The notes under the pieces: generated by a model
Database searches by the model: none
Told to the model about the DNA's origin: nothing
Seen by the model: the letters and a program-made list of their open reading frames with translations, nothing else
Assembly: GCA_038087875.1 (NCBI GenBank)
Contig: CM075998.1
Span: forward strand, 2,294,001 to 2,358,000
Length of the DNA stretch: 64,000 bases
From: Malacoraja senta
Taxonomy: Eukaryota
Reading direction: 5' to 3'
Shown here: positions 1 to 64,000 of the stretch, piece after piece
How the letters are laid out: each line of letters begins with the position of its first letter
How positions within the stretch are numbered: the first letter of the stretch is position 1
Made by a program: the position numbers and the translations under genes

Positions 1-2789
1 GGAAAAGCAGCCAGAAGGACCTGCAAACACCATGGAAACAAAGGAAATATTCAAGACTTGCCGAACCAGACCTTGTAAACATTGGTTCCTTTCCCCACCC
101 CCAGCTGAACACCCGAGCTGCCAAGTACAGGCCTCATCCACTACAGAAGACCACAGGGGCTGTGTCCACCATTCCTGAAGGCTGTGCTCAGTAGAAACTT
201 GGAACAAGGAAGCCACTGTAATCTGTATGCTACCGAAACTTGGATGGTGATACTGTATGCCTCCTTTATAATGTGCAGCATCGTTCTCACCGTTTCCAAG
301 TTTACTGGCACCTCATGGTGCTATTCTGATCAAGAATATCAGATTGTGGGGCCTAATTCTTCACATGCCCCGGGCAAATGTGATTTGTAGGCATATGTTC
401 AATTTACCACTCTAATCTCAGTAACCCAGAAAATGGTACCATTTGCAGCGGTAAAGAAATTGAGGGGGTGGCAGGTGTAAGTGAGGGAGGGTACAAAGAG
501 GAAGAGCTATTTTTTTGAGATTATTGGCAATTAGAAATATTAAGGTGAACGTCTTTGAGTACCATACTTATTTATGAGGTTTGATTGTTGGTCTGTGGTG
601 AGTGAACCAATCTTGGCTAGCATTGGGTGGAGGTGGGGCTGAGGCTGCATAACTAGCTTCTGTGCAGCTGACCAAAGAGGGCTTAAAAAAACAGCTCAAG
701 TTTTGGACTAGTTCCCCCGACATTAATTTGCTTTATCGTTGTCAAGTCCCCTATCATCAACATCCCAGGGTCGGTACTGACCAGAAACTCAACTGACAGA
801 CCACATGAATACTGTGGCTACAAGACGCGAGGTATCCTGCAGTAAGTGACTCTCTTTCTGACACCCCAAAGCCTTTCTACCGCCTAAAAAGCACAAGTAA
901 AGAGTGTGATGGTATACTTTCCAGTTGCATAGATGAGCACAGCTCCAACATGACCTGAAATTTGACCGGCACCTCATCCACTGCCCTAAACATTTATTCT
1001 CTCCACCACTGGCACGTCATGGCGCCAATGTGTACCATCTATAAGATGCCCTGTACTTCCTCACCGAGGCCACTTAGATAACACCTCCCAAATCTATATC
1101 CACTAAAATGAGCAAGGGGTTCAGACACATGGATACATCGTCACCTGCAGGTTTCCCTCCAAGTGGCACACCATTTGAACTTGAAAGGGAGCAATCCCCA
1201 GATTGTTAGTTTGTCCTGAAGAAATGTAACTCCACAGAATCACTATTTTCAGCATAAGAGGGGATGAAAATTGGAAATACACTACTTATTTATAATTTAG
1301 TCTCCAGAGACTTTAGCTTAATGCATAAGAAGTACAGAAGGCTGGTGATCTTTACTATTGAATATCAAATAGAAAATAAGCCATCACCTTTTATTAGCAG
1401 TCACTTCCTGTTCTGCCAGACATTGGCGTGAGTGGTGTAGGTGGAACAGTGTGACTCATCCACAGGGACTGTCGGTGCCACACTCTTGCTGCTTAGCAGG
1501 AAGTGAAGGTGCAGGCCTGAATTTGCTTGCTTAGTGGACCTTCCCAGAGAAAGTAATTTTCACATAACTGACCAAGTGCTTGGGCTGAAAGAGGAATTTG
1601 GATGTTGGTAAACAGCGCCTTCACAATTTTGGCACATTCTGCACTGCTTCACAGGGCTTTTCTTTGAAATGTGTTCCCTGGTACATTGTAGGAAGATAGA
1701 TTCCTCACTGGCAGCATTTTACTCTCCAATTAGCTCAACTTTATTGCATCTCTTAGCGGTGAAGCAGAAATAACAACTTTGTTATAGTGGAACAATGATG
1801 TAGGGGCCTGGAACAGGTGTCCAGAGGCCTGGATTAAACTTGCAGACAGAGAAGTTTGAAACCCACCACACCAGCTGAGCCACTGAAATCCAGAATTAAA
1901 AATCTGGAATTACAAAGCTGGTATCAGTAAAGGTGACCACAGAACTACTGAATTGTTATGAAAAATGTCATTGGTTAATTAATGCGATTTTTAGTCAGAG
2001 CCATACAGCACAGAAACCAGCCCTTCAGCCCACCATGTCCATGCTGCCCAAGACTTACACTGATCCCACTTACCCACATTAGATCTGTATCCCAATATTC
2101 CAAGGCAATTTAACTACTTGTCTAGATATTGCGAGAGTTTCTGCCTACACCATCTCCTCAGGCAGTGTGTTCCAGATTCCAACTGCCCTCCGTCTGAAAC
2201 AATTCCCTCTCAATTCTCCTTGCACCTTCTACATCTCCCACAAATCTTTACTCTCTTGTCTAGGATACCCGCAAGATAGGAAAAAAAATTACTATCTACT
2301 CTGCGTATCCCTTTCTTAATTTTGTATTTTATTTAGGGAAAGAAACCTAGATCATTCAACTTTAAGCCTGCTCTACCATTCAATATTTTCATGACTGATT
2401 TGATCCTGGTCTTGGCTTCATGCATGTTTGTTCCCCATAACCTTTGACTCCTCAGTGGGTCATAAATGTATTAAACTTGGCCTTGAATATACTTAATGAC
2501 TCAGCTTCCAAAGCTCTCTGGGCAATTAAGGATGGGCAATAAATGCTGGCCTAGCTACGCCCACATCCTGTGTCTGAATAAAGAAAACAATTGCACTGAA
2601 TTTTTATCAATCCTTCCTCATGTGTATTATCTGGACATTGAACTTCCAACAATCGCTGATACAAGTCCAGGTATTAGTGGAGATAGGCTTCATTTTATGC
2701 CTCTAGTTTTGGGCTCACAGTCCAAAGCAAAATTTTTTGTTGCCACTCAGCACATACTCCTTCCTCCTTCCTCTGAATACATTGCACAG

Positions 2790-3455
2790 GAAGACAAAAA
2801 ATGCTGGAGAAACTCAGCGGGTGAGGCAGCATCTATGGAGAGAAGGAATAGGCGACGTTTCGGGTCGAGACCCTTCTTCAGACTGATGTCGGGGGGCAGG
2901 AAAAAGAAAGGAAGAGGCAGAGAAAGTAGGCTTTGTGGGAGAGCTGGGAAGGGGGAGGGGAAGGAGGGGGAAAGCAAGGGCTATCTAAAATTAGAGAAGT
3001 CAATGTTCATACCGCTGGGGTGTAAACTACCCAAGCGAAATATGAGGTGCTGTTCCTCCAATTTGCACTGGGCCTCACTCTGGCAATGGAGGATGCCCAG
3101 GACAGGAAGGTCAGATTGGGAATGGGACGGGGAGTTGAAGTGCTGAGCAACCGGGAGATCAGGTTGGTTAGTACGAACTGAGTGGAGGTGTCGGGCGAAG
3201 CGATCGCCGAGCCTGCTCTTGGTCTCGCCGATGTAGAGAAGTTGACACCTGGAACAACGGATGCAGTAGATGAGGTTGGAGGAGGTGCAGGTGGACCTCT
3301 GCCTCACCTGGAAAGATTGATTGGGTCCTTGGATGGAGTCGAGGGAGGAGGTAAAGCGACAGGTGTAGCATTTTCTGCGGTTGCAGGGGAAAGTACCAGG
3401 GGAGGGGGTGGTTTGGGTAGGAAGGGACGAATTGACCAGGGAGTTACGGAGGGAT
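2790..3455 (-). mobile_element. Penelope-like retroelement 3' fragment (GIY-YIG endonuclease plus 3' tail)
   Basis: ORF 2981-3307 IYCIRC...LYIGETK...QHFN...[10 protein letters not shown]; near-direct flanks gcacaggaaga/gcgcaggaaga. Confidence 0.9.
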
Positions 3456-5101
3456 AGCGCAGGAAGAAACTATTTTGCCCAATGACTCTGCACTGCATGT
3501 CGGCAAGTCAGTCTCATTCTCCAACTCTTTCCCTCGTAATATTCTGTTCTCCCTTAAGTATCTATCCAGTTTCATTTTGGAAGGTAATCTGCTTCAACTG
3601 CCCTTTCAAGTAATGATATCCAACTGATACTCAACCCTTCTGCCAAATGGCAACTTTTTATTTTCTCCACTCTGTCTTGACCCTTCATAATTTTGACTTT
3701 TCCTCTGCACCCGTGCCCCATAATTGACACAAATCCCTTCTCTCGGAGCAGCTACTTGGCATGACAATTTTGCTTTGAACAGCTTTCAAAAATTGAGGTA
3801 ATTCCTGCACACTTCCAATATTCAGATTCAGCTCAAAAGTTTTAATGGTTTCTGAAACATGTTGATCAAAAGGATTCCATGCTGCATCCTGTCTGCTCTG
3901 CGAGTTACTCCGATATTTAATTGCCTCTAATTCTCTTCAGGGAATTTGCAAAAAAAGCCAAGGCACTCGGGCTGTCAGTATTTGGTCTTTTGCATGTATG
4001 TATGGAGACACGATTCATAGCCCAACACATAGTTTGATTGTTTCTTTATAGGAATAAGAGGTGCTTCGTGCCAAGAGGCAGGTTCATTCTAGTTGCTGAT
4101 TTTTCAGGTAGATTTGTGCAGTGGTTCAGTGGCTCCCTGACAGCCTTTTAATTGAAGTATTTCCTACTTTTCCTCCACCCCTATGATCAATGTTTCAAAG
4201 CAGATGAAGTGCTTTGGAAACCACTGGCTGTCATCCATCTAAGAAAACTATCCCAAGCCCACCACACTGCTGGACACGGCTGTAGAAATTGGGCAAAGGA
4301 CTAGCATGGCTTGGTGTCTGGAGGGGGGGGGGGGGGGTGGGGGGGGGTGGGGTGGGGGGGGGTGTGCTGGGCCTGCTATCTCCTGTTTCTGTTTTTCAGT
4401 AACCACTATTGGGACATGTGTGCATGTTGGCCAATTTTCTTCAGTCTTTATCTTGATTGGCATGGGTTTCAGCCAACATAAAAACAGAATTCTGGAAATG
4501 CTCAGCAGTCAGGCTGCAGATGTAGAGTGAGAAACAGAGTTAACATTTCAGATTGATGACCCTTGATCAGAACTGGAGAAGTGAGAAAACAACTGTGTTA
4601 TAAAAGTTCCAAAGAGGGGCAGGTAGGAGAGGACAGTGGGGATGTGTGATTGAGTGGGGATTAAGGCTGTGTGGGTGACACAAATGTCGCTGATGCTGTC
4701 CAAGGGAAGGGTAATGAATGCTTGTTAATCACAGCTAATCTTTATAGAGGAGAGTGAATAAATGGAGGAGGGAAAGCAGCAGAGAGAGGAGAAAAAACAC
4801 ACAGGAAATGAGAGATTCAGAATACAGTTGAAAATGTGATATTTAAAAATAATGCTGGAAATACTCAACATGTTAGGCAACATTGTGGTGAGGGTTTCAG
4901 CCATGGCTTGGTGGGTTGTGCATGCTTATCTCTGATTTAGAACATTGTGGGTTCAAAACCTGAGAAAACCTATCTGGTCCACTGCAACTCTCACCTTAGG
5001 ATCACCCTACATCCTGGATTTCCAGCTAGTCACAACTTGGGGCATTTTGATTGATGTTTACAGTATTTTCAAGCAGACTGTAGAGTGGTACTATTTCTTC
5101 T

Positions 5102-5262
5102 GAAGATAGACACAAAAAGCTGGAGTAACTCAGCAGGACAGGCAGCATCTCTGGAGAGAAGGAATGGGTGACGTTTCGGGTCGAGACCCTTCTTCAGACT
5201 AGTTAGTGATAAGGGAAACGAAAGATATAGGCAATGATGTAGAGACATAAAGAACAATGAAT
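5102..5262 (-). mobile_element. short Penelope-like 3'-end copy with hammerhead-like core
   Basis: Same ~100-bp tail as the longer copies. Confidence 0.8.
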
Positions 5263-5683
5263 GCGTAGAGTCAGTGAGCAGGAGGAATCTCCACTACGAA
5301 ATCTCCTTAAGGTGTGTCTACTTTGAAGAAGCTCTCCTCCTCTCTCCGACGAGAGTTCTGCAACATCCTCTCTTGCTGCTCTCCGGGGTGGAGAGGACAG
5401 AAATTGGAGAATTCTCTAACCCAAACAGCAATTGATGGTTGTCCAGTTGAAGTGAAATCTGTAGTCATTGGGTTTTTGTTACCCAAAGAGATTGAAAGGG
5501 AGGGATTGCCTGCGTTTTCACTGAATGGTAGAACAGACTTGAGCCTATTGTTCCTAAATCCCTGGTGAATCAGCGGTGGACTTATTCCAATACCTGTGTA
5601 TCCTTTTAAAGATGAAACTCCCAGAACAGAACACAGTGTTCCTAATGAATTCTAACTAGCACTCGGTAAAACAGCCCCAGAAC

Positions 5684-7860
5684 GAAGGTACACAAAAATG
5701 CTGGAGAAACTCAGCGGGTGCAGCAGCATCTATGGAGCGAAGGAAACAGGCAACGTTTCGGGCCGAAACCCTTCTTCAGACTGATAGGGGGTGGGGAGAA
5801 GAAAGGAAAAAAGGCCGAGGAGGAGCCCGAGGGCTGGGGGAGGGGAGGAGACAACCAGAGGGCTGATGAAGGGGAGGGGACAGCAAGGGCTAGCAGAATT
5901 GGGAGAATTCAATGTTCAAGCCCCCAGGATGTAGACTGCCCAAGCGGAATATGAGGTGCATTTCCTCCAATTTCCGGTGTTGCTCGCTGTGGCCATGGAG
6001 GAGACCCAGGACAGAGAGGTCAGATACGGAATGGGAGGGGGAGTTGAAGTGCTGAGCCACCGGGAGGTCAGGTTGGTTATTGCGGACCGACCGGAGGTGT
6101 TCGGCGAAACGATCGCCAAGCCTCCGCTTGGTCTCACCGATGTAGATCAGCTGGCATCTAGAGCAGCGGATGCAATAGATGAGGTTGGAGGAGATGCAGG
6201 TGAACCTCTGTCGCACCTGGAACGACTGCTTAAGTCCTTGAATGGAGTCGAGGGGGGAGGTGAAGGGACAAGTGTTGCATCTCTTGCGGTTGCAAGGGAA
6301 AGTACCCGGGGAGGGGGTGGTACGGGAGGGAAGGGAAGAATTGACAAGGGAGTTACGGAGGGAGTGGTCTTTGCGGAAGGCAGACATGGGGGGAGATGGG
6401 AAGATGTGGCGAGTGGTGGGGTCACGTTGGAGGTGGCGAAACTGACGGAGGATCACTTGTTGTATGTGACGGCTGGTGGGGTGAAAGGTGAGGACTAGGG
6501 GGACTCTGCCCTTGTTGTGAGTGGGGGGATGGGGAGAGAGAGCAGTGTTGCGGGGTATGGCAGAGACCCTGGTGCGAGCCTCATCTATGGTGGAGGAGGG
6601 GAACCCCCGTTCCCTGAAAAATAGGACATTTCGGATGCCCTGGTGTGGAACGCCTCATCCTGGGAGCAGATGCGGCGTAGACGGAGGAATTGGGAGTGGG
6701 GGATGGAGTCCTTACAGGAAGCAGGGTGGGAAGAAGTGTAGTCCAGATAGCCATGGGAGTCGGTAGGTTTGTGGTGGATGTCGGTAAGAAGTCTTTCACC
6801 TGCGATGGAGATAGTGAGGTCAAGGAATGGTAGGGAAGTGTCGGAAATGGTCCAGGTGTATTTGAGTGCCGGATGGAAGTTGGTGGTGAAGCGGATGAAG
6901 TCAGTCAGTTGTGTGTGGGTGCAGGATGTGGCACCAAAACAGTCATCGATGTAGCGGAGGTAGAGGTCGGGGTTCGGGCCCTGGTACGCATTGAACAAGG
7001 ATTGTTCTACGTAACCGACAAAGAGGCAGGCGTAGCTGGGGCCCATGGGTGTGCACATAGCTACGCCTTGTATTTGGAGGAAATAGGAGGAGTCAAATGA
7101 GAAGTTATTGAGGGTAAGGACCAGCTCCGCTAGGCAGAGGAGGGTGTCAGTGGCTGGGTATAGGTTGCTTCTACGGTCAAGGAAAAAACGGAGGGCTTCG
7201 AGACCATCCTGGTGGGGGATGGAGGTGTACAATGACTGGACGTCCATGGGGAAGATGAGGGGGTGAGGGCCTAGAGAGTGGAATGCGCGGAGACGACGGA
7301 GAGTGTCTGAGGTGTCTTGAACATAGGTAGGGAGGGATTTAACCAAGGGGGATAGGATGGAGTCGAGGTAGGTGGAGATGAGTTCGGTGGGGAACGAACA
7401 GGCAGAGACAATGAGTGGAGAAGTTGAGGCGGTTGATGTCACGGCGGCAGTTTTTGATGAAGAGTTCTAAAGCCGGAAGGCTACGAGGGGGGTTCCACGA
7501 GGAGGGGGTGCGTTGGAGACGGGAAAAGGGGTCATCAGTGGGGGGCGAGGACTCCTTCCCATGGAAGTGAGCTGTGAGGCGGAGGCGACGGTAGAAGCGT
7601 TCCAAGTCATGGAGGGCGCGGAACTCATTGAGGTGGGGACGGAGGGGGACAAAGGTAAGACCTCTGCTGAGGACAGACCGTTCGATGTCGGAGAGGGGGA
7701 GGTCGGGGGGGATGGTGAACACCCGGCAGGGATGGGGGTTGGGGCCGGAGGAAGGCAGGTGGGTGGAATGGGGACGAGGTGATGTGTGGTGGGTGGGTGG
7801 TCAGGGGGTGGGGGGGTGAGAGGGCTGTAGTGTAGGTGGGGAAGAGAAGGGGTCCCATAA
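5684..7860 (-). mobile_element. Penelope-like (Neptune-type) retroelement with RT, Cys linker and GIY-YIG; frameshifted and internally deleted
   Basis: RT motifs MDVQSLYT, QGVAM..MGPSYA and YLRYIDD (6585-7442); [10 protein letters not shown] linker and GIY-YIG (5890-6456); N-terminal piece 7339-7722. Confidence 0.92.
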
Positions 7861-8683
7861 TTGGAGAAGGATGGGGAAGAATCAATGGAACTAACACTGA
7901 GGTAACCAGGGCTACCCTGATTGTATACAACATTTGTAATTAATCCTATTGGTCATGTTGAGCGATGGCAGAGGGTGGTAAGAGGAAAGTAGACTTGCCT
8001 TTTGCTATCTACAACCCATTCCAGGTAATCACATCTGGGACAGTATGGCCAAGCTTGAATATTTTGGTTTTAATTTTCCTTCGGTTTGGGGGCTTTCGTT
8101 GGTTTTCATTGTTGTTGGTCAAAATTACATATTGGGAAAACTTCAGTCAAGGGATGTATTAGATTTTGGTTCCAATACATTGGTCATCGGAACCACAGAT
8201 ACATATTCCAAGATAAATTATTATTTTTTAATTTAGCACCTTTTAGCAGGTCACCAGTGCATCCCACAACCAAGTAAGATTGTGTGATATTCCATGGGCT
8301 TATTTTAAAAGACATTTTTGGTGCTCTTATAAAGCAGAGTGAATGATATGTAGTTTCTGCTTTTTTTTTTAAATGTTCATTGCAGCATGGCGTTTTATTG
8401 GTGCAAAAAAATGAATAAAACAATTTTTCCATGGTGGCTTTTGGAATGTTTTTATTTTTGTATTTTTTGCTGTTAATTTTATACCATTCACAGTGAACAG
8501 TTTTGTATAACCGGTTCAGAACATCTGGTGCCTTTAGGCAGCATTAAGATGGGCGAGAGAGGAGGAAAAATAAGCAATGGGGGGCTCTATTTTTTTTTTA
8601 AATGGCCATACCGAGCAGCTTATTAACTGATGAGCGAGCTGAAATTCCTCTTTGCTAAAGAAATTTGTTTATGTTTTGTCCAG

Positions 8684-8835
8684 TGTGTGCAGGCACGGAA
8701 AACAAGCTGAGTTCACTCTCTGGCCAAGAACAGCAGTACCAGCAGCTGCTGAAGATGTACACCGACTGTGAGATAGTGATGGGCAACTTGGAGATCACTA
8801 ACATTTTTGCCAATCGAAACCTCACCTTCCTCAAG
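8684..8835 (+). CDS. ERBB3: exon 2 ([51 protein letters not shown]), L1 domain
   Basis: ccag|TG ... AAG|gtaag, 152 nt. Confidence 0.95.
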
Positions 8836-11800
8836 GTAAGGACAAAGAGTAAAAAGGTAGCTCACTTGGTACTTCATCTCGGTTTGCGCTCTTTCAAAGA
8901 TCCAGCTGTCACGGTCTTAACTTGCAACATCTCACTCTACAATACCTCCATTTTAAGTTCTTTATCATTGCTGTCATTGCTTGTCCTTTTCCAATAATCT
9001 TTTCCAAGCCCTGCAATGCTACGAGATTTCTGTCAGCTCTTTAGTTCTGGCCTTTTGCTTGTCCCTCCACCATTGGTGGGCCATATCTTCAGACACCAAA
9101 GTCTTAACCTCTGGGATTCTCTGCATAAAATCCATCTCCCTCTTTCTTTAAAATGATGCTTAAAAATAATCTCAGTGGCAAAGATTTTGACTATCTGCCC
9201 TAAACTCCTGGTGTCAAAATGCTATCAATAATGCTCTTGTGAATCTCCTTGAGATACTATGGTTCATTAAAGGTGCCACATAAATGCAAGATGTTGTTGT
9301 TTATGAGTTTAGAAACGGCATCTCCTAAAATATGCGCTGGCCACATGCTGCTTTGCATGTGGAGGCAGTTTTTGATGTATTTTCCCACTTCTGCAGCTGA
9401 TTTCAGACAATGTGGAGAGATCTTTTCTTTTGGAGGGCCTAATACCAGTTTTCCTGCCATTGTGGGTGGTCGCAATGGTCTGTGAGACAAGGGGCGAGGT
9501 GAAGGAGTCGGTGGCAGTAATGGAGCAGGATGCAAGGGTGGATACAACAGAGTAGTGTGAGCAGAGTGAAATAGTGGCAAGTGGCTAGGATAGGTCTTAT
9601 TGAACAACATTGCAGCCACCTTCTAAGAGTTTAACTGCTGCCATTAATCTCCATAGCAACCTGATGACAGCAGGATTGCTTTAAAGTTTTTCTCATCCCG
9701 GGGAAGAGCATCCGCTAACCGGTGCTCTCAAGTGGTGCATTTCTATTGCAAAACTAAATATTTTTATAGATGTGTGCAAAGAGAGAAATTGTAATAGTTG
9801 TGTGTAAAGGAAGTTTAGTCGCCTTTCCCCACTAGCAGATGTAGTTAGAAGTCAGGAAGGCAAACAGTATGTCAGCTTTACAACAGGACAATTTGAGTGC
9901 AAGTGTAGTGATGTGTTGCTCCAATTACACAGATGCAAGGCTGTATCTAGAATATTGTGTGCAGGTTTGGTCTCCTTAGCTAAGGAATGCTTCTATTTAT
10001 GATAGAGCGAGTGCTGTGAAAGTTCACCAGATCAATTCCTGGGATGGCATCATTTGTCATCATGATTGGTGCCAATATGGTGGGCCAAAGGGCCTGTTCC
10101 TGTGTTTTACTATGTTCTCTATATGTTCCATGATGTTTCCCCTGACTGGGGCGGCTAGAACCAGAGGTCACAGTCTCAAAGTGAGAAGAGAAGATATTTC
10201 TTCACCCAAAGGCTAGTACATTTTTGGAATACTTTACCCAAATTGGCTGTAGATGCTCACTCACTGCGATGCTTGCAGACAGATATTGGTAGGTTTTTAG
10301 ATATTAAGGAAACCAATTATCATTTTTGAATGGTGGAGTAGAATTGTGGAATATGGAGTTAGTGCAATAAAATAGTGCTGAGTTAAAGATCAGCAGTGAT
10401 CTTACTCAATGATTCAGTAGCACTGTTTTTTGCAGGGGGTTCCCTGCAGCACATACTCCTGGACCTGTAGGTTAGTCCCAATGCCAGTACATATTGCCAA
10501 ACTTTAATTTCAACGTATGTTAGCACACCAAAGATGCAATGAGTTAACCTCATCCTGAGCGTGCTTTTGTGATACTTTATTCATAAAATAAATTGTAAGC
10601 ATGTAATACAGAACATTCAAGTTGACATTTTCTTCACAAGTCATGTTATTCCCATCATTTAACATCAGCACACCATCAGTTATCAATCGCTCGAAACCTT
10701 AAAACAAGTATGGGGTTTTAGCACAGATTTCAACTAATTACCATGTGAAGGCAGGGGGATTTAAACTGTGATTTTTCCCCATGGGGCCCTTGCAGTGGTG
10801 CTCCAGCTTCAACACATCCCTCAGGATGTCGTCCTGTACCTCTGAGCATGACAGTTTGCAGCACTGTGTTGCAGATAACTCTGGATTACTGGTGGCTTTT
10901 GGGTAGATCAACAGGTGTATTTTAACTGTGTTGATGGTTTGCCAGCAGCAGTTAATATTTGTCACAGGTCGTTTCTCTGGGAACATCCCGTACAGTCATG
11001 CAGCTCGTTCAAGATGAACATTGACTCCTGTATCTCATTCCCTGACCTTCTTTAAGGAGATGGGCATCATCTTATTTTCCAGTGCAACCAGCAAGAAGGC
11101 AACATGCATTGTCAATCATGCATGAAAGGAGTGACAATGAGGCCCTTTCTCAAGACCAACCAAAGCAAGGACCTTCTTCCTTTTGTGAACGTTTTGGCAA
11201 TGAATGAGGCAAATGTCCAGATGACTTTGACAGGGTGCTCGGGGAACCATCCCACTGGATCTACAGCGTCACTCTCCCACAGGGATCTGGTGGCATTTCG
11301 TGCAGAGCACAAACCTGACTGATTTATGATCGAACATGATTTATAATCGAACATGATTTATGTCCATCAGTCTGAAGAAGGGTCTCGACCCGAAACGTCA
11401 CCCATTCCTTCTCTCCAGAGACGCTGCCTGTCCCGCTGAGTTACTCCAGCTTTTTGTGTTTCTATCTATGATTTATGATCGACTTTGCCTACCTCCAGCT
11501 GGCATCAATCGAAGACTGATTTAGGATGCCCTCACTGAACCTCCGCAGCGCGAGTGACGACCCGCCTTTAAGAGCTGGCGTCGACCTTTACTTGGCCGCG
11601 GTTTAAACGCGTCCGTCCGTGGCGGAGCGGACAGTCCGGGTTGTTCTCGTGCATGTGGCGCCAACGCGAGGGCCCGCGCTCGTGGCGCGAGCGCCCGCTT
11701 GCACCGCCGGCCTCTCGTCGCCCTCCCGCCTTGGCAGCGCTCTGCGTTGACGCCTCTCCAAGTTCCAATGGATATATTTTTCTTTCTCTGAGCTGCCGAC

Positions 11801-14800
11801 TATAAATAGGTCCTTTCTGAGGATTTTGTGGCTCGTGTACCTCACACCAAAAAACGAAACCATTTTGGCAAATAAACACGCGGCGCACAGACGCTCTTTA
11901 TTAATTCGAGGTGAACGAGAGGAGTGTTTCCCATCACGGGGTAGGCCTGCTTCCAGCTGGCCATGCGACTCTTTCCGTGGTTCACAGTATTCGGGCAGCG
12001 AGATCAATGGCGGCACCGTGCCAGGACGAAAAGATAGAGGGGGATGGGTAGAGCCTTGCGCTACCCCTGGTAAGAATTTGTTTGCTTCATCCTGCCCCGA
12101 TGTAAGCTATTCAGACTCCGTGCCAGTTATGTGAGGCTGGGACCTTTCTTCCCCCACCCCTCTACCCCTTTCCCCTCCCTAGTGACAAATACTGAGGGAG
12201 AGGGGGGTGAGGAAGAGATGTGAGGGCCTCCGAGGAATTGCTTGTTGCTTGCGTAGTTGAAGCTCCCCCTCTGGCGGGAAAGGGGAGGTAATATAATAGC
12301 ATTGAGGAATGGTACTGGTACAGTATAGGCTGGAAGGGCTGAATGGCCTCCTCTACTTGTCCTCTGCGTGACTGGGTGACTGACTCACTACCAAGTGATG
12401 AGCATGGCAGTGGAAATCCCCAGTCAGGGGCAGGGATGCAAAACTGCTGGAGCAGGACAGCAGTTTTGCATCCAAAACCATGTTACTTTTTTAAAATATA
12501 AATGATCCCTTTTTAATCCAGGTAAACCGTCCCTGTTTTTAAACTAGGCAGCAGAGCAACTGAGCATTCAAGGACAGCATGTGTGAAGTGCACACACATC
12601 AACTTGTGTACACGTCCCAGAGCACAGGCTCACATCAATGTGTCTGCATGCACACTGCATTAACACATGCATGTCAATGTGCATGACTAACATGAGATAC
12701 ACATCAACTGTTTTAGTTTCCTGAGGAAACTAAAACAGGCCTCACTCCCCACCAACATCCTCAGGACTTTCTACAGGGGTACGGTGGAGTCTGTACTCAC
12801 GTACTGTTTAAATACGTGGTACTCCACCTGCAACTGCTCGGACAGGAAGGCTCTGCAGAGGGTAGTGAGGGGAGCAGAGAAGATCATTGGCGTCTCCCTA
12901 CCCTCGGTACAAGAACTGTTCCTGAGCCGCTGTCGGGAAAAAAAGCCCCAAAAATTGCTAAGGACAAACTGCACCCCCTCCACATACACCTGGATCTCCT
13001 GCCATCAGGCAAGAGATATCGCAGCATCAAAGCCCGGACTACAAGACTGCTAAACAGCTTCCTGCCATATGCTGTGAGGCTGCTAAACAGCCACTCTGTA
13101 CTCACAGTCACCTGATTCTGCGGCTTGGCACGGACACTATAATAACTGGCACTGGCCACTCAAATCAGCCACCCCGGACATGTTTATGATTGGTCTCACT
13201 GTATTTTAACGTTGTTTGTATCTATTTTAACTTATACTGTTCCATCAGGGACTGGATTGTTTTTAGTGTTGTTATTATTATGTGTGAAATGTTTTAAACG
13301 TCATGTGCGATGCTCCGGTATTCCCTGGGAAACGTCTTTTCGTTTTGCACTGCACAACTGTTGCTTGCAAGATGACAATAAAGGAATTGAATTGAATTGA
13401 ATTGAACATGTTTGGACATAAATCAAAGTGCATGTGCATAAACACATAAAAACAAGCAAATACACAAGCACAACAAAAATATCAATATACCTTTCAATGC
13501 ATTCACACATCCACGTTCCTGCATGCATATATAGGATGTTCCAAGTGCTTCACAGCTAGTTAGTAACTGTGGAAAATGTATACTGTTAGATCTGTTCCTG
13601 CATACCCAAAATGTCTTTCAGGGAATATAGTGGCTTGTAGTGGCGGTATTGGATATTAGTGGCTTATAGTGGCGGTATTGGATATTATAAATCCACATAC
13701 CACTCGGTGGAAAATCCACACTTTGGAAGTGACATTATAAGTAATATAAGGAACGAGTTGCCCCGCTCTTCATAAACAGTGCCACGGGATCTTTCATGCC
13801 CACTTGTGAAAGCAAACTGGTCTCAGTTTAATATTTCACATGAAAGGCAACATATTCAGTAAAGCTGCCTCAGTGCTGCACTGGGGAAACTGTTTAGATG
13901 TTTATGCTTTCTCTGGAGTGGGACTTGAACCTACTTTGAACAACAAACAATATTTTTCCTCAAGCAATCCTGCTAAAATGAGATTTACTGTGGCTAATTT
14001 TTATGGTGTGTTAACATTTCCTTTCTCCTCCACCCCATGAGATCTCTTTGCGCCTCCATCTCTGGCCTCTTGCTCATCCCTGAGTTTAATCTCTCCACCA
14101 CCGGCGGTTATGCCTCAAAGTCTGGAACTCCCTCCTTAAACATTCTCTGCCTCTCTCTCTTCCTTTAAATTGTTCCTTACATTTTACTTCTTAGGCCAAG
14201 CTTTTGGTCACCTGTCATAACAACTACTTCCATGGCTGAGTGTCAAACTTTGTTTGATAATCTGGCTTTGGACATTTCATAATGCTAAATGGACTGTGTA
14301 AATGCAAATTTAAGTTTTTGCATTTATGTGCACAACAACAATGATTGTCCTTCAGAAATTATTGGCTGCTGAGCATGTTGGAACATCCTGAGAATGCAAT
14401 AACAAGTTCAAGAATTCAGAGAGAGGCACTAAGGCACAAAGTCCTTTTGTTAAAACAGTATTCTTTTCCAATTGAAGTTATAAAATAAGTATCTTTTCTA
14501 AACTGTTCTTTCAGCTAAACGTACTGTGGGAAAAAGGTAAATTTCCTCTTTGAAATGCAGGTATGTCATCACATTCATCATGATAAGGAGTGCTGAGTAA
14601 TGTGCAATCTTTATCACAAACCACAGGTAAGGCACTGCCTGCCTGGGCCTGCCTGATGAAGCATGGGTAGGAAAGAACTGCAGATGCAGTAAATCGAAGA
14701 TGGACACAAAATGCTGGGGTAACTCAGCGGGACATGCATGATGAAGCATGGGGCTGGCGAAGTTTAAAAGGGTATACAGTGAAACAAACAGATATGGAAG

Positions 14801-17800
14801 ATGCCCCTCTACTTCTAGATACTGAAGGCCAAATAATTTTTTCCCTCAACTTTCCAACCGATGTCCTTGAACAAATAATTCTCGGAAAGCATATTGTTTT
14901 TCGAAGTCCTTGGAAATCAACACACTTAGGCAGTTTCACTTTCACAAGTGTCCTGTCCGATGCAAGGAAGTAAGATGCATCCAATGCAGGGAACAAATAC
15001 CTGTGACCATATGCACAGTAGAAGTCGCTGACTTTAACCTCCCTCGAAGATGCTACACAGGACTTGACAGAATCTGTGCAGCCATGACAATGTGGCCACC
15101 TGCTCTATTGATGGAAAATGCTCAGTGAGCGAAAGTGCAGCTGTGACCATAAGTCCCAAACCATGGACAGCATCACATCAACCTCTCTGTTAAAATTAGT
15201 TGCAGGAGGCACATCACTACTTCACATGCCATCTCAAGAAGTCAATTGACGGGATTGACAAACTGGATGTTTGAGAGTGTAAGGTTTTTCATGTCATACA
15301 AAAGAAAACTTCTTCCTCGAAAATTTGTCTCGCCTTTCCCCACGGCATTGGTTCCCAAGCACCACAAGTGCAATGTCAGAATGTCCACTTGTGAACTGTG
15401 ACAGCGAAGAGTTAGCAGAAATGTTCTACGATGGGGAATGTTGTCTCTCTGATGGATCTCTGCACCACCGATCATTGACCACCACCTCCCCATCCCCAGG
15501 TTGCGGAAGTATCTGTAATAGTGTACAACCTGGTGCTTAATGAATGACGCGCTTTAATAGAAATTCTCTTTAATATCACACATCCCCAACCTAGCCTACC
15601 TATAGCATTCCAATCACTCCTTTGACTGTAATCAGTTGACAAGGTCAGAGCTATTAAGACACGATGGTTCAATGGTACTTTATCGTCACATTCCCTTTTA
15701 CTTTTTTACATACAATTCAGTAAACCTCGTACTATACAGAGGCACAATCATACTTAAGTACAGGATTGTAGGAATAGTAAATTACACTGAGACAGTACAC
15801 AAGTGTCATCACAGTTCCGACAATTAATTATTGGAATTGTTGGAATTTTTACAGTGTATAAACGCGAGTGGAAGTGACCTGAATTCTTAAAAGTCAGATT
15901 TCCAAATGTATTGAAATGTATACCACAGTCAGTGGCTGAATATCCCACAGTGAGTGACACACCTCCTCAAAAGTCTTTCCAACATCTACAAATGGAAATC
16001 TGGAATATGATGGAATATTCAACACTTGCAAACTCCTTCCAATACGATGCAGCTGCTTCATTGGCATCCCATCAACCACCCTTATCCTTCAGCACTGGTG
16101 CACACGTGGCTGCAGTATGTACCGTCTACAAAATGCAATGCAGTTACTTGCCTAGGATACTCTGCTGGCACCTCCCAAATCTGCAAGAAGGACAAGGGCA
16201 GCGAGTGCATGAATTCCCTTCCACGTTTCAGATCATCTTGACTTTGAAACATATTACTGCTCTTTTCATTGTCTCTGGGTTCAAATCCTGAATCTTTCTG
16301 CACAACATCACTGTGAGAACGCCTTCACCAGAAGGACTGCAGTGCTTTAAGGCAGCTCACCACCACCTTCCGAAGGGCAATTAGGGATGGGGAATAAATG
16401 CTGGGCTTGCCAGCGATGCCACATCCTGTGGGAGAACAATGAAAAATACACATGCTCTCTAACATTGGCCATGAGAAATGTTTGTTGGATACTCAAGTCT
16501 GTTCACCCATGACTGCCCCCCCCCCCCTCCCCTCCACCATCAGATTACCACCCAAGGTGGCTGGCCACTGGATTTGGCTGTCAACTGGACATAGGTGTTC
16601 TTCTTTCTGTGACTTTGGGACCTAAGTGTAGAGCTGCCCAGATTAACATGGAGGTATGAGGCACCAATACAAGCTGTTCAGAGTTTTAGCTCCCTCAGGA
16701 ATGGGAGGTCAAAGAGGTTTTTTCCCCTGGCCATGGACTAGCCTGAGTCGTCACTTGTAGGTCCTGTTGCATTGTGGCACACTGGCCTGTTGGCATGCAG
16801 CTTAATATTTCGACTGATCGTCTTTGCTAACAAGGAAGCGAAATAAAAGGCCAGACTGATTTGTTGTGTTATCAGAGAGTGTTCCTATTGCAACACAGGT
16901 TGGACTGGTTGAAGCTCAGGGGCATCGTGAGTTTACAACTTGTTCTTCAGCCTCTGGGAGCTGACTTCCAAAGAACGTCACGCCGACATTTTAAAAGCCT
17001 CTCTCTGCTGACTTGGCTGCCAGCGGGACTTCTTCCCAGTTTCTTGTGGGCGCTGAATAGAAAAAGAAAAATTCCACCTTCCTTCACAGCATTCTCGTAA
17101 CTTAATACCAACTCTGTATCAGTAAGCAAAATGTAGGTGACAATTGGGACAATTCTTCCAAAGACAGGAACATTGGACATAAACAACACCTCTAACATAG
17201 TATTATGTCCGAACGTGCTTCCCAGGAGCGATTGATTATCAATCAAAAATTTACAAAAGTCACAGGAAAGATAATGGAGTTATCTTTTACAACCCACAGT
17301 CCATAGTGGGTTGTAAAAAGTGCCAAAGAAGGGAAGAAGGTAGAGAGCTTTGGGGAGGAAATTTCAACCTTGGGGCCTCGGAAGCTGAAGGCATGATTGC
17401 TAATTGTGGGGGAGTGTAGGGGAAGGCCGCGATTAAATTCAGGATATGCAAGAGGGCAGAATTAGAGGAACACAGAGGTCTCGGGTATGTGTAGCTTGGA
17501 GAGATTACACAATCTTGGTAAAGACACTAAATTGGGTTTTCCACTGTAAGAACGGAACGCAAAACATCGATAGTTTTGCTGTAGTAAGGAGTGAGGATAT
17601 GATAGTATTTCGTGATTTAATCTGTGTTATACCTTTGTTGTCTCCGTCTCAGGTATATTTGATGGGATAGTGTAGAGGAAGTTTTCGTCTGGATCTAACC
17701 TGTGCTGTCCCTGCCCTAGGATTGTGTAATGGGTCATTGTGGACGGAGTTTCATGCTGTGTCTAATCTTGCTGTTGCCGCAGAAGTATTTGATGGGACAG

Positions 17801-20800
17801 TGTAGAGGGTGCTTTATTCTGTGTTTAACCCATACTGTCCCTGGCCTGGGAGCATTTGATGGGACACTGCAGAGGGTTCTTTACTCTTTGTCTAACTGTA
17901 GCTGTCATTACCCAGACGTGTTTGACAGAACAACATAGAGGAGCTTTACACCATATCTTTGCCGTGCTGAGCCTGCCCGGGGAGTGTTTGATAGGGTCTC
18001 AGAGGAGTAATAAGAAATGAAAACCTTCCCTGATTTTTCCAGTAGTCCCCCATACGCTGAGCACCACAATCCAGGCTAGTATGAGACCATGTTTGTATTC
18101 CATCCTGGTTGCTCTGTCCCCTGTGATTTGTTGGTATAAAGCTAGCATTGCATCTTGAGTTCCTGATAGTGTAACTAAACTTGTAACCAAATGGCCTATT
18201 GCATTGTACAGTAAATCCTCTTGCAGATCTAATCTTGGCTTCTTTACCCCACAGTCAATCCGGGAGGTCACTGGTTACCTGCTTGTGGCTCTGAATCAAT
18301 TTGAATACCTTCCTCTGGAAAATCTGCGAATTATCCGTGGTACGACGCTCTACGATGGCAAGTATGCACTGTCGTTGATCCTCAACTACAGGAAAGATGG
18401 AGTTCATGGGCTGAAGCAGCTTGGTTTTAAACACCTGACAGGTATGATCTTTGGACATGAGGGCACGTGGAGTTGGAGAAAACCCCCCACCCCCTAGGTG
18501 TAGTTAGTGCACTAGAACCTATCAGCAGCTTGGCAAAGACCTACCACAAGAACTTACAATGCCCTTCAGGCACTTTGCAAGCACCCTGACATCTTGGTTT
18601 CCTTTACTCTATCATCCTGTTCTGAACAATGTACCTTATTTGTGAACACTAGAGTCACATCCTGGCAGCATGGACATGGACAGTGAGCGCCACTGCAACC
18701 ATCACCTTTGAACCTGACCTTGCCTTATGCCTCACAGGGACCTTTGGATTAGCTGCCATTGCTCAGATATTGAGGCCACTCGAGTTGAGTTGACTAGGCT
18801 TAAGTTGCGCGTGGGAATGGAGGTTTTTGTGAAGACGCCCCCCCTTCTTCCTCGCAAATCAACCCATAAGAGACATCTTTTATTTTGTTTTGCATCAAGT
18901 ACGTGTTTCTGTGCTTCCCTCTAGCTCTCTGTTAAAGACGAAGGTTTGGATGACAGGTCTAATTAAAAGATTTATTTGTTGTGACTTTTGCAATGAGTCA
19001 GTGAGAGAATTGCAGTTTCTGTCAAACCAGATTTTCAGCCAAGGAGCAGATCTGGAGCCAAATTTCACCTCAAACAAGGCAACAAGCTTGAGGAAACAAT
19101 CAAGGCAAAAGCTGCTGTCTGTCCTGCCACGCAGCCCCAGCCCAGACATCTTGACTCCTTCCACACTGCCCTCACCCCACTCCCCTCATAATCCTCCCCA
19201 AACATTCCCCCTCCCACACTCGCTCCACCCTTCTCCCACCAGCTCGTTCCCCAAACCCAGCCCATACACTTCAACCAATCCATATCCCATACCCCTCTCC
19301 CCATGCTCTCCCACCCCATAGCCCCTTACCAAACTCCCCTAACCCCACATTCCCCACACACATCCCTCAACTCGCCCTATTCCATTCTCCCTCACAACAC
19401 TCCCCTCGCCTTCCCCTTCTTCCACATCTTCACCCACACTTTGTCACCCATACATTCCTCATACCACCCCCACCTTATTCGCTCTCACCATACCTCCACC
19501 CTATTCTCCCTTCCTTCTGCACTCCCCCTAGATACCTCCCTTCCTCTTACACCTGGGCCACCTCATGATGAAACTGTGGTTGTCTTCACCTGCACTGTTT
19601 TTGACTGCTAAGGCAATCGGGCACGGAAATCGCTATCAAAACATGGGGGGGTGGGGACACAATTTCTTGGCGGCCGCGCGCATGCGTGCACATACACACA
19701 CACACACTCACACGCGCACACGCGAGGCTTCGGCCGTGGGCTCAGTGGATGGTAACATCGGGAGCTGAAGTGGTTGGTGACCGACTCCAAACTCCAGCAA
19801 CAGCAGCTTTGTCCGCCCCGAATCGTGGGGTTTGAATCGGCCCGTTCGCGGGGCTTTTCATCGGCCGGCGGGGGCTTCAACATCGGGAGCCTCGATCGCC
19901 TCGATGTAGCAGTTTGATTTTAAGCCGCGCCGGGAACTGAAAGGCTCCGCGAACGGGCCGATTCAGCCCTTAGAAAGTGTCTGATAAAGTCTGGATTACA
20001 AAACATGGGGGGGATTGTCCCCCACCTCTCAAAGCATGGGGGGGGGACGTGTCCCCCCCGCAGGATTTCCGCCCATGTAAGGCATCATAACTGGGTCCAA
20101 CAATGTCCCCCTGCAATATTGCAGTGATACACCATGCCTACTTTTCCCTTTCCTCGCCAGAAGTTGTCTGTAATGCAACAAATGATTTCCTATTTGAGAT
20201 TAACTCTCTCAATTCAGACCAGACATTGATACCAACAGCCCATCAAGGGAGCACATGCTAAAGATGCCTTGAACTGGCCAGTTGTTCCTAAGTCCACCAA
20301 TACGATTCACTTCACCATCCAGTATAAGTGACTCGTTAACGAAGCTGACGCTTATCATGGTAATATTGCGGAGGAATGCTGAATAAAACCATCACTGGGC
20401 CAAGGTATTGGTATCTGCATTCACAGATACCATTTGTGTGTGGTCACTCTCACTTCAGGGTGGCCTACAGTCATTGCGTAAAGGGGGCTTAAAATCGAAT
20501 TATATTACCTACTCATTGCAAACAGCCTTTATCCCTCTATTTCTACTTCAGCTCCCACCCCTCCCCCTACACCCGTTTAGAGTTAACTGACTCAAACATT
20601 TACTTGACAGTATATTGTGTGATCATTACAAAGATCCCCATTAAAAGACTGAAGCAAAGAATCATCACATACATGATGAAAAAAGTAACGTTGAATGATC
20701 AAATAGTTGTGTTTGTGAGTTTACAATGATTAAGATCCCTGCATCTCCCATTCTTGTTCTCTTTGGAGTTGAGCTACCCTTTACTTATGATGCACAATTT

Positions 20801-23800
20801 TTAGGATATCGCAAGACTGCTGAAAATCAGGCTGCCTGGGACCATCCGGAGGTTTTAGCACAGGTTCAGAGTATTTGTAAAGAAAGGTTTTTGATTTGGA
20901 AGATTAATGGCTAAAGTGGAATGGCATGATAGATATTTCAAGAATAAGTTTCCAATGTAAAGAACATCTGTAGTTTTTACAAACTGTGATCTAGTTGCAA
21001 TATTGTGAGCTCAAATTTTACGGGAATTTGGCTGTATTTGTGTTCAGTCTCCATTCAAAACTCATTAATTCCCTGCATTAGTCCCAAAAGTTTCTTCTCT
21101 TCTCTTCTTCCTAGGCTTCCAATTGTCACTGTTCCCTTTCTTTATTAACGCTCTCCTTTTCGTTTTATGCGCTTTGCAGAGATTCTGGTGGGAGGTGTAT
21201 ACCTAGAATCCAACAAGTTTCTGTGCCACACAGAGTCCATCGATTGGGCTGACATCCTGCAAAACCCAAATGAGAGAATGGACTTCAATGAGACAAAGGA
21301 TGCTGCCAAAGGCTGTGAGTATAGTAGATAGACACAAAATACTGGAGTAACTCAGCGCGACAGGCAGTATCTCTGGAGAGAATGAATGGGTGACTTTTCA
21401 GGTCGAGACCCTTCATTAGCTAGGGGTAGCAACTTGGGTATCCCTGCTGTTATAAACGTACTTGTAAATTGGTCCTTGATTTGTTTCATTTCTGACGTTT
21501 AGCATTAAATTAGCAGTTATTGCCCATCCCTAATTGCTTTTGAGAAGGTGGTGGTAAACTGCTGCTTTCTTGAACCATTATAGTACTTCCAGTGATGGTC
21601 TACGTTTCAGGTCGAGACACTTCTTCAGACGGCCTTCTTCATAGAGTCATACGGCATGAAAACAGGCCCTTCAGCCCAACTTGCCCACACCGACCAACGT
21701 GATCCAACTACGATAGTCCCACCTGCCTGTGTTTGGCCCATATCCCTCGAAATCTATGCTATTCATGTACTTGTCCAAATACTTTTTAAACATTGTGATA
21801 TTAACGTTGTGATATCCATGTTTCTCCTGAAATGCTGCCTGCTGAGTTACTCCAGCACTTTCTGTCTTTTCATGAATGGAATTGTTTGTGTATCATAAAT
21901 CCTCAATTTACAGGTTTTTTGCGATAATGCTGTTGACTCTTTGGGGTATGTGTTTTTGATTTAAAATGAAGATGTATTTCATGTTTTTCAGGCTCCCAGT
22001 GCCATGCATCCTGTAAAGGACATTGTTGGGGCCCTGGCGAGGCTGACTGTCAGAACTGTAAGTACATTGTTAATGGATTGTTTGTGAGATATAGAAATTG
22101 GGCAGAGGAGTGCACAGTCTATTGATTCAGGCTGCTATGCAGTCCAGGTAGAGCATGACCATGATACAGTAACTCTAGCCAGTATACACATTATTAGTTA
22201 CTGAACCACGTGTGAATGCAAAACACAGAATATGTAACGGTAAGACTTGGCTTTGTTTACATGGCGACCCTGTCAGGTGCTGATTTCTTACGATGCTCTT
22301 AGTTATGCAGTCTGAACACTGACAGGTAGATACACACGTACTTTAAAAAAGGCATCCGCTTCAGTTGCGTGCTGCTGTGCAGGGAGCCTGGTGTGGATCC
22401 CTGCCCTCTGCTGGAGCTCCGCAGCAATGAATTGTCCTGTGCTTGGTGTGGGGGGTGTTGTCCCTGGGGGCTGGTGTTGGGGCACTTCTGCTCTGCACTG
22501 AGATCTCCCCAGTGGTGAATGTGCCCATTGCTGGGGATTGGCAGCACCTGCTCCATATGTTGACAGACTGCACGGATTCCACTGTTTCCCCCTCTCTTTG
22601 CCTGCATAGTTTCTCTACGGTAACATACAGTACTCAACGGTGCGCGCTGGCTATTGCCTTAATATTGAGTTTTAAAATTTGTAGTAAAACTTGGGCCTGC
22701 AGTGCACCTTTCTCATGGATGTGCCGGAGTCAATTATGGTCTCCTCCATTGTCAGAGTGAGGCTAAACGCAAATTGGAGGAACAGCATCTCATTTTTCGC
22801 TTGGGCAGCTTACAGCCCAGTGGTATGAATAATGATTTCTCTTACTTCAGGTAGCCCCAGCATTCCCTCTCTCGCCACCGCTCCCCCACCCAAGTCGCAC
22901 CAGCTTATCGTTTTCACCCAACAAACAGCTAACAATGGCCCGTTTCCTTTATCATCGTTACTTTTTTGCATATCTTTCATTCATTGTTCTTTATCTCTCT
23001 ACATCATCGTCTATATCTCTTGTTTCCCTTATCACTAACCAGTCTGAAGAAGGGTCTCGACCGAAACGTCACCCATTCCTTCTCTCCAGAGATGCTGCCT
23101 GTACCGCTGAGTTACTCCAGCTTTTTGTGTCTATCTTCAGTTTAAAAGAGCATCTATCAATTTATCTTGATATCAATTTATCCAATTGCCATTTTTTAAA
23201 TAATTGTTACTTTGCAGCTTTGGCCTGCACCCTATAGGAAACTTTCCCTCTATTCCCTCCACTCCTCTCTGTAATTTAAAACATGCTTGTTTTCTCATGT
23301 TTCCAGTTCCTATAATGGGTCCTGGACCTGAAATATTGATTATTCTTCTCCCAATTAATGCTACCCAACATGTTGAAGAATTTGAACATTCTCTGTTTTT
23401 GGCACAAAGTTAGCTTGAGGACAGTCTCATCGTGCCCATAAAGCAGTGGATCTACTTTTGGTTACCCTGTTTAGATGAGCCTTCTAGCTTAACTCGAGGT
23501 TCTGTAAACAAAATATTGTTTCAATCTCACAGGAGGTATTTCCAAGAAAGCATTTGTTGTTGGCAGGTTATCATTTAGCTAGATGACACAAACAGCGAAC
23601 CTTTGGTTGAAAGCATCTGTATTGAAATGATTCACATACAATCTCTCAGTGTGAATGGGGATGTATGTGTAAAAATGCCAAATCCTTAAAGACACGTAAC
23701 ATTCAATTAGTTATAGACAATCATAAATTAGTGTCAAGTTGGAGTAAATTTTCATGTTGTGATTTGAAGCTTTGTTCCAAGATTTGAGTATGCTTTCTGT

Positions 23801-26800
23801 GTTAATATGATTTGCCAGCCTGGTAATGGGGTACATGATAAGGGATGTTAATTCATTGCTTCACCAAAGATCTGACTGAATAAATGGATTGTTGTAAAAG
23901 TGAGGCTTGACGGGAAGTTGATAGGCCGTTCTTCGGGATGGAGAGTTTTAAGTTTGAGGATGGGGGACTGCCCATTTAGGATGTAAATGAGGATAATTTT
24001 CTTCAGCCTTCACCTTCTCTGCACCAGAGGATTTGGTTGTTTAGAATATTCATGCTATTGGTATATTTTTGGTTATGCAAATTAACAAGGAAGGTAGATA
24101 GATCAGCCGTGATTGTATTAACTGATAGAGCAGGCTTGAGAAGCTCAATAGCCTTCTCCTGCTATTGCTTTTGAGAGATGTTTTCTTATGTGCACTACTA
24201 AAGTACATCTGTGTCCTGGGGAAACCCAGCAGGAATCACTGCCTTCAGGCAAAGGGTGATGGAACACAAAAGCTGCAATCATTTTGACTTTGCTCTCCTT
24301 ATCTTCCCAACAGTGACTAAATCAGTGTGTGCTCCTCAGTGTAATGGCCGATGCTTTGGACAACACAACCCCAGCAAGTGTTGCCACGGCGAGTGTGCTG
24401 GTGGGTGCTCTGGCCCCAAAGATACCAACTGCTTTGTAAGTCCTTGGCAGGTTTTATTTTAGCTTTATAACAACGACTACAATTTCAGAGCACAAAGACA
24501 GTTGTGAAGCACCAAGCTCAATATTAAAAAAGAATATATTTGTTGCAGAAATAGGTCAACTGTGTGTGTGGCGGGAGAAACTAAGTTAACGTTTCAGATC
24601 AATTTGAAACATGAACCTTGTTTTACTCTTCCTGTCTCTCTGAGATGTTTCTGCATGATCAATCCTGATGCTCACAGTCAATAGAAAATCTTTCTGAAGC
24701 AGGGAATGAAATTGTGAATCCCAAAGAATTAAATAAGCACCAAGAGACGGTGTGACAGGGAGCAAATGCCTGATGAAGACTGAAGGAATGGAAGCACTGG
24801 GTGGGATCAGCATGATAATGAGCAACTGAGTGGAAAGATGTGGAGGCTTTGGAGAAAGTGCAGAAGAGATTTACTGGGATCGTTCTGGAGATGAGGGATT
24901 TTGGTTATCTGGCTATACTGGAGAAACTAGGGTTGCTCTCCTTGGAAGAGGCGAGGATGTGAGGATCTGAATGAGGTAGATTCACAAAAGATATACTCAG
25001 GGTGGACAGGGAGAAACAGTTCCCATAGGCAGAGAGGTCAAGAACTAGAGAACATAGAATGTAGGTGATTAGCAAAAGAACCAAAAGTGATACAACAAAG
25101 AACTTCTTCATGCGTTGAGTGGTTAGGGCATGGAATGCACTGCTGGGGTGGTATTGGAGGCAGGTTCAATTGTAGCAAGCCGAAGTAAGCTGGATATGTA
25201 TCTGAAAGGAAAGCCGAGGTGGAGAGGGCAAGGTAGTGGGATGAACCTGATTGCATGAGTTTGATATGGTCCCAATAGATCAAATGGCCCTCTCCTGTGC
25301 TGAAACCGTTCTGTGATTTTGTGACTGATGTACAGAGCGAACAGAACCAAAATGTGATGATGACTGAAGCAGAGAAAAGATAATGGAGCTTCACACAGCG
25401 AGTGGGGCTCACTGATAGTGAAGAACCATTGCAGGAGGCAACAGACTGCATCAGTGAGTCAGAGCGGTGAGGGCCAGCTGTGTGCCCAAGCGTCAGAGTA
25501 TAAAATGACATTTCCTGAGCTGTCCTAATTTCTCCCATTGACGGTTTTGTTCCCACAGGCATGTAAATGGTTCAATGACAGCAACGCATGTGTTCCAGTC
25601 TGTCCAAAAGCGTTAATTTATAACAAGCAGTCCTATCAGCTTGAGCGCAACCCAGACACCAAGTACATGTATGGAGCTTTCTGCGTGAAGAGCTGCCCTG
25701 GTGAGTACATTTAATTTGCCATGAATTCTACGCTTTACATTCTCTGGGAACTACATCGTCAGCAGCAGAACGCTCACACTACAATCTGTGGTGTGTAACC
25801 AACCATTGGACAACATATGCTAATGTTGGCTTCCTTATAGAGATAAAATTGTGTCCCTCACTTTGCTCTTACTCCTGGCGTAAGCCAGGTTTACAGCCGC
25901 CCCTCTCTCTGCCACCCCAAGTGGCGTACAAGCTATTGGCTAACTCATCAGATGACTATGGAAGCTGCAATCTTTCTCATCTGTATATTAATACGTCCCC
26001 CCTACAATTAGAGGTTTTGTTCTTATTATTGCTCACACATCATTCAGAGTGCCACAGGGAGGTTTCATAGAATCCACAGCATAGGAGGAGCCATTCATTC
26101 CATCGAGCCAGGCTCTTTACAGGAGGTTCTGCTCCCCTGCTGACTGACGACTTGACTGACTTCTCTTTTCCTGTATAACTGTTAATATTTGAGTATTTAT
26201 CTAATTCCCCTTCTGAGAGCTATTGAATATGCTTCCACTATTCTTTCAGGAAGGGCGTTATGGATCACTAACTAACTAGGTTAAAATAATTCCCCTCGTC
26301 TCTACAGGTTGCACGAGCGATTCTCTAAACCTGTGAAAACACCCTTTTGCCAGTGGAAACTCGTATTCCATGAAATCCGGCGATCATTTTTTAACGTGGC
26401 CATCCTTGAGCTAACTGCTTGTTTTATACATGAACAGCTTTTGGTTTCAGTTGCAGAGAGTTGTGGTACCATGTTTATCAGGCAGCCAATTCAATGTTAC
26501 CCAGTGTATGTGCCAACTCCTGGGAATGGCTGTGAGGCATGAGCTCAAAGGAGCAGAGCATGAAGAACATAAACATTTGGAGCAGGACTGGCTGTTTGGC
26601 CCCTCAAACGATTCCACTGTTCATCAAAATCAGGATTGATCTTCGCCCATTTTCCTGCACTCTCCCAATGTTCCCCGATTTCTTAAATATCCAGAAACTT
26701 AACGATCTCTGTATTGAATGAACTCAATAACTGATCCTCCACACTCTGAGCCAGAACTTCCAAAAATTCACCACACTCTGGGTGAAGAAACTTCTCCTCA

Positions 26801-29800
26801 ACTGCCCTGAATGACCAACTTCTTAGCTTTGATTCAAAAAGTCACCTTCTGTTTCTGTTTTGTCCTGCAGCGAACTTCATTGTGGACCAGAGCTCATGTG
26901 TCCGTGCCTGCCCCAGTGACAAAATGGAAGTTGAGAAAAATGGAGTCAAGATGTGTGAACCATGTGATGGCCTGTGCCCAAAAGGTGAGAGTGCAAGAGA
27001 CTCAAACTTCTCCCTTCCACCGTAGCAGGTTGCCTGGGCAACAGATACAATTTTATGCTTTCAAAGTTGACTTTGAATTTGCAGGAACTTTCACTTCCTA
27101 GTGTTTTCCAGTTGTCAAGTCATGGCCAGCCCCTGTTTCTGGTTCTTTAGAGTACAGTGGTAGTAATCATTAAATTGCTCAGAGCAATGCAGAGACGTGC
27201 CTCAATGACTATCGACCAGTGGCTCTAACGTCTGTGGTGATGAAGTGCTTTGAGAGGCTGATCATGGCGCAAATCATCTCCTACCTCGACAATAACATGG
27301 ACCCACTGCAGTTCGCTTACCGCCACAACAGATCAATGGTGGATGTGATCTCACTGGCTCTCCACTCCGCTCTGGACCACTTGGACAACAAAAACTCATA
27401 TATTCATTGACTACAGCTCGGCATTTAATACCATCATCCCCTCCAAGCTGGTTACCAAGCTCTCAGATCTCGGTCTTTGCGCATCCCTCTGCAATTGGAT
27501 CCTCGACTTCCTCATTCACAGCCACAGTCTGTCCGTATTAGTGTAAATGTGTCATCCTTGATAACAATCAGCACGGGAGCACCACAATGCTGCGTGCTCA
27601 GCCCCCTGCTGTACTCACTCTATACTCATGACTGCATAGCCAGACATAGTGCGAAATGCATCATCAAATTCGCAGACGACACCACTGTTGTGGGACGTAT
27701 CACTGATGGGGACGAGTCAGAGTATAGAAGTGAGATCGACCGATTGACCAAATGGTGCCAGCACAATAACCTGGCCCTCAACACCAACAAAACCAAGGAA
27801 CTGATTGTGGACTTCGGAAGGGGTAGCATGGGGACCCACAGTCCCGTTTATATCAACGGGTCAAAGGTGGAAAGGGTCAAGAACCTCAAATTCCTGGGCG
27901 TATATAGTTCCGAAGATCTCTCCCGGTCCCAGAACATTGATGCAATCATAAAGAAAGCACATCAGCGCCTCTACTTCCTGAGAAGATTACGGAGAGTTGG
28001 TATGTCAAGGAGGACTCTCGAACTTCTACAGGTGCACAGTAGAGAGCATGCTGACCGGTTGCATCGTGGCTTGGTACGGCAACCTGAGCGTCCAGGAGCG
28101 GAAAAGGCTGCAAAAAGTTGTAAACACTGGCCAGTCCACCATCGGCTCTGACCTCCCTACCATCGAGGGGATCTATCGCAGTCGCTGCCTCAAAAAGGCT
28201 GGCAGCATCATCAAGGACCCAGACCATCCTGGCCACACACTCATCTCCCCGCTTCCTTCAGGTAGGTACAGGAGCCTGAAATCTGCAACATCCAGGTTCA
28301 GGAACAGCCTCTTCCCCACAGCCATCAGGCTATTAAACACAACTTCAAACAAACTCTGAATAATAACAGCCTATTGCACTTTATCTGTTTATTTATGTGT
28401 GCATATATATATATATATTCTATGGTATATGGACACACTGATCTGTTCTGTATTTATGCCTACAATATTCTGTTGTGCTGCAGCAAGCAAGAATTTCATT
28501 GTCATATCTGGGACACATGACAATGACAATAAACTCTCTAGAAAACGCTCTTGAGACCAACAATCCAGTCACCCGCGTTCAAATCCTACTTCGGCTAGTG
28601 TGGAATTTAAATTTCATTTATAATCCAGAATTATTTGATACTGACCACAAAATTACCAGATTGATGTAAATTTTGTGAGAAAATTTGCCATCCTTGTACA
28701 GACTGGCTTATACTGTATGTGACTTCAGACCCATCAAATCTTGTTGACTGAAATGGCATAGTAAGCCATTCCATTAAAGGGCAATAAATACCCAGATTCC
28801 AAAGGAAAAAAAGCAGAGTCATCAGCCTGCTACTCCTTAACTACATTGGCGGGGTGCAGCTTTCAAATGTGGGCCAACTAAGCCGTTTCTTTTTTCTGAC
28901 AAATTTGTGGGTTTTGAGAGAGACCATGTTATTTTGTAAGAAAAATATCACTACACTGGAAAAGAGTTGTGGTTTTCTCAAAATAGAAAATAGCTAAGAA
29001 TGAGCAGATTGTCTTCTGAGGAAAGGTTGGAAAGGCTAGGTTTGTACCACTGAAATGTAGAAGCCTGAGAGGGAACTTGATTGAAATATAAGAGATCATG
29101 GTAGGTCATGACGGGTGGATGTGGAGAGAACATTTCCTCTTATGGGAGAATATGGAACCAAAGGTCACTGTTCAAAAATAAGGGGTCGCCCATTTCAGAC
29201 AGAGGCGAGGTGCAATGTTTTCTCATAGAATTGTGGTTTTTGGAAGTTATTTCCTCAAAGGGTGTTGGAAGCAGTCTTTGAATATTTTGGACACAGAAGT
29301 CAATAGATTCTTGACAAGAAAAGTGAGGTGAAAGGTTACTGGGAGGAAGGGGGAATGCAAAGTTGAGGTTACAATCAGATCAAATATGCTCCTATTATCT
29401 GCCTGCACCTAATCCATATCCTTCCATCCCGTGCCTTTCCAAAGGTCTCTTAAATGCTACTATCGTATCTTCCTCCACCACCACCACCCCGTGAAAAATC
29501 ATTGTTTTCAACCATTATTACATATGGGAACTTTGCAGAGAGGTTATATTGAATTAATGATAAGATTACATAGTCAAATAAGTTACCAAAAATGACCAAA
29601 TCAATCCCCAAACTACTGACTTGCTCTGCCATGAACAAAATATTTAATTGTTATATTCTTCAGTTTTCTAACTAGCATGTTTGTTAATTTGTACACCTAT
29701 TTATCAACTTAGGTCAATCCTGTTACTGTTTGTGGTATTCTGACTCTGACACCATTGGGCTGCAACATGCCTCTTCACTTTGCATTCGTGTAAGAATTGA

Positions 29801-32800
29801 TTGGATGCTATGATGCTGTAGATTCTCTCTGGCATAATAATCAGAATAGACTTGCAAGCCTGTACCCACTCTATGCCATTGGCAATGTTCAGGACTCAGT
29901 TCTTTAAGGATACCCTAACTTGTGTGGATGGCACACTCTGACAGAAGAGTCCCACGTCTAATTAACACTAAAAGCTGAAGATGGGCAAAGCGATAGGGCC
30001 CCCTTGAACACTTCTTCTCAAACTGCATGGGCATTGTAGTATTTAGTGACGTGGAACTTACAGAAATTATTACTCCATTAGCACCACCCTCAGGCTCTTT
30101 GATGCTCTGCAGGATGCACTGTCCAGCATTCATTTTCTACACACAGGCAAACAGCAGAATCTGCAGGATCAGTACTACTTTAATTGTGGGCAGACTAAAT
30201 TGCCTTTGTTTTTTTCTATTTTGGCATTTTCCCTTTTCCTGCTTCTTTCTCTGATGCAGTTTTACAAGTGCGTACAAGATCCCTGACCGTTACAATTTTA
30301 CAAGATCCGTGACCTGACTTTGTGGATCTTTTTAACAAGTGATTACTGCTTTGGTTGGGACTAGTTAACTTGGCAAATAATTATTTAAAGGGAAAGAGAA
30401 TTTGCATTTGATAGCACCTTTCATGCCCTTGAGATAGTCCAGATGCTTTAAACCCAACTAAATGCTTTCTGAGTGTGGTTATTATTGCAGGGCACCTGTT
30501 CTGTGCAGAGCAAACTTCCAGATCCAGTGTGATCGTTAATCAGATAATAATCTGTTTCAGCGATGCTGATTGAGGATTAAACATTGGCCCTAGGACAATG
30601 GAGAAAGCTCCCTGCTCATCCTCAAAACAGAACTTTGGAGAAGACACAGGGTTTCAGTTTAATGTCAGAACATTGCACCTGTTCAGGAGAGTGATACCTC
30701 TAATAGAGCAGCACTCCCTCAGCGCTGCAGGAGTGTCAGCCTGGTAATGTGCTCGTCTCTGGAATAAAACAGCCCTTCAGGGAATTTGGGGAATGCTGAT
30801 GTGGAAAGTTTACTGGTAAGCAGCAGCACCACCTTTTGTGCTTCTGCCTGTAAACTTGCTCTGAAATATTGCCCGTTAGTGTGCTAACTGCAGATTCCAG
30901 AGGGCTTTAGCTCTGAACTCGAGTTCTGGGAAAACCACTATCCAGTGCATTTCCTCAAATGTCCCCTTTCTTTGTCTGCACAGCATGCGAAGGGACTGGG
31001 ACTGGAGCTGGCAATCGATACCAGACTGTGGATTCAAACAATATTGACCAGTTCATTAACTGCACCAAGATCACCGGCAACCTTGACTTTCTCATCACTG
31101 GTCTCGAAGGGTAAGAAAGCACTGTCAATTCCTTTGGATGGGAATGCCAGGCAGTGCAATACTGGGAACATTGTGGAACCCCAGTGGCTGTAGAGGGAAT
31201 GGAGGATGTTTGGTTGTATGCATCATCCATCTCAGCAATGTAGCAAACTATAGGTGGTGGCATAGGGGATGCACAGAAAAAGGGGTGAAGAAAAGATTGT
31301 CAGTAAAGCTAGAACCACTCCCAGGAGGACACAAAGTGCTGGAGTAACTCAGTGGGTTAAGCAACATCTCTGAAGAATATGGATAGGTGACATTTTGGGT
31401 CAGGACCCTTTAGACTGATTGGACCACTCCCATCCTGTGCAAATCTTGGTTTATGTTTTTCACCTTCAAGGACTTGGGAACATGGTAGCTTTTTCAGGTT
31501 GATTGGTGGATATTATGGAGGAGAGCTGAATGGTACGGATGAGTGTTTCTCTCACCAAATTGCATCGTCCAGCAGCAGTACCCTCCCAGTTGTCTTTGGT
31601 TGCAAACTCAGAATTATCCCAACACAGAAGGTAGTTATTTGGCTTATTTGGTCTACATCAGTTCCTTGTAAACTATTACAATCAGTCCAATACCCCCACT
31701 CTTTCCCAGTAGCCTTACGAATCACTTTAATTCCCTTTTTGAATGCTGTGATTGGCTCTGTTTCCACCACTCCTACAGGCAGTGTGTTCCAGATCATAGC
31801 CACACTGCATAAAGAAAAATATTTTCCTTATGTCCTCATTTCACTTTGATTCTGTGGCCCTGGAACCATTGCAGTAAATCTTTTCTGCATCCTTTCTGGG
31901 AACTTCCCACCCGTCCTAAAATATATGACCAGAATTGGCAGTAATACTCTGGTTGTGCCCTAATCAGCCAGTTAACCAGCCAGTTAAATAACCAGGTCAG
32001 TTGTGACCAACCACTAAGCTGGCTGTAGTCAAACCCGAGGTCTTTGGTTTGTCTCTTACCAACCAAGTAATTCAGTTAGCCCTGTCTTCTTTCTGAGTCA
32101 TGCTTCATGTTGAGGAACCATTTCCAACATCTCTCGTGAAAAAGGCTGCACTTCTGAGTTTTGATATTGTTCATGCACAATGTGGAATTAGCTCAATTGA
32201 ATGCTGCCCTCTTTCTACAAGCTTTTAGCTTGTCTGAATACAAAAGTCTTGTTATATTTGAGATTTGACAGCAGGGAGTTACTTCAATATGTAATTATCC
32301 CAGAGTGGTTTAAGATTTATTTTTTTTCCAAGTGCTTTTGCTGTTTAATTACTTGGCTTCAAAGGCTTGGATGAGATTTTTAGATTTTCCAATTCAATTT
32401 TTTCCTTTCCTTTCTATTTGGTTTTAGGGACCCGTACCACAAAATTGCACGTCTAGATCCAGAAAGGCTGAAGATATTTCAAACAGTCCAGGAGATAACA
32501 GGTATGCACCTTATGATTAAAGTTCTGATATGTGACCTGGTAGATTAATCCAAAAATAAGGGGTCTCTAAAGTTCAAAACCATTCTAGATTATTTTGTTT
32601 TGGGGATCTGCCTAAGTGCTATTAGATTGATACCAATATTTGGTGTATCTCCACCCCCAGCCTATTCAGGTACTGGCCGAAAGGATGTGGAGAATGTGAT
32701 AGAAGTGCTGCTTTGCCTTAGATTAATCCAGATCCTGCAGAGTTTAAGTGCTGCCCATGTCGCCTGTTCCAGATGCATTGCCCCGATAGTGTACAACTGA

Positions 32801-35800
32801 TGCTAGGCGCAGGCCTATGAATGGAGATTACTGGGAATTGAATACCCAATTAATACAGTGAGGCTTAAAGGGTCTAGGCTCAAAGTATTGCTGAGTGCCT
32901 TCAGACATCCGAAGTGGAGGAAAATGTGGTAATAGTGGAGGTAATGTTTACCCACAGGTCTTTCTTGTACATGTCTCTGCTCTGTTCAAGGAGAATACTG
33001 ACAGAGATGCAACTTCCCTGAATTCTCAACAGCAAGAGAGGGTTGAAAGAAAAAGTCTTGCATTCTCCACCATTTGGAATAATCCCAGGCAAAAAGAAAG
33101 TCAAATCACCTGTACAGGTGCTGCAACAATGTGGAGTGTTTGAGAGTGTGGCCTGTTCGCCGTTGTTTCGAATCACATGTGCGTTCTTTCCATTTCCAGG
33201 TTACTTGAATATTCAGTCCTGGCCAGAAAGCCTGAAGAATTTAAGTGTCTTTTCCAATCTGACTACTATTGGAGGAAGGACGCTCTACATGTAAGCACTC
33301 TAAAATGAAAGGCTAGTTAACCTGTGCTTGAGAAGTGGAGGGCTGTGGCGGGTAGCTTCCGCCACCTGGTTGTTGAGGGTGCATGTCAGTCATGAATCCT
33401 GTGGCTCCGACTGGAAGCAGGTCGTCATTTGTGGCTATCAGGTTAGGACCAAATGGGCTCTGTTCATGTGTCCTTTCTCCACTTCCCCTCACACAGTCCA
33501 CCCTGCATCCCCCACCTCGCCACCAGTCACTAAAGTCCGGCTTGGGTGAAACACTGATTTATATGGATCGTAGTTTTGCTCTAAGCCGTAGGAGAGGTGG
33601 GAGTGGGGTGACAGGGCAGAGAAACGGTAGTGTGCGGCAAACCGCCAATGCGTCAGAGCACAGGAACGTGGCTTTGAGATTGGAATCTCCTCCACAGCCA
33701 GATCCTGGTTAGCGCTGCTTTGTGTGAGTAGCGTGGGAAGGAATGCGCAAAGTCGAATGGGGACCCACTGGAACTGAGCCTAAGTACCATGACTTCTCAC
33801 TCTGCCCCTTTGTGTGTCTCTATGTAGCCGTGGCCTGTCTCTGATGATCATGAAGCTTCCGCACGTGACATCTCTTGGATTTCAATCACTGATGGAAATC
33901 GGCGCTGGGAGGGTGTATGTGGCCTTCAATAAGCAGCTCTGCTACTACAACACCCTGAACTGGACTGTGCTGTACCGCCAGAAGACTCCCGCCCCTCCTC
34001 CCATCATCAAAGAAAACAAGCAAGGGAGACTGTGCAGTGAGTGAGCTTGGATAACGGGTATGGAAGTGGGATGTGGGTAAAGGAAGACAATGGTGGTGGG
34101 GGGGAACGGGGTTGGGGATGCGTTCTCTCTCTAGCACGACAACAACAACTTGCATTTATCTAGCACCTTTAATGTGATAACGTGTCACAGGAGCGATAAT
34201 CAGACATACCTGGATACCCTGCCACGTATTGTGTCCAGGCCATTCAAAATACGGTCAAAAGGATAAACTTTACAGAGAGACAGAAAGGAGAATTCCAGCC
34301 TTGGGGCCTTCATGATTGTCAGGACAGCCGCCATTGTTTGGGTAGCAGAGGACAGGAATTGAGCAGAGTAACAATGAGATGTACTGCAACATGGTTTCCA
34401 TCACTGGATTTAAGGGCAACTGGTGAGGACATTGCAGATATTTTAGTCATGACTTTACAAAGTTTACTTTGTTTGGGAACTGTTCCCTTTAGATCGAAAA
34501 ATTGTAAGTGTCATTCTGCTATTCGGGAAAAGTGAGTGTCGGAAACCAGGGAATTAAGGGCCAGTTAACCTAACAGCTCTTGGGACATTCTGAGCATCTA
34601 CAAGAAAGAGAGTGACAGAACTACTTGAAATTTTTCATTTGATCAAAGAGAGCAAGTATCGACTTATAAAGCATTGATCAACTACCAAATCTGAAATGAA
34701 TTTTGTGTGGGGGTTACTAAGGCAGAAGGGGATGTCACTTTATGTGGACTTCCAAAAGCCATTTGATAAGATTCTTTATAAGAAACTAAAAGTTGAAGCT
34801 CGTGGAATAGAATGGCCAATTATTGACGAGGCTGGAAAATTGCCTGAGGGGTAGGGATGAAAGGCAGGTACTCACATTGTTAGGATGTGACCAGTAATGG
34901 CCCAGATGGATCTGTCTGTTTACAGATGAGGCACAACTTGGATGCTGCAGCAGTTTCAGCAGGGAAGTGAATGAGGGAAGGAAATCTCCATCTGTTCAAT
35001 TGGTGGGGAAGTCCCTCTATCCTTACAGAAAGCACTGTTTAGTGCCACCTCCATCAACTGGTCTCCCTCCTGTCTTCATTGCTTATCCTGCAGTTGGCCT
35101 TTGGAGTTGCTGTGATTTTTCCAAATTCCACTGGGTAGACCCTCATTTTTCCCCTTGATCTTTTATTTGTCTCGTGGATGTTCTTGAGATTGGAAAACAA
35201 TAGTTGTGTCCATTGCTGAAGTTGCTTCACAGAGATGAACTAGGTTTAAATCTGCCGCATATTTGTACTGATTTTGTGTTTTCTTTCTCCTCCTCGTTCC
35301 TTCATTTTTCCACAGGGAACGAAAAGAAGGTGTGTGATCCCCTGTGTTCCCCTGATGGTTGCTGGGGACCAGGCCCCAGCCAGTGTTTGTCCTGTGCCTT
35401 CTATAGTCGTGGTGGAACCTGTGTGAAAAGCTGCCGATTCCAGGAAGGGTAAGGACTGTAACACTCACTGTATTATTGGTAATCACTTCCTGGAATACAT
35501 TGCTGTTACCCTTAATTCCTTGATCATTCCCCTTCACCTACCTGCGTGAATTGTGGGTTTTAACGCTATGCCTCATGCCATTAAGCATACCCACAGTGTA
35601 CTTGAAGATATGAGACCAATTTACCAATTTAGTAAGAGTTGGGAACATTTTATCTGAAAGGTGTGAGTTTGCTCATGAAAATCACAACAACATGCAGATG
35701 AAATGAAACGAGAAATGCAGGAAACACTCAGCGGGTCAGGCAGCATCTGTGGAAAGAGAAACAGAGTTATTGTTTTTGGTCGAAGATCCTTCATCGGAAC

Positions 35801-38800
35801 TTTCACCTGAAATTTGTCTCGTATGTCAGGAGCTTCTGGTCACTCTGCTCTCAGCTTGTGACCTGGCTCTGCCATTGCACGAACCTAACATGCAAAGCAT
35901 TTCATTTCAAATTTAATTTGAATCCTCCTCCACCGCTTCACATTCTCGGAATTATTTGTAAGTACAAGAGCTGTTGTAGTACAGGGAACTGTGGCGCCGT
36001 CTTACATACAGCAAGAATCCACAAACAGCAGTGAGCTGAAAGATAAGGTAATACACTGTTCTGTGGGAAGGATGAGGGATCCATCCTTCATGGATGCAGG
36101 ACACGAGGCCATTGAGCTTCAGATAGACTCAAAGGGATCTGAACGACTGGACAGGCCATGATCTCGTCTGAAAGACACCAGGGAGTGGCAACAATAAATA
36201 GCAGAGATATGTTTAAGGGAAAGCTGAACACATGAGGGAGGAAAGAATAGGAGATGGTGATAGAAGGGGAGTGGTGACGTCTGGTGGGAGGAGGCTGTTT
36301 TGGGACAGACATCCTACTGTAGTGCATGGCCTCTTTTTGGGCAGCAGATTCTTTGTGAAGGCAGACTTGTTTGAAGTCAGAAGGATACCCACCCCTCTTA
36401 TTCTGCCCCCCTGTCCTGGTCATCTATAATTCATCCTGTTTTGCAGTAGTTGGAGAGAGCTGTTGGCTAGGTTGGTCAAGGCAAGGACCCTCGGTTGTGC
36501 AAAGGAATTCATTGTTTCTGGGGCAATGGACCGGTTTCCAGCCCTGCTTTCACCCAGTATGATACTATGAACGTACATATGAATTCAGAGCAGGAGTCAG
36601 CCACTCAACCCCAAGAGCCTGCTCCACTATTCAATAAGGTCATGCATCATCTGAATAAGCTCAACACCGTGTTCCGGTCTACTACCCCTTTTCCCCTTTT
36701 ACTTATCAACAATATGTTCATGAATACTGCAGGCTGATATGAAGATCAAAGGTGACAATCCAGAATATAGCCTGCTGCAGGAAGAGTTGGGAGGTGTGCA
36801 GAATCAGCACGTACTCTTTTGTTCTCTTCACAGATCCCAGCGAGAGTATGCTGATGGCTCCACGTGCATGCTATGTCACCCAGAGTGCAGGAAGATCAAG
36901 GGAGGACCCACCTGCAATGGAACGGTAAGGGGAAAACATGAAGTGCAACTGACTAGAAATGTTTCAATCTTCTACTTTCAGTTGCTCCTTACACCTAGCC
37001 ATCTCTCTTTCCTCCTTTAAGATGTTCCTTAAAACTCATCTCTTTGATCAAGCTTTTGGTTATCTATGGAAACAGGAGTAGGCAATTTGGCCTCTTGTGC
37101 CTGCTCTCCCATTCAATAAGATTGTGGCTGATCAAAGACCTCAATGCTACATTCCTGCACAAAGCCAAAATCCCTTGATAATGGTCTTGTGAAGCCCCCG
37201 GGGTATTTTTTACCATGTTATAAAGAAAATGTAGAACTGCAAATTGTTGTCATCATTATTGGCCAAGAATAGTAATGATTGGCTTCCTCCAAGACCGTGG
37301 CCTTTATTCTTTTATTGCTACTTACCAGGTAGGACATTAATAATCAACACTTTACTGACAGTGTGGCTTCATTTTGGCACCCACCCAGAGTGACGACTGG
37401 GCGAGGGCAGGGATACTATTGTACCTATCAGCCTCTGGCACACTTCAATCAACAGCCATGACTGCTGTGAGCAGATGAACCACAAGGCTGCACCAAGTGC
37501 TTGATATTAAACAAGGAGAAAATGTCCCTGTTTTTCAATGTAATTACAAAAATAAATTGCTGTCTATTCTGCTACCTGAATTGAAAAGATTTGGAAGAAT
37601 AATAAATTAAATCAGGAAGTTGCAGTGAATGAATATGAAACCTTGATTGTAAATTGTAAGAGAAAGGGAGACTAAGGAAATGAAGGTTTTGCGTTATTTG
37701 GGGAAAATAAAGCACTGAGCCTTGATTGCAGAATAGTGGGGGTGGAGATAATTGTTGAACAAAATTGATGTTTTGCTTAATCCATCCTCGTCCGTTTCTC
37801 CATACTCTTAGGGACCTGCTCACTGCTTTCGATGTGCTCATTACAAAGATGGACCCAACTGTGTGCAGAAATGCCCGGAAGGAATCCAGGGAGAGTGGGG
37901 TCTCATCTTCAAATACCCAGACAAGAACAAAGAATGCAAGCCCTGCCATGAGAACTGCACACAGGGGTAGGTGCAAAGAACTCTAACCTTTGAAATGTGT
38001 CAAATATACCGATCGTTTTTCTTTCTTTGCACTTTTGCCTAGCAGTAGAGTGTGGCGTACTGGAAGGATTCGCAAGCTGATTAACAGTCTTCTGCGATGG
38101 TGTGCGTATTACTTTTGTATCATTGGACTCTTCAGATGAGAACAGTTTGGTTTTAGTTTAGAGATACAGCATGGAATCTGGTCCTTTGGCTTGCAGAGTC
38201 CACACTAGTTCTATGTTATCCCAGTTTCTCATCCATTCCCTACACACTTGGGGCAATTTACAGAGGGGGCCAATTAACCCACAAACCAGCACGTCATTGG
38301 GATGTGGGAGGAAACCGGAGCAGCCGGAGAAAACCCACACGGTCACAGGGAGAACGTGCAAGCTCCACACAAACAGCACCCGAGGTCGGGATGGAACCCA
38401 TATGTCTGGTGCTGTGAGGCAACGGCTCTTCCAGCTGCACCATTGTGCTGCCCAATAGAGGAAGGTTCTGTGGGGTGAGTAACAGTCTGACAGGTTGTAA
38501 TCCCATGGGTGTGAATGTTTTTTTAACCACTCAGTGTTGTGAAGCAGCGGTGTAGGGTGTTTATGGGGACAGTTTTTTCTGGACTCTCAACCCATACAAT
38601 GGGGTTAGAGGGGGGAGCGCAACCTCCTTGTTGAATAAGCTGACCCACCTCCTCCCATTCTCCACCTGAAGGTCAGAAATCGCTCAAGTCTAGTTATTAT
38701 ACAACGACCCCTGTTCGAAGTATCTACCTTGGACATTGAGTCAACTGAATCAGCTAACTCCATTGCCTCATGAAGCCAAAGAACTGGGCTGAACTCAAGT

Positions 38801-41800
38801 GTTGAAGCTCCTACATAAATAATGGGCACCTGGACTCATAGAATGGTGGTCCTACAAAGTCCCAATGCTGGGGAGAACCAAACCCCTGAAGTGAATGATA
38901 CAACAGACAGAAAGTTTGCATTTGGTAATGCTGCCTTGACTTTGTGCCACAGCATGGTGAGGACAAGGGTTGTGATCTCCAACAGCCAGGAGCAGGTAGA
39001 GAGCAAAACTATGTTATGTTGCAGCTGTATAAAGATTGTTTAGACCGCACTTGGAGTATTTCGTACAGTTCTGTTCATCACACTACAGGACTGGCATAAT
39101 TGTTTGCATAGGCGAGGGGGGACGAAGGGTCGGTTTCTCTGCTATATGTTTCTATATAGCAGACAAACCTCTCCTGGGCAGACAATGGCAAGTTAGATCC
39201 CCGCACAGCTAGACGAAGATTGTCAAGTTTGAGTTTTTTTATCCAATGAGCAACAAAGAGGTAATGCTCGAGTGCGATCTGTTGATGCAGACGCAATGCA
39301 CTGTGGGTGTCTGTCCAGGATCTGAATTGAGGACAAAGGGCTTAATTAGGAAAGGGAAAATAGATTATGAAAGGAAACTGGCAGGGAACATAAAAACTGA
39401 CTGCAAAAGTTTTTATAGATATGTGAAGAGAAAGAGATTAGTTAAAACAAATGTAGGTCCCTTGCAGTCATAAACAGGTGAATTGATCATGGGGAACAAG
39501 GATATGGCGGACCAATTGAATAACTACTTTGGTTCCGTCTTCACTAAGGAAGACATAAATAATCTGCCGGAAATAGCAGGGGGCCGCGGGTCAAAGGAGA
39601 TGGAGGAAATGAGTGAAATCCAGGTTAGTCGGGAAGTGGTGTTGGGTAAATTGAATGGATTAAAGGCCGATAAATCACCAGGGCCAGATAGGCTGTATCC
39701 CAGAGTACTTAAGGAAGTAGCTCCAGAAATAGTGGATGCATTAGTGATAATTTTTCAAAACTCTTTAGATTCTGGAGTAGTTCCTGAGGATTGGAGGGTA
39801 GCAAACGTAACCCCACTTTTTAAGAAGGGAGGGAGAGAGAAAACGGGGAATTACAGACCAGTTAGTCTAACATCGGTAGTGGGGAAACTGCTAGAGTCAG
39901 TTATTAAAGATGGGATAGCAGCACATTTGGAAAGTGGTGAAATCATTGGACAAAGTCAGCATGGATTTACGAAAGGTAAATCGTGTCTGACGAATCTTAT
40001 CGAATTTTTCGAGGATGTAACTAGTAGAGTGGATAGGGGAGAACCAGTGGATGTGTTGTATCTGGACTTTCAGAAGGCTTTCGACAAGGTACCACATAAG
40101 AGATTAGGATACAAACTTAAATCACACGGTATTGGGGGTTCAGTATTGATGTGGATAGAGAACTGGCTGGCAAACAGGAAGCAAAGAGTAGGAGTAAACG
40201 GGTCCTTTTCACAATGGCAGGCAGTGACTAGTGGGGTACCGCAAGGCTCAGTGCTGGGACCCCAGCTATTTACAATTTATATTAATGATCTGGATGAGGG
40301 AATTGAAAGCAACATCTCCAAGTTTGCGGATGACACTAAGCTGGGGGGCAGTGTTAGCTCTGAGGAGGATGCTAGGAGACTGCAAGGTGACTTGGATAGG
40401 CTGGGTGAGTGGGCAAATGTTTGGCAGATGCAGTATAATGTGGATAAATGTGAGGTTATCCACTTTGGTGCCAAAAACGGGAAGGCAGACTATTATCTAA
40501 ATGGTGGCCGATTAGGAAATGGGGAGATGCAGCGAGACCTGGGTGTCATGGTACACCAGTCATTGAAAGTAGGCATGCAGGTGCAGCAAGCAGTGAAGAA
40601 AGCAAATGGTATGTTGGCCTTCATAGCAAGAGGATTTGAGTATAGGAGCAGGGAGGTTCTACTGCAGTTGTACAGGGTCTTGGTGAGACCACACCTGGAG
40701 TATTGCATACAGTTTTGGTCTCCAAATCTGAGGAAGGACATTATAGCCATAGAGGGAGTGCAGAGAAGGTTCACCAGACTGATTCCTGGGATGTCAGGAC
40801 TTTCATATGAAGAAAGACTGGATAGACTTGGCTTATACTCGCTAGAATTTAGGAGATTGAGAGGGGATCTTATAGAAACGTACAAAATTCTTATGGGGTT
40901 GGACAGGCTAGATGCAGGAAGATTGTTCCCGATGTTGGGGAAGTCCAGGACAAGGGGTCACAGCTTAAGGATAAGGGGGAAATCCTTTAAGACCGAGATG
41001 AGGAAAAACTTTTTCACACAGAGAGTGGTGAATCTCTGGAACTCTCTGCCACAGAGGGTAGTTGAGGCCAGTTCATTGGCTATATTTAAGAGGGAGTTAG
41101 ATGTGGCCCTTGTGGCTAAGGGGATCAGGGGATATGGAGAGAAGGCAGGTACAGGATACTGAGTTGGATGATCAGCCATGATCATACTGAATGGCGGTGC
41201 AGGCTCGAAGGGCCGAATGGCCTACTCCTGCACCTATTTTCTATGTTTCTATGTTTCTATGATGTTGCTAACCAGGTTGTCACTTCCTTGCCAAGAACTG
41301 CTTTGTGATTTTTAACTTGTTTTCTTTTGTGTTGCCATGACACTAGGTGCCGAGGTTCTGATGCAGCGGATTGTGGTGAAGTTGTGCATAGGTACCATTG
41401 ACGGTCTGCGTGTGTGCATGCCTCCTTATGACCTTTCTCTTATTCTGATTATAATACAGGTGTAAGGGTCCCACTGGGCTGGATTGCTCTCGCTATCCTT
41501 GGATGGCCCCCATCAAAGCATTACACAATAGGTAACATCCTCTCCCCACCACCCCTTCAAATTAGAGCTGTGACATGCAAGTGCAACATGAGATCTATGT
41601 GGGGAAGGAGGCAGAATCAATCAGGGGGTTTCACCTTTTGTTTTGAACAGTAATTGTGAGCATCCCCTGTCTGGTGGTTTGTGTTGTTGAAAAGGCTGTG
41701 TGCATCCAACAGCGGTGTTACAAGTAATTTGTCGTGGACGGTATTGCAATGCAGGATTGATGGTCTTGGTCTCCTGTTATGCGTGCCAGCCATTATTCAG

Positions 41801-44800
41801 CTCATCTGCAATTAGTGGAACTAAATAAAAACTGAATGCTGGAAATACTCAGCACATCGGGCAGAATATGTGGGAAGAGATACAGAGTTAGCCTTTCAAG
41901 TCAATGGCGCCTTCATCAGCATCTGGTACTTAATTCCATCCATCAGAATGGAATTAAATTAGAAGGTGCAATATACAATACCTGATACTGTCTGATTTGG
42001 TACCTTGCCTGAATTGAATCCCTACTGCTTTTAATCCCTGATTGTGCTCTCATTAAATGGGCTCCTACCTTTGGTATTTGGAATTGAGCTATTGGGAGGG
42101 ATAGGAGTGGATTGCTGGGAATCAACTGGTGTTCCCACGATGCAAATGTTGGCAGTGGAGAACTGCACAGGATACTATCTCTGGCCATCCAATCCAGTGG
42201 CACTCCTGGTCTCAGCTTGCCCGTTACAAATGCATGGCTTGCACTAATCAAATTGAACCCAGCAATGACCCCCAGGAGAAGAAGGGACAGAACAGAAAAG
42301 AAAGACAGAAACCAGCTTGCTGGTGACATGAAATAGGTCAAATTGTCTGGGAAGCATTTGGAGGAAAACAATGTGAAATGGACAGACCGAGATAACTTGT
42401 GTGTCTCATTGCAGTGATATTGGATCCATGGTGTAAGTGTGCTCTAAATTGACAACTGGGGTATAACGTTTTAGTACAGTAAGAAAAGCTGTTCTGTGTT
42501 TGTGCTGAAAATACAGGGTCCTGGGAAGGCTATTGAGTACTGTCAGGGAGTCCAGAATTACAGGTTAGCTGCCCCGAGGTGTAAAAGGAAAATACTGGTA
42601 GACTGCAGGATGTGAAATACTGGACTAGGTCCCAGTCTGATCTTTATGTTGTACTCCATGTCATGGCACTTGTTATGTATCACCCCTGTTGATCAGGGTA
42701 CCACGGAAATATCTATTTATTTTTTAATACTGTATTGAAATGAACAGGCACTCAATTACATCATCTGCTTCCACCAGCCCTATGTCCCAGAGTTGTGATG
42801 CTCCTTGTGTGTCTTTATCAATGCTTTCATTGGCCACTGTTTTGATCACCGCACAATAACATCCATTCCCATCAGCACTTTGATCCTGCTTTGACTGCTG
42901 TTGTTTGCGCCTCCTGAAAGACCTCACCTGTAAGAAGTCTTCAACCACTGATTTTGTAGAACATATTTTGGTCAGAATTGGTTGCAGTGGAGGCTGCTCA
43001 GATGCTCAGTTGCAGAATGCACAGATGTTACTGAGCACCATGGCATCCCTCCCCGCCTCACCATTTGATCCTGGACGATCTCCACCCAGATGGGAGAACT
43101 TGGAAGGAAAAATGTGATTCTAAAGTATTTTTGTCAATTTTAAACACTGACCATGATTTCATTTGAAACCAGAGTTCTTTACAGATGAGGTATTTCTGAC
43201 TTCACATATAGGGTGACTGTGAATCGTACCTTTCAAAGAGTGTACTGTTGGATATGAATTAATGATTAAGGGTGGCAACGTGGCTGTATTGCACCAGGTG
43301 TAAGTCTTTCAACTCGGTCAAAGGCAGAATGCAGCAAATTGCTACTGCTCTTGTCACAGGATGTCGGTGTGTGCACACGATTCCCCTTGCACCAAAGGTG
43401 CTATTTTATTAAATAAGTAATGTCATTTTCCCAGAGGAAGGCACAAAGGAGGCCAATCGACCCATCCTCTTCTGTCACATTAACTTTGCATAGCAGCATT
43501 GGCAACGGCCCAGCCTTCTCATTCATTTGATGGGGAAGCTTGAATTCTCCCCCTTCTCCGTTGCCTGGATGTAAATGGAGATATAATGCAGCAACCATGT
43601 TGCAATCTGCAGTTCATCCACCCTTAACCATGCCTATGAAATCTTGAGTGTTTTGCATGTTGAATGAAACTGATGGCTTTGCTGAAGACATAATTCTTAT
43701 TCCCCTCTCCTGTTACAGCGTCACTGGTTCAAATCATTTCATTGCCAGTGGAAAAATCGCCACCACTCAGAGCCTTGCTCACATTGTTACAGATACATTT
43801 TAGAATGAATTGCAAGATATTGCTTATTATTGTTAGAGCGCATTTGTGGAAAACTGGTTGGGTTTTGGAAGAAGACTGACCACAAACCTTTACATAAAGA
43901 TGGGCAGTATTTTAATTCTTCAGTTCAGCCATTTAACCTTCAGGGGTCTCTGCATCACATCAATTTAGGTCAATCCCAGATGTAATTGCTCCATCATTGG
44001 CAGCCATGCCTCAGCTGCCTGGGCCCTAAGATTTGGAACTCCTTCCTGAAACTCTTCCACCTCTCTTTCCTCCTTTAAACTGCTTTTAAGGCCAAGCTTT
44101 GTGCAATCTCTCAGACAACTGCCCCAATAATCTCCTGAGGGTCGATGATTACTTTGGCAACTTCCTCAGAACATTTTGCTCTTTTTAAGGAACTGTATAA
44201 ATGCAAATTGTTACTGTTGTTATTTTAAAAAGAAAAAGATGGAGTGTGCCAGGAAATGGCTTTATCTTTTTGTTAAAATTCTGCAGCCTGTTTTCTGCGA
44301 AATAGGAACTCAAATACCCAGAAATATATGCAAATCAGGCTGCCCTAATTTTGAATGAACTTAATTTTGTTGAATATCATTCTGAAAAATCAAGACCATG
44401 CTCAGTTACACTCCTATGCAGCACCTTGGTTTTACTGTATTAAAGGAACTGCATAAATGCAGGTTATATAGTTGTGTCATAAATAGTACGGTATTTTAAA
44501 TGTTAAAGAGGGAAACAACCAGCAGAATGACCATGTTTTTTCATAACCAGGATCGAAAACAAAAGTATAAACGATGATGATAAATGCAATCTGAAGAGAG
44601 ACCCAGAAATTAAATGGATTAATTTACAAATAAAGTCCAAAGATTATAGGGATAATACTAATTTGAGGGTTGTAAAGCAATGGGGATATAGCAGGGATTA
44701 CGTGGTAGCTCTTGCAGAAAGCTGGGTGGCACAGACTCTGTGTCCCCCTTCATTTCTAGAACGCTTTATGGGGTAGAATTTTGATTTTGGCTGATAGCAC

Positions 44801-47800
44801 ACTGGTCTAAGTGTTGTTCAGGAAGAATAGAAGGAGCTTTACACTGTTTTGGTCGTAATGTGCCAGACCTGATAATGGTTGATGCCTCAACAGCTCCAAT
44901 CTCCATTATTGTGACAATTTAAATATTCCCACCCGACAAGGAAGAATAAACTGACAGATCCAGATCAAACTCAATTTCTTCAGCAAAGTTTTCTGTTCCC
45001 TTCAGTTGGGGAATTCCAACTTGTTGAATTCTCTGTGTACTGTTTGCTGTGTGTCTGAATCCTGATGGGTTTTTCTTCATGCTTCATTTTGTTTTCCCCA
45101 GAGCTTTAAAGAACACATTTAATCAATTTAATTAAAGTCTTTCACTCCACACGTTTCCTGCCTGTGGCAGGGATTGCAGTGATGTGGGAATAACATTTCA
45201 GAGCATTTATATTTGCTCTCTCTCTCTCCCATGCGCGCATTCATCCAATGCACATTATCTTTCCTGTGCGTGCGCTCGCCCCTTCCCCCTCCCCCTCCCT
45301 CTCCCTCTCCCGCATGCCCGCCCTCCCTCTCCCTCTCCCGCATGCCCGCCCTCTCTCTCCCTCCCTTTCTCATACGTGCCTGCACTTCCCCTCTCCCCCT
45401 CTCCCTCACTCTCTAGCTCCCGCTCTCGTGCGTGCCCTCCCTCGTGTTCACTCGTGCAAGCATGCTTTCTTTCAGAATCGCTCCTCTTCAATGACCAATA
45501 GCCAGCTGACAGTCAAAGTAAATTGCTCCCTTTGTGCATTGGAGTGCCATAGACACAGCATTGAACTATGCTGCACAGATCCATTTTGCGAATTCTAATC
45601 TGCACATTTGTTTGGCAGTACAATTGGGGTGACCTTTAAAGCTCTGATGTAGCTAATCCTGTTCGAACCACTGTGTAGATTTTATTATTTTAAGAAGGAA
45701 AGGAATGACCTTGCCATATTGCGTGAGGCAAAACCTGCCTTGACTTGTATTAATTTGAATCTAGACAAATCCCTCAGATTGTTGCAGCAGTTGTTGGAGG
45801 ACTGATGGCTGTGATGCTTGTGGTGCTGCTGGCTGTCGTTTACTGGAGAAGGCAGATCATTCGGAAAAAGAGGGCAATGCGGCGATATCTGGAGACAGAG
45901 GTGAGATGGTCGTCCTAGATGGACAGTGTCAAGAGCGTGAGGTTGCTTTTAGTGACGTTATTGTGAGCTCCACTGAATCTGCTGTGAGGAAGAAACTCGC
46001 AAAAGAGTGTTGACCAATTTTGGGTCTCTGGAGCCTTGATTTTTCGACATGCAACCAAATCCTATCAATAACATCAAACACCATTACCATCAGGATAACA
46101 CATTGCGTTTGTGATTTTGTTTCCTTTCATTAGATGCTTGATCCCCTTGATCCCAGCGCCGACTCACCCAATCAGGTGAACACACGGATTCTGAAGGAGA
46201 CGGAGCTGCGGAAAGTTAAGGTGCTGGGGTCTGGAGTATTCGGAACAGTGTACAAGGTTAGTGGGCATAGGTCACTGCAGGATAATGTTGACCTGCAACT
46301 CTGCCTTTTTGTAAACCAGCATCTGCAGTTTCTTGTTTCTACAATCTGCCTTTTTTGAGTCTTTTAATGTCACAATTCTTGCATACTGCTGTTAGTCCAA
46401 TGTTAATTAAGACTGCTGGATTCTAACCATTACTTGAGGTCTACGGTTGAGGTCTAAGGTTGAGGAACCATGGTTGAGGTCTAAGGTTATCTGATGCTAA
46501 ACAGATCCAAACAAAGTCTCTTTCAAACTGACCTTGTTATTGGGATTGATCATGATGTGCTGTTGCAGTCAATTGGAATGTGTAAGTAGAAAGACTAGTG
46601 GCACCTCTCAGGATGTCCTAAAGTATATGAGCATTTTTAAAGTGTAGACACTATTATGATGCAGGAAATATGGCAAGGAATTTTCTTGCTCAATATTTTT
46701 TTGCATCCACTTGGGAGATCCCCAATATGCCTTATCTGGAAGAGACTGCAACACTCCCTTGACATTGAGCAGTAGTGACAGCCTGGCTTATTGTGCTCAA
46801 GAGTCTGGAGTGGGTCTTAAACCGACCACTGACAGACTCCGAGGACTGAGTACTGCCCATTGAACCTCAGCTAGCGCACAATAGTGCAATGTGACCTCTT
46901 ACACAAAAAGGAGTTCTATTATGAATGACTTTATATAAGACGCAGTGGGGCAAAATAATGTCAGCACATAAATGATGGGAGAATAAAACCAGGTACTCAA
47001 TTATCAATATAAATGTTTCGATTTATCGGGAAGAAATTGTGATACACTGGAAAAAGCTTTGGTGATAGGAAGTGAGGTGAATGAATGAGATCAATGAGAT
47101 GAAGATTGAGAGACTACTCTGTGCTGAGCCGAGCCAGATCCAATGCTCATGTGAGTCCACCTTAGTTATTTTTATTCCTGATGACCTGATAAGATTTCTG
47201 TTCCTAGGGTCTCTGGATCCCTGAGGGTGAGTCCGTAAAGATTCCAGTGGCCATCAAGGTCTTACAGGAGGAGCATTGCTCTGAGACTTCAAGGACTGTG
47301 AATGAGGTAAACCTGCCATTTTTAAAAATAATTCAAAGGATATAGATGTGGTTGTCAATCTTTTATTTCTTGTCTATTTCTAATAGCCCCTGAACTGAGA
47401 GGGAAAGTGTAAATCGCTATGGCCAAGATATTAAGGGGAAATTCTCCTGTTCTTCTTTGAAGAGGGACTTTTCTAATCCACTGAATGGCAGATGGAGCAA
47501 CTCAGATGAGTTTAGCTCTTATTTGGAGTCACATATAGGCCCAGACTAGGCAAGAATGTCTTTGCCTGATGGAATTTGGTGAACCAGATAGGATTCTGGG
47601 ACTGAGAATGATTTGTGTTGATGGTAATGGTATTGACTGAATTTGTCCTTCATTCCTTGCCTTCCCATTGATGGTCTGTGGACTTGAACAACTAGTGGAG
47701 AAAATAGCTCACAAATTATCCCTGTATCTCACCATGGAAAAGGCTTACTGTTGGTTCATGCTGTACTTTGTATTTCATGTTACCTTGTATTTACAGGAGA

Positions 47801-50800
47801 TGTTGATGGTGGGCAGTCTGGATCACCATCATGTCCTGCGACTTCTTGGAATCTGCCCCGGAGCCCCACTCCAGATAGTCACACAGCTCCTGCCACTTGG
47901 CTCTCTCCTTGAGTACCTCCACAAGAACAAGGATAACATCCAGTCCCAAAAGCTTCTCAACTGGTGTGTTCAGATTGCCAAGGTACGTGGGACCTTGTGT
48001 CTATGCTCCTATGCGTCAAGTCAAGTCACTTTTATTTATATAGCACATTTAAAAAACAACTCTCGTTGGCCAAAGTGCTTTACATTGGTGGAGGTACTAA
48101 CGTTATACAACAGTGGTTCATAGATTAAATACATACATCACTATATACATATAGCCCTCGCTCAGAGGACGTCAAGAAAGGCTTGGGAGTAGAGATGAGT
48201 TTTAAGTCTCGACTTAAAGGAGTTGATGGAGGGGGCAGTTCTGATGGGAAGAGGGATGCTGTTCCACAGTCTAGGAGCTGCAACCGCAAAGGCGCGGTCA
48301 CCCCTGAGCTTATGCCTAGACCGCGGGATGTTCAGTAACCCCAAGTCGGCCGATCTGAGGGACCTGGAGGTGGAGTGGTGGGTAAGCAGACTTTTGATGT
48401 AGGTGGGGGCAAGCCCATTAAGGGCTTTGTAGACATAAAGGAGGATCTTGAAATTTATTCGGAACCGCACAGGAACCACTCATGCTTGGCATGAGTCAAA
48501 CATTCTGTATAGCTTTATTGAAGATCAGGTGCTAGTGAGCCCTTGGTGGGGAGAACTTCTCTAAATGGACTCTTGGGATGATACTTATCGTTGCTTATGT
48601 CCGAGTTAAATACATTTACATTGTTACCACAGGGTATGAGATACCTGGAGGAGAAGAAGATGATTCATCGGAACCTGGCTGCCAGAAATGTACTTGTGAA
48701 ATCACCTAGTCATGTTCAGATCACGGACTTTGGCATCACCAACCTCTTGGCATTAGATGAGAAAAAGTATTTCTTTGATGAAGTTAAGGTTTGTCATTTT
48801 TCTTGGTTAAGTTTTCTACTAAGCAGAAAATATTAAGTTACTAATTCCACAAATGTTGGTTTTGATACGTCGGGGAAGTGGGAATTAATTAATTGATAAT
48901 ATTTGAAGAGAAAATTATTTTCATTCCTAACCCCATGCAGACCAAGAAAATCCCAGGTTTGATTCCCCCAGTAACTGCTAGGTCAGTCAGTAATATTGGA
49001 GGCATTACAAATGGTCTCAGTCATTCAGGTTTCTGCTCCCAAAGATAGAGATGCATTCCGAACACAGGCAATGTTTCAGAAGAAGGGAAGTTATTGGAAA
49101 AGGACAATGAATATATTCACGAAATGAGAATCTCTTTTGTGATGACGTTTCAAAAGTACAAAAGAAAAAGATTGTTTCTTTCCCAATCAATCAAATGAAA
49201 GGTCGAAACCCAAAATGTCACCTATCCATGTTTCCCCAGAAGTGCTGCCTGACCCGCTGAGTTACTCCAGCACTTTGTATCTACAAAAGAAAGGGCGAGT
49301 CAGTTCCTTGATCCTGATCTGTTATTCAATAAGATCGTGGCTGATCCCCCATCTCAACTGCACTCTTGTTGTTCTGTCAGAAAAGACCTGAAAAGATAAT
49401 TTTGTTTTATTTTTACAAAAAGCAACTGCAAGACGTACAACACTTGTCCACAAATTTGTACAACTGGTTTTGCGCAAATAGTCATGAGTGAAGGTACACA
49501 AAAATGCTGGAGAAACTCAGCGGGTGCAGCAGCATCTATGGAGCGAAGGAAATAGGCAATGTTTCGGGCCGAACCCCTTCTTCAGACTGATAGGGGGTGG
49601 GGAGAAGAAAGGAAAAAAGGAAAAAAGGCGGAGGAGGAGCCCGAGGGCTGGGGGATGGGAGGAGACAACCAGAGGGCTGATGAAGGGGAGGGGACAGCAA
49701 GGGCCAGCAGAATTTGGAGAATTCAATGTTCATGCCCCCAGGATGTAGACTGCCCAAGCGGAATATGAGGTGCATTTCCTCCAATTTCCGGTGTTGCTCG
49801 CTGTGGCCATGGAGGAGACCCAGGACAGAGAGGTCAGATATGGAATGGGAGGGGGAGTTGAAGTGCTGAGCCACTGGGAGGTCAGGTTGGTTAATGCGGA
49901 CCGAGCGGAGGTGTTCGGCGAAACGATCGCCAAGCCTCCGCTTGGTCTCACCGATGTAGATCAGCTGACATCTAGAGCAGCGGATGCAATAGATGAGGTT
50001 GGAGGAGATGCAGGTGAACCTCTGTCGCACCTGGAACGACTGCTTAGGTCCTTGAATGGAGTCGAGGGGGGAGGTGAAGGGACAAGTGTTGCATCTCTTG
50101 CGGTTGCAAGGGAAAGTACCCGGGGAGGGGGTGGTACGGGAGGGAAGGGAAGAATTGACAAGGGAGTTACGGAGGGAGCGGTCTTTGCGGAAGGCAGACA
50201 TGGGGGGAGATGGGAAGATGTGGTGAGTGGTGGGGTCACGTTGGAGGTGGCGAAACTGAGTGAAGAGCTGCTCGCCCGTTGCCCTTCATCCCTGCTATTA
50301 AACCAATGTCCTGTCAATTTATTCAATTGGGTGTTAAAGATCTCATTTATTAATTAAAGACAGGGTGGGGAATTCCCCCAAAGTTCAACAAACCAGTCAA
50401 TAGGCCATTCATCTCATCAGCAATTGCAGCATCCTGCTGTGCGCAAATAGGCAGCTACCATTACCTACAGAGCAATAGTCACTACTGCACATTAACATTT
50501 ATGTGGAACTGTCTTATTTTTCTGTTCAAGGAGGAACTGCAGATGCTGGAAAATCGAAGGTAGACAAAAGTGCTGGAGAAACTCAGCGGGTGAGGCAGCA
50601 TCTATGGAGCGAAGGAAATAGGCAACGTTTTTGGCCGAAACCCTTCTTCAGACTGATGTAGGGTGGGGGGGGGGGGCAGGAAGAAGAAAGGCAGAGTAGC
50701 CCTTGCTGTCTCCTCCCCTTCTCAGCACTCCCTCAGCCCTCTGGCTCCTCCTCTTCCTTTCTTCTTCCTGCCCCCCCCCCCCACCCTACATCAGTCTGAA

Positions 50801-53800
50801 GAAGGGTTTTGGCCCGAAACGTTGCCTATTTCCTTCGCTCCATAGATGCTGCCTCACCCGCTGAGTTTCTCCAGCACTTTTGTCTTATTTTTCTTTTGCC
50901 CATTTCTAAGATTCTGTGGTTTCATCAGCTTTCCTCTGTTACATATTTAGAAGCTACTTGAAAGGAAAGGCATTGTTATATGGGCCACATTCAGTAGTCT
51001 AGGGAATCTCAAATTGGGAAAGAATATTTTACACAATCTAAGGTTGTCAACAGTTCTGCGCAAAATGAACATCGCTAATGTTCAATTTTCACTCCGGTTA
51101 AACGCAGTGAAGTTAGACAGTGGGAAAAACTGGCTTGCACAAAAATACATTTTATATTGCTGAAACTGGCACCTTACTAGAACGGGCATAAATAAAGCCA
51201 CAGGTTCTGCCGTCACATTAAAGGGACAGGAATGGAAATGCAGCTGCATGCATTTGAGCTGAATTTCAGAGGCGCAAACTATAACCACATCGCTGACCCA
51301 AATCTGCAGCTACTTCTAAATCGTCAACATTGTGTCACTCCTTGTGAATGAAGTCAGAGTTGAATTGGTTGAGCAAGCTGGATCATGTAATAACCATTGA
51401 AAACAGAAGCAACAGCCTCTGTCAAACTGATGCAAGATCTGAAATGTTTCAATGTTATTGAGGGATTCATTGCTTGCAATGATCAGGTTTGGCACATATG
51501 CTTTAAACCTTGATTTTGTTTTAAGGAAATGTATTTGCGCGCAACATCACCATATTACATAAATAAGACAAGGCTACATGCCTTGGTAAATTGGTTTTAG
51601 ATGTGATATTTTTAAAAGTTCCCATTCAGGGGAGCTTTACATGCTGAAAGCATATTGGCAGAAATTTAGAGTTGCTTCTCATTCAAGGCTCCCTTGATTT
51701 TCTGCCCATTCATTTTATTGGGCACAAAATCACCGTGGACTGTGAATTAGGCAATAACTAAATCAATGTCTGCACCAGGGGCCTAGTGCCATAAAGGCAA
51801 ACATTTGTCTTCATTGTTGTAAAAAAAAATTGCCCCACCCTTTTGTTGCCTTGTTGTTGAGTCTGTCTGTCTGTTGCCTGCTGTAGATGCCCATTAAATG
51901 GATGGCACTAGAGAGCATTCACTTTAGAAGATACACCCACCAAAGTGATGTGTGGAGTTATGGTGAGTTATATACCTATGGAAGCATTTTTTTATTTATT
52001 AAAAGTGCAGTACAGCATTATTTCATATTTAAACAAAATTGATGCAAAAATACTTCATTTCTGCAGTTAAGCAACATTTCTGGTGGGATAGGGGGAGGAG
52101 ATGTTGGAAATGTTGAAGAGGCAGTATAGACCTTAATGATGTCCCGAATAATTTATTCGTTTTCTGAGGGAGCAGAGAGAATATGACAGAAATGTGTCTT
52201 ACTTCAACTTTGTTAAATTGGCCTCAGAAAAAGGACTTGCTATCAAACTGTTGTTGGCCGATTGGAGTCAAAGGATCTGTGCAGTGTGGAAGGGATGATT
52301 GGGCGAGAGGGATCAGTGTTAGGACTGTTTTGCCATTTTCAAATAACATGTTGATATTTTAGTTCAGTCAGGAGATGCCCGCAAAACAACAGGGTGGTTT
52401 ATAAGGTCAAAGAAATGGGCACAACCAGGGAACATTGTTTGGGAAGGCAACATTTGGCTGGTGCTATATTATGTAATTTAGTATAAACTCCTCCACTTGT
52501 TGATACAACATAATTAGATGCATTACAAGACTAATGGGAAAATATTGACACAAATGAATCGGGAGAGGGATCTGGGATTTGTTATGAAAATCTGACATTA
52601 GAGATGTGTTCATGGGTTACCACACGTATGTCTTGGAGAAAGTATGTGGGAGAAGAGGGAAGTATAGACTGGAAATTGCTGATGGCTTAAACCAAACATC
52701 TGTGATTTTGGATTATTACTGAGTTAATATGTCATGTCGAAAGGTGTCCATTTGCTGTCTGCTTCTCGAAAACTGTGATTGGACGTTATTCAGCAGAACA
52801 TGTATTGTTATTCGGATTCCTGTGCAAAATGTTGTGCTCTTTGGAAATAGACACAAATATTCTTGTGTTACCATTAGAATCATTATCACGAAAATCATTG
52901 GGATCTTAAAAAGAAGCTTTAATTGTGTGGTACAATTCCTCCCCACCCCAGTGTCAACTGCAACACATTTGTTTGCTTTGCACTGTAAAGAAAACATGTC
53001 GACCAGATAAAGTCTGGCAAAGCCATCGTGGACCAGGAAGTGTAAGGGACAATGAATTTGTTGCTAACCCATAATGCAGCAAGTAGAACTAGTGCTTCAG
53101 ATGCAGATTTAAGGTAAATTCCAATCTCTGCCATTTCTTAAAGCTGTAATCTGTACTGAAGAGTAACTGAAGAAAAAACACCACCTTCAATACTGTCCTG
53201 CAATTTCCTCATTTGGAAACCTATTCCCATTCTTTACTGGCTTTTGTCAATATGCTAAAGAATTCTAAATAAACATAAGCACAAAACCAGCGTTGTTTAT
53301 TTCTTTCAAACATTGTGCATTTACAGACACCTAGTTCAGCACTGAAGTGCAGTACGGTGGGAGTGCTGCACTTACACTTGTGCTGTCTTTCAGATGATCT
53401 GTTAAACCAAGATGTTATCTCCTTCGCAAGTGGATGCAAATAATCCAATGCCTCTATTTTGAAGAAGGCCGAGGGAGTTCCAGGCCAGCATTGTTCCTTA
53501 ACATCTGAAAAAACTCCAGCAGATTACTTATCATTATCGTATTGCAATTTGTGGGAGTTTGCTGTGCGCAAATTGTCTGCTGTATTAAGCAACATTATAG
53601 TACCAACAATACAAAATGACTTTTTTTGTCCGCTAAACACTTTGGGATAACCTGAGGTGATAATAAGCGCTACAGAAATGCAAGCCTCTTCTTCTGGTCA
53701 GTGTGAATGTAATTTAACTCTGCACGTGTTTCTGACGTACCTGAAATCATGAGTTCTTCAAATCGATTCTCCTGTTGAATTGTATGATTTCATGAACAAT

Positions 53801-56800
53801 CTGTTGGGAGGCCAGAGATCCTGTGTTGTACACCGTGAAGGCATTACGCCTGCTTCTGTCGGGGTGGGGTGACTGTTGTTGTGGCTGACTAGTCCAGCCT
53901 GCTTACTGTCGATGAACTGGATATGGCACCAGATTGAGACCTTGCCTGTTACCTCTTCTGGGGTCTGTGCAGCTGTGTTTTCTGAAGATGGTGATAAGAA
54001 TGTAGGGTGTAATGAGGATTGGCTTGGTCAGGTATTCCAGCTGTGGCTGTCAGCTCTTCCCTCTAACTGCAATCATCACCTTCAAGCATGACTTTCCATG
54101 CAATACACTTCTGGGATATTGCTACAGTGTGGTATCTCCGAGACCATCACTTAGTGGAATGTTGCAGGACATGGACACTATAATGGAAGACATAAACCTT
54201 TGTTTGTTGACCACTACTCCCACAAAGATCCCCATCCTTGGCGATGAGTTAAGCTGCCTCTTGATTGGGTGCATTCTCTCCTACTGGTGGTTCATGAGTA
54301 TCAAGAATTCACAGCACAGTGATGTAGGAACATGTACATATGACCATTAAGGATATGTGAAAAGTTTATCCTGTGTATGTTCCTTGTACAACTCCAACTA
54401 TAAAATGCTGTATATCTCCTGAGTGTTCCCATTTAAGATTAAAAAAATGTGTCCTTGTTTTATTATGGAGTGACATTATTCCAGCGAATCGTATCCAACT
54501 GTTTATCACCTTCCAGCAGTCAATGAAGAATGTTGTTTGCAGGTGTGTTTGCATGCACTTGTGCACATGAGATAGCACTCATTGTGTGGAGCACATTCCT
54601 GGAACTCTGACATCCTCTTGTCGGTCTTTCCCCACCTCTTGTGGGCTCAGGATGCTGAGTTGCACTGACAGTATCTCCTATGTCTGTGATGCCAGGAGGA
54701 AAGGGATAAGGTGGCGAGGAATGGTCATGAGTCCCATATCGTGTTTCACGCCTTGAACCTTACCAACTGGGCTTCTTGGCATCCAATCATTAAAACTGGT
54801 TATTCTTCCTATATGGCCATCAGTTGCTTAACATTTACAGCCACTGTGGCCTCTCCAGCACAACTGAGTTATGAACTTTACTGCACCTTGTGCATAACTG
54901 GCTGGCTTCTAAGAAAATCTTTTCATACTCCACTAAAATTAGGAGTCTTGAATAAAGCAGTTCCTCAAAAACCCAAGTAATTCTCAATGAAACCTCAATT
55001 GTACCAACAGCAATTTTCAGCTTGTATGTTCGGCGTTGCGCGCATTGCCATTGAAGTGAACTTAAACTAATTTGTCTGTGGCCATAGGAGGTACCAGATT
55101 TTGAGTTTTAAAATATTGTGTGCTCTTTGCAGGTGTCACCATATGGGAGCTGATGACATTTGGCAGTAAACCGTACGAGGGCATTGCTGTTCGTGAGGTC
55201 CCCGGTCTCCTGGAGAAAGGGGAACGTTTGCCACAGCCTCAGATCTGTACCATTGATGTCTACATGGTGATGGTGAAATGTAAGTATGTGACTAAAGACA
55301 AGGGTTTTACTTGCAGAATTTTAGGTGGATTAAGGGATGGTCTGATTGAAGTTTCCAAGATATTAAAGATTTAAAGAGAACTGACTGGGTAGAGTGACCA
55401 CTTCCATTTGTTTGAGAGACTGTCATTAGAAATAAGTGGGCAATAGACTAATAGTTACAGCTTGGCCTTCTGAGGATAATCAGGAAACATTTCTTCAGGC
55501 AACAGACAGTTGAGATTTGGACCTCTCTTGCATAAATAACAATTGATATTAGGTCAGTTGTCAATCATAAATCTAAGACTGAATTTTTTTTTTTTGTTAA
55601 CCAAAGGTATTGTGAGATACGGAGCTAGATTACATGGCAGTTTTGATATCATTGATTAGTGAAACAGCCGCAAGGGAGCAAATTGACTCATCTTGTTTCT
55701 CTATCCCTAACTTTGAAAGCACAGATTCTAGGATTTTTTGTCAAATCAGAATAGACGGTTACTAAATATCGGAGTATTGAATAATAATGCCTTGTATCAT
55801 AGATTGTGACATATCACTTGAAGCTGCATAGAATATATGACAACTTGGGAAACAGCATCAACTTGTTGTCTTCTATGCAGTCTGTAATTGATGAGTAAAA
55901 TGTCCCAAAGAACTTCACAGAAGCTTTATCAAAAATAATTTTGCATCAAACCATAAGAAAATAACACGCACTAAAAAGCGTGGTGAAACAAGTGAATTTA
56001 AAAGTATCTTTGAAGAAGAAAGAGAAACAGGGGTTTAAAGAAGGACTTCCAGAATTTTTCCCAATGATGGAGTGATTGAAATGTTTGAGTTATTTGCTCA
56101 TCAACATTGCTATCCACATCCAAATAGCAGCAACAAGATCCAAACATGAAAGCATATTGATCAGATTATCGGGTGATTCAGTGAGATCTGTTGTAGTTTA
56201 TGTGAGCTGTAGTAATGGAGGTCAAAAAGATTTACTGTGGTAACATGTATTTTGTCTGTGTATAATTATGAAAGCCTTCAATATGTTGTCAAAGATAATG
56301 GGTGCTAACAGGATTGCATGGTATGGATACATCACGGGCCATCTATCCCCATGTGAATGTCCTTAATAGAAAAACGACATGGATTTTAAAAGGCCTTGTG
56401 TAAAATTCCATGCTCTTTCTATTTCCCCCCCTCCCCTTGGATCCTTGGGTTTCAGATCTTGAGACTTTTGACTAAAGATTCATAAAGATTACTGACTTTC
56501 TGAATGAGTTACATGCGAGAATCTGGGTTCCATGATTTGCTTCCCGTCTACCCTCTTCCCTCAATGTTGGGGTGCAACAAAACGTAATTCTCTTCATTTT
56601 TCTAAAACAGGTTGGATGATCGACGAAGACAGTCGCCCAACATTTAAAGAACTTGGTGCAGAATTTTCTCGAATGGCCCGGGATCCAGCTCGATATTTGG
56701 TTATTGAGGTTTGTTTCTGTGATGTCTCTTGAATATGTGGAAATAAGTTTGAGAACAGTCTGTCAGTTGACATGAATATTAAAATTGATGAGCTCCAAAA

Positions 56801-59800
56801 CTAAAATTAGTTCAGAGAATTACATTAAACAAACAGCACGGGGTGGGGGAACACCATTTGACCCAACCCGTCTATTTATACACCACTGGACATTTTCCTC
56901 CTGTAATTCCTGCGAGCATTGTCTTCTAATCTCTGTTTTGTTCATCTCATTTCTCTGTTCAATGCCATTTACCACAATCACTCAATGATAGCAAGCGCCA
57001 CATTCTCACCATTCTCTATTGGATATCCTGCTTTGAATTACAGTAGTGATTTGGGTAGATTTGCCACGGACTGCCTTTGCATTATACCACAACTAAGATG
57101 GAACATTTTATCAGGTTTGCCTATATTCTGATGATTTAACAGTATCATTACCTACTTGAGGATGTCCCTGTTTTGTTGATAGGCTGCCAGCTGTATCGCT
57201 AACCATTCTGTATCTTTCCTTAGGGTGATGACAGGGCTAACAATACATACGTTAGTGACCAAAGGACTCTGCATGAATATGAGGAAGACCTTGTGGATGG
57301 TGATGATCTGGATGAAGATTTGATGGAGACCACACTGGATAACCCACCATCTGGTGTAGTACGGCTGAGGATTGAATCAACCAGGGTATGAAATGGGCGA
57401 ATATTAATCTAGGGTTTTGTGGCAAGAGCAGATTATTTGGGGTGACTTAGTTCCCTTCCGTCTTTCCTAGATATTGATTGCACAAAGCAATCAGTTTGTG
57501 TGATGCGCAGACGTCACTGGCAAGACCAAGCTTTTATTGCCCATTCTCAATATCCTTTGAATCAACCAGCTAGCTGAGAGTGCAGAGTTGTAAGCAAATT
57601 TCTCCTGACATGTTGAGAGAATTAGCTGCTTTCCTCATGGTTTAGTGGGGTAAATGATCAATTTGTTATCGACCAGGAAAAAACGAAATTTGACTTTCCA
57701 GTTGGATGATCTTAGCTGGGATAGTAGTAATGGCTTGGCGCTCCTAAGCAAGGGAGAGAAAAATATCAGCCAGGGTTACGCTTTTGGTATGATCTGAGTA
57801 CCTCTGCTGATAACTGTGTGTGAATGTGGAGTAACTCAGTTCAGCTGCTCAGTTTCCCCATGGTCTCTGGTGAAGGGACATGTTAATAATCTCAGCTAGT
57901 ATGTAAAGAACTGGTTATTTGAATAAGGACCTCAGCTATAGCATCGCAAGAATAATGGAGAGATCAGGGAGAAGACTACTTGCAAATTGTTTGTTGCTTA
58001 TTCCAAAACACAATTGGCTGTGAACCTGGTCCCTTAAACTACACCTTGGATTAGTTACGTACAGCCCCCTAACACCCACTCTCTCCCATCTTTCTTCTCC
58101 CCCTGCCCCCCCTTCAATCAGTCTGAAGAAGTCCCAACTTGAAATTTCACCTATCCATGTTCTTCAGAGTTGCTGCCTGACCTATTTTTTCCTCACACAT
58201 TAACCTGACAGAATTTACTTCACAATTTGTTTGCTAATATCTCAAATGGTCTCCTGATCGACTGGAGGCAATTCGTGTTAAGTGCCCTTCCAAATGTAAT
58301 GCTTGTGTCTCTTTTGCAGAGCAACAGTTTACCAGCTGCGTATATGCCAATGAATGGGATTGGTCAAGATGGCTCTCGGCAGGTGGGTACAAGATGAAGT
58401 CTATTTGGAGACACTAATATCAGCAGCAAAAGTGTCATGTTTTATTTAGATAGTACATAGAAACAATTAAAGATAGTCTCAAAAATAATTGGAATATTCT
58501 TAGTCTTGGTATTTTAAAGGGCAAGTTTGGATAATCTTTGCCCCGATTCTTTGAATGTTTAGTGCAGCTATTGCATTTGTTCACTAATATTAAAAAATAT
58601 ATATTGTAAGCAGCACGCACCATTTAAAAGTCTAACTTTTATGACTGAATTATTTTTTCTGTACCTCGAGTACGGAATACCAGAACAGACCCATTCAATT
58701 GTGGGTATTTGCTGGATCACAGATTGGCATCTATGCAGCTTCGATACACTGCACCCTATACCAACATGCTATTCTGCAGTGTCTCAACAGCAACAAAAAA
58801 AAGGCAGCATTCGAGTTTTGTTGCAGTGTTTCTTGCTTAAAACTGTGCATCGGGAATTTGGTCATCGCAGACAGACTTCCTGTTCAGTCACCTATCCAAT
58901 TCTTCTTTTGGTTCAGTTAGATAAATAATTGAGCCAGAATTGGGGACTCCACCCAGATACTTCATACACTTCTCCTTATACATTCACTTCTGCAATAGGA
59001 ATACAGAAAGAGATCTTAATATGCATAAAGTGGAACTTTAGTGCTGGTAATAACTGTAATTATGGAGATGTGCAAGCAGACTGTAGTACGGTTTAGGGAG
59101 AACTGTAGGCAAGAAAGAACCGAAAGAAAATAAGACCATTGTGGAGCATTGGTGAGAAAGAAAATCTAGTGACATGCTACATTATTTTAAAGTAAGGTCT
59201 AAACCAGGGGTCGGCAACCTGCGGCCCGTAACCCAAAATCATCTGGCCCGCAGGTGGATTTTTTTTCCCAGTAACCATCCGGCCTGCCGAGTGCCCGCCC
59301 CGAATGTGTCCGAGCTCCCGCCCCGAGTGTGGCTGAGTGCTCCGGCTGTACCGCATCCTGCGCAAAGCTGCTGGCACGGCCGCGCACCTTCTGTGAACAC
59401 GTTTAAGAACTGCAGATGCTGGAAAAATCTAAGGTAGACAAAAATGCTGGAGAAACTCAGCGGGTGAGACATGCAAGGATTGCATGAGGCTGCCTCACCC
59501 GCTGAGTTTCCTCAGCATTTTTGTCTACCTTCTGTGAACACGTGATTTGATGCCTGCCATCCGGGGCGGGATGGGGGCGGGACCCATGTGTACACGTGAT
59601 AGATGTGGCCCGCCATCCGCTCAGACATGCGTCCTGGCCCCTATGCAGAACAAGGTTGCCGACCCCTGGTCTAAACTGATCTCCTCAGTCAGGGTCCTCC
59701 TCTAGCATTGAGGCCCTGAAGGAGATCATGAAAAACCCAATAAACATGAAAATTTGACCATGTGCTCATGGTGTAATTATTTACCTCTGACAAAAAGTCC

Positions 59801-61935
59801 TTTAACCATACCACATAAGAGGAATGTGTGCATTACTAGCTACAGTGACATATAACAAAGTGCCCTGTTCATCTATTAGACTGGGATGAAGAATGGAGAC
59901 CTGGGATCAAAGCGCTCTCTGAGGACACGGAATGAATCAACGACGCGGACTATCTCGGAGTCATCGGAGGGTCGAGGTACAGCATCCTCAATTGATCTGT
60001 ATGAAGAGATATCTTTGAATGGAACACTCCAGCTCCGTGGCCACCGCTCGCGAGACAGCAGTGCACGTTTCTCCAATGGCACAAACATGATGATTTCCCC
60101 ATCTGATGAAGCAGAGGTGGACATTAATGGCTATGTGATGCCAGAACAAAAAAACACTACCGCTGGTAAGAAACCTATTCACCCTTTGAACCTTCTGCTT
60201 GGAGTTTGATTACAAGAATAAAAATGAAATGCAGTTGTACAGGAATTTAGAAAATATGAAACTTCTAAAAGAAGTAACTAAATTGCCCAATTAAATCTGG
60301 TATAATTTGTAATTTCTCATGTCTAAATTACAATCTGAACAGATAACCTATTTGGACAGTCTAATTCAGCAGCAAACAAATGAACTGCTGGAGGAAATCA
60401 GTGGGTTAGGTAACATCTGTGAGGGAATTCACTGTTGGCTTGGCTTGAAAAAGTCGAGGGCATTTAGTCAGTACAAAAGGGCGAGAGGAAAGGTGGGGCA
60501 AGAGCTGACAAGCGATAGTGCTCACCGATGTAGAGGTGGCCACACGGAGAGCACTGGATGCATGAATGCAATAGATGAGGTTGGAGGAAGTGTGTGTGAA
60601 TCTGTGTCACCTGGTTGGGCTATTTAGGTCTCTGGATGGTGGTGAGGGAGGAAGTATAGAAACCAGGGAGTCACAGAGAGAGCGGTTGCTGTGGAAAGTA
60701 TAAAGGTTGGAGATGGGAAGATGTGACTGGTGGTGGGATCAGGATGCAGCTGGCAGAAATATTGAAGAATGCTGTGCTGGATTTGGAAGCTGGCAGTGTG
60801 AAAGGTAAGGACCAAGAGGACTCAGGGAAGATGGTGCGTGCAGAAAATGGAGGAGATGTCGGTGAGGGCTCCATCAAGCACATGCGAGGGAACCCCCATT
60901 TCCTGATTTTCTGGAATGGAAAGCTTCCTCTGGAGAACAGATGCCGAAAAGACAGAGCGACTGGAAGAAAGGGATAGTGTCCTGACCAGGGACAGGGTGG
61001 GAGGAGGTGTAGTCTTGGTAGCTATGGAGTCAGTGAATTTGTGGGAAACTGTGAGCAATAAATATATTCTGGTACTTAAGTAGTGACTGAGTGCTCTTTG
61101 GATAAGTGTCTATCAGATCAGAAATTAAATCAAAGCCTTGTATGTTTATTCTGATGAGTGCTGAAGATCTGATGCTGCTATTAGAAGAGCAAGACTAATT
61201 TATATCTTGGGCAACCATACCAAGAACAGGTTAACTGGCTATTTATTTAATTTCTTAATTGTGGGATTATGCAGTGCACAATTGATGTTGTATTTGCCTG
61301 CAATAGTTGCGCTGCAGAAGGAATTCATTGGCTGTAAAGTGCCTGCAGAGTGGGATAAAATATTAATACAAGCACAAACTTGTTCTATCATTTAATCGTA
61401 AATCACACTCTCTTGCCAGTAAGTATCCTTGATACAATAATTGTACGGCATTGTAGTTCCACCTAATGGTTCAAGGGGTAAATGCAATCATGTCTGATCG
61501 AGTAGAGACCTAAAGATGTGTGTGTGAGTGTGTGAAACTCTTCAAATACATGTCAGACATGCATCTGAAGCAAAGAAGATAAAAGATTCACAGCATTTAG
61601 TTATTTTCCAGTGAATTACAAGTCTTTCTGCTTTGCTTACAGACGACCTGAAACCTGCCAACGATGCAGATCCCTTAATCAGTAAAGTCGGTGATGTGAA
61701 TACCACCCAGTCACCTGAGAATCGGAAGGAATTGGACTCAAAACCAAGTGATAACCAGGAATACGAGTACATGAACAAACGAGCCTACCTCAATGGCTGT
61801 GTGAGCATTGTGCAGAACCCAGAATACCTGGATGACAGTACGGTGTTTATTACTGAGGCTGACATCCATGCCTTTGATAATCCAGACTACTGGCACAATA
61901 GTCTGCCAGCAAAGTCAGAAATAAAAAGGACATAG
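8684..61935 (+). CDS. ERBB3: Receptor tyrosine-protein kinase ErbB-3-like gene, spliced CDS exons 2-28 (5'-partial; exon 1 not in window)
   Basis: 27 exon positions with canonical AG/GT and consistent phases, total 3695 nt with the 72-nt JM exon. Domain order is L1-CR1-L2-CR2-TM-kinase-tail. ERBB3 hallmarks: [33 protein letters not shown] and C-terminal AFDNPDYWH...RT*. Some segments are ERBB4-like. Confidence 0.88.
11367..11468 (+). mobile_element. short Penelope-like 3'-end copy, sense to the host gene, with hammerhead-like core
   Basis: cagtCTGAAGAagggtctcgacccGAAAcgtc; flanked by atgatttatg repeats. Confidence 0.85.
11540..12135. promoter_or_regulatory. CpG-island-like segment in intron 2 with TATAAATA
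   Basis: Dense CpG over 11540-11770 against CpG-poor flanks; tataaata at about 11800. Confidence 0.45.
12721..13404 (+). mobile_element. Rex1/Babar-like LINE 3' fragment
   Basis: [34 protein letters not shown]; AATAAA plus (AATTG)n tail. Confidence 0.85.
17590..17998 (+). repeat. diverged ~66-bp tandem array (~6 units)
   Basis: Anchor tttgatgggacagtgtagagg recurs at about 17658, 17726, 17788, 17855, 17921 and 17987. Confidence 0.8.
18255..18441 (+). CDS. ERBB3: exon 3 ([29 protein letters not shown]...GFKHLT)
   Basis: acag|TCA ... ACAG|gtatg, 187 nt. Confidence 0.95.
19130..19560. repeat. C-rich low-complexity tract
   Basis: Almost G-free ccca/ctcc-rich sequence. Confidence 0.8.
19617..20077. 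mobile_element. candidate non-autonomous DNA transposon (hAT-like), imperfect TIRs
   Basis: Ends cgggcacggaaatc / gatttccgcccatg; flanks taaggca on both sides; subterminal aaacatggggg repeats. Confidence 0.5.
21180..21314 (+). CDS. ERBB3: exon 4 ([46 protein letters not shown])
   Basis: tgcag|AG ... GGCT|gtgagt, 135 nt. Confidence 0.95.
21992..22057 (+). CDS. ERBB3: exon 5 ([21 protein letters not shown])
   Basis: tttcag|GC ... AACT|gtaag, 66 nt. Confidence 0.95.
22735..23140 (+). mobile_element. Penelope-like 3' fragment (end of GIY-YIG plus tail)
   Basis: [28 protein letters not shown] reading; hammerhead-like tail at about 23040. Confidence 0.85.
24314..24435 (+). CDS. ERBB3: exon 6 ([40 protein letters not shown])
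   Basis: aacag|TG ... TTT|gtaag, 122 nt. Confidence 0.95.
24825..25320 (+). mobile_element. old CR1-type LINE 3' fragment
   Basis: Decayed [10 protein letters not shown]...[10 protein letters not shown]...RTREH reading. Confidence 0.65.
25559..25700 (+). CDS. ERBB3: exon 7 ([47 protein letters not shown]), dimerization arm
   Basis: cacag|GCA ... CCTG|gtgagt, 142 nt. Confidence 0.95.
26871..26984 (+). CDS. ERBB3: exon 8 ([37 protein letters not shown])
   Basis: tgcag|CG ... AAAG|gtgag, 114 nt. Confidence 0.95.
27195..28545 (+). mobile_element. Rex1/Babar-like LINE, 5'-truncated, frameshifted RT
   Basis: [43 protein letters not shown]; AATAAA at 28528. Confidence 0.9.
30984..31110 (+). CDS. 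ERBB3: exon 9 ([42 protein letters not shown])
   Basis: cacag|CA ... AAGG|gtaag, 127 nt. Confidence 0.95.
32428..32501 (+). CDS. ERBB3: exon 10 ([24 protein letters not shown])
   Basis: tttag|G ... ACAG|gtatg, 74 nt. Confidence 0.95.
33200..33290 (+). CDS. ERBB3: exon 11 ([30 protein letters not shown])
   Basis: tccag|GT ... ACAT|gtaag, 91 nt. Confidence 0.95.
33828..34036 (+). CDS. ERBB3: exon 12 ([30 protein letters not shown]...KQGRLC)
   Basis: tgtag|C ... TGCA|gtgagt, 209 nt. Confidence 0.93.
35316..35448 (+). CDS. ERBB3: exon 13 ([44 protein letters not shown])
   Basis: cacag|GG ... AAGG|gtaag, 133 nt. Confidence 0.95.
36834..36924 (+). CDS. ERBB3: exon 14 ([30 protein letters not shown])
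   Basis: cacag|A ... ACG|gtaag, 91 nt. Confidence 0.95.
37812..37966 (+). CDS. ERBB3: exon 15 ([52 protein letters not shown])
   Basis: cttag|GGA ... CAGGG|gtagg, 155 nt. Confidence 0.95.
38149..38452 (-). mobile_element. tRNA-derived V-SINE (HE1-like)
   Basis: Reverse strand shows A box TGGTGCAGCTGG, B box GGTTCCATCCC, V-domain gttctccctgtgaccgtgtgggttttctccgg and LINE-like tail. Confidence 0.85.
39330..41261 (+). mobile_element. CR1-clade LINE, 5'-truncated, uninterrupted 559-aa RT ORF (39483-41162)
   Basis: [37 protein letters not shown]; (TTTCTATG)n tail. Confidence 0.95.
41347..41391 (+). CDS. ERBB3: alternative juxtamembrane exon, JM-b-like ([15 protein letters not shown])
   Basis: Polypyrimidine tract then cactag|G ... 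ATAG|gtacc; 45 nt, phase 2-2; C-x-G-S-x4-C (ending DC) pattern as in ERBB4 JM-b CIGSSIEDCIGLMDR. Confidence 0.78.
41460..41531 (+). CDS. ERBB3: alternative juxtamembrane exon 16, JM-a-like ([24 protein letters not shown])
   Basis: tacag|G ... ATAG|gtaac; 72 nt, phase 2-2; aligns with ERBB4 JM-a [25 protein letters not shown] including YPW. Confidence 0.9.
45270..45460. repeat. CT-rich imperfect tandem repeat (cgcatgcccgccctccctctccctctcc)
   Basis: Visible unit duplication. Confidence 0.7.
45765..45900 (+). CDS. ERBB3: exon 17, transmembrane helix and basic juxtamembrane ([45 protein letters not shown])
   Basis: ctag|A ... GAG|gtgag, 136 nt; hydrophobic stretch followed by basic cluster. Confidence 0.93.
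46134..46256 (+). CDS. ERBB3: exon 18 ([41 protein letters not shown]), Gly-rich loop
   Basis: attag|ATG ... AAG|gttag, 123 nt. Confidence 0.95.
47208..47306 (+). CDS. ERBB3: exon 19 ([33 protein letters not shown]), VAIK lysine
   Basis: cctag|GGT ... GAG|gtaaa, 99 nt. Confidence 0.95.
47797..47982 (+). CDS. ERBB3: exon 20 ([40 protein letters not shown]...WCVQIAK)
   Basis: tacag|GAG ... AAG|gtacg, 186 nt. Confidence 0.95.
48015..48472 (-). mobile_element. L2-clade LINE 3' fragment filling most of intron 20
   Basis: ORF 48162-48479 [16 protein letters not shown]...[15 protein letters not shown]...FKSRLKTHL; (tcaag)n tail. Confidence 0.9.
48633..48788 (+). CDS. ERBB3: exon 21 ([52 protein letters not shown])
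   Basis: cacag|GGT ... AAG|gtttg, 156 nt; HRN at 48666-48674; DFG present. Confidence 0.95.
49490..50259 (-). mobile_element. Penelope-like 3' fragment, near-identical to 5684-6450
   Basis: GIY-YIG ORF 49536-50201; 9-bp direct flank tgagtgaag at 49485-49493 and 50257-50265. Confidence 0.92.
50524..50885. mobile_element. inverted pair of Penelope-like 3' ends
   Basis: Arms of about 130 bp at ~50563-50691 and ~50756-50885; 14-bp direct flank tgtcttatttttct. Confidence 0.88.
51887..51962 (+). CDS. ERBB3: exon 22 ([25 protein letters not shown])
   Basis: tgtag|ATG ... TATG|gtgag, 76 nt. Confidence 0.95.
53315..53690 (+). mobile_element. DeuSINE (SacSINE1/AmnSINE-like) remnant
   Basis: gtgcagtac.gtgggagtgctgcac..tgctgtctttcagatga..gttaaacc; gtgggagtttgctgtgcgcaaattg; L2-like tail. 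Related minus-strand copies near 13540-13940, 30400-30760 and 46600-46880. Confidence 0.65.
55133..55279 (+). CDS. ERBB3: exon 23 ([50 protein letters not shown])
   Basis: tgcag|GT ... AAAT|gtaag, 147 nt. Confidence 0.95.
56611..56708 (+). CDS. ERBB3: exon 24 ([32 protein letters not shown])
   Basis: aacag|GT ... GAG|gtttg, 98 nt. Confidence 0.95.
57224..57385 (+). CDS. ERBB3: exon 25 ([54 protein letters not shown])
   Basis: cttag|GGT ... AGG|gtatg, 162 nt; acidic; ends resemble ERBB4 GDDR...RIDSNR. Confidence 0.88.
58320..58382 (+). CDS. ERBB3: exon 26 ([21 protein letters not shown]), YxxM motif
   Basis: tgcag|AGC ... CAG|gtggg, 63 nt; YMPMN as in ERBB3. Confidence 0.88.
59205..59668. 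mobile_element. hAT (Charlie-like) MITE with nested Penelope-derived hairpin
   Basis: Perfect 16-bp TIR caggggtcggcaacct / aggttgccgacccctg; 8-bp TSD gtctaaac at 59197-59204 and 59669-59676. Confidence 0.92.
59880..60165 (+). CDS. ERBB3: exon 27 (TGMKNGDLG...ISESSEGRG...DLYEEISL...[15 protein letters not shown])
   Basis: attag|ACT ... GCTG|gtaag, 286 nt; SESSEG and NGYVMP motifs. Confidence 0.88.
60365..61050 (-). mobile_element. older degenerate Penelope-like fragment
   Basis: [21 protein letters not shown] and related readings homologous to the younger copies. Confidence 0.75.
61643..61935 (+). CDS. ERBB3: exon 28 coding part (...[14 protein letters not shown]...NPEYLDD...[21 protein letters not shown])
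   Basis: ttacag|AC, stop TAG at 61933-61935; C-terminus matches ERBB3 AFDNPDYWH...RT. Confidence 0.92.
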
Positions 61936-64000
61936 AGGATCACCTTCAGGGTTCTATCTAGATACCTGGCAACTCAACAACAAGCAAAGGGTTTATTTTT
62001 GAACTTTGGAAGGTGAGGGGAGGGTGGGGATAGGGTGAGAATGGGTGACTTGATCTCATAGTCAGAAGACTGACAATCTAACTGGAGGAACTGACTAGTT
62101 TACTAATGCCTTTGTATGTGTGTGTCATCCAATTTGTGTCAGTCATGATAAATACACACACACACAATGTAACACTCCAATCTCCTGCCGTTGATGTCAA
62201 GTACAAAGGAGATTGCCGTGCCTTTCCAGCAGAAATGGTTTTACGCTGTTCCTTCAAAGCAAAAAGCAAGAGGAACCTAGGTCTCTCAAATGGTCGTTGA
62301 GAGAATCTGGTTGTTGATAATAACCAGGCAATGGTACTGTCCCTTGCAGCACAGGCAGTTTTAATATTGGACCTGTCAGATATTTGGGAAGGAGGCAAAC
62401 TAGGCAAAACAAAAAAAACTGGGAGTGCAAAAACCATTGCCTTTTACGGACTACATCTTTGGACTAATGATTCCAATGGTACATTGCTTATTATACAGCT
62501 GGAGAATTGCCACTGGTCACTGTTAATGAACAAAGAAAACTTTGTAGCACAAAGGGGTAATTGCACCAAATAGTGTACTCGAGTGGGCAGAATGAAGTAT
62601 AATTTTATTTCCCATTCATAATATTTGCTCTTTGAGACACTTGAAGATTGAGAGGCCTGAATTAGCATTGAATGGCCTGTTAATCTGGTTCAGTGGTGAA
62701 AGGCAACAATTTGGTTTTCAAGGCAGCTAAAGGATTGTGATAAGAGGTTAATGCCTGGAAATCGGGCATCAATATTCTTATTTCTGTAATTACTTGTGGA
62801 ATTGTTTTTTTAAATATTTTTTAAATGCTCTGATCTGAAATATAATTTCTCAATCTTTGATTACCACCATCTTACACAAGGTTGTTAAAAGAACTTGGCT
62901 GAGGCACGACCATATGTAGGTGGGGGAGAGAAAAACATCAGTTCTGGGATGGAGGGAAATAGAATCCATGCTCAAAAATTATTGAGGGAAGTGGTATAGA
63001 AAGAAGGAACTCCTCCTTCACCCTAGTCTCCAGTCATGGCTTTGCTCAACTACCGGTTAGGTTAGTTAGACTGAGTCAGATTAACTACCAGTCAGGCTGA
63101 GCCTTTCCATGAGCCATGCAAAACTGGGAAGAGCAGTATGTTTTCAGTCAAGTTACGCAATCATTACAATAAAATATTCTGTGCTTTGAGTATCGATGAA
63201 CCAAACATTAGCCTGAGTGACCACAAAATAAGTACCTGGAACATTCAGACAGCACTCTGTGGTATATCATGGGTAGGAAGAAGCTTAAATCCTTATCTTC
63301 AATTGCTTACTTTGATCTGTAAAATATGACAATAGATTTGGGCATTTTTTTGTAAGTTGAAGTTCATGTTTGAAAAATTGAATTTGCTCCTTCAGTTATT
63401 TGAGCAGTGTTTCTAAGTAACTCATTAAGAGAAACCATCGTGATATCATATTGTGCAATGGCTTCACTACCTTCAACTCCCCATCCCACCACCAAGCAAA
63501 TCATCCTTTATTGTTGCAACTCATACTAGGAGGAAGAATAGTGAGAGAAATTATTTGTTTTATCTGTATATAAATGCCGAGCCAAGATACTTGAACATAA
63601 TAATGTGTGATCAGTACTTTGATTAATTAACTCTGAAGAGTACAACAGATCACAAGGCATTGATCCAAGGACCTATCGTGGGTATTTGTAGAATTTTGTG
63701 AATTAGTTGCTATACTGTATTTTTTTTTTTTGTTGCCTTTTTCAAATGAAGCAGCAGTGAAGAGTTTATGAGCCAAATAATGTCAGACTCCTTTTGGTGT
63801 TACTTGATGCAGATTCCCTGAACAATTCAGTGATCAAATTTAGTACTGATCTATTCGTCTTTGATATCATTTTTATATGTGTGTATATATATTTATCCCT
63901 TTTTGTTAAGGCTTATGGGATATGATTTCCTCTGGTATACACACTAATGACCATTCTTTCTATGAAAAAGAGGGTTATTGTTTATGGACCAACAGCTTAT
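61936..64000 (+). other. probable 3'UTR; candidate AATAAA at 63168-63173
   Basis: Follows the stop codon; AT-rich with no recognisable repeats; transcript end not determinable. Confidence 0.55.

What the first reader, a model, noticed from the sequence alone, without database searches (positions are those of the whole stretch)
41347..41531. ERBB4-type JM-b/JM-a alternative juxtamembrane exon pair in an ERBB3 gene
Seen: between exon 15 and the TM exon lie two separate exons, 45 nt ([15 protein letters not shown]) and 72 nt ([24 protein letters not shown]). Each has its own polypyrimidine/AG and GT site, both are phase 2-2 and multiples of 3, and both supply the same last two domain IV cysteines. 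Neither appears in the ORF track. Established: ERBB4 has a short JM-b exon (CIGSSIEDCIGLMDR) followed by JM-a ([25 protein letters not shown]). Only JM-a is shed by ADAM17 and then cut by gamma-secretase to release a nuclear intracellular domain. Mammalian ERBB3 has a single such exon. Inference: the JM switch predates the ERBB3/ERBB4 duplication and survives in chondrichthyan ERBB3, which may produce cleavable and non-cleavable pseudokinase isoforms. The basic [13 protein letters not shown] stretch is a candidate NLS. I know of no description of this.
Basis: partly seen in the sequence, partly recalled or inferred. Interest (0 to 1): 0.9.

Follow-up and report, generated by a model that had tools for sequence, protein, structure and literature searches.

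The report
ERBB4-style juxtamembrane exon switch in skate ERBB3
A skate's ERBB3 growth-factor-receptor gene carries two interchangeable mini-exons just outside the membrane, the same short/long switch known only from its sister gene ERBB4; the switch is real, used in transcripts, and old, but public gene models already include it and its function is untested.

Summary
The 45-nt exon (41347-41391) and the 72-nt exon (41460-41531) lie between exon 15 and the transmembrane exon. Both have AG/GT sites, are phase 2-2, and encode a C-x7-C loop. They are the only 2 of 5,185 candidate segments in the window that fit the motif.

The gene is ERBB3, from a skate. It has an HRN catalytic loop, and in two trees it groups with bony-vertebrate ERBB3 at 100/100 support, apart from ERBB4.

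Both exons are used. An intron-less cDNA contig from a closely related skate splices exon 15 to the 45-nt exon to the TM exon. RefSeq, Ensembl and UniProt hold both the short (15 aa) and the long (24 aa) form in 10 cartilaginous fishes. None of 46 models contains both exons.

The intron between them is only 56-70 nt in four genomes and is conserved. That is at or below the ~50-nt steric limit, which likely enforces mutual exclusion.

The long exon clearly matches ERBB4 JM-a (YPW motif). The short exon matches JM-b in size, order and position only. Coelacanth ERBB3 also has two forms, so the switch probably predates the ERBB3/ERBB4 split.

Differential shedding is inferred, not shown. No paper describing this was found.

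The parts
8681..62907 (+). ERBB3 gene, exons 2-28 (coding sequence ends at about 61932, the rest is 3' UTR). Exon 1 lies upstream of the window.
   Evidence: tblastn with shark and ray orthologues. blastn of skate cDNA contig L002 shows 95-100% nt identity per exon. Junctions refined to GT/AG.
37812..37966 (+). Exon 15 (155 nt), the end of extracellular domain IV (..[11 protein letters not shown]). Its donor leaves GG for the next codon.
41347..41391 (+). Alternative exon 16a, JM-b-like. 45 nt, 15 codons ([15 protein letters not shown]). It leaves a stalk of 6 residues after the last Cys. Its donor (TAG|gtacca, 5/9 consensus matches) is the weakest of any internal exon in the gene.
   Evidence: Present in cDNA L002 and in X2-type isoforms of 13 species.
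41392..41459 (+). 68-nt mini-intron between the two alternative exons. It is conserved across cartilaginous fishes (70, 65 and 56 nt in Leucoraja, Chiloscyllium and Callorhinchus).
41415..41420 (+). TGCATG (RBFOX-type GCAUG), 24 nt downstream of the exon 16a donor. Conserved in skates and a shark; TGCATT in the chimaera.
41442..41450 (+). ATTCTGATT, invariant in all four genomes. It is a candidate branch site (CUGAU, A at 41448, 57th nt of the intron). Other candidates are the A's at 41428 and 41431 (37th and 40th nt).
   Evidence: the branch-site role is inferred
41460..41531 (+). Alternative exon 16b, JM-a-like. 72 nt, 24 codons ([24 protein letters not shown]). It leaves a stalk of 15 residues after the last Cys and carries the YPW motif. 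Donor TAG|gtaaca.
   Evidence: Present in X1-type isoforms of about 20 species.
45765..45900 (+). Exon 17: transmembrane helix plus the basic intracellular juxtamembrane segment ([13 protein letters not shown]).
48633..48788 (+). Kinase exon with the HRNLAARN catalytic loop (Asp to Asn), the ERBB3 hallmark.

Best explanation
The two stretches are genuine, mutually exclusive cassette exons (16a and 16b) of a skate ERBB3 gene. Each supplies the last disulfide loop (C-x7-C) of domain IV plus the extracellular stalk. The receptor is therefore made in a short-stalk form (15 aa, JM-b-like) and a long-stalk form (24 aa, JM-a-like, with YPW). SHOWN: the exons and their frame; the ERBB3 identity of the gene; conservation of both exons in sharks, rays and chimaera; a full-length transcript from a close relative that uses 16a and skips 16b; paired isoform models in 10 species; no model with both exons; a conserved 56-70-nt intervening intron. 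INFERRED: (a) Mutual exclusion is enforced sterically. Any branch point at the usual distance from the 16b acceptor lies about 27-40 nt from the 16a donor, and even the most acceptor-proximal candidate lies 44-58 nt away, against a threshold of ~50 nt. Probability about 0.6. (b) The choice is tissue-regulated through the conserved intronic elements, including a GCAUG between the exons that would favour 16a and disfavour 16b where RBFOX proteins are present. Probability about 0.4. (c) The pair descends from the same ancestral pair as ERBB4 E15b/E16 and so predates the ERBB3/ERBB4 duplication. Probability about 0.75. (d) The long-stalk form is more accessible to ADAM-type sheddases than the short-stalk form. 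Probability about 0.3-0.35.
For: Anatomy and chance control. Gene identity: HRNLAARN; YMPM and YEYM tail motifs. The quick tree and the careful tree both place the window protein in a cartilaginous-fish clade sister to bony-vertebrate ERBB3 (100/100). The ERBB4 clade is separate and has its own shark and skate members. Transcript use: Logan contig L002 (SRR5172151) encodes the complete 1244-aa Leucoraja isoform without introns and aligns exon 15 to 16a to exon 17 on the window. Callorhinchus UniProt V9K829 and RefSeq XP_042201764 carry the short form, and Ensembl-derived entries carry the long form. Isoform pairs differing by exactly 9 aa occur in Narcine, Hypanus, Pristis, Mobula, Amblyraja, Leucoraja, Cetorhinus, Scyliorhinus and Mustelus. 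Genomic conservation: 45 nt / 56-70 nt / 72 nt in four genomes, with intron blocks as conserved as the exons. Steric threshold of ~50 nt: PMC7969005. Homology to ERBB4: identical 45-nt size and 155-nt exon 15, same order and short intron (PMC2944867). ERBB4 JM-b is 15 aa in all 117 gnathostome sequences where the motif was found. Exon 16b scores 55-66 against ERBB4 JM-a and 14-19 against JM-b. Coelacanth ERBB3 has both a YPPW-type form and a short form.
Against: No RNA data exist from the window's own species. RefSeq isoforms are automated models, and I could not inspect their read support. Exon 16a is not assignable to the JM-b type by sequence alone. In skates the conserved CUGAU adenosine lies 56-58 nt from the 16a donor, slightly above the steric threshold, so exclusion may not be purely steric there. 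The GCAUG is not conserved in the chimaera. The ERBB4 JM-a cleavage region is not conserved in 16b, and a review of gamma-secretase-cleaved RTKs does not mention ERBB3 at all (PMC6756091). The genomic order of the two coelacanth exons could not be checked.
Confidence: 0.85

Rival explanations
1. Convergence. The exon pair arose by an independent tandem duplication of exon 16 within the ERBB3 lineage and only resembles the ERBB4 pair.
For: Exon 16a is only weakly and non-specifically similar to ERBB4 JM-b (32-33, against up to 30 for JM-a). No JM-a form was seen among the listed cartilaginous-fish ERBB4 models, so the two paralogues do not visibly carry the full pair in the same lineage.
Against: Exon 16b is far closer to ERBB4 JM-a (55-66) and to the coelacanth ERBB3 long form (78) than to its neighbour 16a (23). 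Both paralogues share the 45-nt size, the order, the phase and the short intron. The YPW motif sits only in the downstream exon in both genes. Independent origin would require all of this twice.
Confidence: 0.12
2. The isoforms are real, but their functional difference is not sheddase susceptibility. They would instead differ in membrane-proximal geometry, glycan/lectin interactions or partner selection, and hence in downstream signalling, as reported for ERBB4 JM-a versus JM-b selective STAT5a/STAT5b activation.
For: PMC9663514 shows that extracellular JM motifs direct STAT choice and surface compartment independently of cleavage. The ERBB4 cleavage region is not conserved in exon 16b. ERBB3 is absent from the review of gamma-secretase-cleaved RTKs.
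Against: The 9-residue difference in stalk length mirrors ERBB4 (15 vs 6 residues after the last Cys here; about 16 vs 6 in ERBB4). Stalk splicing is reported as a determinant of shedding (abstract of PMC5385562, listed). The two functions are not mutually exclusive.
Confidence: 0.3
3. Exon 16a is a minor or noisy splice product, or an annotation artefact, with no biological role.
For: It has the weakest donor in the gene (5/9). One shark model (GCC19439) omits it although the exon is in that genome.
Against: Its coding capacity, length, both Cys, the Gly-Glu after the second Cys and the split Arg codon are kept from chimaera to skates. Its flanking intron sequence is conserved. A full-length transcript contig was assembled with 16a as the only form.
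Confidence: 0.05
4. The gene is really ERBB4 (many RefSeq records call the orthologues 'erbB-4-like'), so the pair would simply be the known ERBB4 switch.
For: RefSeq names. Several exons look ERBB4-like, for example exon 2 and the ETE after the basic segment.
Against: The HRN loop. Trees at 100/100. The same species have a separate true ERBB4 with HRD and its own JM-b exon. The gene is compact, about 54 kb from exon 2 to the last exon. The tail carries YMPM and YEYM motifs.
Confidence: 0.01

Closest known systems
ERBB4 JM-a / JM-b isoforms (exons E15b and 16)
   Same: Two consecutive small exons lie between the 155-nt exon 15 and the TM exon. The upstream exon is 45 nt and the downstream one 72-75 nt. 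Both are phase 2-2 and each encodes C-x7-C. YPW occurs only in the long exon. The intervening intron is short and use is mutually exclusive.
   Different: The host gene is ERBB3, with an HRN catalytic loop. The intervening intron is 56-70 nt instead of the 121 nt in human ERBB4. No both-exon models were seen, whereas ERBB4 has them in gar, paddlefish and turtles. The mapped ERBB4 cleavage region is not conserved, and shedding is untested.
Tetrapod and teleost ERBB3 exon 16 (single constitutive exon)
   Same: Same position and phase, and the same C-x7-C loop. The peptide is closest to the short coelacanth ERBB3 form (scores 35-55) and closer to ERBB4 JM-b than to the long YPW-type ERBB3 exons.
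   Different: There is only one exon, of 19-22 aa. No YPW-type partner was detectable in the turtle introns on either side.
Sterically enforced mutually exclusive exons (alpha-tropomyosin 2/3, alpha-actinin, OGDH 4a/4b)
   Same: The branch point of the downstream exon lies closer to the upstream exon's donor than the ~50-nt threshold, so the two exons cannot be joined (PMC7969005).
   Different: Here the whole intron is tiny, rather than a distant branch point sitting in a longer intron. Branch points are not mapped, and in skates the most acceptor-proximal candidate (56-58 nt) sits at or just above the threshold.
ERBB2 delta-16 and stalk-splicing control of shedding (e.g. CADM1)
   Same: Alternative use of the small exon that encodes the extracellular juxtamembrane stalk changes receptor behaviour. 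For CADM1, shedding susceptibility is set by stalk splicing (abstract of PMC5385562, listed). The ERBB2 delta-16 comparison rests on my own knowledge.
   Different: Those are exon-skipping events, not an exchange of two homologous exons.

Membership tests
ERBB3 orthologue | Groups with ERBB3 of other vertebrates to the exclusion of ERBB4, EGFR and ERBB2 | tested here: met
   Quick tree of 40 rows and careful tree of 24 rows. The cartilaginous-fish clade plus bony-vertebrate ERBB3 has 100/100 support, and ERBB4 forms a separate 100/100 clade that includes skate and shark ERBB4.
ERBB3 orthologue | Catalytic-loop Asp replaced by Asn (HRNLAARN) | tested here: met
   Window 48666 onward. ERBB4 of the same group has HRD.
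ERBB3 orthologue | C-terminal YxxM (p85-binding type) motifs | tested here: met
   YMPM and YEYM in the tail. Their number relative to mammalian ERBB3 was not compared.
Mammalian-type fully degenerate ERBB3 pseudokinase | Loss of the alpha-C helix glutamate (His in mammals) | tested here: not met
   The window has ..[12 protein letters not shown].. where mammalian-type sequences have ..TDHMLAIGSLDH.., so the Glu is retained. This concerns the degree of kinase degeneration, not orthology.
ERBB4-type JM-b/JM-a exon switch | Two adjacent small exons between exon 15 and the TM exon, each with its own splice sites, the same phase, and a length divisible by 3 | tested here: met
ERBB4-type JM-b/JM-a exon switch | Short (45 nt) exon upstream and long (72-75 nt) exon downstream, separated by a short intron | tested here: met
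   45 nt / 68 nt / 72 nt here, against 45 / 121 / 75 in human ERBB4. The same layout is found in three other genomes.
ERBB4-type JM-b/JM-a exon switch | Sequence homology of each exon to its ERBB4 counterpart | tested here: inconclusive
   The long exon is clearly JM-a-type (scores 55-66 against 14-19). The short exon is ambiguous (32-33 against JM-b, up to 30 against JM-a).
ERBB4-type JM-b/JM-a exon switch | Mutually exclusive use in mRNA | tested here: met
   Shown in orthologues, not in the window's own species. cDNA L002 has 16a without 16b. Isoform pairs exist in 10 species, and none of 46 models has both exons.
ERBB4-type JM-b/JM-a exon switch | Only the long form is shed by ADAM17 and then cut by gamma-secretase | not testable with these tools
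   Needs a cell-based shedding assay.
ERBB4-type JM-b/JM-a exon switch | Tissue-specific isoform ratio | not testable with these tools
   Needs RNA-seq junction counts by tissue.

The most novel reading that the evidence does not exclude
The ancestral neuregulin receptor, before the ERBB3/ERBB4 duplication, already had a cleavable/non-cleavable juxtamembrane switch. In cartilaginous fishes (and perhaps coelacanth) the long-stalk ERBB3 isoform still undergoes ADAM/gamma-secretase processing and releases a kinase-impaired intracellular domain to the nucleus. Tetrapod and teleost ERBB3 kept only the short, JM-b-type exon, which would explain why mammalian ERBB3 is not known as a gamma-secretase substrate.
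Probability: 0.2. Interest if true: 0.75.

Novelty: new member of a known kind. Interest (0 to 1): 0.5.

Why it matters
The JM-a/JM-b switch is treated in the literature as a peculiarity of ERBB4. It decides whether that receptor can signal by regulated intramembrane proteolysis and which STAT5 it activates. Finding the same exon architecture in ERBB3 of cartilaginous fishes, and two JM forms in coelacanth ERBB3, dates the switch to before the ERBB3/ERBB4 split. It also suggests that tetrapod ERBB3 descends from one fixed arm of the switch, and it offers a natural system for asking what the switch did in a receptor with an impaired kinase. The 56-70-nt intervening intron is also a compact candidate example of sterically enforced mutually exclusive splicing. 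The gain is evolutionary and mechanistic context rather than a new kind of system, and the isoforms are already in automated annotation.

Tried and rejected
(1) The representative-library search with a 62-aa kinase exon returned mostly fragments. It was useful only for getting full-length ids.

(2) Genomic DNA could not be fetched for Pristis and Scyliorhinus canicula because the gene range exceeds 100 kb. It could not be fetched for the Pristis X2 isoform or for either coelacanth model because they are not on record. The order of the two coelacanth exons is therefore unknown.

(3) I looked for a relic YPW-type or second C-x7-C exon in the turtle ERBB3 introns flanking exon 16 and found none.

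(4) I looked for JM-a forms of cartilaginous-fish ERBB4. None appeared among the listed cluster members or the JM-a-directed search. Only 15 of 68 cluster members were listed and only cluster representatives were searched, so absence is not shown.

(5) RNA structure as a selector mechanism: the fold of 41320-41560 is no more stable than shuffles (z = +1.1), and there were no Rfam hits in 37000-47000.

(6) Peptide scoring could not assign exon 16a to the JM-b type.

(7) 'Gene is ERBB4' is rejected by the trees. 'Pseudo-exon' is rejected by the cDNA.
Full report
OBSERVATION. The sequence is as described. A 45-nt exon lies at 41347-41391 (ctAG|G TGC ... CAT AG|GTacca). A 72-nt exon lies at 41460-41531 (acAG|G TGT ... 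AAT AG|GTaaca). They sit between exon 15, which ends at 37966 with ..CHENCTQ + GG, and the transmembrane exon, which starts at 45765. Each takes the GG of exon 15 to make Gly. Each encodes a C-x7-C loop. Each ends in AG, which is completed to Arg by the A of the TM exon.

As a chance control I listed every AG..GT-bounded, stop-free, phase-2 segment of 30-120 nt on both strands of the window. Of 5,185 such segments, only these two match C.G.{4}DC. Of the 259 that are exactly 45 nt, only exon A has Cys at positions 1 and 9 and at least 4 identities to ERBB4 JM-b. Spliced ORFs with A, B, neither or both all remain open.

The 45-nt E15b lies 121 nt upstream of the 75-nt exon 16, exon 15 is 155 bp, and the two exons are mutually exclusive (PMC2944867). 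Exon 15 in the window is also 155 nt.

WHAT GENE. Exons 2-28 of one receptor gene span 8681-62907. Exon 1 is upstream of the window. The catalytic loop reads HRNLAARN, and the tail carries YMPM and YEYM. The encoded protein is 98.6% identical to the Amblyraja radiata protein that RefSeq names erbB-3, and 98.3% identical to the Leucoraja protein. The window therefore comes from a skate.

Two maximum-likelihood trees place the window protein inside a cartilaginous-fish clade. One is a quick tree of 40 rows and the other a careful tree of 24 rows. That clade is sister to ERBB3 of coelacanth, teleosts and tetrapods with 100/100 support. ERBB4 forms a separate 100/100 clade that has its own skate and shark members. 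The refuting condition 'the gene is ERBB4' is not met. The RefSeq name 'erbB-4-like' given to most shark and ray orthologues is a misnomer.

ARE BOTH EXONS USED. Cluster look-ups and extraction of the juxtamembrane segment show isoform pairs that differ by exactly 9 residues. One member carries the 24-aa long form ([20 protein letters not shown]). The other carries the 15-aa short form (CRGS/P..ADCGEV/IV/AHR). Such pairs are present in Narcine, Hypanus, Pristis, Mobula birostris, Amblyraja, Leucoraja, Cetorhinus, Scyliorhinus canicula and Mustelus. In Callorhinchus the short form is in UniProt V9K829 and a RefSeq protein, and the long form is in Ensembl-derived entries. The short form is also seen in S. 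torazame, Carcharodon and Hemiscyllium.

Forms lacking both exons exist in Hypanus X3 and in three Callorhinchus entries. None of the 46 models contains both exons.

There is direct transcript evidence. A 6.2-kb Logan assembly contig (SRR5172151, L002) encodes the complete 1244-aa Leucoraja short-form protein with no introns. It aligns to the window exon by exon at 95-100% nucleotide identity and runs exon 15 > 41347-41391 > 45765 onward, skipping the 72-nt exon.

I have no RNA data for the window's own species, and I could not inspect the read support behind the RefSeq models.

GENOMIC ARCHITECTURE AND LIKELY SPLICING MECHANISM. The same layout is present in four genomes. It is 45/68/72 nt in the window, 45/70/72 in Leucoraja (L005), 45/65/72 in the shark Chiloscyllium (L004) and 45/56/72 in the chimaera Callorhinchus (L001). 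In Chiloscyllium the 45-nt exon is present although the deposited gene model omits it.

The mini-intron and the flanking intron sequence are about as conserved as the exons. GTAC at the donor, a (C)GTGT.TGCAT block and ATTCTGATT are shared by all four genomes. TGCATG is kept in skates and shark but reads TGCATT in the chimaera.

Exon 16a has the weakest donor of any internal exon in the gene (5/9 consensus matches), and 16b has 6/9.

A threshold of ~50 nt between a 5' splice site and a branch point has been proposed for simultaneous U1/U2 assembly. It underlies mutually exclusive splicing in tropomyosin, actinin and OGDH (PMC7969005). Here, branch-point candidates at the usual distance from the 16b acceptor (A at 41428 and 41431; the equivalent A in Callorhinchus) lie only about 27-40 nt from the 16a donor. 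The invariant CUGAU adenosine (41448) lies 44 nt away in the chimaera and 54-58 nt away in shark and skates.

I infer, with probability about 0.6, that the mini-intron cannot be excised, or only poorly, which makes the exons mutually exclusive. This fits one contrast. ERBB4 has a 121-nt intron in human, and both-exon models exist in gar, paddlefish and turtles. None was seen for ERBB3.

A GCAUG between the exons lies 24 nt downstream of 16a and 40 nt upstream of 16b. By the usual positional rule for RBFOX proteins (my own knowledge), it would favour 16a and disfavour 16b. That is a hypothesis only.

No stable RNA structure (z = +1.1) and no Rfam family was found.

RELATION TO ERBB4 AND TO OTHER ERBB3 GENES. 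ERBB4 JM-b is 15 aa in all 117 gnathostome sequences where the motif was found, including sharks, rays, gar, bowfin, coelacanth, lungfish, birds and amphibians. ERBB4 JM-a (C.GPT..DC..YPW......L.QHAR) is present in reedfish, sturgeon, paddlefish, gar and tetrapods.

In pairwise scoring the skate 72-nt exon scores:
- 55-66 against ERBB4 JM-a
- 78 against the long coelacanth ERBB3 form
- 14-19 against ERBB4 JM-b
- 23 against its own neighbour

Cross-paralogue, same-type similarity thus exceeds within-gene similarity, which argues for an origin before the ERBB3/ERBB4 duplication. The 45-nt exon is less informative. It scores 32-33 against ERBB4 JM-b and up to 30 against JM-a. Its assignment to the JM-b type rests on its identical length, its upstream position and its short C-terminal tail.

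An unexpected addition concerns the coelacanth. ERBB3 there exists in two model versions with different JM segments. One is a YPPW-type long form (XP_014354429). The other is a 19-aa short form (XP_064408528, H2ZVQ6). Tetrapod and teleost ERBB3 exon-16 peptides score highest against that short form (35-55). They also score higher against ERBB4 JM-b than against the long YPW-type ERBB3 exons.

The pair is therefore probably not confined to cartilaginous fishes, and the single exon 16 of tetrapod ERBB3 may be the JM-b-type arm. I could not obtain coelacanth DNA to check exon order. I found no relic second exon in a turtle locus.

FUNCTION. What is shown is structural. The two isoforms differ in the last disulfide loop and in stalk length (6 versus 15 residues after the last Cys). 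That difference is very similar to ERBB4's.

Differential shedding is an inference from ERBB4. The ERBB4 cleavage region is not conserved, and ERBB3 does not appear in a review of gamma-secretase-cleaved RTKs (PMC6756091). ErbB-3 is reported in the nucleus only as a full-length protein (PMC3418567). An alternative or additional role is suggested by the finding that extracellular JM motifs steer STAT5a/STAT5b choice and surface compartment (PMC9663514).

The basic [13 protein letters not shown] segment is the juxtamembrane tripartite NLS conserved across the EGFR family (PMC3418567). It is not a new feature.

NOVELTY AND VERDICT. Full-text searches found no paper describing JM isoforms of ERBB3 or the evolution of the switch. 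The isoforms are nevertheless already present in RefSeq, Ensembl and UniProt for many species. I rate this a new member of a known kind: the ERBB4 JM switch found in ERBB3. It is of moderate interest to receptor and splicing specialists. The cleavage idea remains to be tested.

The scan's own notes on this stretch, one on the 68-nt mini-intron with an RBFOX site and one on the HRN loop with an intact alpha-C Glu, agree with what I found. I checked the first across four genomes and the second on the window sequence.

Noticed in passing
orthologues of the window gene: RefSeq names the ERBB3 orthologue inconsistently in cartilaginous fishes. It is 'erbB-4-like' or 'erbB-4' in most sharks, rays and Callorhinchus, 'erbB-3a' in Hypanus, Mobula and Carcharodon, and 'erbB-3' only in Amblyraja. 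The trees place all of them in ERBB3.
   Followed up: yes
Latimeria ERBB3 proteins P0011 versus P0311/P0312: Two annotation versions of coelacanth ERBB3 use different juxtamembrane exons. One is a YPPW-type 26-aa form and the other a tetrapod-like 19-aa form. This implies that both exons exist in that genome. Their order and any alternative use are unknown.
   Followed up: partly
cartilaginous-fish ERBB4 models: All listed shark and ray ERBB4 isoforms carry JM-b or skip the exon. No JM-a form was seen, although bichir, sturgeon, gar and tetrapods have one. The listing is incomplete, so absence is not established.
   Followed up: partly
ERBB4 of gar, paddlefish and turtles: Some ERBB4 models contain JM-b and JM-a in tandem (both exons included). 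No such model was seen for ERBB3.
   Followed up: no
window 47208-47982 (exons 19-20): The alpha-C helix glutamate is retained (..[12 protein letters not shown]..) although the catalytic loop is HRN, so the kinase is less degenerate than mammalian ERBB3. This matches the scan's note s1-200048.
   Followed up: partly
window 6150-7466 (-) and 49539-50285 (-): Intronic retroelement remnants. One ORF has a weak reverse-transcriptase match (RVT_1, E = 0.009) and another a weak GIY-YIG match (E = 4.5e-4). Both are below the Pfam cut-offs, and together they suggest Penelope-like elements. The 4-8 kb region is also G+C-rich with strong GC skew.
   Followed up: partly
L004 38152-38196 (Chiloscyllium punctatum): The 45-nt exon is intact in this shark genome but missing from the deposited gene model GCC19439, which uses only the long exon.
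   Followed up: yes
Petromyzon S4RBI1 (P0129): A lamprey ERBB-family model has an odd juxtamembrane segment (EIGERHKGAPYWANVNK) without the Cys pair. This is possibly a mis-called acceptor in a JM-a-like exon. Its place in the tree is uncertain because of a long branch.
   Followed up: no

Follow-up and report, generated by a model that had tools for sequence, protein, structure and literature searches.

The skate Malacoraja senta carries an ERBB3 (HER3) gene whose kinase domain has lost the catalytic Asp, reading HRN in the catalytic loop, and bears a Glu at the alphaC position. We found it within a single stretch of 64,000 nucleotides, referred to here as the window. Our preferred reading, to which we give a probability of about 0.7, is that the window encodes a neuregulin-type co-receptor with a pseudokinase intracellular domain, with the residue history and the HER3-like function proposed below. 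HER3 is a target of cancer drugs and the textbook example of a receptor pseudokinase. When ErbB3 lost its kinase activity was asked explicitly by Stein and Staros (PMC1618406). Our survey would answer this question at the level of single residues: the catalytic Asp was probably gone by the last common ancestor of jawed vertebrates, and the acidic alphaC residue was probably lost later, once, in bony vertebrates. A text search of the literature for ERBB3 together with cartilaginous and pseudokinase returned no match.

Hallmark residues of the skate kinase domain

Three exons on the forward strand, read from translation, RNA contigs and alignment, hold the residues concerned. The first (47208..47306) encodes beta3, including the VAIK Lys (AAG, 47256-58), together with the front half of the alphaC region, and ends in RTVNE, the last Glu of TVNE (GAG, 47304-06) aligning with Asp761 of EGFR. 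The second (47797..47982) opens with the alphaC Glu itself (GAG, 47797-99) and goes on to encode MLMVGSLDH, the hinge and helix D/E. The third (48633..48788) contains the catalytic loop HRNLAARN, in which Asn (AAC, 48672-74) replaces the catalytic Asp, followed by the DFG Asp (GAC, 48726-28) and the activation-loop Tyr of DEKKY (TAT, 48768-70). Each of these exons is bordered by AG and GT, and the joins 46256/47208, 47306/47797, 47982/48633 and 48788/51887 are seen in RNA-derived contigs of three related species, which show no variant at the GAG and AAC codons. Skate ERBB3 is transcribed and spliced as modelled. The motifs picked out by the initial annotation are all present, and the combination that it described, HRN with intact Lys, Glu and DFG, can be read at codon level. 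An activation-loop Tyr in this setting is ordinary, since most non-mammalian ERBB3 proteins have DDKKY.

The alphaC Glu stands at +17 from the VAIK Lys, with spacing and intron position identical in EGFR, ERBB2 and ERBB4, and it is this Glu and no other residue that two independent MAFFT alignments place in the alphaC column. The skate kinase domain is identical at 273/273 positions to the public Leucoraja erinacea protein, and Glu with HRN also occurs in Amblyraja and Rhinoraja; the Glu is therefore no assembly slip. Alongside Lys and DFG, the protein conserves the Mg-binding Asn and the MVKCW segment of the C-lobe, a pattern consistent with the ATP binding, very low phosphotransfer and allosteric activation of partner ERBB kinases that characterise human HER3. 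HRN, as a replacement of the catalytic-loop Asp, marks the protein as a pseudokinase. The second mark of the HER3 type, which was defined on the human protein as a change of the alphaC Glu to His (His740), is absent, the residue being Glu in skates and Asp in other cartilaginous fishes; to judge from the alignments, this residue is a variant state of the HER3-type pseudokinase.

Distribution of the two residues among vertebrates

HRN is found in 18/18 cartilaginous ERBB3 rows of the alignment and in nearly all bony ERBB3 sequences. At the alphaC position, 14/18 cartilaginous rows have Asp and 4/18, all of them skates, have Glu. Among cartilaginous fishes, Glu occurs only in skates (Amblyraja, Leucoraja, Rhinoraja and the window), and Asp is present in the 17 non-skate species surveyed: a chimaera, 10 sharks and 6 rays, with electric ray, sawfish, stingrays and mantas in the sample. 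The Asp codon was read at the DNA level in Callorhinchus alone, where GAC likewise opens the exon, behind an intron at the same position. The sampling takes in one holocephalan and no cyclostome.

In bony vertebrates, the position is His, rarely Gln or Pro, in about 150 ERBB3 clusters, and 0 of these about 150 has Glu or Asp, so that the skate residue is not one common to bony-vertebrate ERBB3. EGFR, ERBB2 and ERBB4 have Asp-Glu in alphaC together with HRD. The contrast drawn initially between human-type ERBB3, with His and Asn, and the Asp-Glu of EGFR and ERBB4 agrees with the alignments and with published work (PMC4718504), and it extends to ERBB2, with HRD in all three active paralogues. 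HRD and an acidic alphaC residue occur together in no ERBB3 of the survey.

Order of events and origin of the skate Glu

The history of the site was derived from change counts on the tree (parsimony), according to which Asp/Glu changed once within cartilaginous fishes, and the acidic versus non-acidic state once across the whole tree. HRN unites every cartilaginous and nearly every bony sequence, and loss of the alphaC acid is a single change confined to bony vertebrates, which supports the order suggested in the initial annotation: the catalytic Asp would have been lost before the acidic alphaC residue. We infer that Asn replaced Asp on the ERBB3 stem, when the cartilaginous and bony lineages of jawed vertebrates had not yet parted, and that the acid was lost later and only once, on the stem of bony vertebrates. 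In terms of codons, the alphaC Glu (GAR) would have become Asp (GAY), probably on the same ERBB3 stem or on the cartilaginous stem; Asp would then have changed once to His (CAY) in bony vertebrates, and once, on the skate stem, to Glu (GAG) again.

The skate Glu is thus most likely a recent re-gain by a single base, from GAC to GAG, and not a relic. With Asp in the 17 other cartilaginous fishes and skates nested among or beside them, it is best read as a reversal. The gene tree nests skates in batoids (96/85), and parsimony counts 2 changes for reversal against 3 or 4 for retention. A tree in which skates are the sister group to the remaining batoids is not rejected by an AU test (p 0.10) and would reduce the margin to 2 versus 3 changes, and toggling between two similar residues by third-base transversions means that parallel Glu-to-Asp changes are not impossible.

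We consider it unlikely, but worth weighing, that the ancestral, pre-ERBB3 alphaC Glu survived in skates alone and that Asp arose independently in chimaeras, sharks and other rays. Glu is the residue of all the paralogues EGFR, ERBB2 and ERBB4, one third-position change suffices for an exchange of Glu and Asp, the skate Glu-Glu resembles the midpoint expected between the Asp-Glu of active kinases and the Glu-Asp of cartilaginous fishes, and the possible sister position of skates to all other batoids would also favour such a survival. Retention would, however, require Asp to have arisen from Glu in parallel 3 times if the conventional tree holds, or 4 times under the gene tree, and the invariance of Asp in the 14 non-skate alignment rows (17 non-skate species surveyed) indicates that the site changes rarely. 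Base counts point the same way: with an Asp ancestor of jawed-vertebrate ERBB3 the total is 3 changes, and with a Glu ancestor it is 4, since two bases must change to turn Glu into His. The proposal that the skate gene is an evolutionary intermediate stands in part: the true intermediate is, on this evidence, the class-wide Asp/Glu acidic state of cartilaginous fishes, and the idea of the skate Glu as the surviving ancestral residue is not sustained, given Asp in the 17 non-skate species.

Proposed function of the skate domain

By analogy with human HER3, the skate domain would bind ATP and serve mainly as an allosteric activator of, and phosphotyrosine scaffold for, active ERBB partners. Having no catalytic base, it would show at most weak phosphotransfer activity. 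The acidic alphaC residue would permit the Lys-acid salt bridge of the alphaC-in state, a bridge whose retention probably serves nucleotide binding or conformational stability and not full catalysis. Human HER3, with His740 and Asn815, binds ATP with a Kd of about 1 uM, adopts alphaC-out structures and shows weak trans-autophosphorylation (PMC4718504). An AlphaFold2 model of the skate kinase, with a mean pLDDT of 71 and about 60 in the N-lobe, is too weak to place the helix in or out, and its Foldseek matches are ERBB4 and EGFR at rmsd 4-6 A. More than 400 million years of strict Asp conservation might point to more function than the term HER3-like implies.

It is improbable, in our judgement, that cartilaginous ERBB3 is a living functional intermediate, a weak but used kinase or an able 'receiver' in asymmetric dimers, in which the base is lost and the Lys-acid bridge with an ERBB4-like core still gives usable activity, the activator-only scaffold having arisen only in bony vertebrates. 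The acidic residue is kept across chimaera, sharks and rays. Of the 173 positions at which active ERBB1/2/4 do not vary, cartilaginous ERBB3 retains 81.5-83.8% and bony ERBB3 72-76% (about 83% against about 75%), and the skate domain has a higher score with human ERBB4 than with human ERBB3. Human HER3 itself is weakly active without a catalytic base (PMC4718504). The skate tail of 273 aa, with an NPDYWH-type end, has two YxxM motifs (YMPM and YEYM), and cartilaginous-fish tails generally have 2 where bony vertebrates (gibbon, coelacanth, gar) have 5-6 of these docking motifs, so that the scaffold role seems less elaborated. On such an account, the conversion would have been completed in bony vertebrates by the alphaC His and additional PI3K docking sites, and skates, back at Glu, would possess the most kinase-like ERBB3 known. 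Against it stand the universality of HRN in the cartilaginous clade and further changes common to cartilaginous and bony ERBB3, namely G-loop Ala to Val, ICL to ICP adjoining the alphaC-beta4 region and HVK to HVQ, as well as HRD to HRN, which suggest that much of the pseudokinase signature is ancestral; moreover, Asp is shorter than Glu and may fail to bridge.

Comparison with known ERBB proteins

The closest known counterparts include human ERBB3, with the pseudokinase structures PDB 3KEX, 3LMG and 4RIW. Skate and human proteins share the exon structure, HRN, the VAIK Lys, DFG, the G-loop GSGVFG, ICP after beta4 and HVQ before DFG. They differ in the alphaC residue (human His740; skate Glu, Asp in other cartilaginous fishes) and in the activation loop (DDKQLLY in human, DEKKYFF in skate); in addition, skate retains about 15 more of the 173 active-ERBB-invariant positions, and its tail falls about 100 residues short of the human one, with 2 versus 6 YxxM. 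The top-scoring solved relative of the skate domain is the ERBB4 kinase, with 477 bits versus 452 for human ERBB3; the ERBB4 structures are PDB 3BCE and 2R4B. ERBB4, the sister paralogue group in the tree, shares with skate the alphaC Glu and the ITDFG and KSP.HV motifs, but has the catalytic Asp (HRD), an alphaC Asp-Glu in place of Glu-Glu and, in the rows named erbB-4, the tail end ...PPPPYRQRNTVV, and it falls outside the ERBB3 clade (100/100).

ERBB3 of muroid rodents and carettine sea turtles is likewise 'half-restored', with one of the two hallmark residues canonical, and forms the mirror image of the skate state: HRD has been re-gained and His is retained at alphaC. The rodent proteins additionally show LAARN to LALRN. 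Together, these sequences form a natural allelic series in otherwise very similar backgrounds: at alphaC, skates have Glu, sharks, rays and chimaeras have Asp, and bony vertebrates have His, Gln or Pro, while rodents and sea turtles add the return to HRD. Such a series would allow direct tests of how much each hallmark residue contributes to ATP binding, to residual catalysis and to allosteric function.

Identity and structure of the gene

The window gene is an orthologue of bony-vertebrate ERBB3. In the family tree, the cartilaginous sequences form the sister clade of bony ERBB3 (100/100), the ERBB4 clade (100/100) lies outside, and the window row falls within skates (100/99); the tree and the ERBB3-type NPDYWH motif at the tail end uphold the name first given to the gene. 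The conserved ERBB3 neighbourhood is RPS26 - ERBB3 - PA2G4, and at the human locus RPS26 lies immediately upstream. In Callorhinchus and Pristis, RPS26 likewise lies directly upstream of the ERBB3 orthologue; the corresponding flanks of the skate gene fall outside the 64 kb. Most cartilaginous-fish copies are named 'erbB-4-like' by NCBI and the skate kinase domain is slightly nearer human ERBB4 than human ERBB3, yet there is next to no chance that the gene is an active ERBB4-like paralogue or the Glu a sequencing or assembly error or private allele, readings that are refuted by the same GAG in RNA contigs of three related species, by Glu in the public proteins of three other skates, and by the tree, together with RPS26 synteny, HRN and the tail motif.

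The orthologue extends over 8683..61935 on the forward strand as exons 2-28, 27 coding exons encoding 1231 aa, in a GT-AG spliced model built by tblastn with skate, coelacanth, teleost and turtle ERBB3 as queries. Exon 1, which encodes the signal peptide, had no match inside the 64-kb window. The model is identical to Leucoraja P0424 at 1210/1231 residues. Its exons align along the full length of skate, coelacanth and teleost ERBB3, and the Pfam families of the cluster containing the skate proteins correspond to an architecture of L domain, furin-like domain, L domain, domain IV, transmembrane segment, kinase and tail. Cartilaginous-fish proteins were gathered with coelacanth ERBB3 residues 195-312, a stretch unusually close to skate.

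Two alternative extracellular juxtamembrane mini-exons found by tblastn (41333-41392 and 41460-41531; span 41333..41531, +) match the Leucoraja protein's isoforms X1 and X2. Translation shows that 46134..46256 (+) encodes the glycine loop and the juxtamembrane segment on the intracellular side, and RNA contigs join this exon to the next. Downstream of the three exons described above, and on the same strand, lie the exon for the P+1 loop (51887..51962; translation, RNA contigs and spliced model), a C-lobe exon (55133..55279) and the last kinase-domain exon (56611..56708), the latter two by translation and spliced model. The C-lobe exon includes the known activator-interface valine of ERBB kinases. 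The column of this valine is invariant in alignment A2. In the spliced model, four tail exons (57224-57385, 58320-58382, 59880-60165 and 61643-61935, all +) complete the gene and end at the stop codon.

Catalytic residues of the skate ERBB3 kinase-like domain

The initial annotation proposed a half-degenerated pseudokinase, and the three exons on which it drew translate exactly as it described. The first (47208-47306, + strand), whose translation runs from a 17-residue stretch to RTVNE, contains the VAIK Lys codon (AAG, 47256-58). The second (47797-47982, +) opens with the Glu codon GAG (47797-99) at the alphaC position, the helix residue that can pair with this Lys, and continues with MLMVGSLDH. 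The catalytic-loop exon (48633-48788, +) encodes a 10-residue stretch followed by ITDFG and DEKKYFF, and holds the HRN Asn (AAC, 48672-74), the DFG Asp (GAC, 48726-28) and the activation-loop Tyr (TAT, 48768-70). Three related species, represented by four RNA-labelled runs, have contigs that join the exons exactly at their AG/GT borders and show no difference at the Glu and Asn codons.

The Glu lies 17 residues beyond the VAIK Lys, the same spacing as in EGFR, ERBB2 and ERBB4, and is encoded by its exon's first codon; the Callorhinchus exon begins at the same place with GAC. In two MAFFT alignments, all 11-12 active ERBB rows have Glu in this column, and human-type ERBB3 has His. Human HER3 has His740 instead of the alphaC Glu and Asn815 instead of the catalytic Asp (PMC4718504).

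Orthology

Using tblastn with ERBB3 proteins, we found 27 coding exons on the + strand (8683-61935); ERBB3 exon 1 was not found within the 64-kb window and falls outside it. The model spliced at canonical borders is 1231 residues long; 1210 of them match Leucoraja erinacea ERBB3 exactly, with full identity (273/273) in the kinase domain. In a 60-row maximum-likelihood tree, it groups within the skates, beside Amblyraja and Leucoraja, and the cartilaginous-fish clade (100/100) is sister to bony-vertebrate ERBB3 (100/100), with ERBB4 outside this grouping. In Callorhinchus and Pristis, the gene immediately upstream of the orthologue is RPS26, which also adjoins human ERBB3. Most cartilaginous-fish ERBB3 proteins are named "erbB-4-like" or "erbB-4" at NCBI, consistent with the higher score of the skate kinase domain against the solved structure of human ERBB4 (477 bits) than against that of human ERBB3 (452 bits). 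The tree, the synteny with RPS26, the HRN loop and the tail motif rule out this ERBB4 assignment and place these proteins in ERBB3.

Distribution of the alphaC and catalytic-loop residues

Our survey of bony vertebrates covered about 150 ERBB3 protein clusters from tetrapods (frogs, salamanders, caecilians, turtles, squamates, a crocodilian, birds, monotreme and placental mammals) and fishes (coelacanth, lungfish, sturgeon, gar, and teleost erbb3a and erbb3b). Nearly all have His at the alphaC position; the exceptions are Gln in lungfish, salamanders and caecilians (P0434/P0159 from Protopterus, and P0187, P0199, P0206 and P0226) and Pro in Latimeria (P0011). Neither Glu nor Asp occurs in any of these clusters, so that Glu is not a common residue of bony-vertebrate ERBB3.

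Two groups have recovered the catalytic Asp: muroid rodents (HRDLALRN; P0276, P0277, P0454, P0467; squirrel and primates have HRN) and the carettine sea turtles Lepidochelys, Caretta and Eretmochelys (HRDLAARN; P0189, P0440, P0441, P0443; Natator and ten other turtles have HRN). As alphaC stays His in both groups, their combination is the mirror image of that in the skate, where HRN accompanies an alphaC Glu. Alligator (P0236) has HRG, and a Choloepus (sloth) "erbB-3-like" protein (P0292), which may be a decaying copy, has HRY and ANFG in place of ADFG. A 2009 catalogue of kinase homologues without the catalytic Asp lists human ERBB3, apparently alone, in its EGFR class.

Every cartilaginous-fish species sampled has HRN. 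At the alphaC position, Callorhinchus, ten sharks of both superorders, Narcine, Pristis, Hemitrygon, Hypanus and two Mobula all carry Asp; none but Amblyraja, Leucoraja, Rhinoraja and the skate of the window have Glu. The preceding residue is Glu throughout, so that the Asp-Glu pair of active kinases reads Glu-Asp in cartilaginous-fish ERBB3 and Glu-Glu in skates. Skate-specific substitutions affect 3 of 284 kinase residues, the alphaC change among them.

Order of losses and origin of the skate Glu

HRN is common to both great clades of jawed vertebrates and was thus already present in their common ancestor. Change counts on the tree gave one change between acidic and non-acidic alphaC residues overall, one between Asp and Glu within cartilaginous fishes, and five at the HRD residue (one on the ERBB3 stem, two reversals, a change to Gly and a misaligned fragment). 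By this count, the acidic residue is lost once, on the bony-vertebrate stem; with HRN ancestral, the catalytic Asp therefore went first, the order that the initial annotation had proposed.

The skate Glu itself appears to be a reversal from Asp, a reading to which we assign a probability of roughly four in five. The gene tree resolves batoids as (Narcine, (skates, (Pristis, stingrays))) with support 96/85, and the skate Glu is nested. Reversal costs two changes, against four parallel Glu-to-Asp changes if skates had retained an ancestral Glu; retention would become cheaper, at three, with skates as sister to all other batoids, a placement not rejected by the AU test (p 0.10). In the genetic code, single base steps lead from Glu (GAR) to Asp (GAY) and on to His (CAY); overall, an Asp ancestor of jawed-vertebrate ERBB3 would require three base changes and a Glu ancestor would require four, which again argues for reversal over retention.

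Kinase decay and likely function

Among 173 kinase-domain positions invariant across 12 active ERBB1/2/4 rows, cartilaginous-fish ERBB3 keeps 81.5-83.8% and bony-vertebrate ERBB3 72-76%. Many departures occur in the two clades alike (Ala to Val in the G-loop, ICL to ICP, a post-hinge Cys to Ser, HRD to HRN, HVK to HVQ), so that much of the pseudokinase signature is ancestral. The label "half-degenerated" fairly fits cartilaginous-fish ERBB3 as a class rather than just the skate protein.

The skate retains the Lys, the Mg-binding Asn, DFG and an 11-residue C-lobe segment. That an acidic alphaC residue has been conserved for so long suggests that a Lys-acid contact still matters in cartilaginous fishes, where it may serve nucleotide binding, stability, residual catalysis or a receiver role. 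For HER3, ATP binding at about 1 uM, alphaC-out structures and very weak trans-autophosphorylation have been described (PMC4718504). By homology, skate ERBB3 would most likely bind ligand as a partner receptor and use its kinase-like domain as an allosteric activator of ERBB2, EGFR or ERBB4, with its tail phosphorylated in trans; its own catalysis, if any, would be feeble. Cartilaginous-fish tails are short (265-273 aa; the tails compared were those of window 57224-61935, P0432, P0270, P0281, P0011 and P0214), with an NPEY and two YxxM motifs (YMPM, YEYM) versus five or six YxxM in gibbon, coelacanth and gar, an apparent expansion of the PI3K-docking array in bony vertebrates.

Stein and Staros noted the divergence of the ErbB3 C-helix and asked when kinase activity was lost (PMC1618406). 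Our literature search found no paper joining ERBB3, cartilaginous fishes and pseudokinase; the gene models are already public, and the novelty lies in the pattern of residues and how it is interpreted.

Intronic repeats and mobile elements

Intronic repeats at 46297-46493, 47990-48480 and 49050-51020 reach RNA-contig word depths of thousands to over 100,000 in the four runs, far above the 3-30 of the flanking ERBB3 exons, and are abundant transcribed SINE/Penelope-like families. The introns also contain open reading frames (39483-41162, +; 5890-6456, 49536-50201 and 6585-7442, all -), including an open reverse-transcriptase frame of 559 aa in the intron preceding the juxtamembrane mini-exons and, in other introns, two near-identical frames with a GIY-YIG-like end (Penelope-type).
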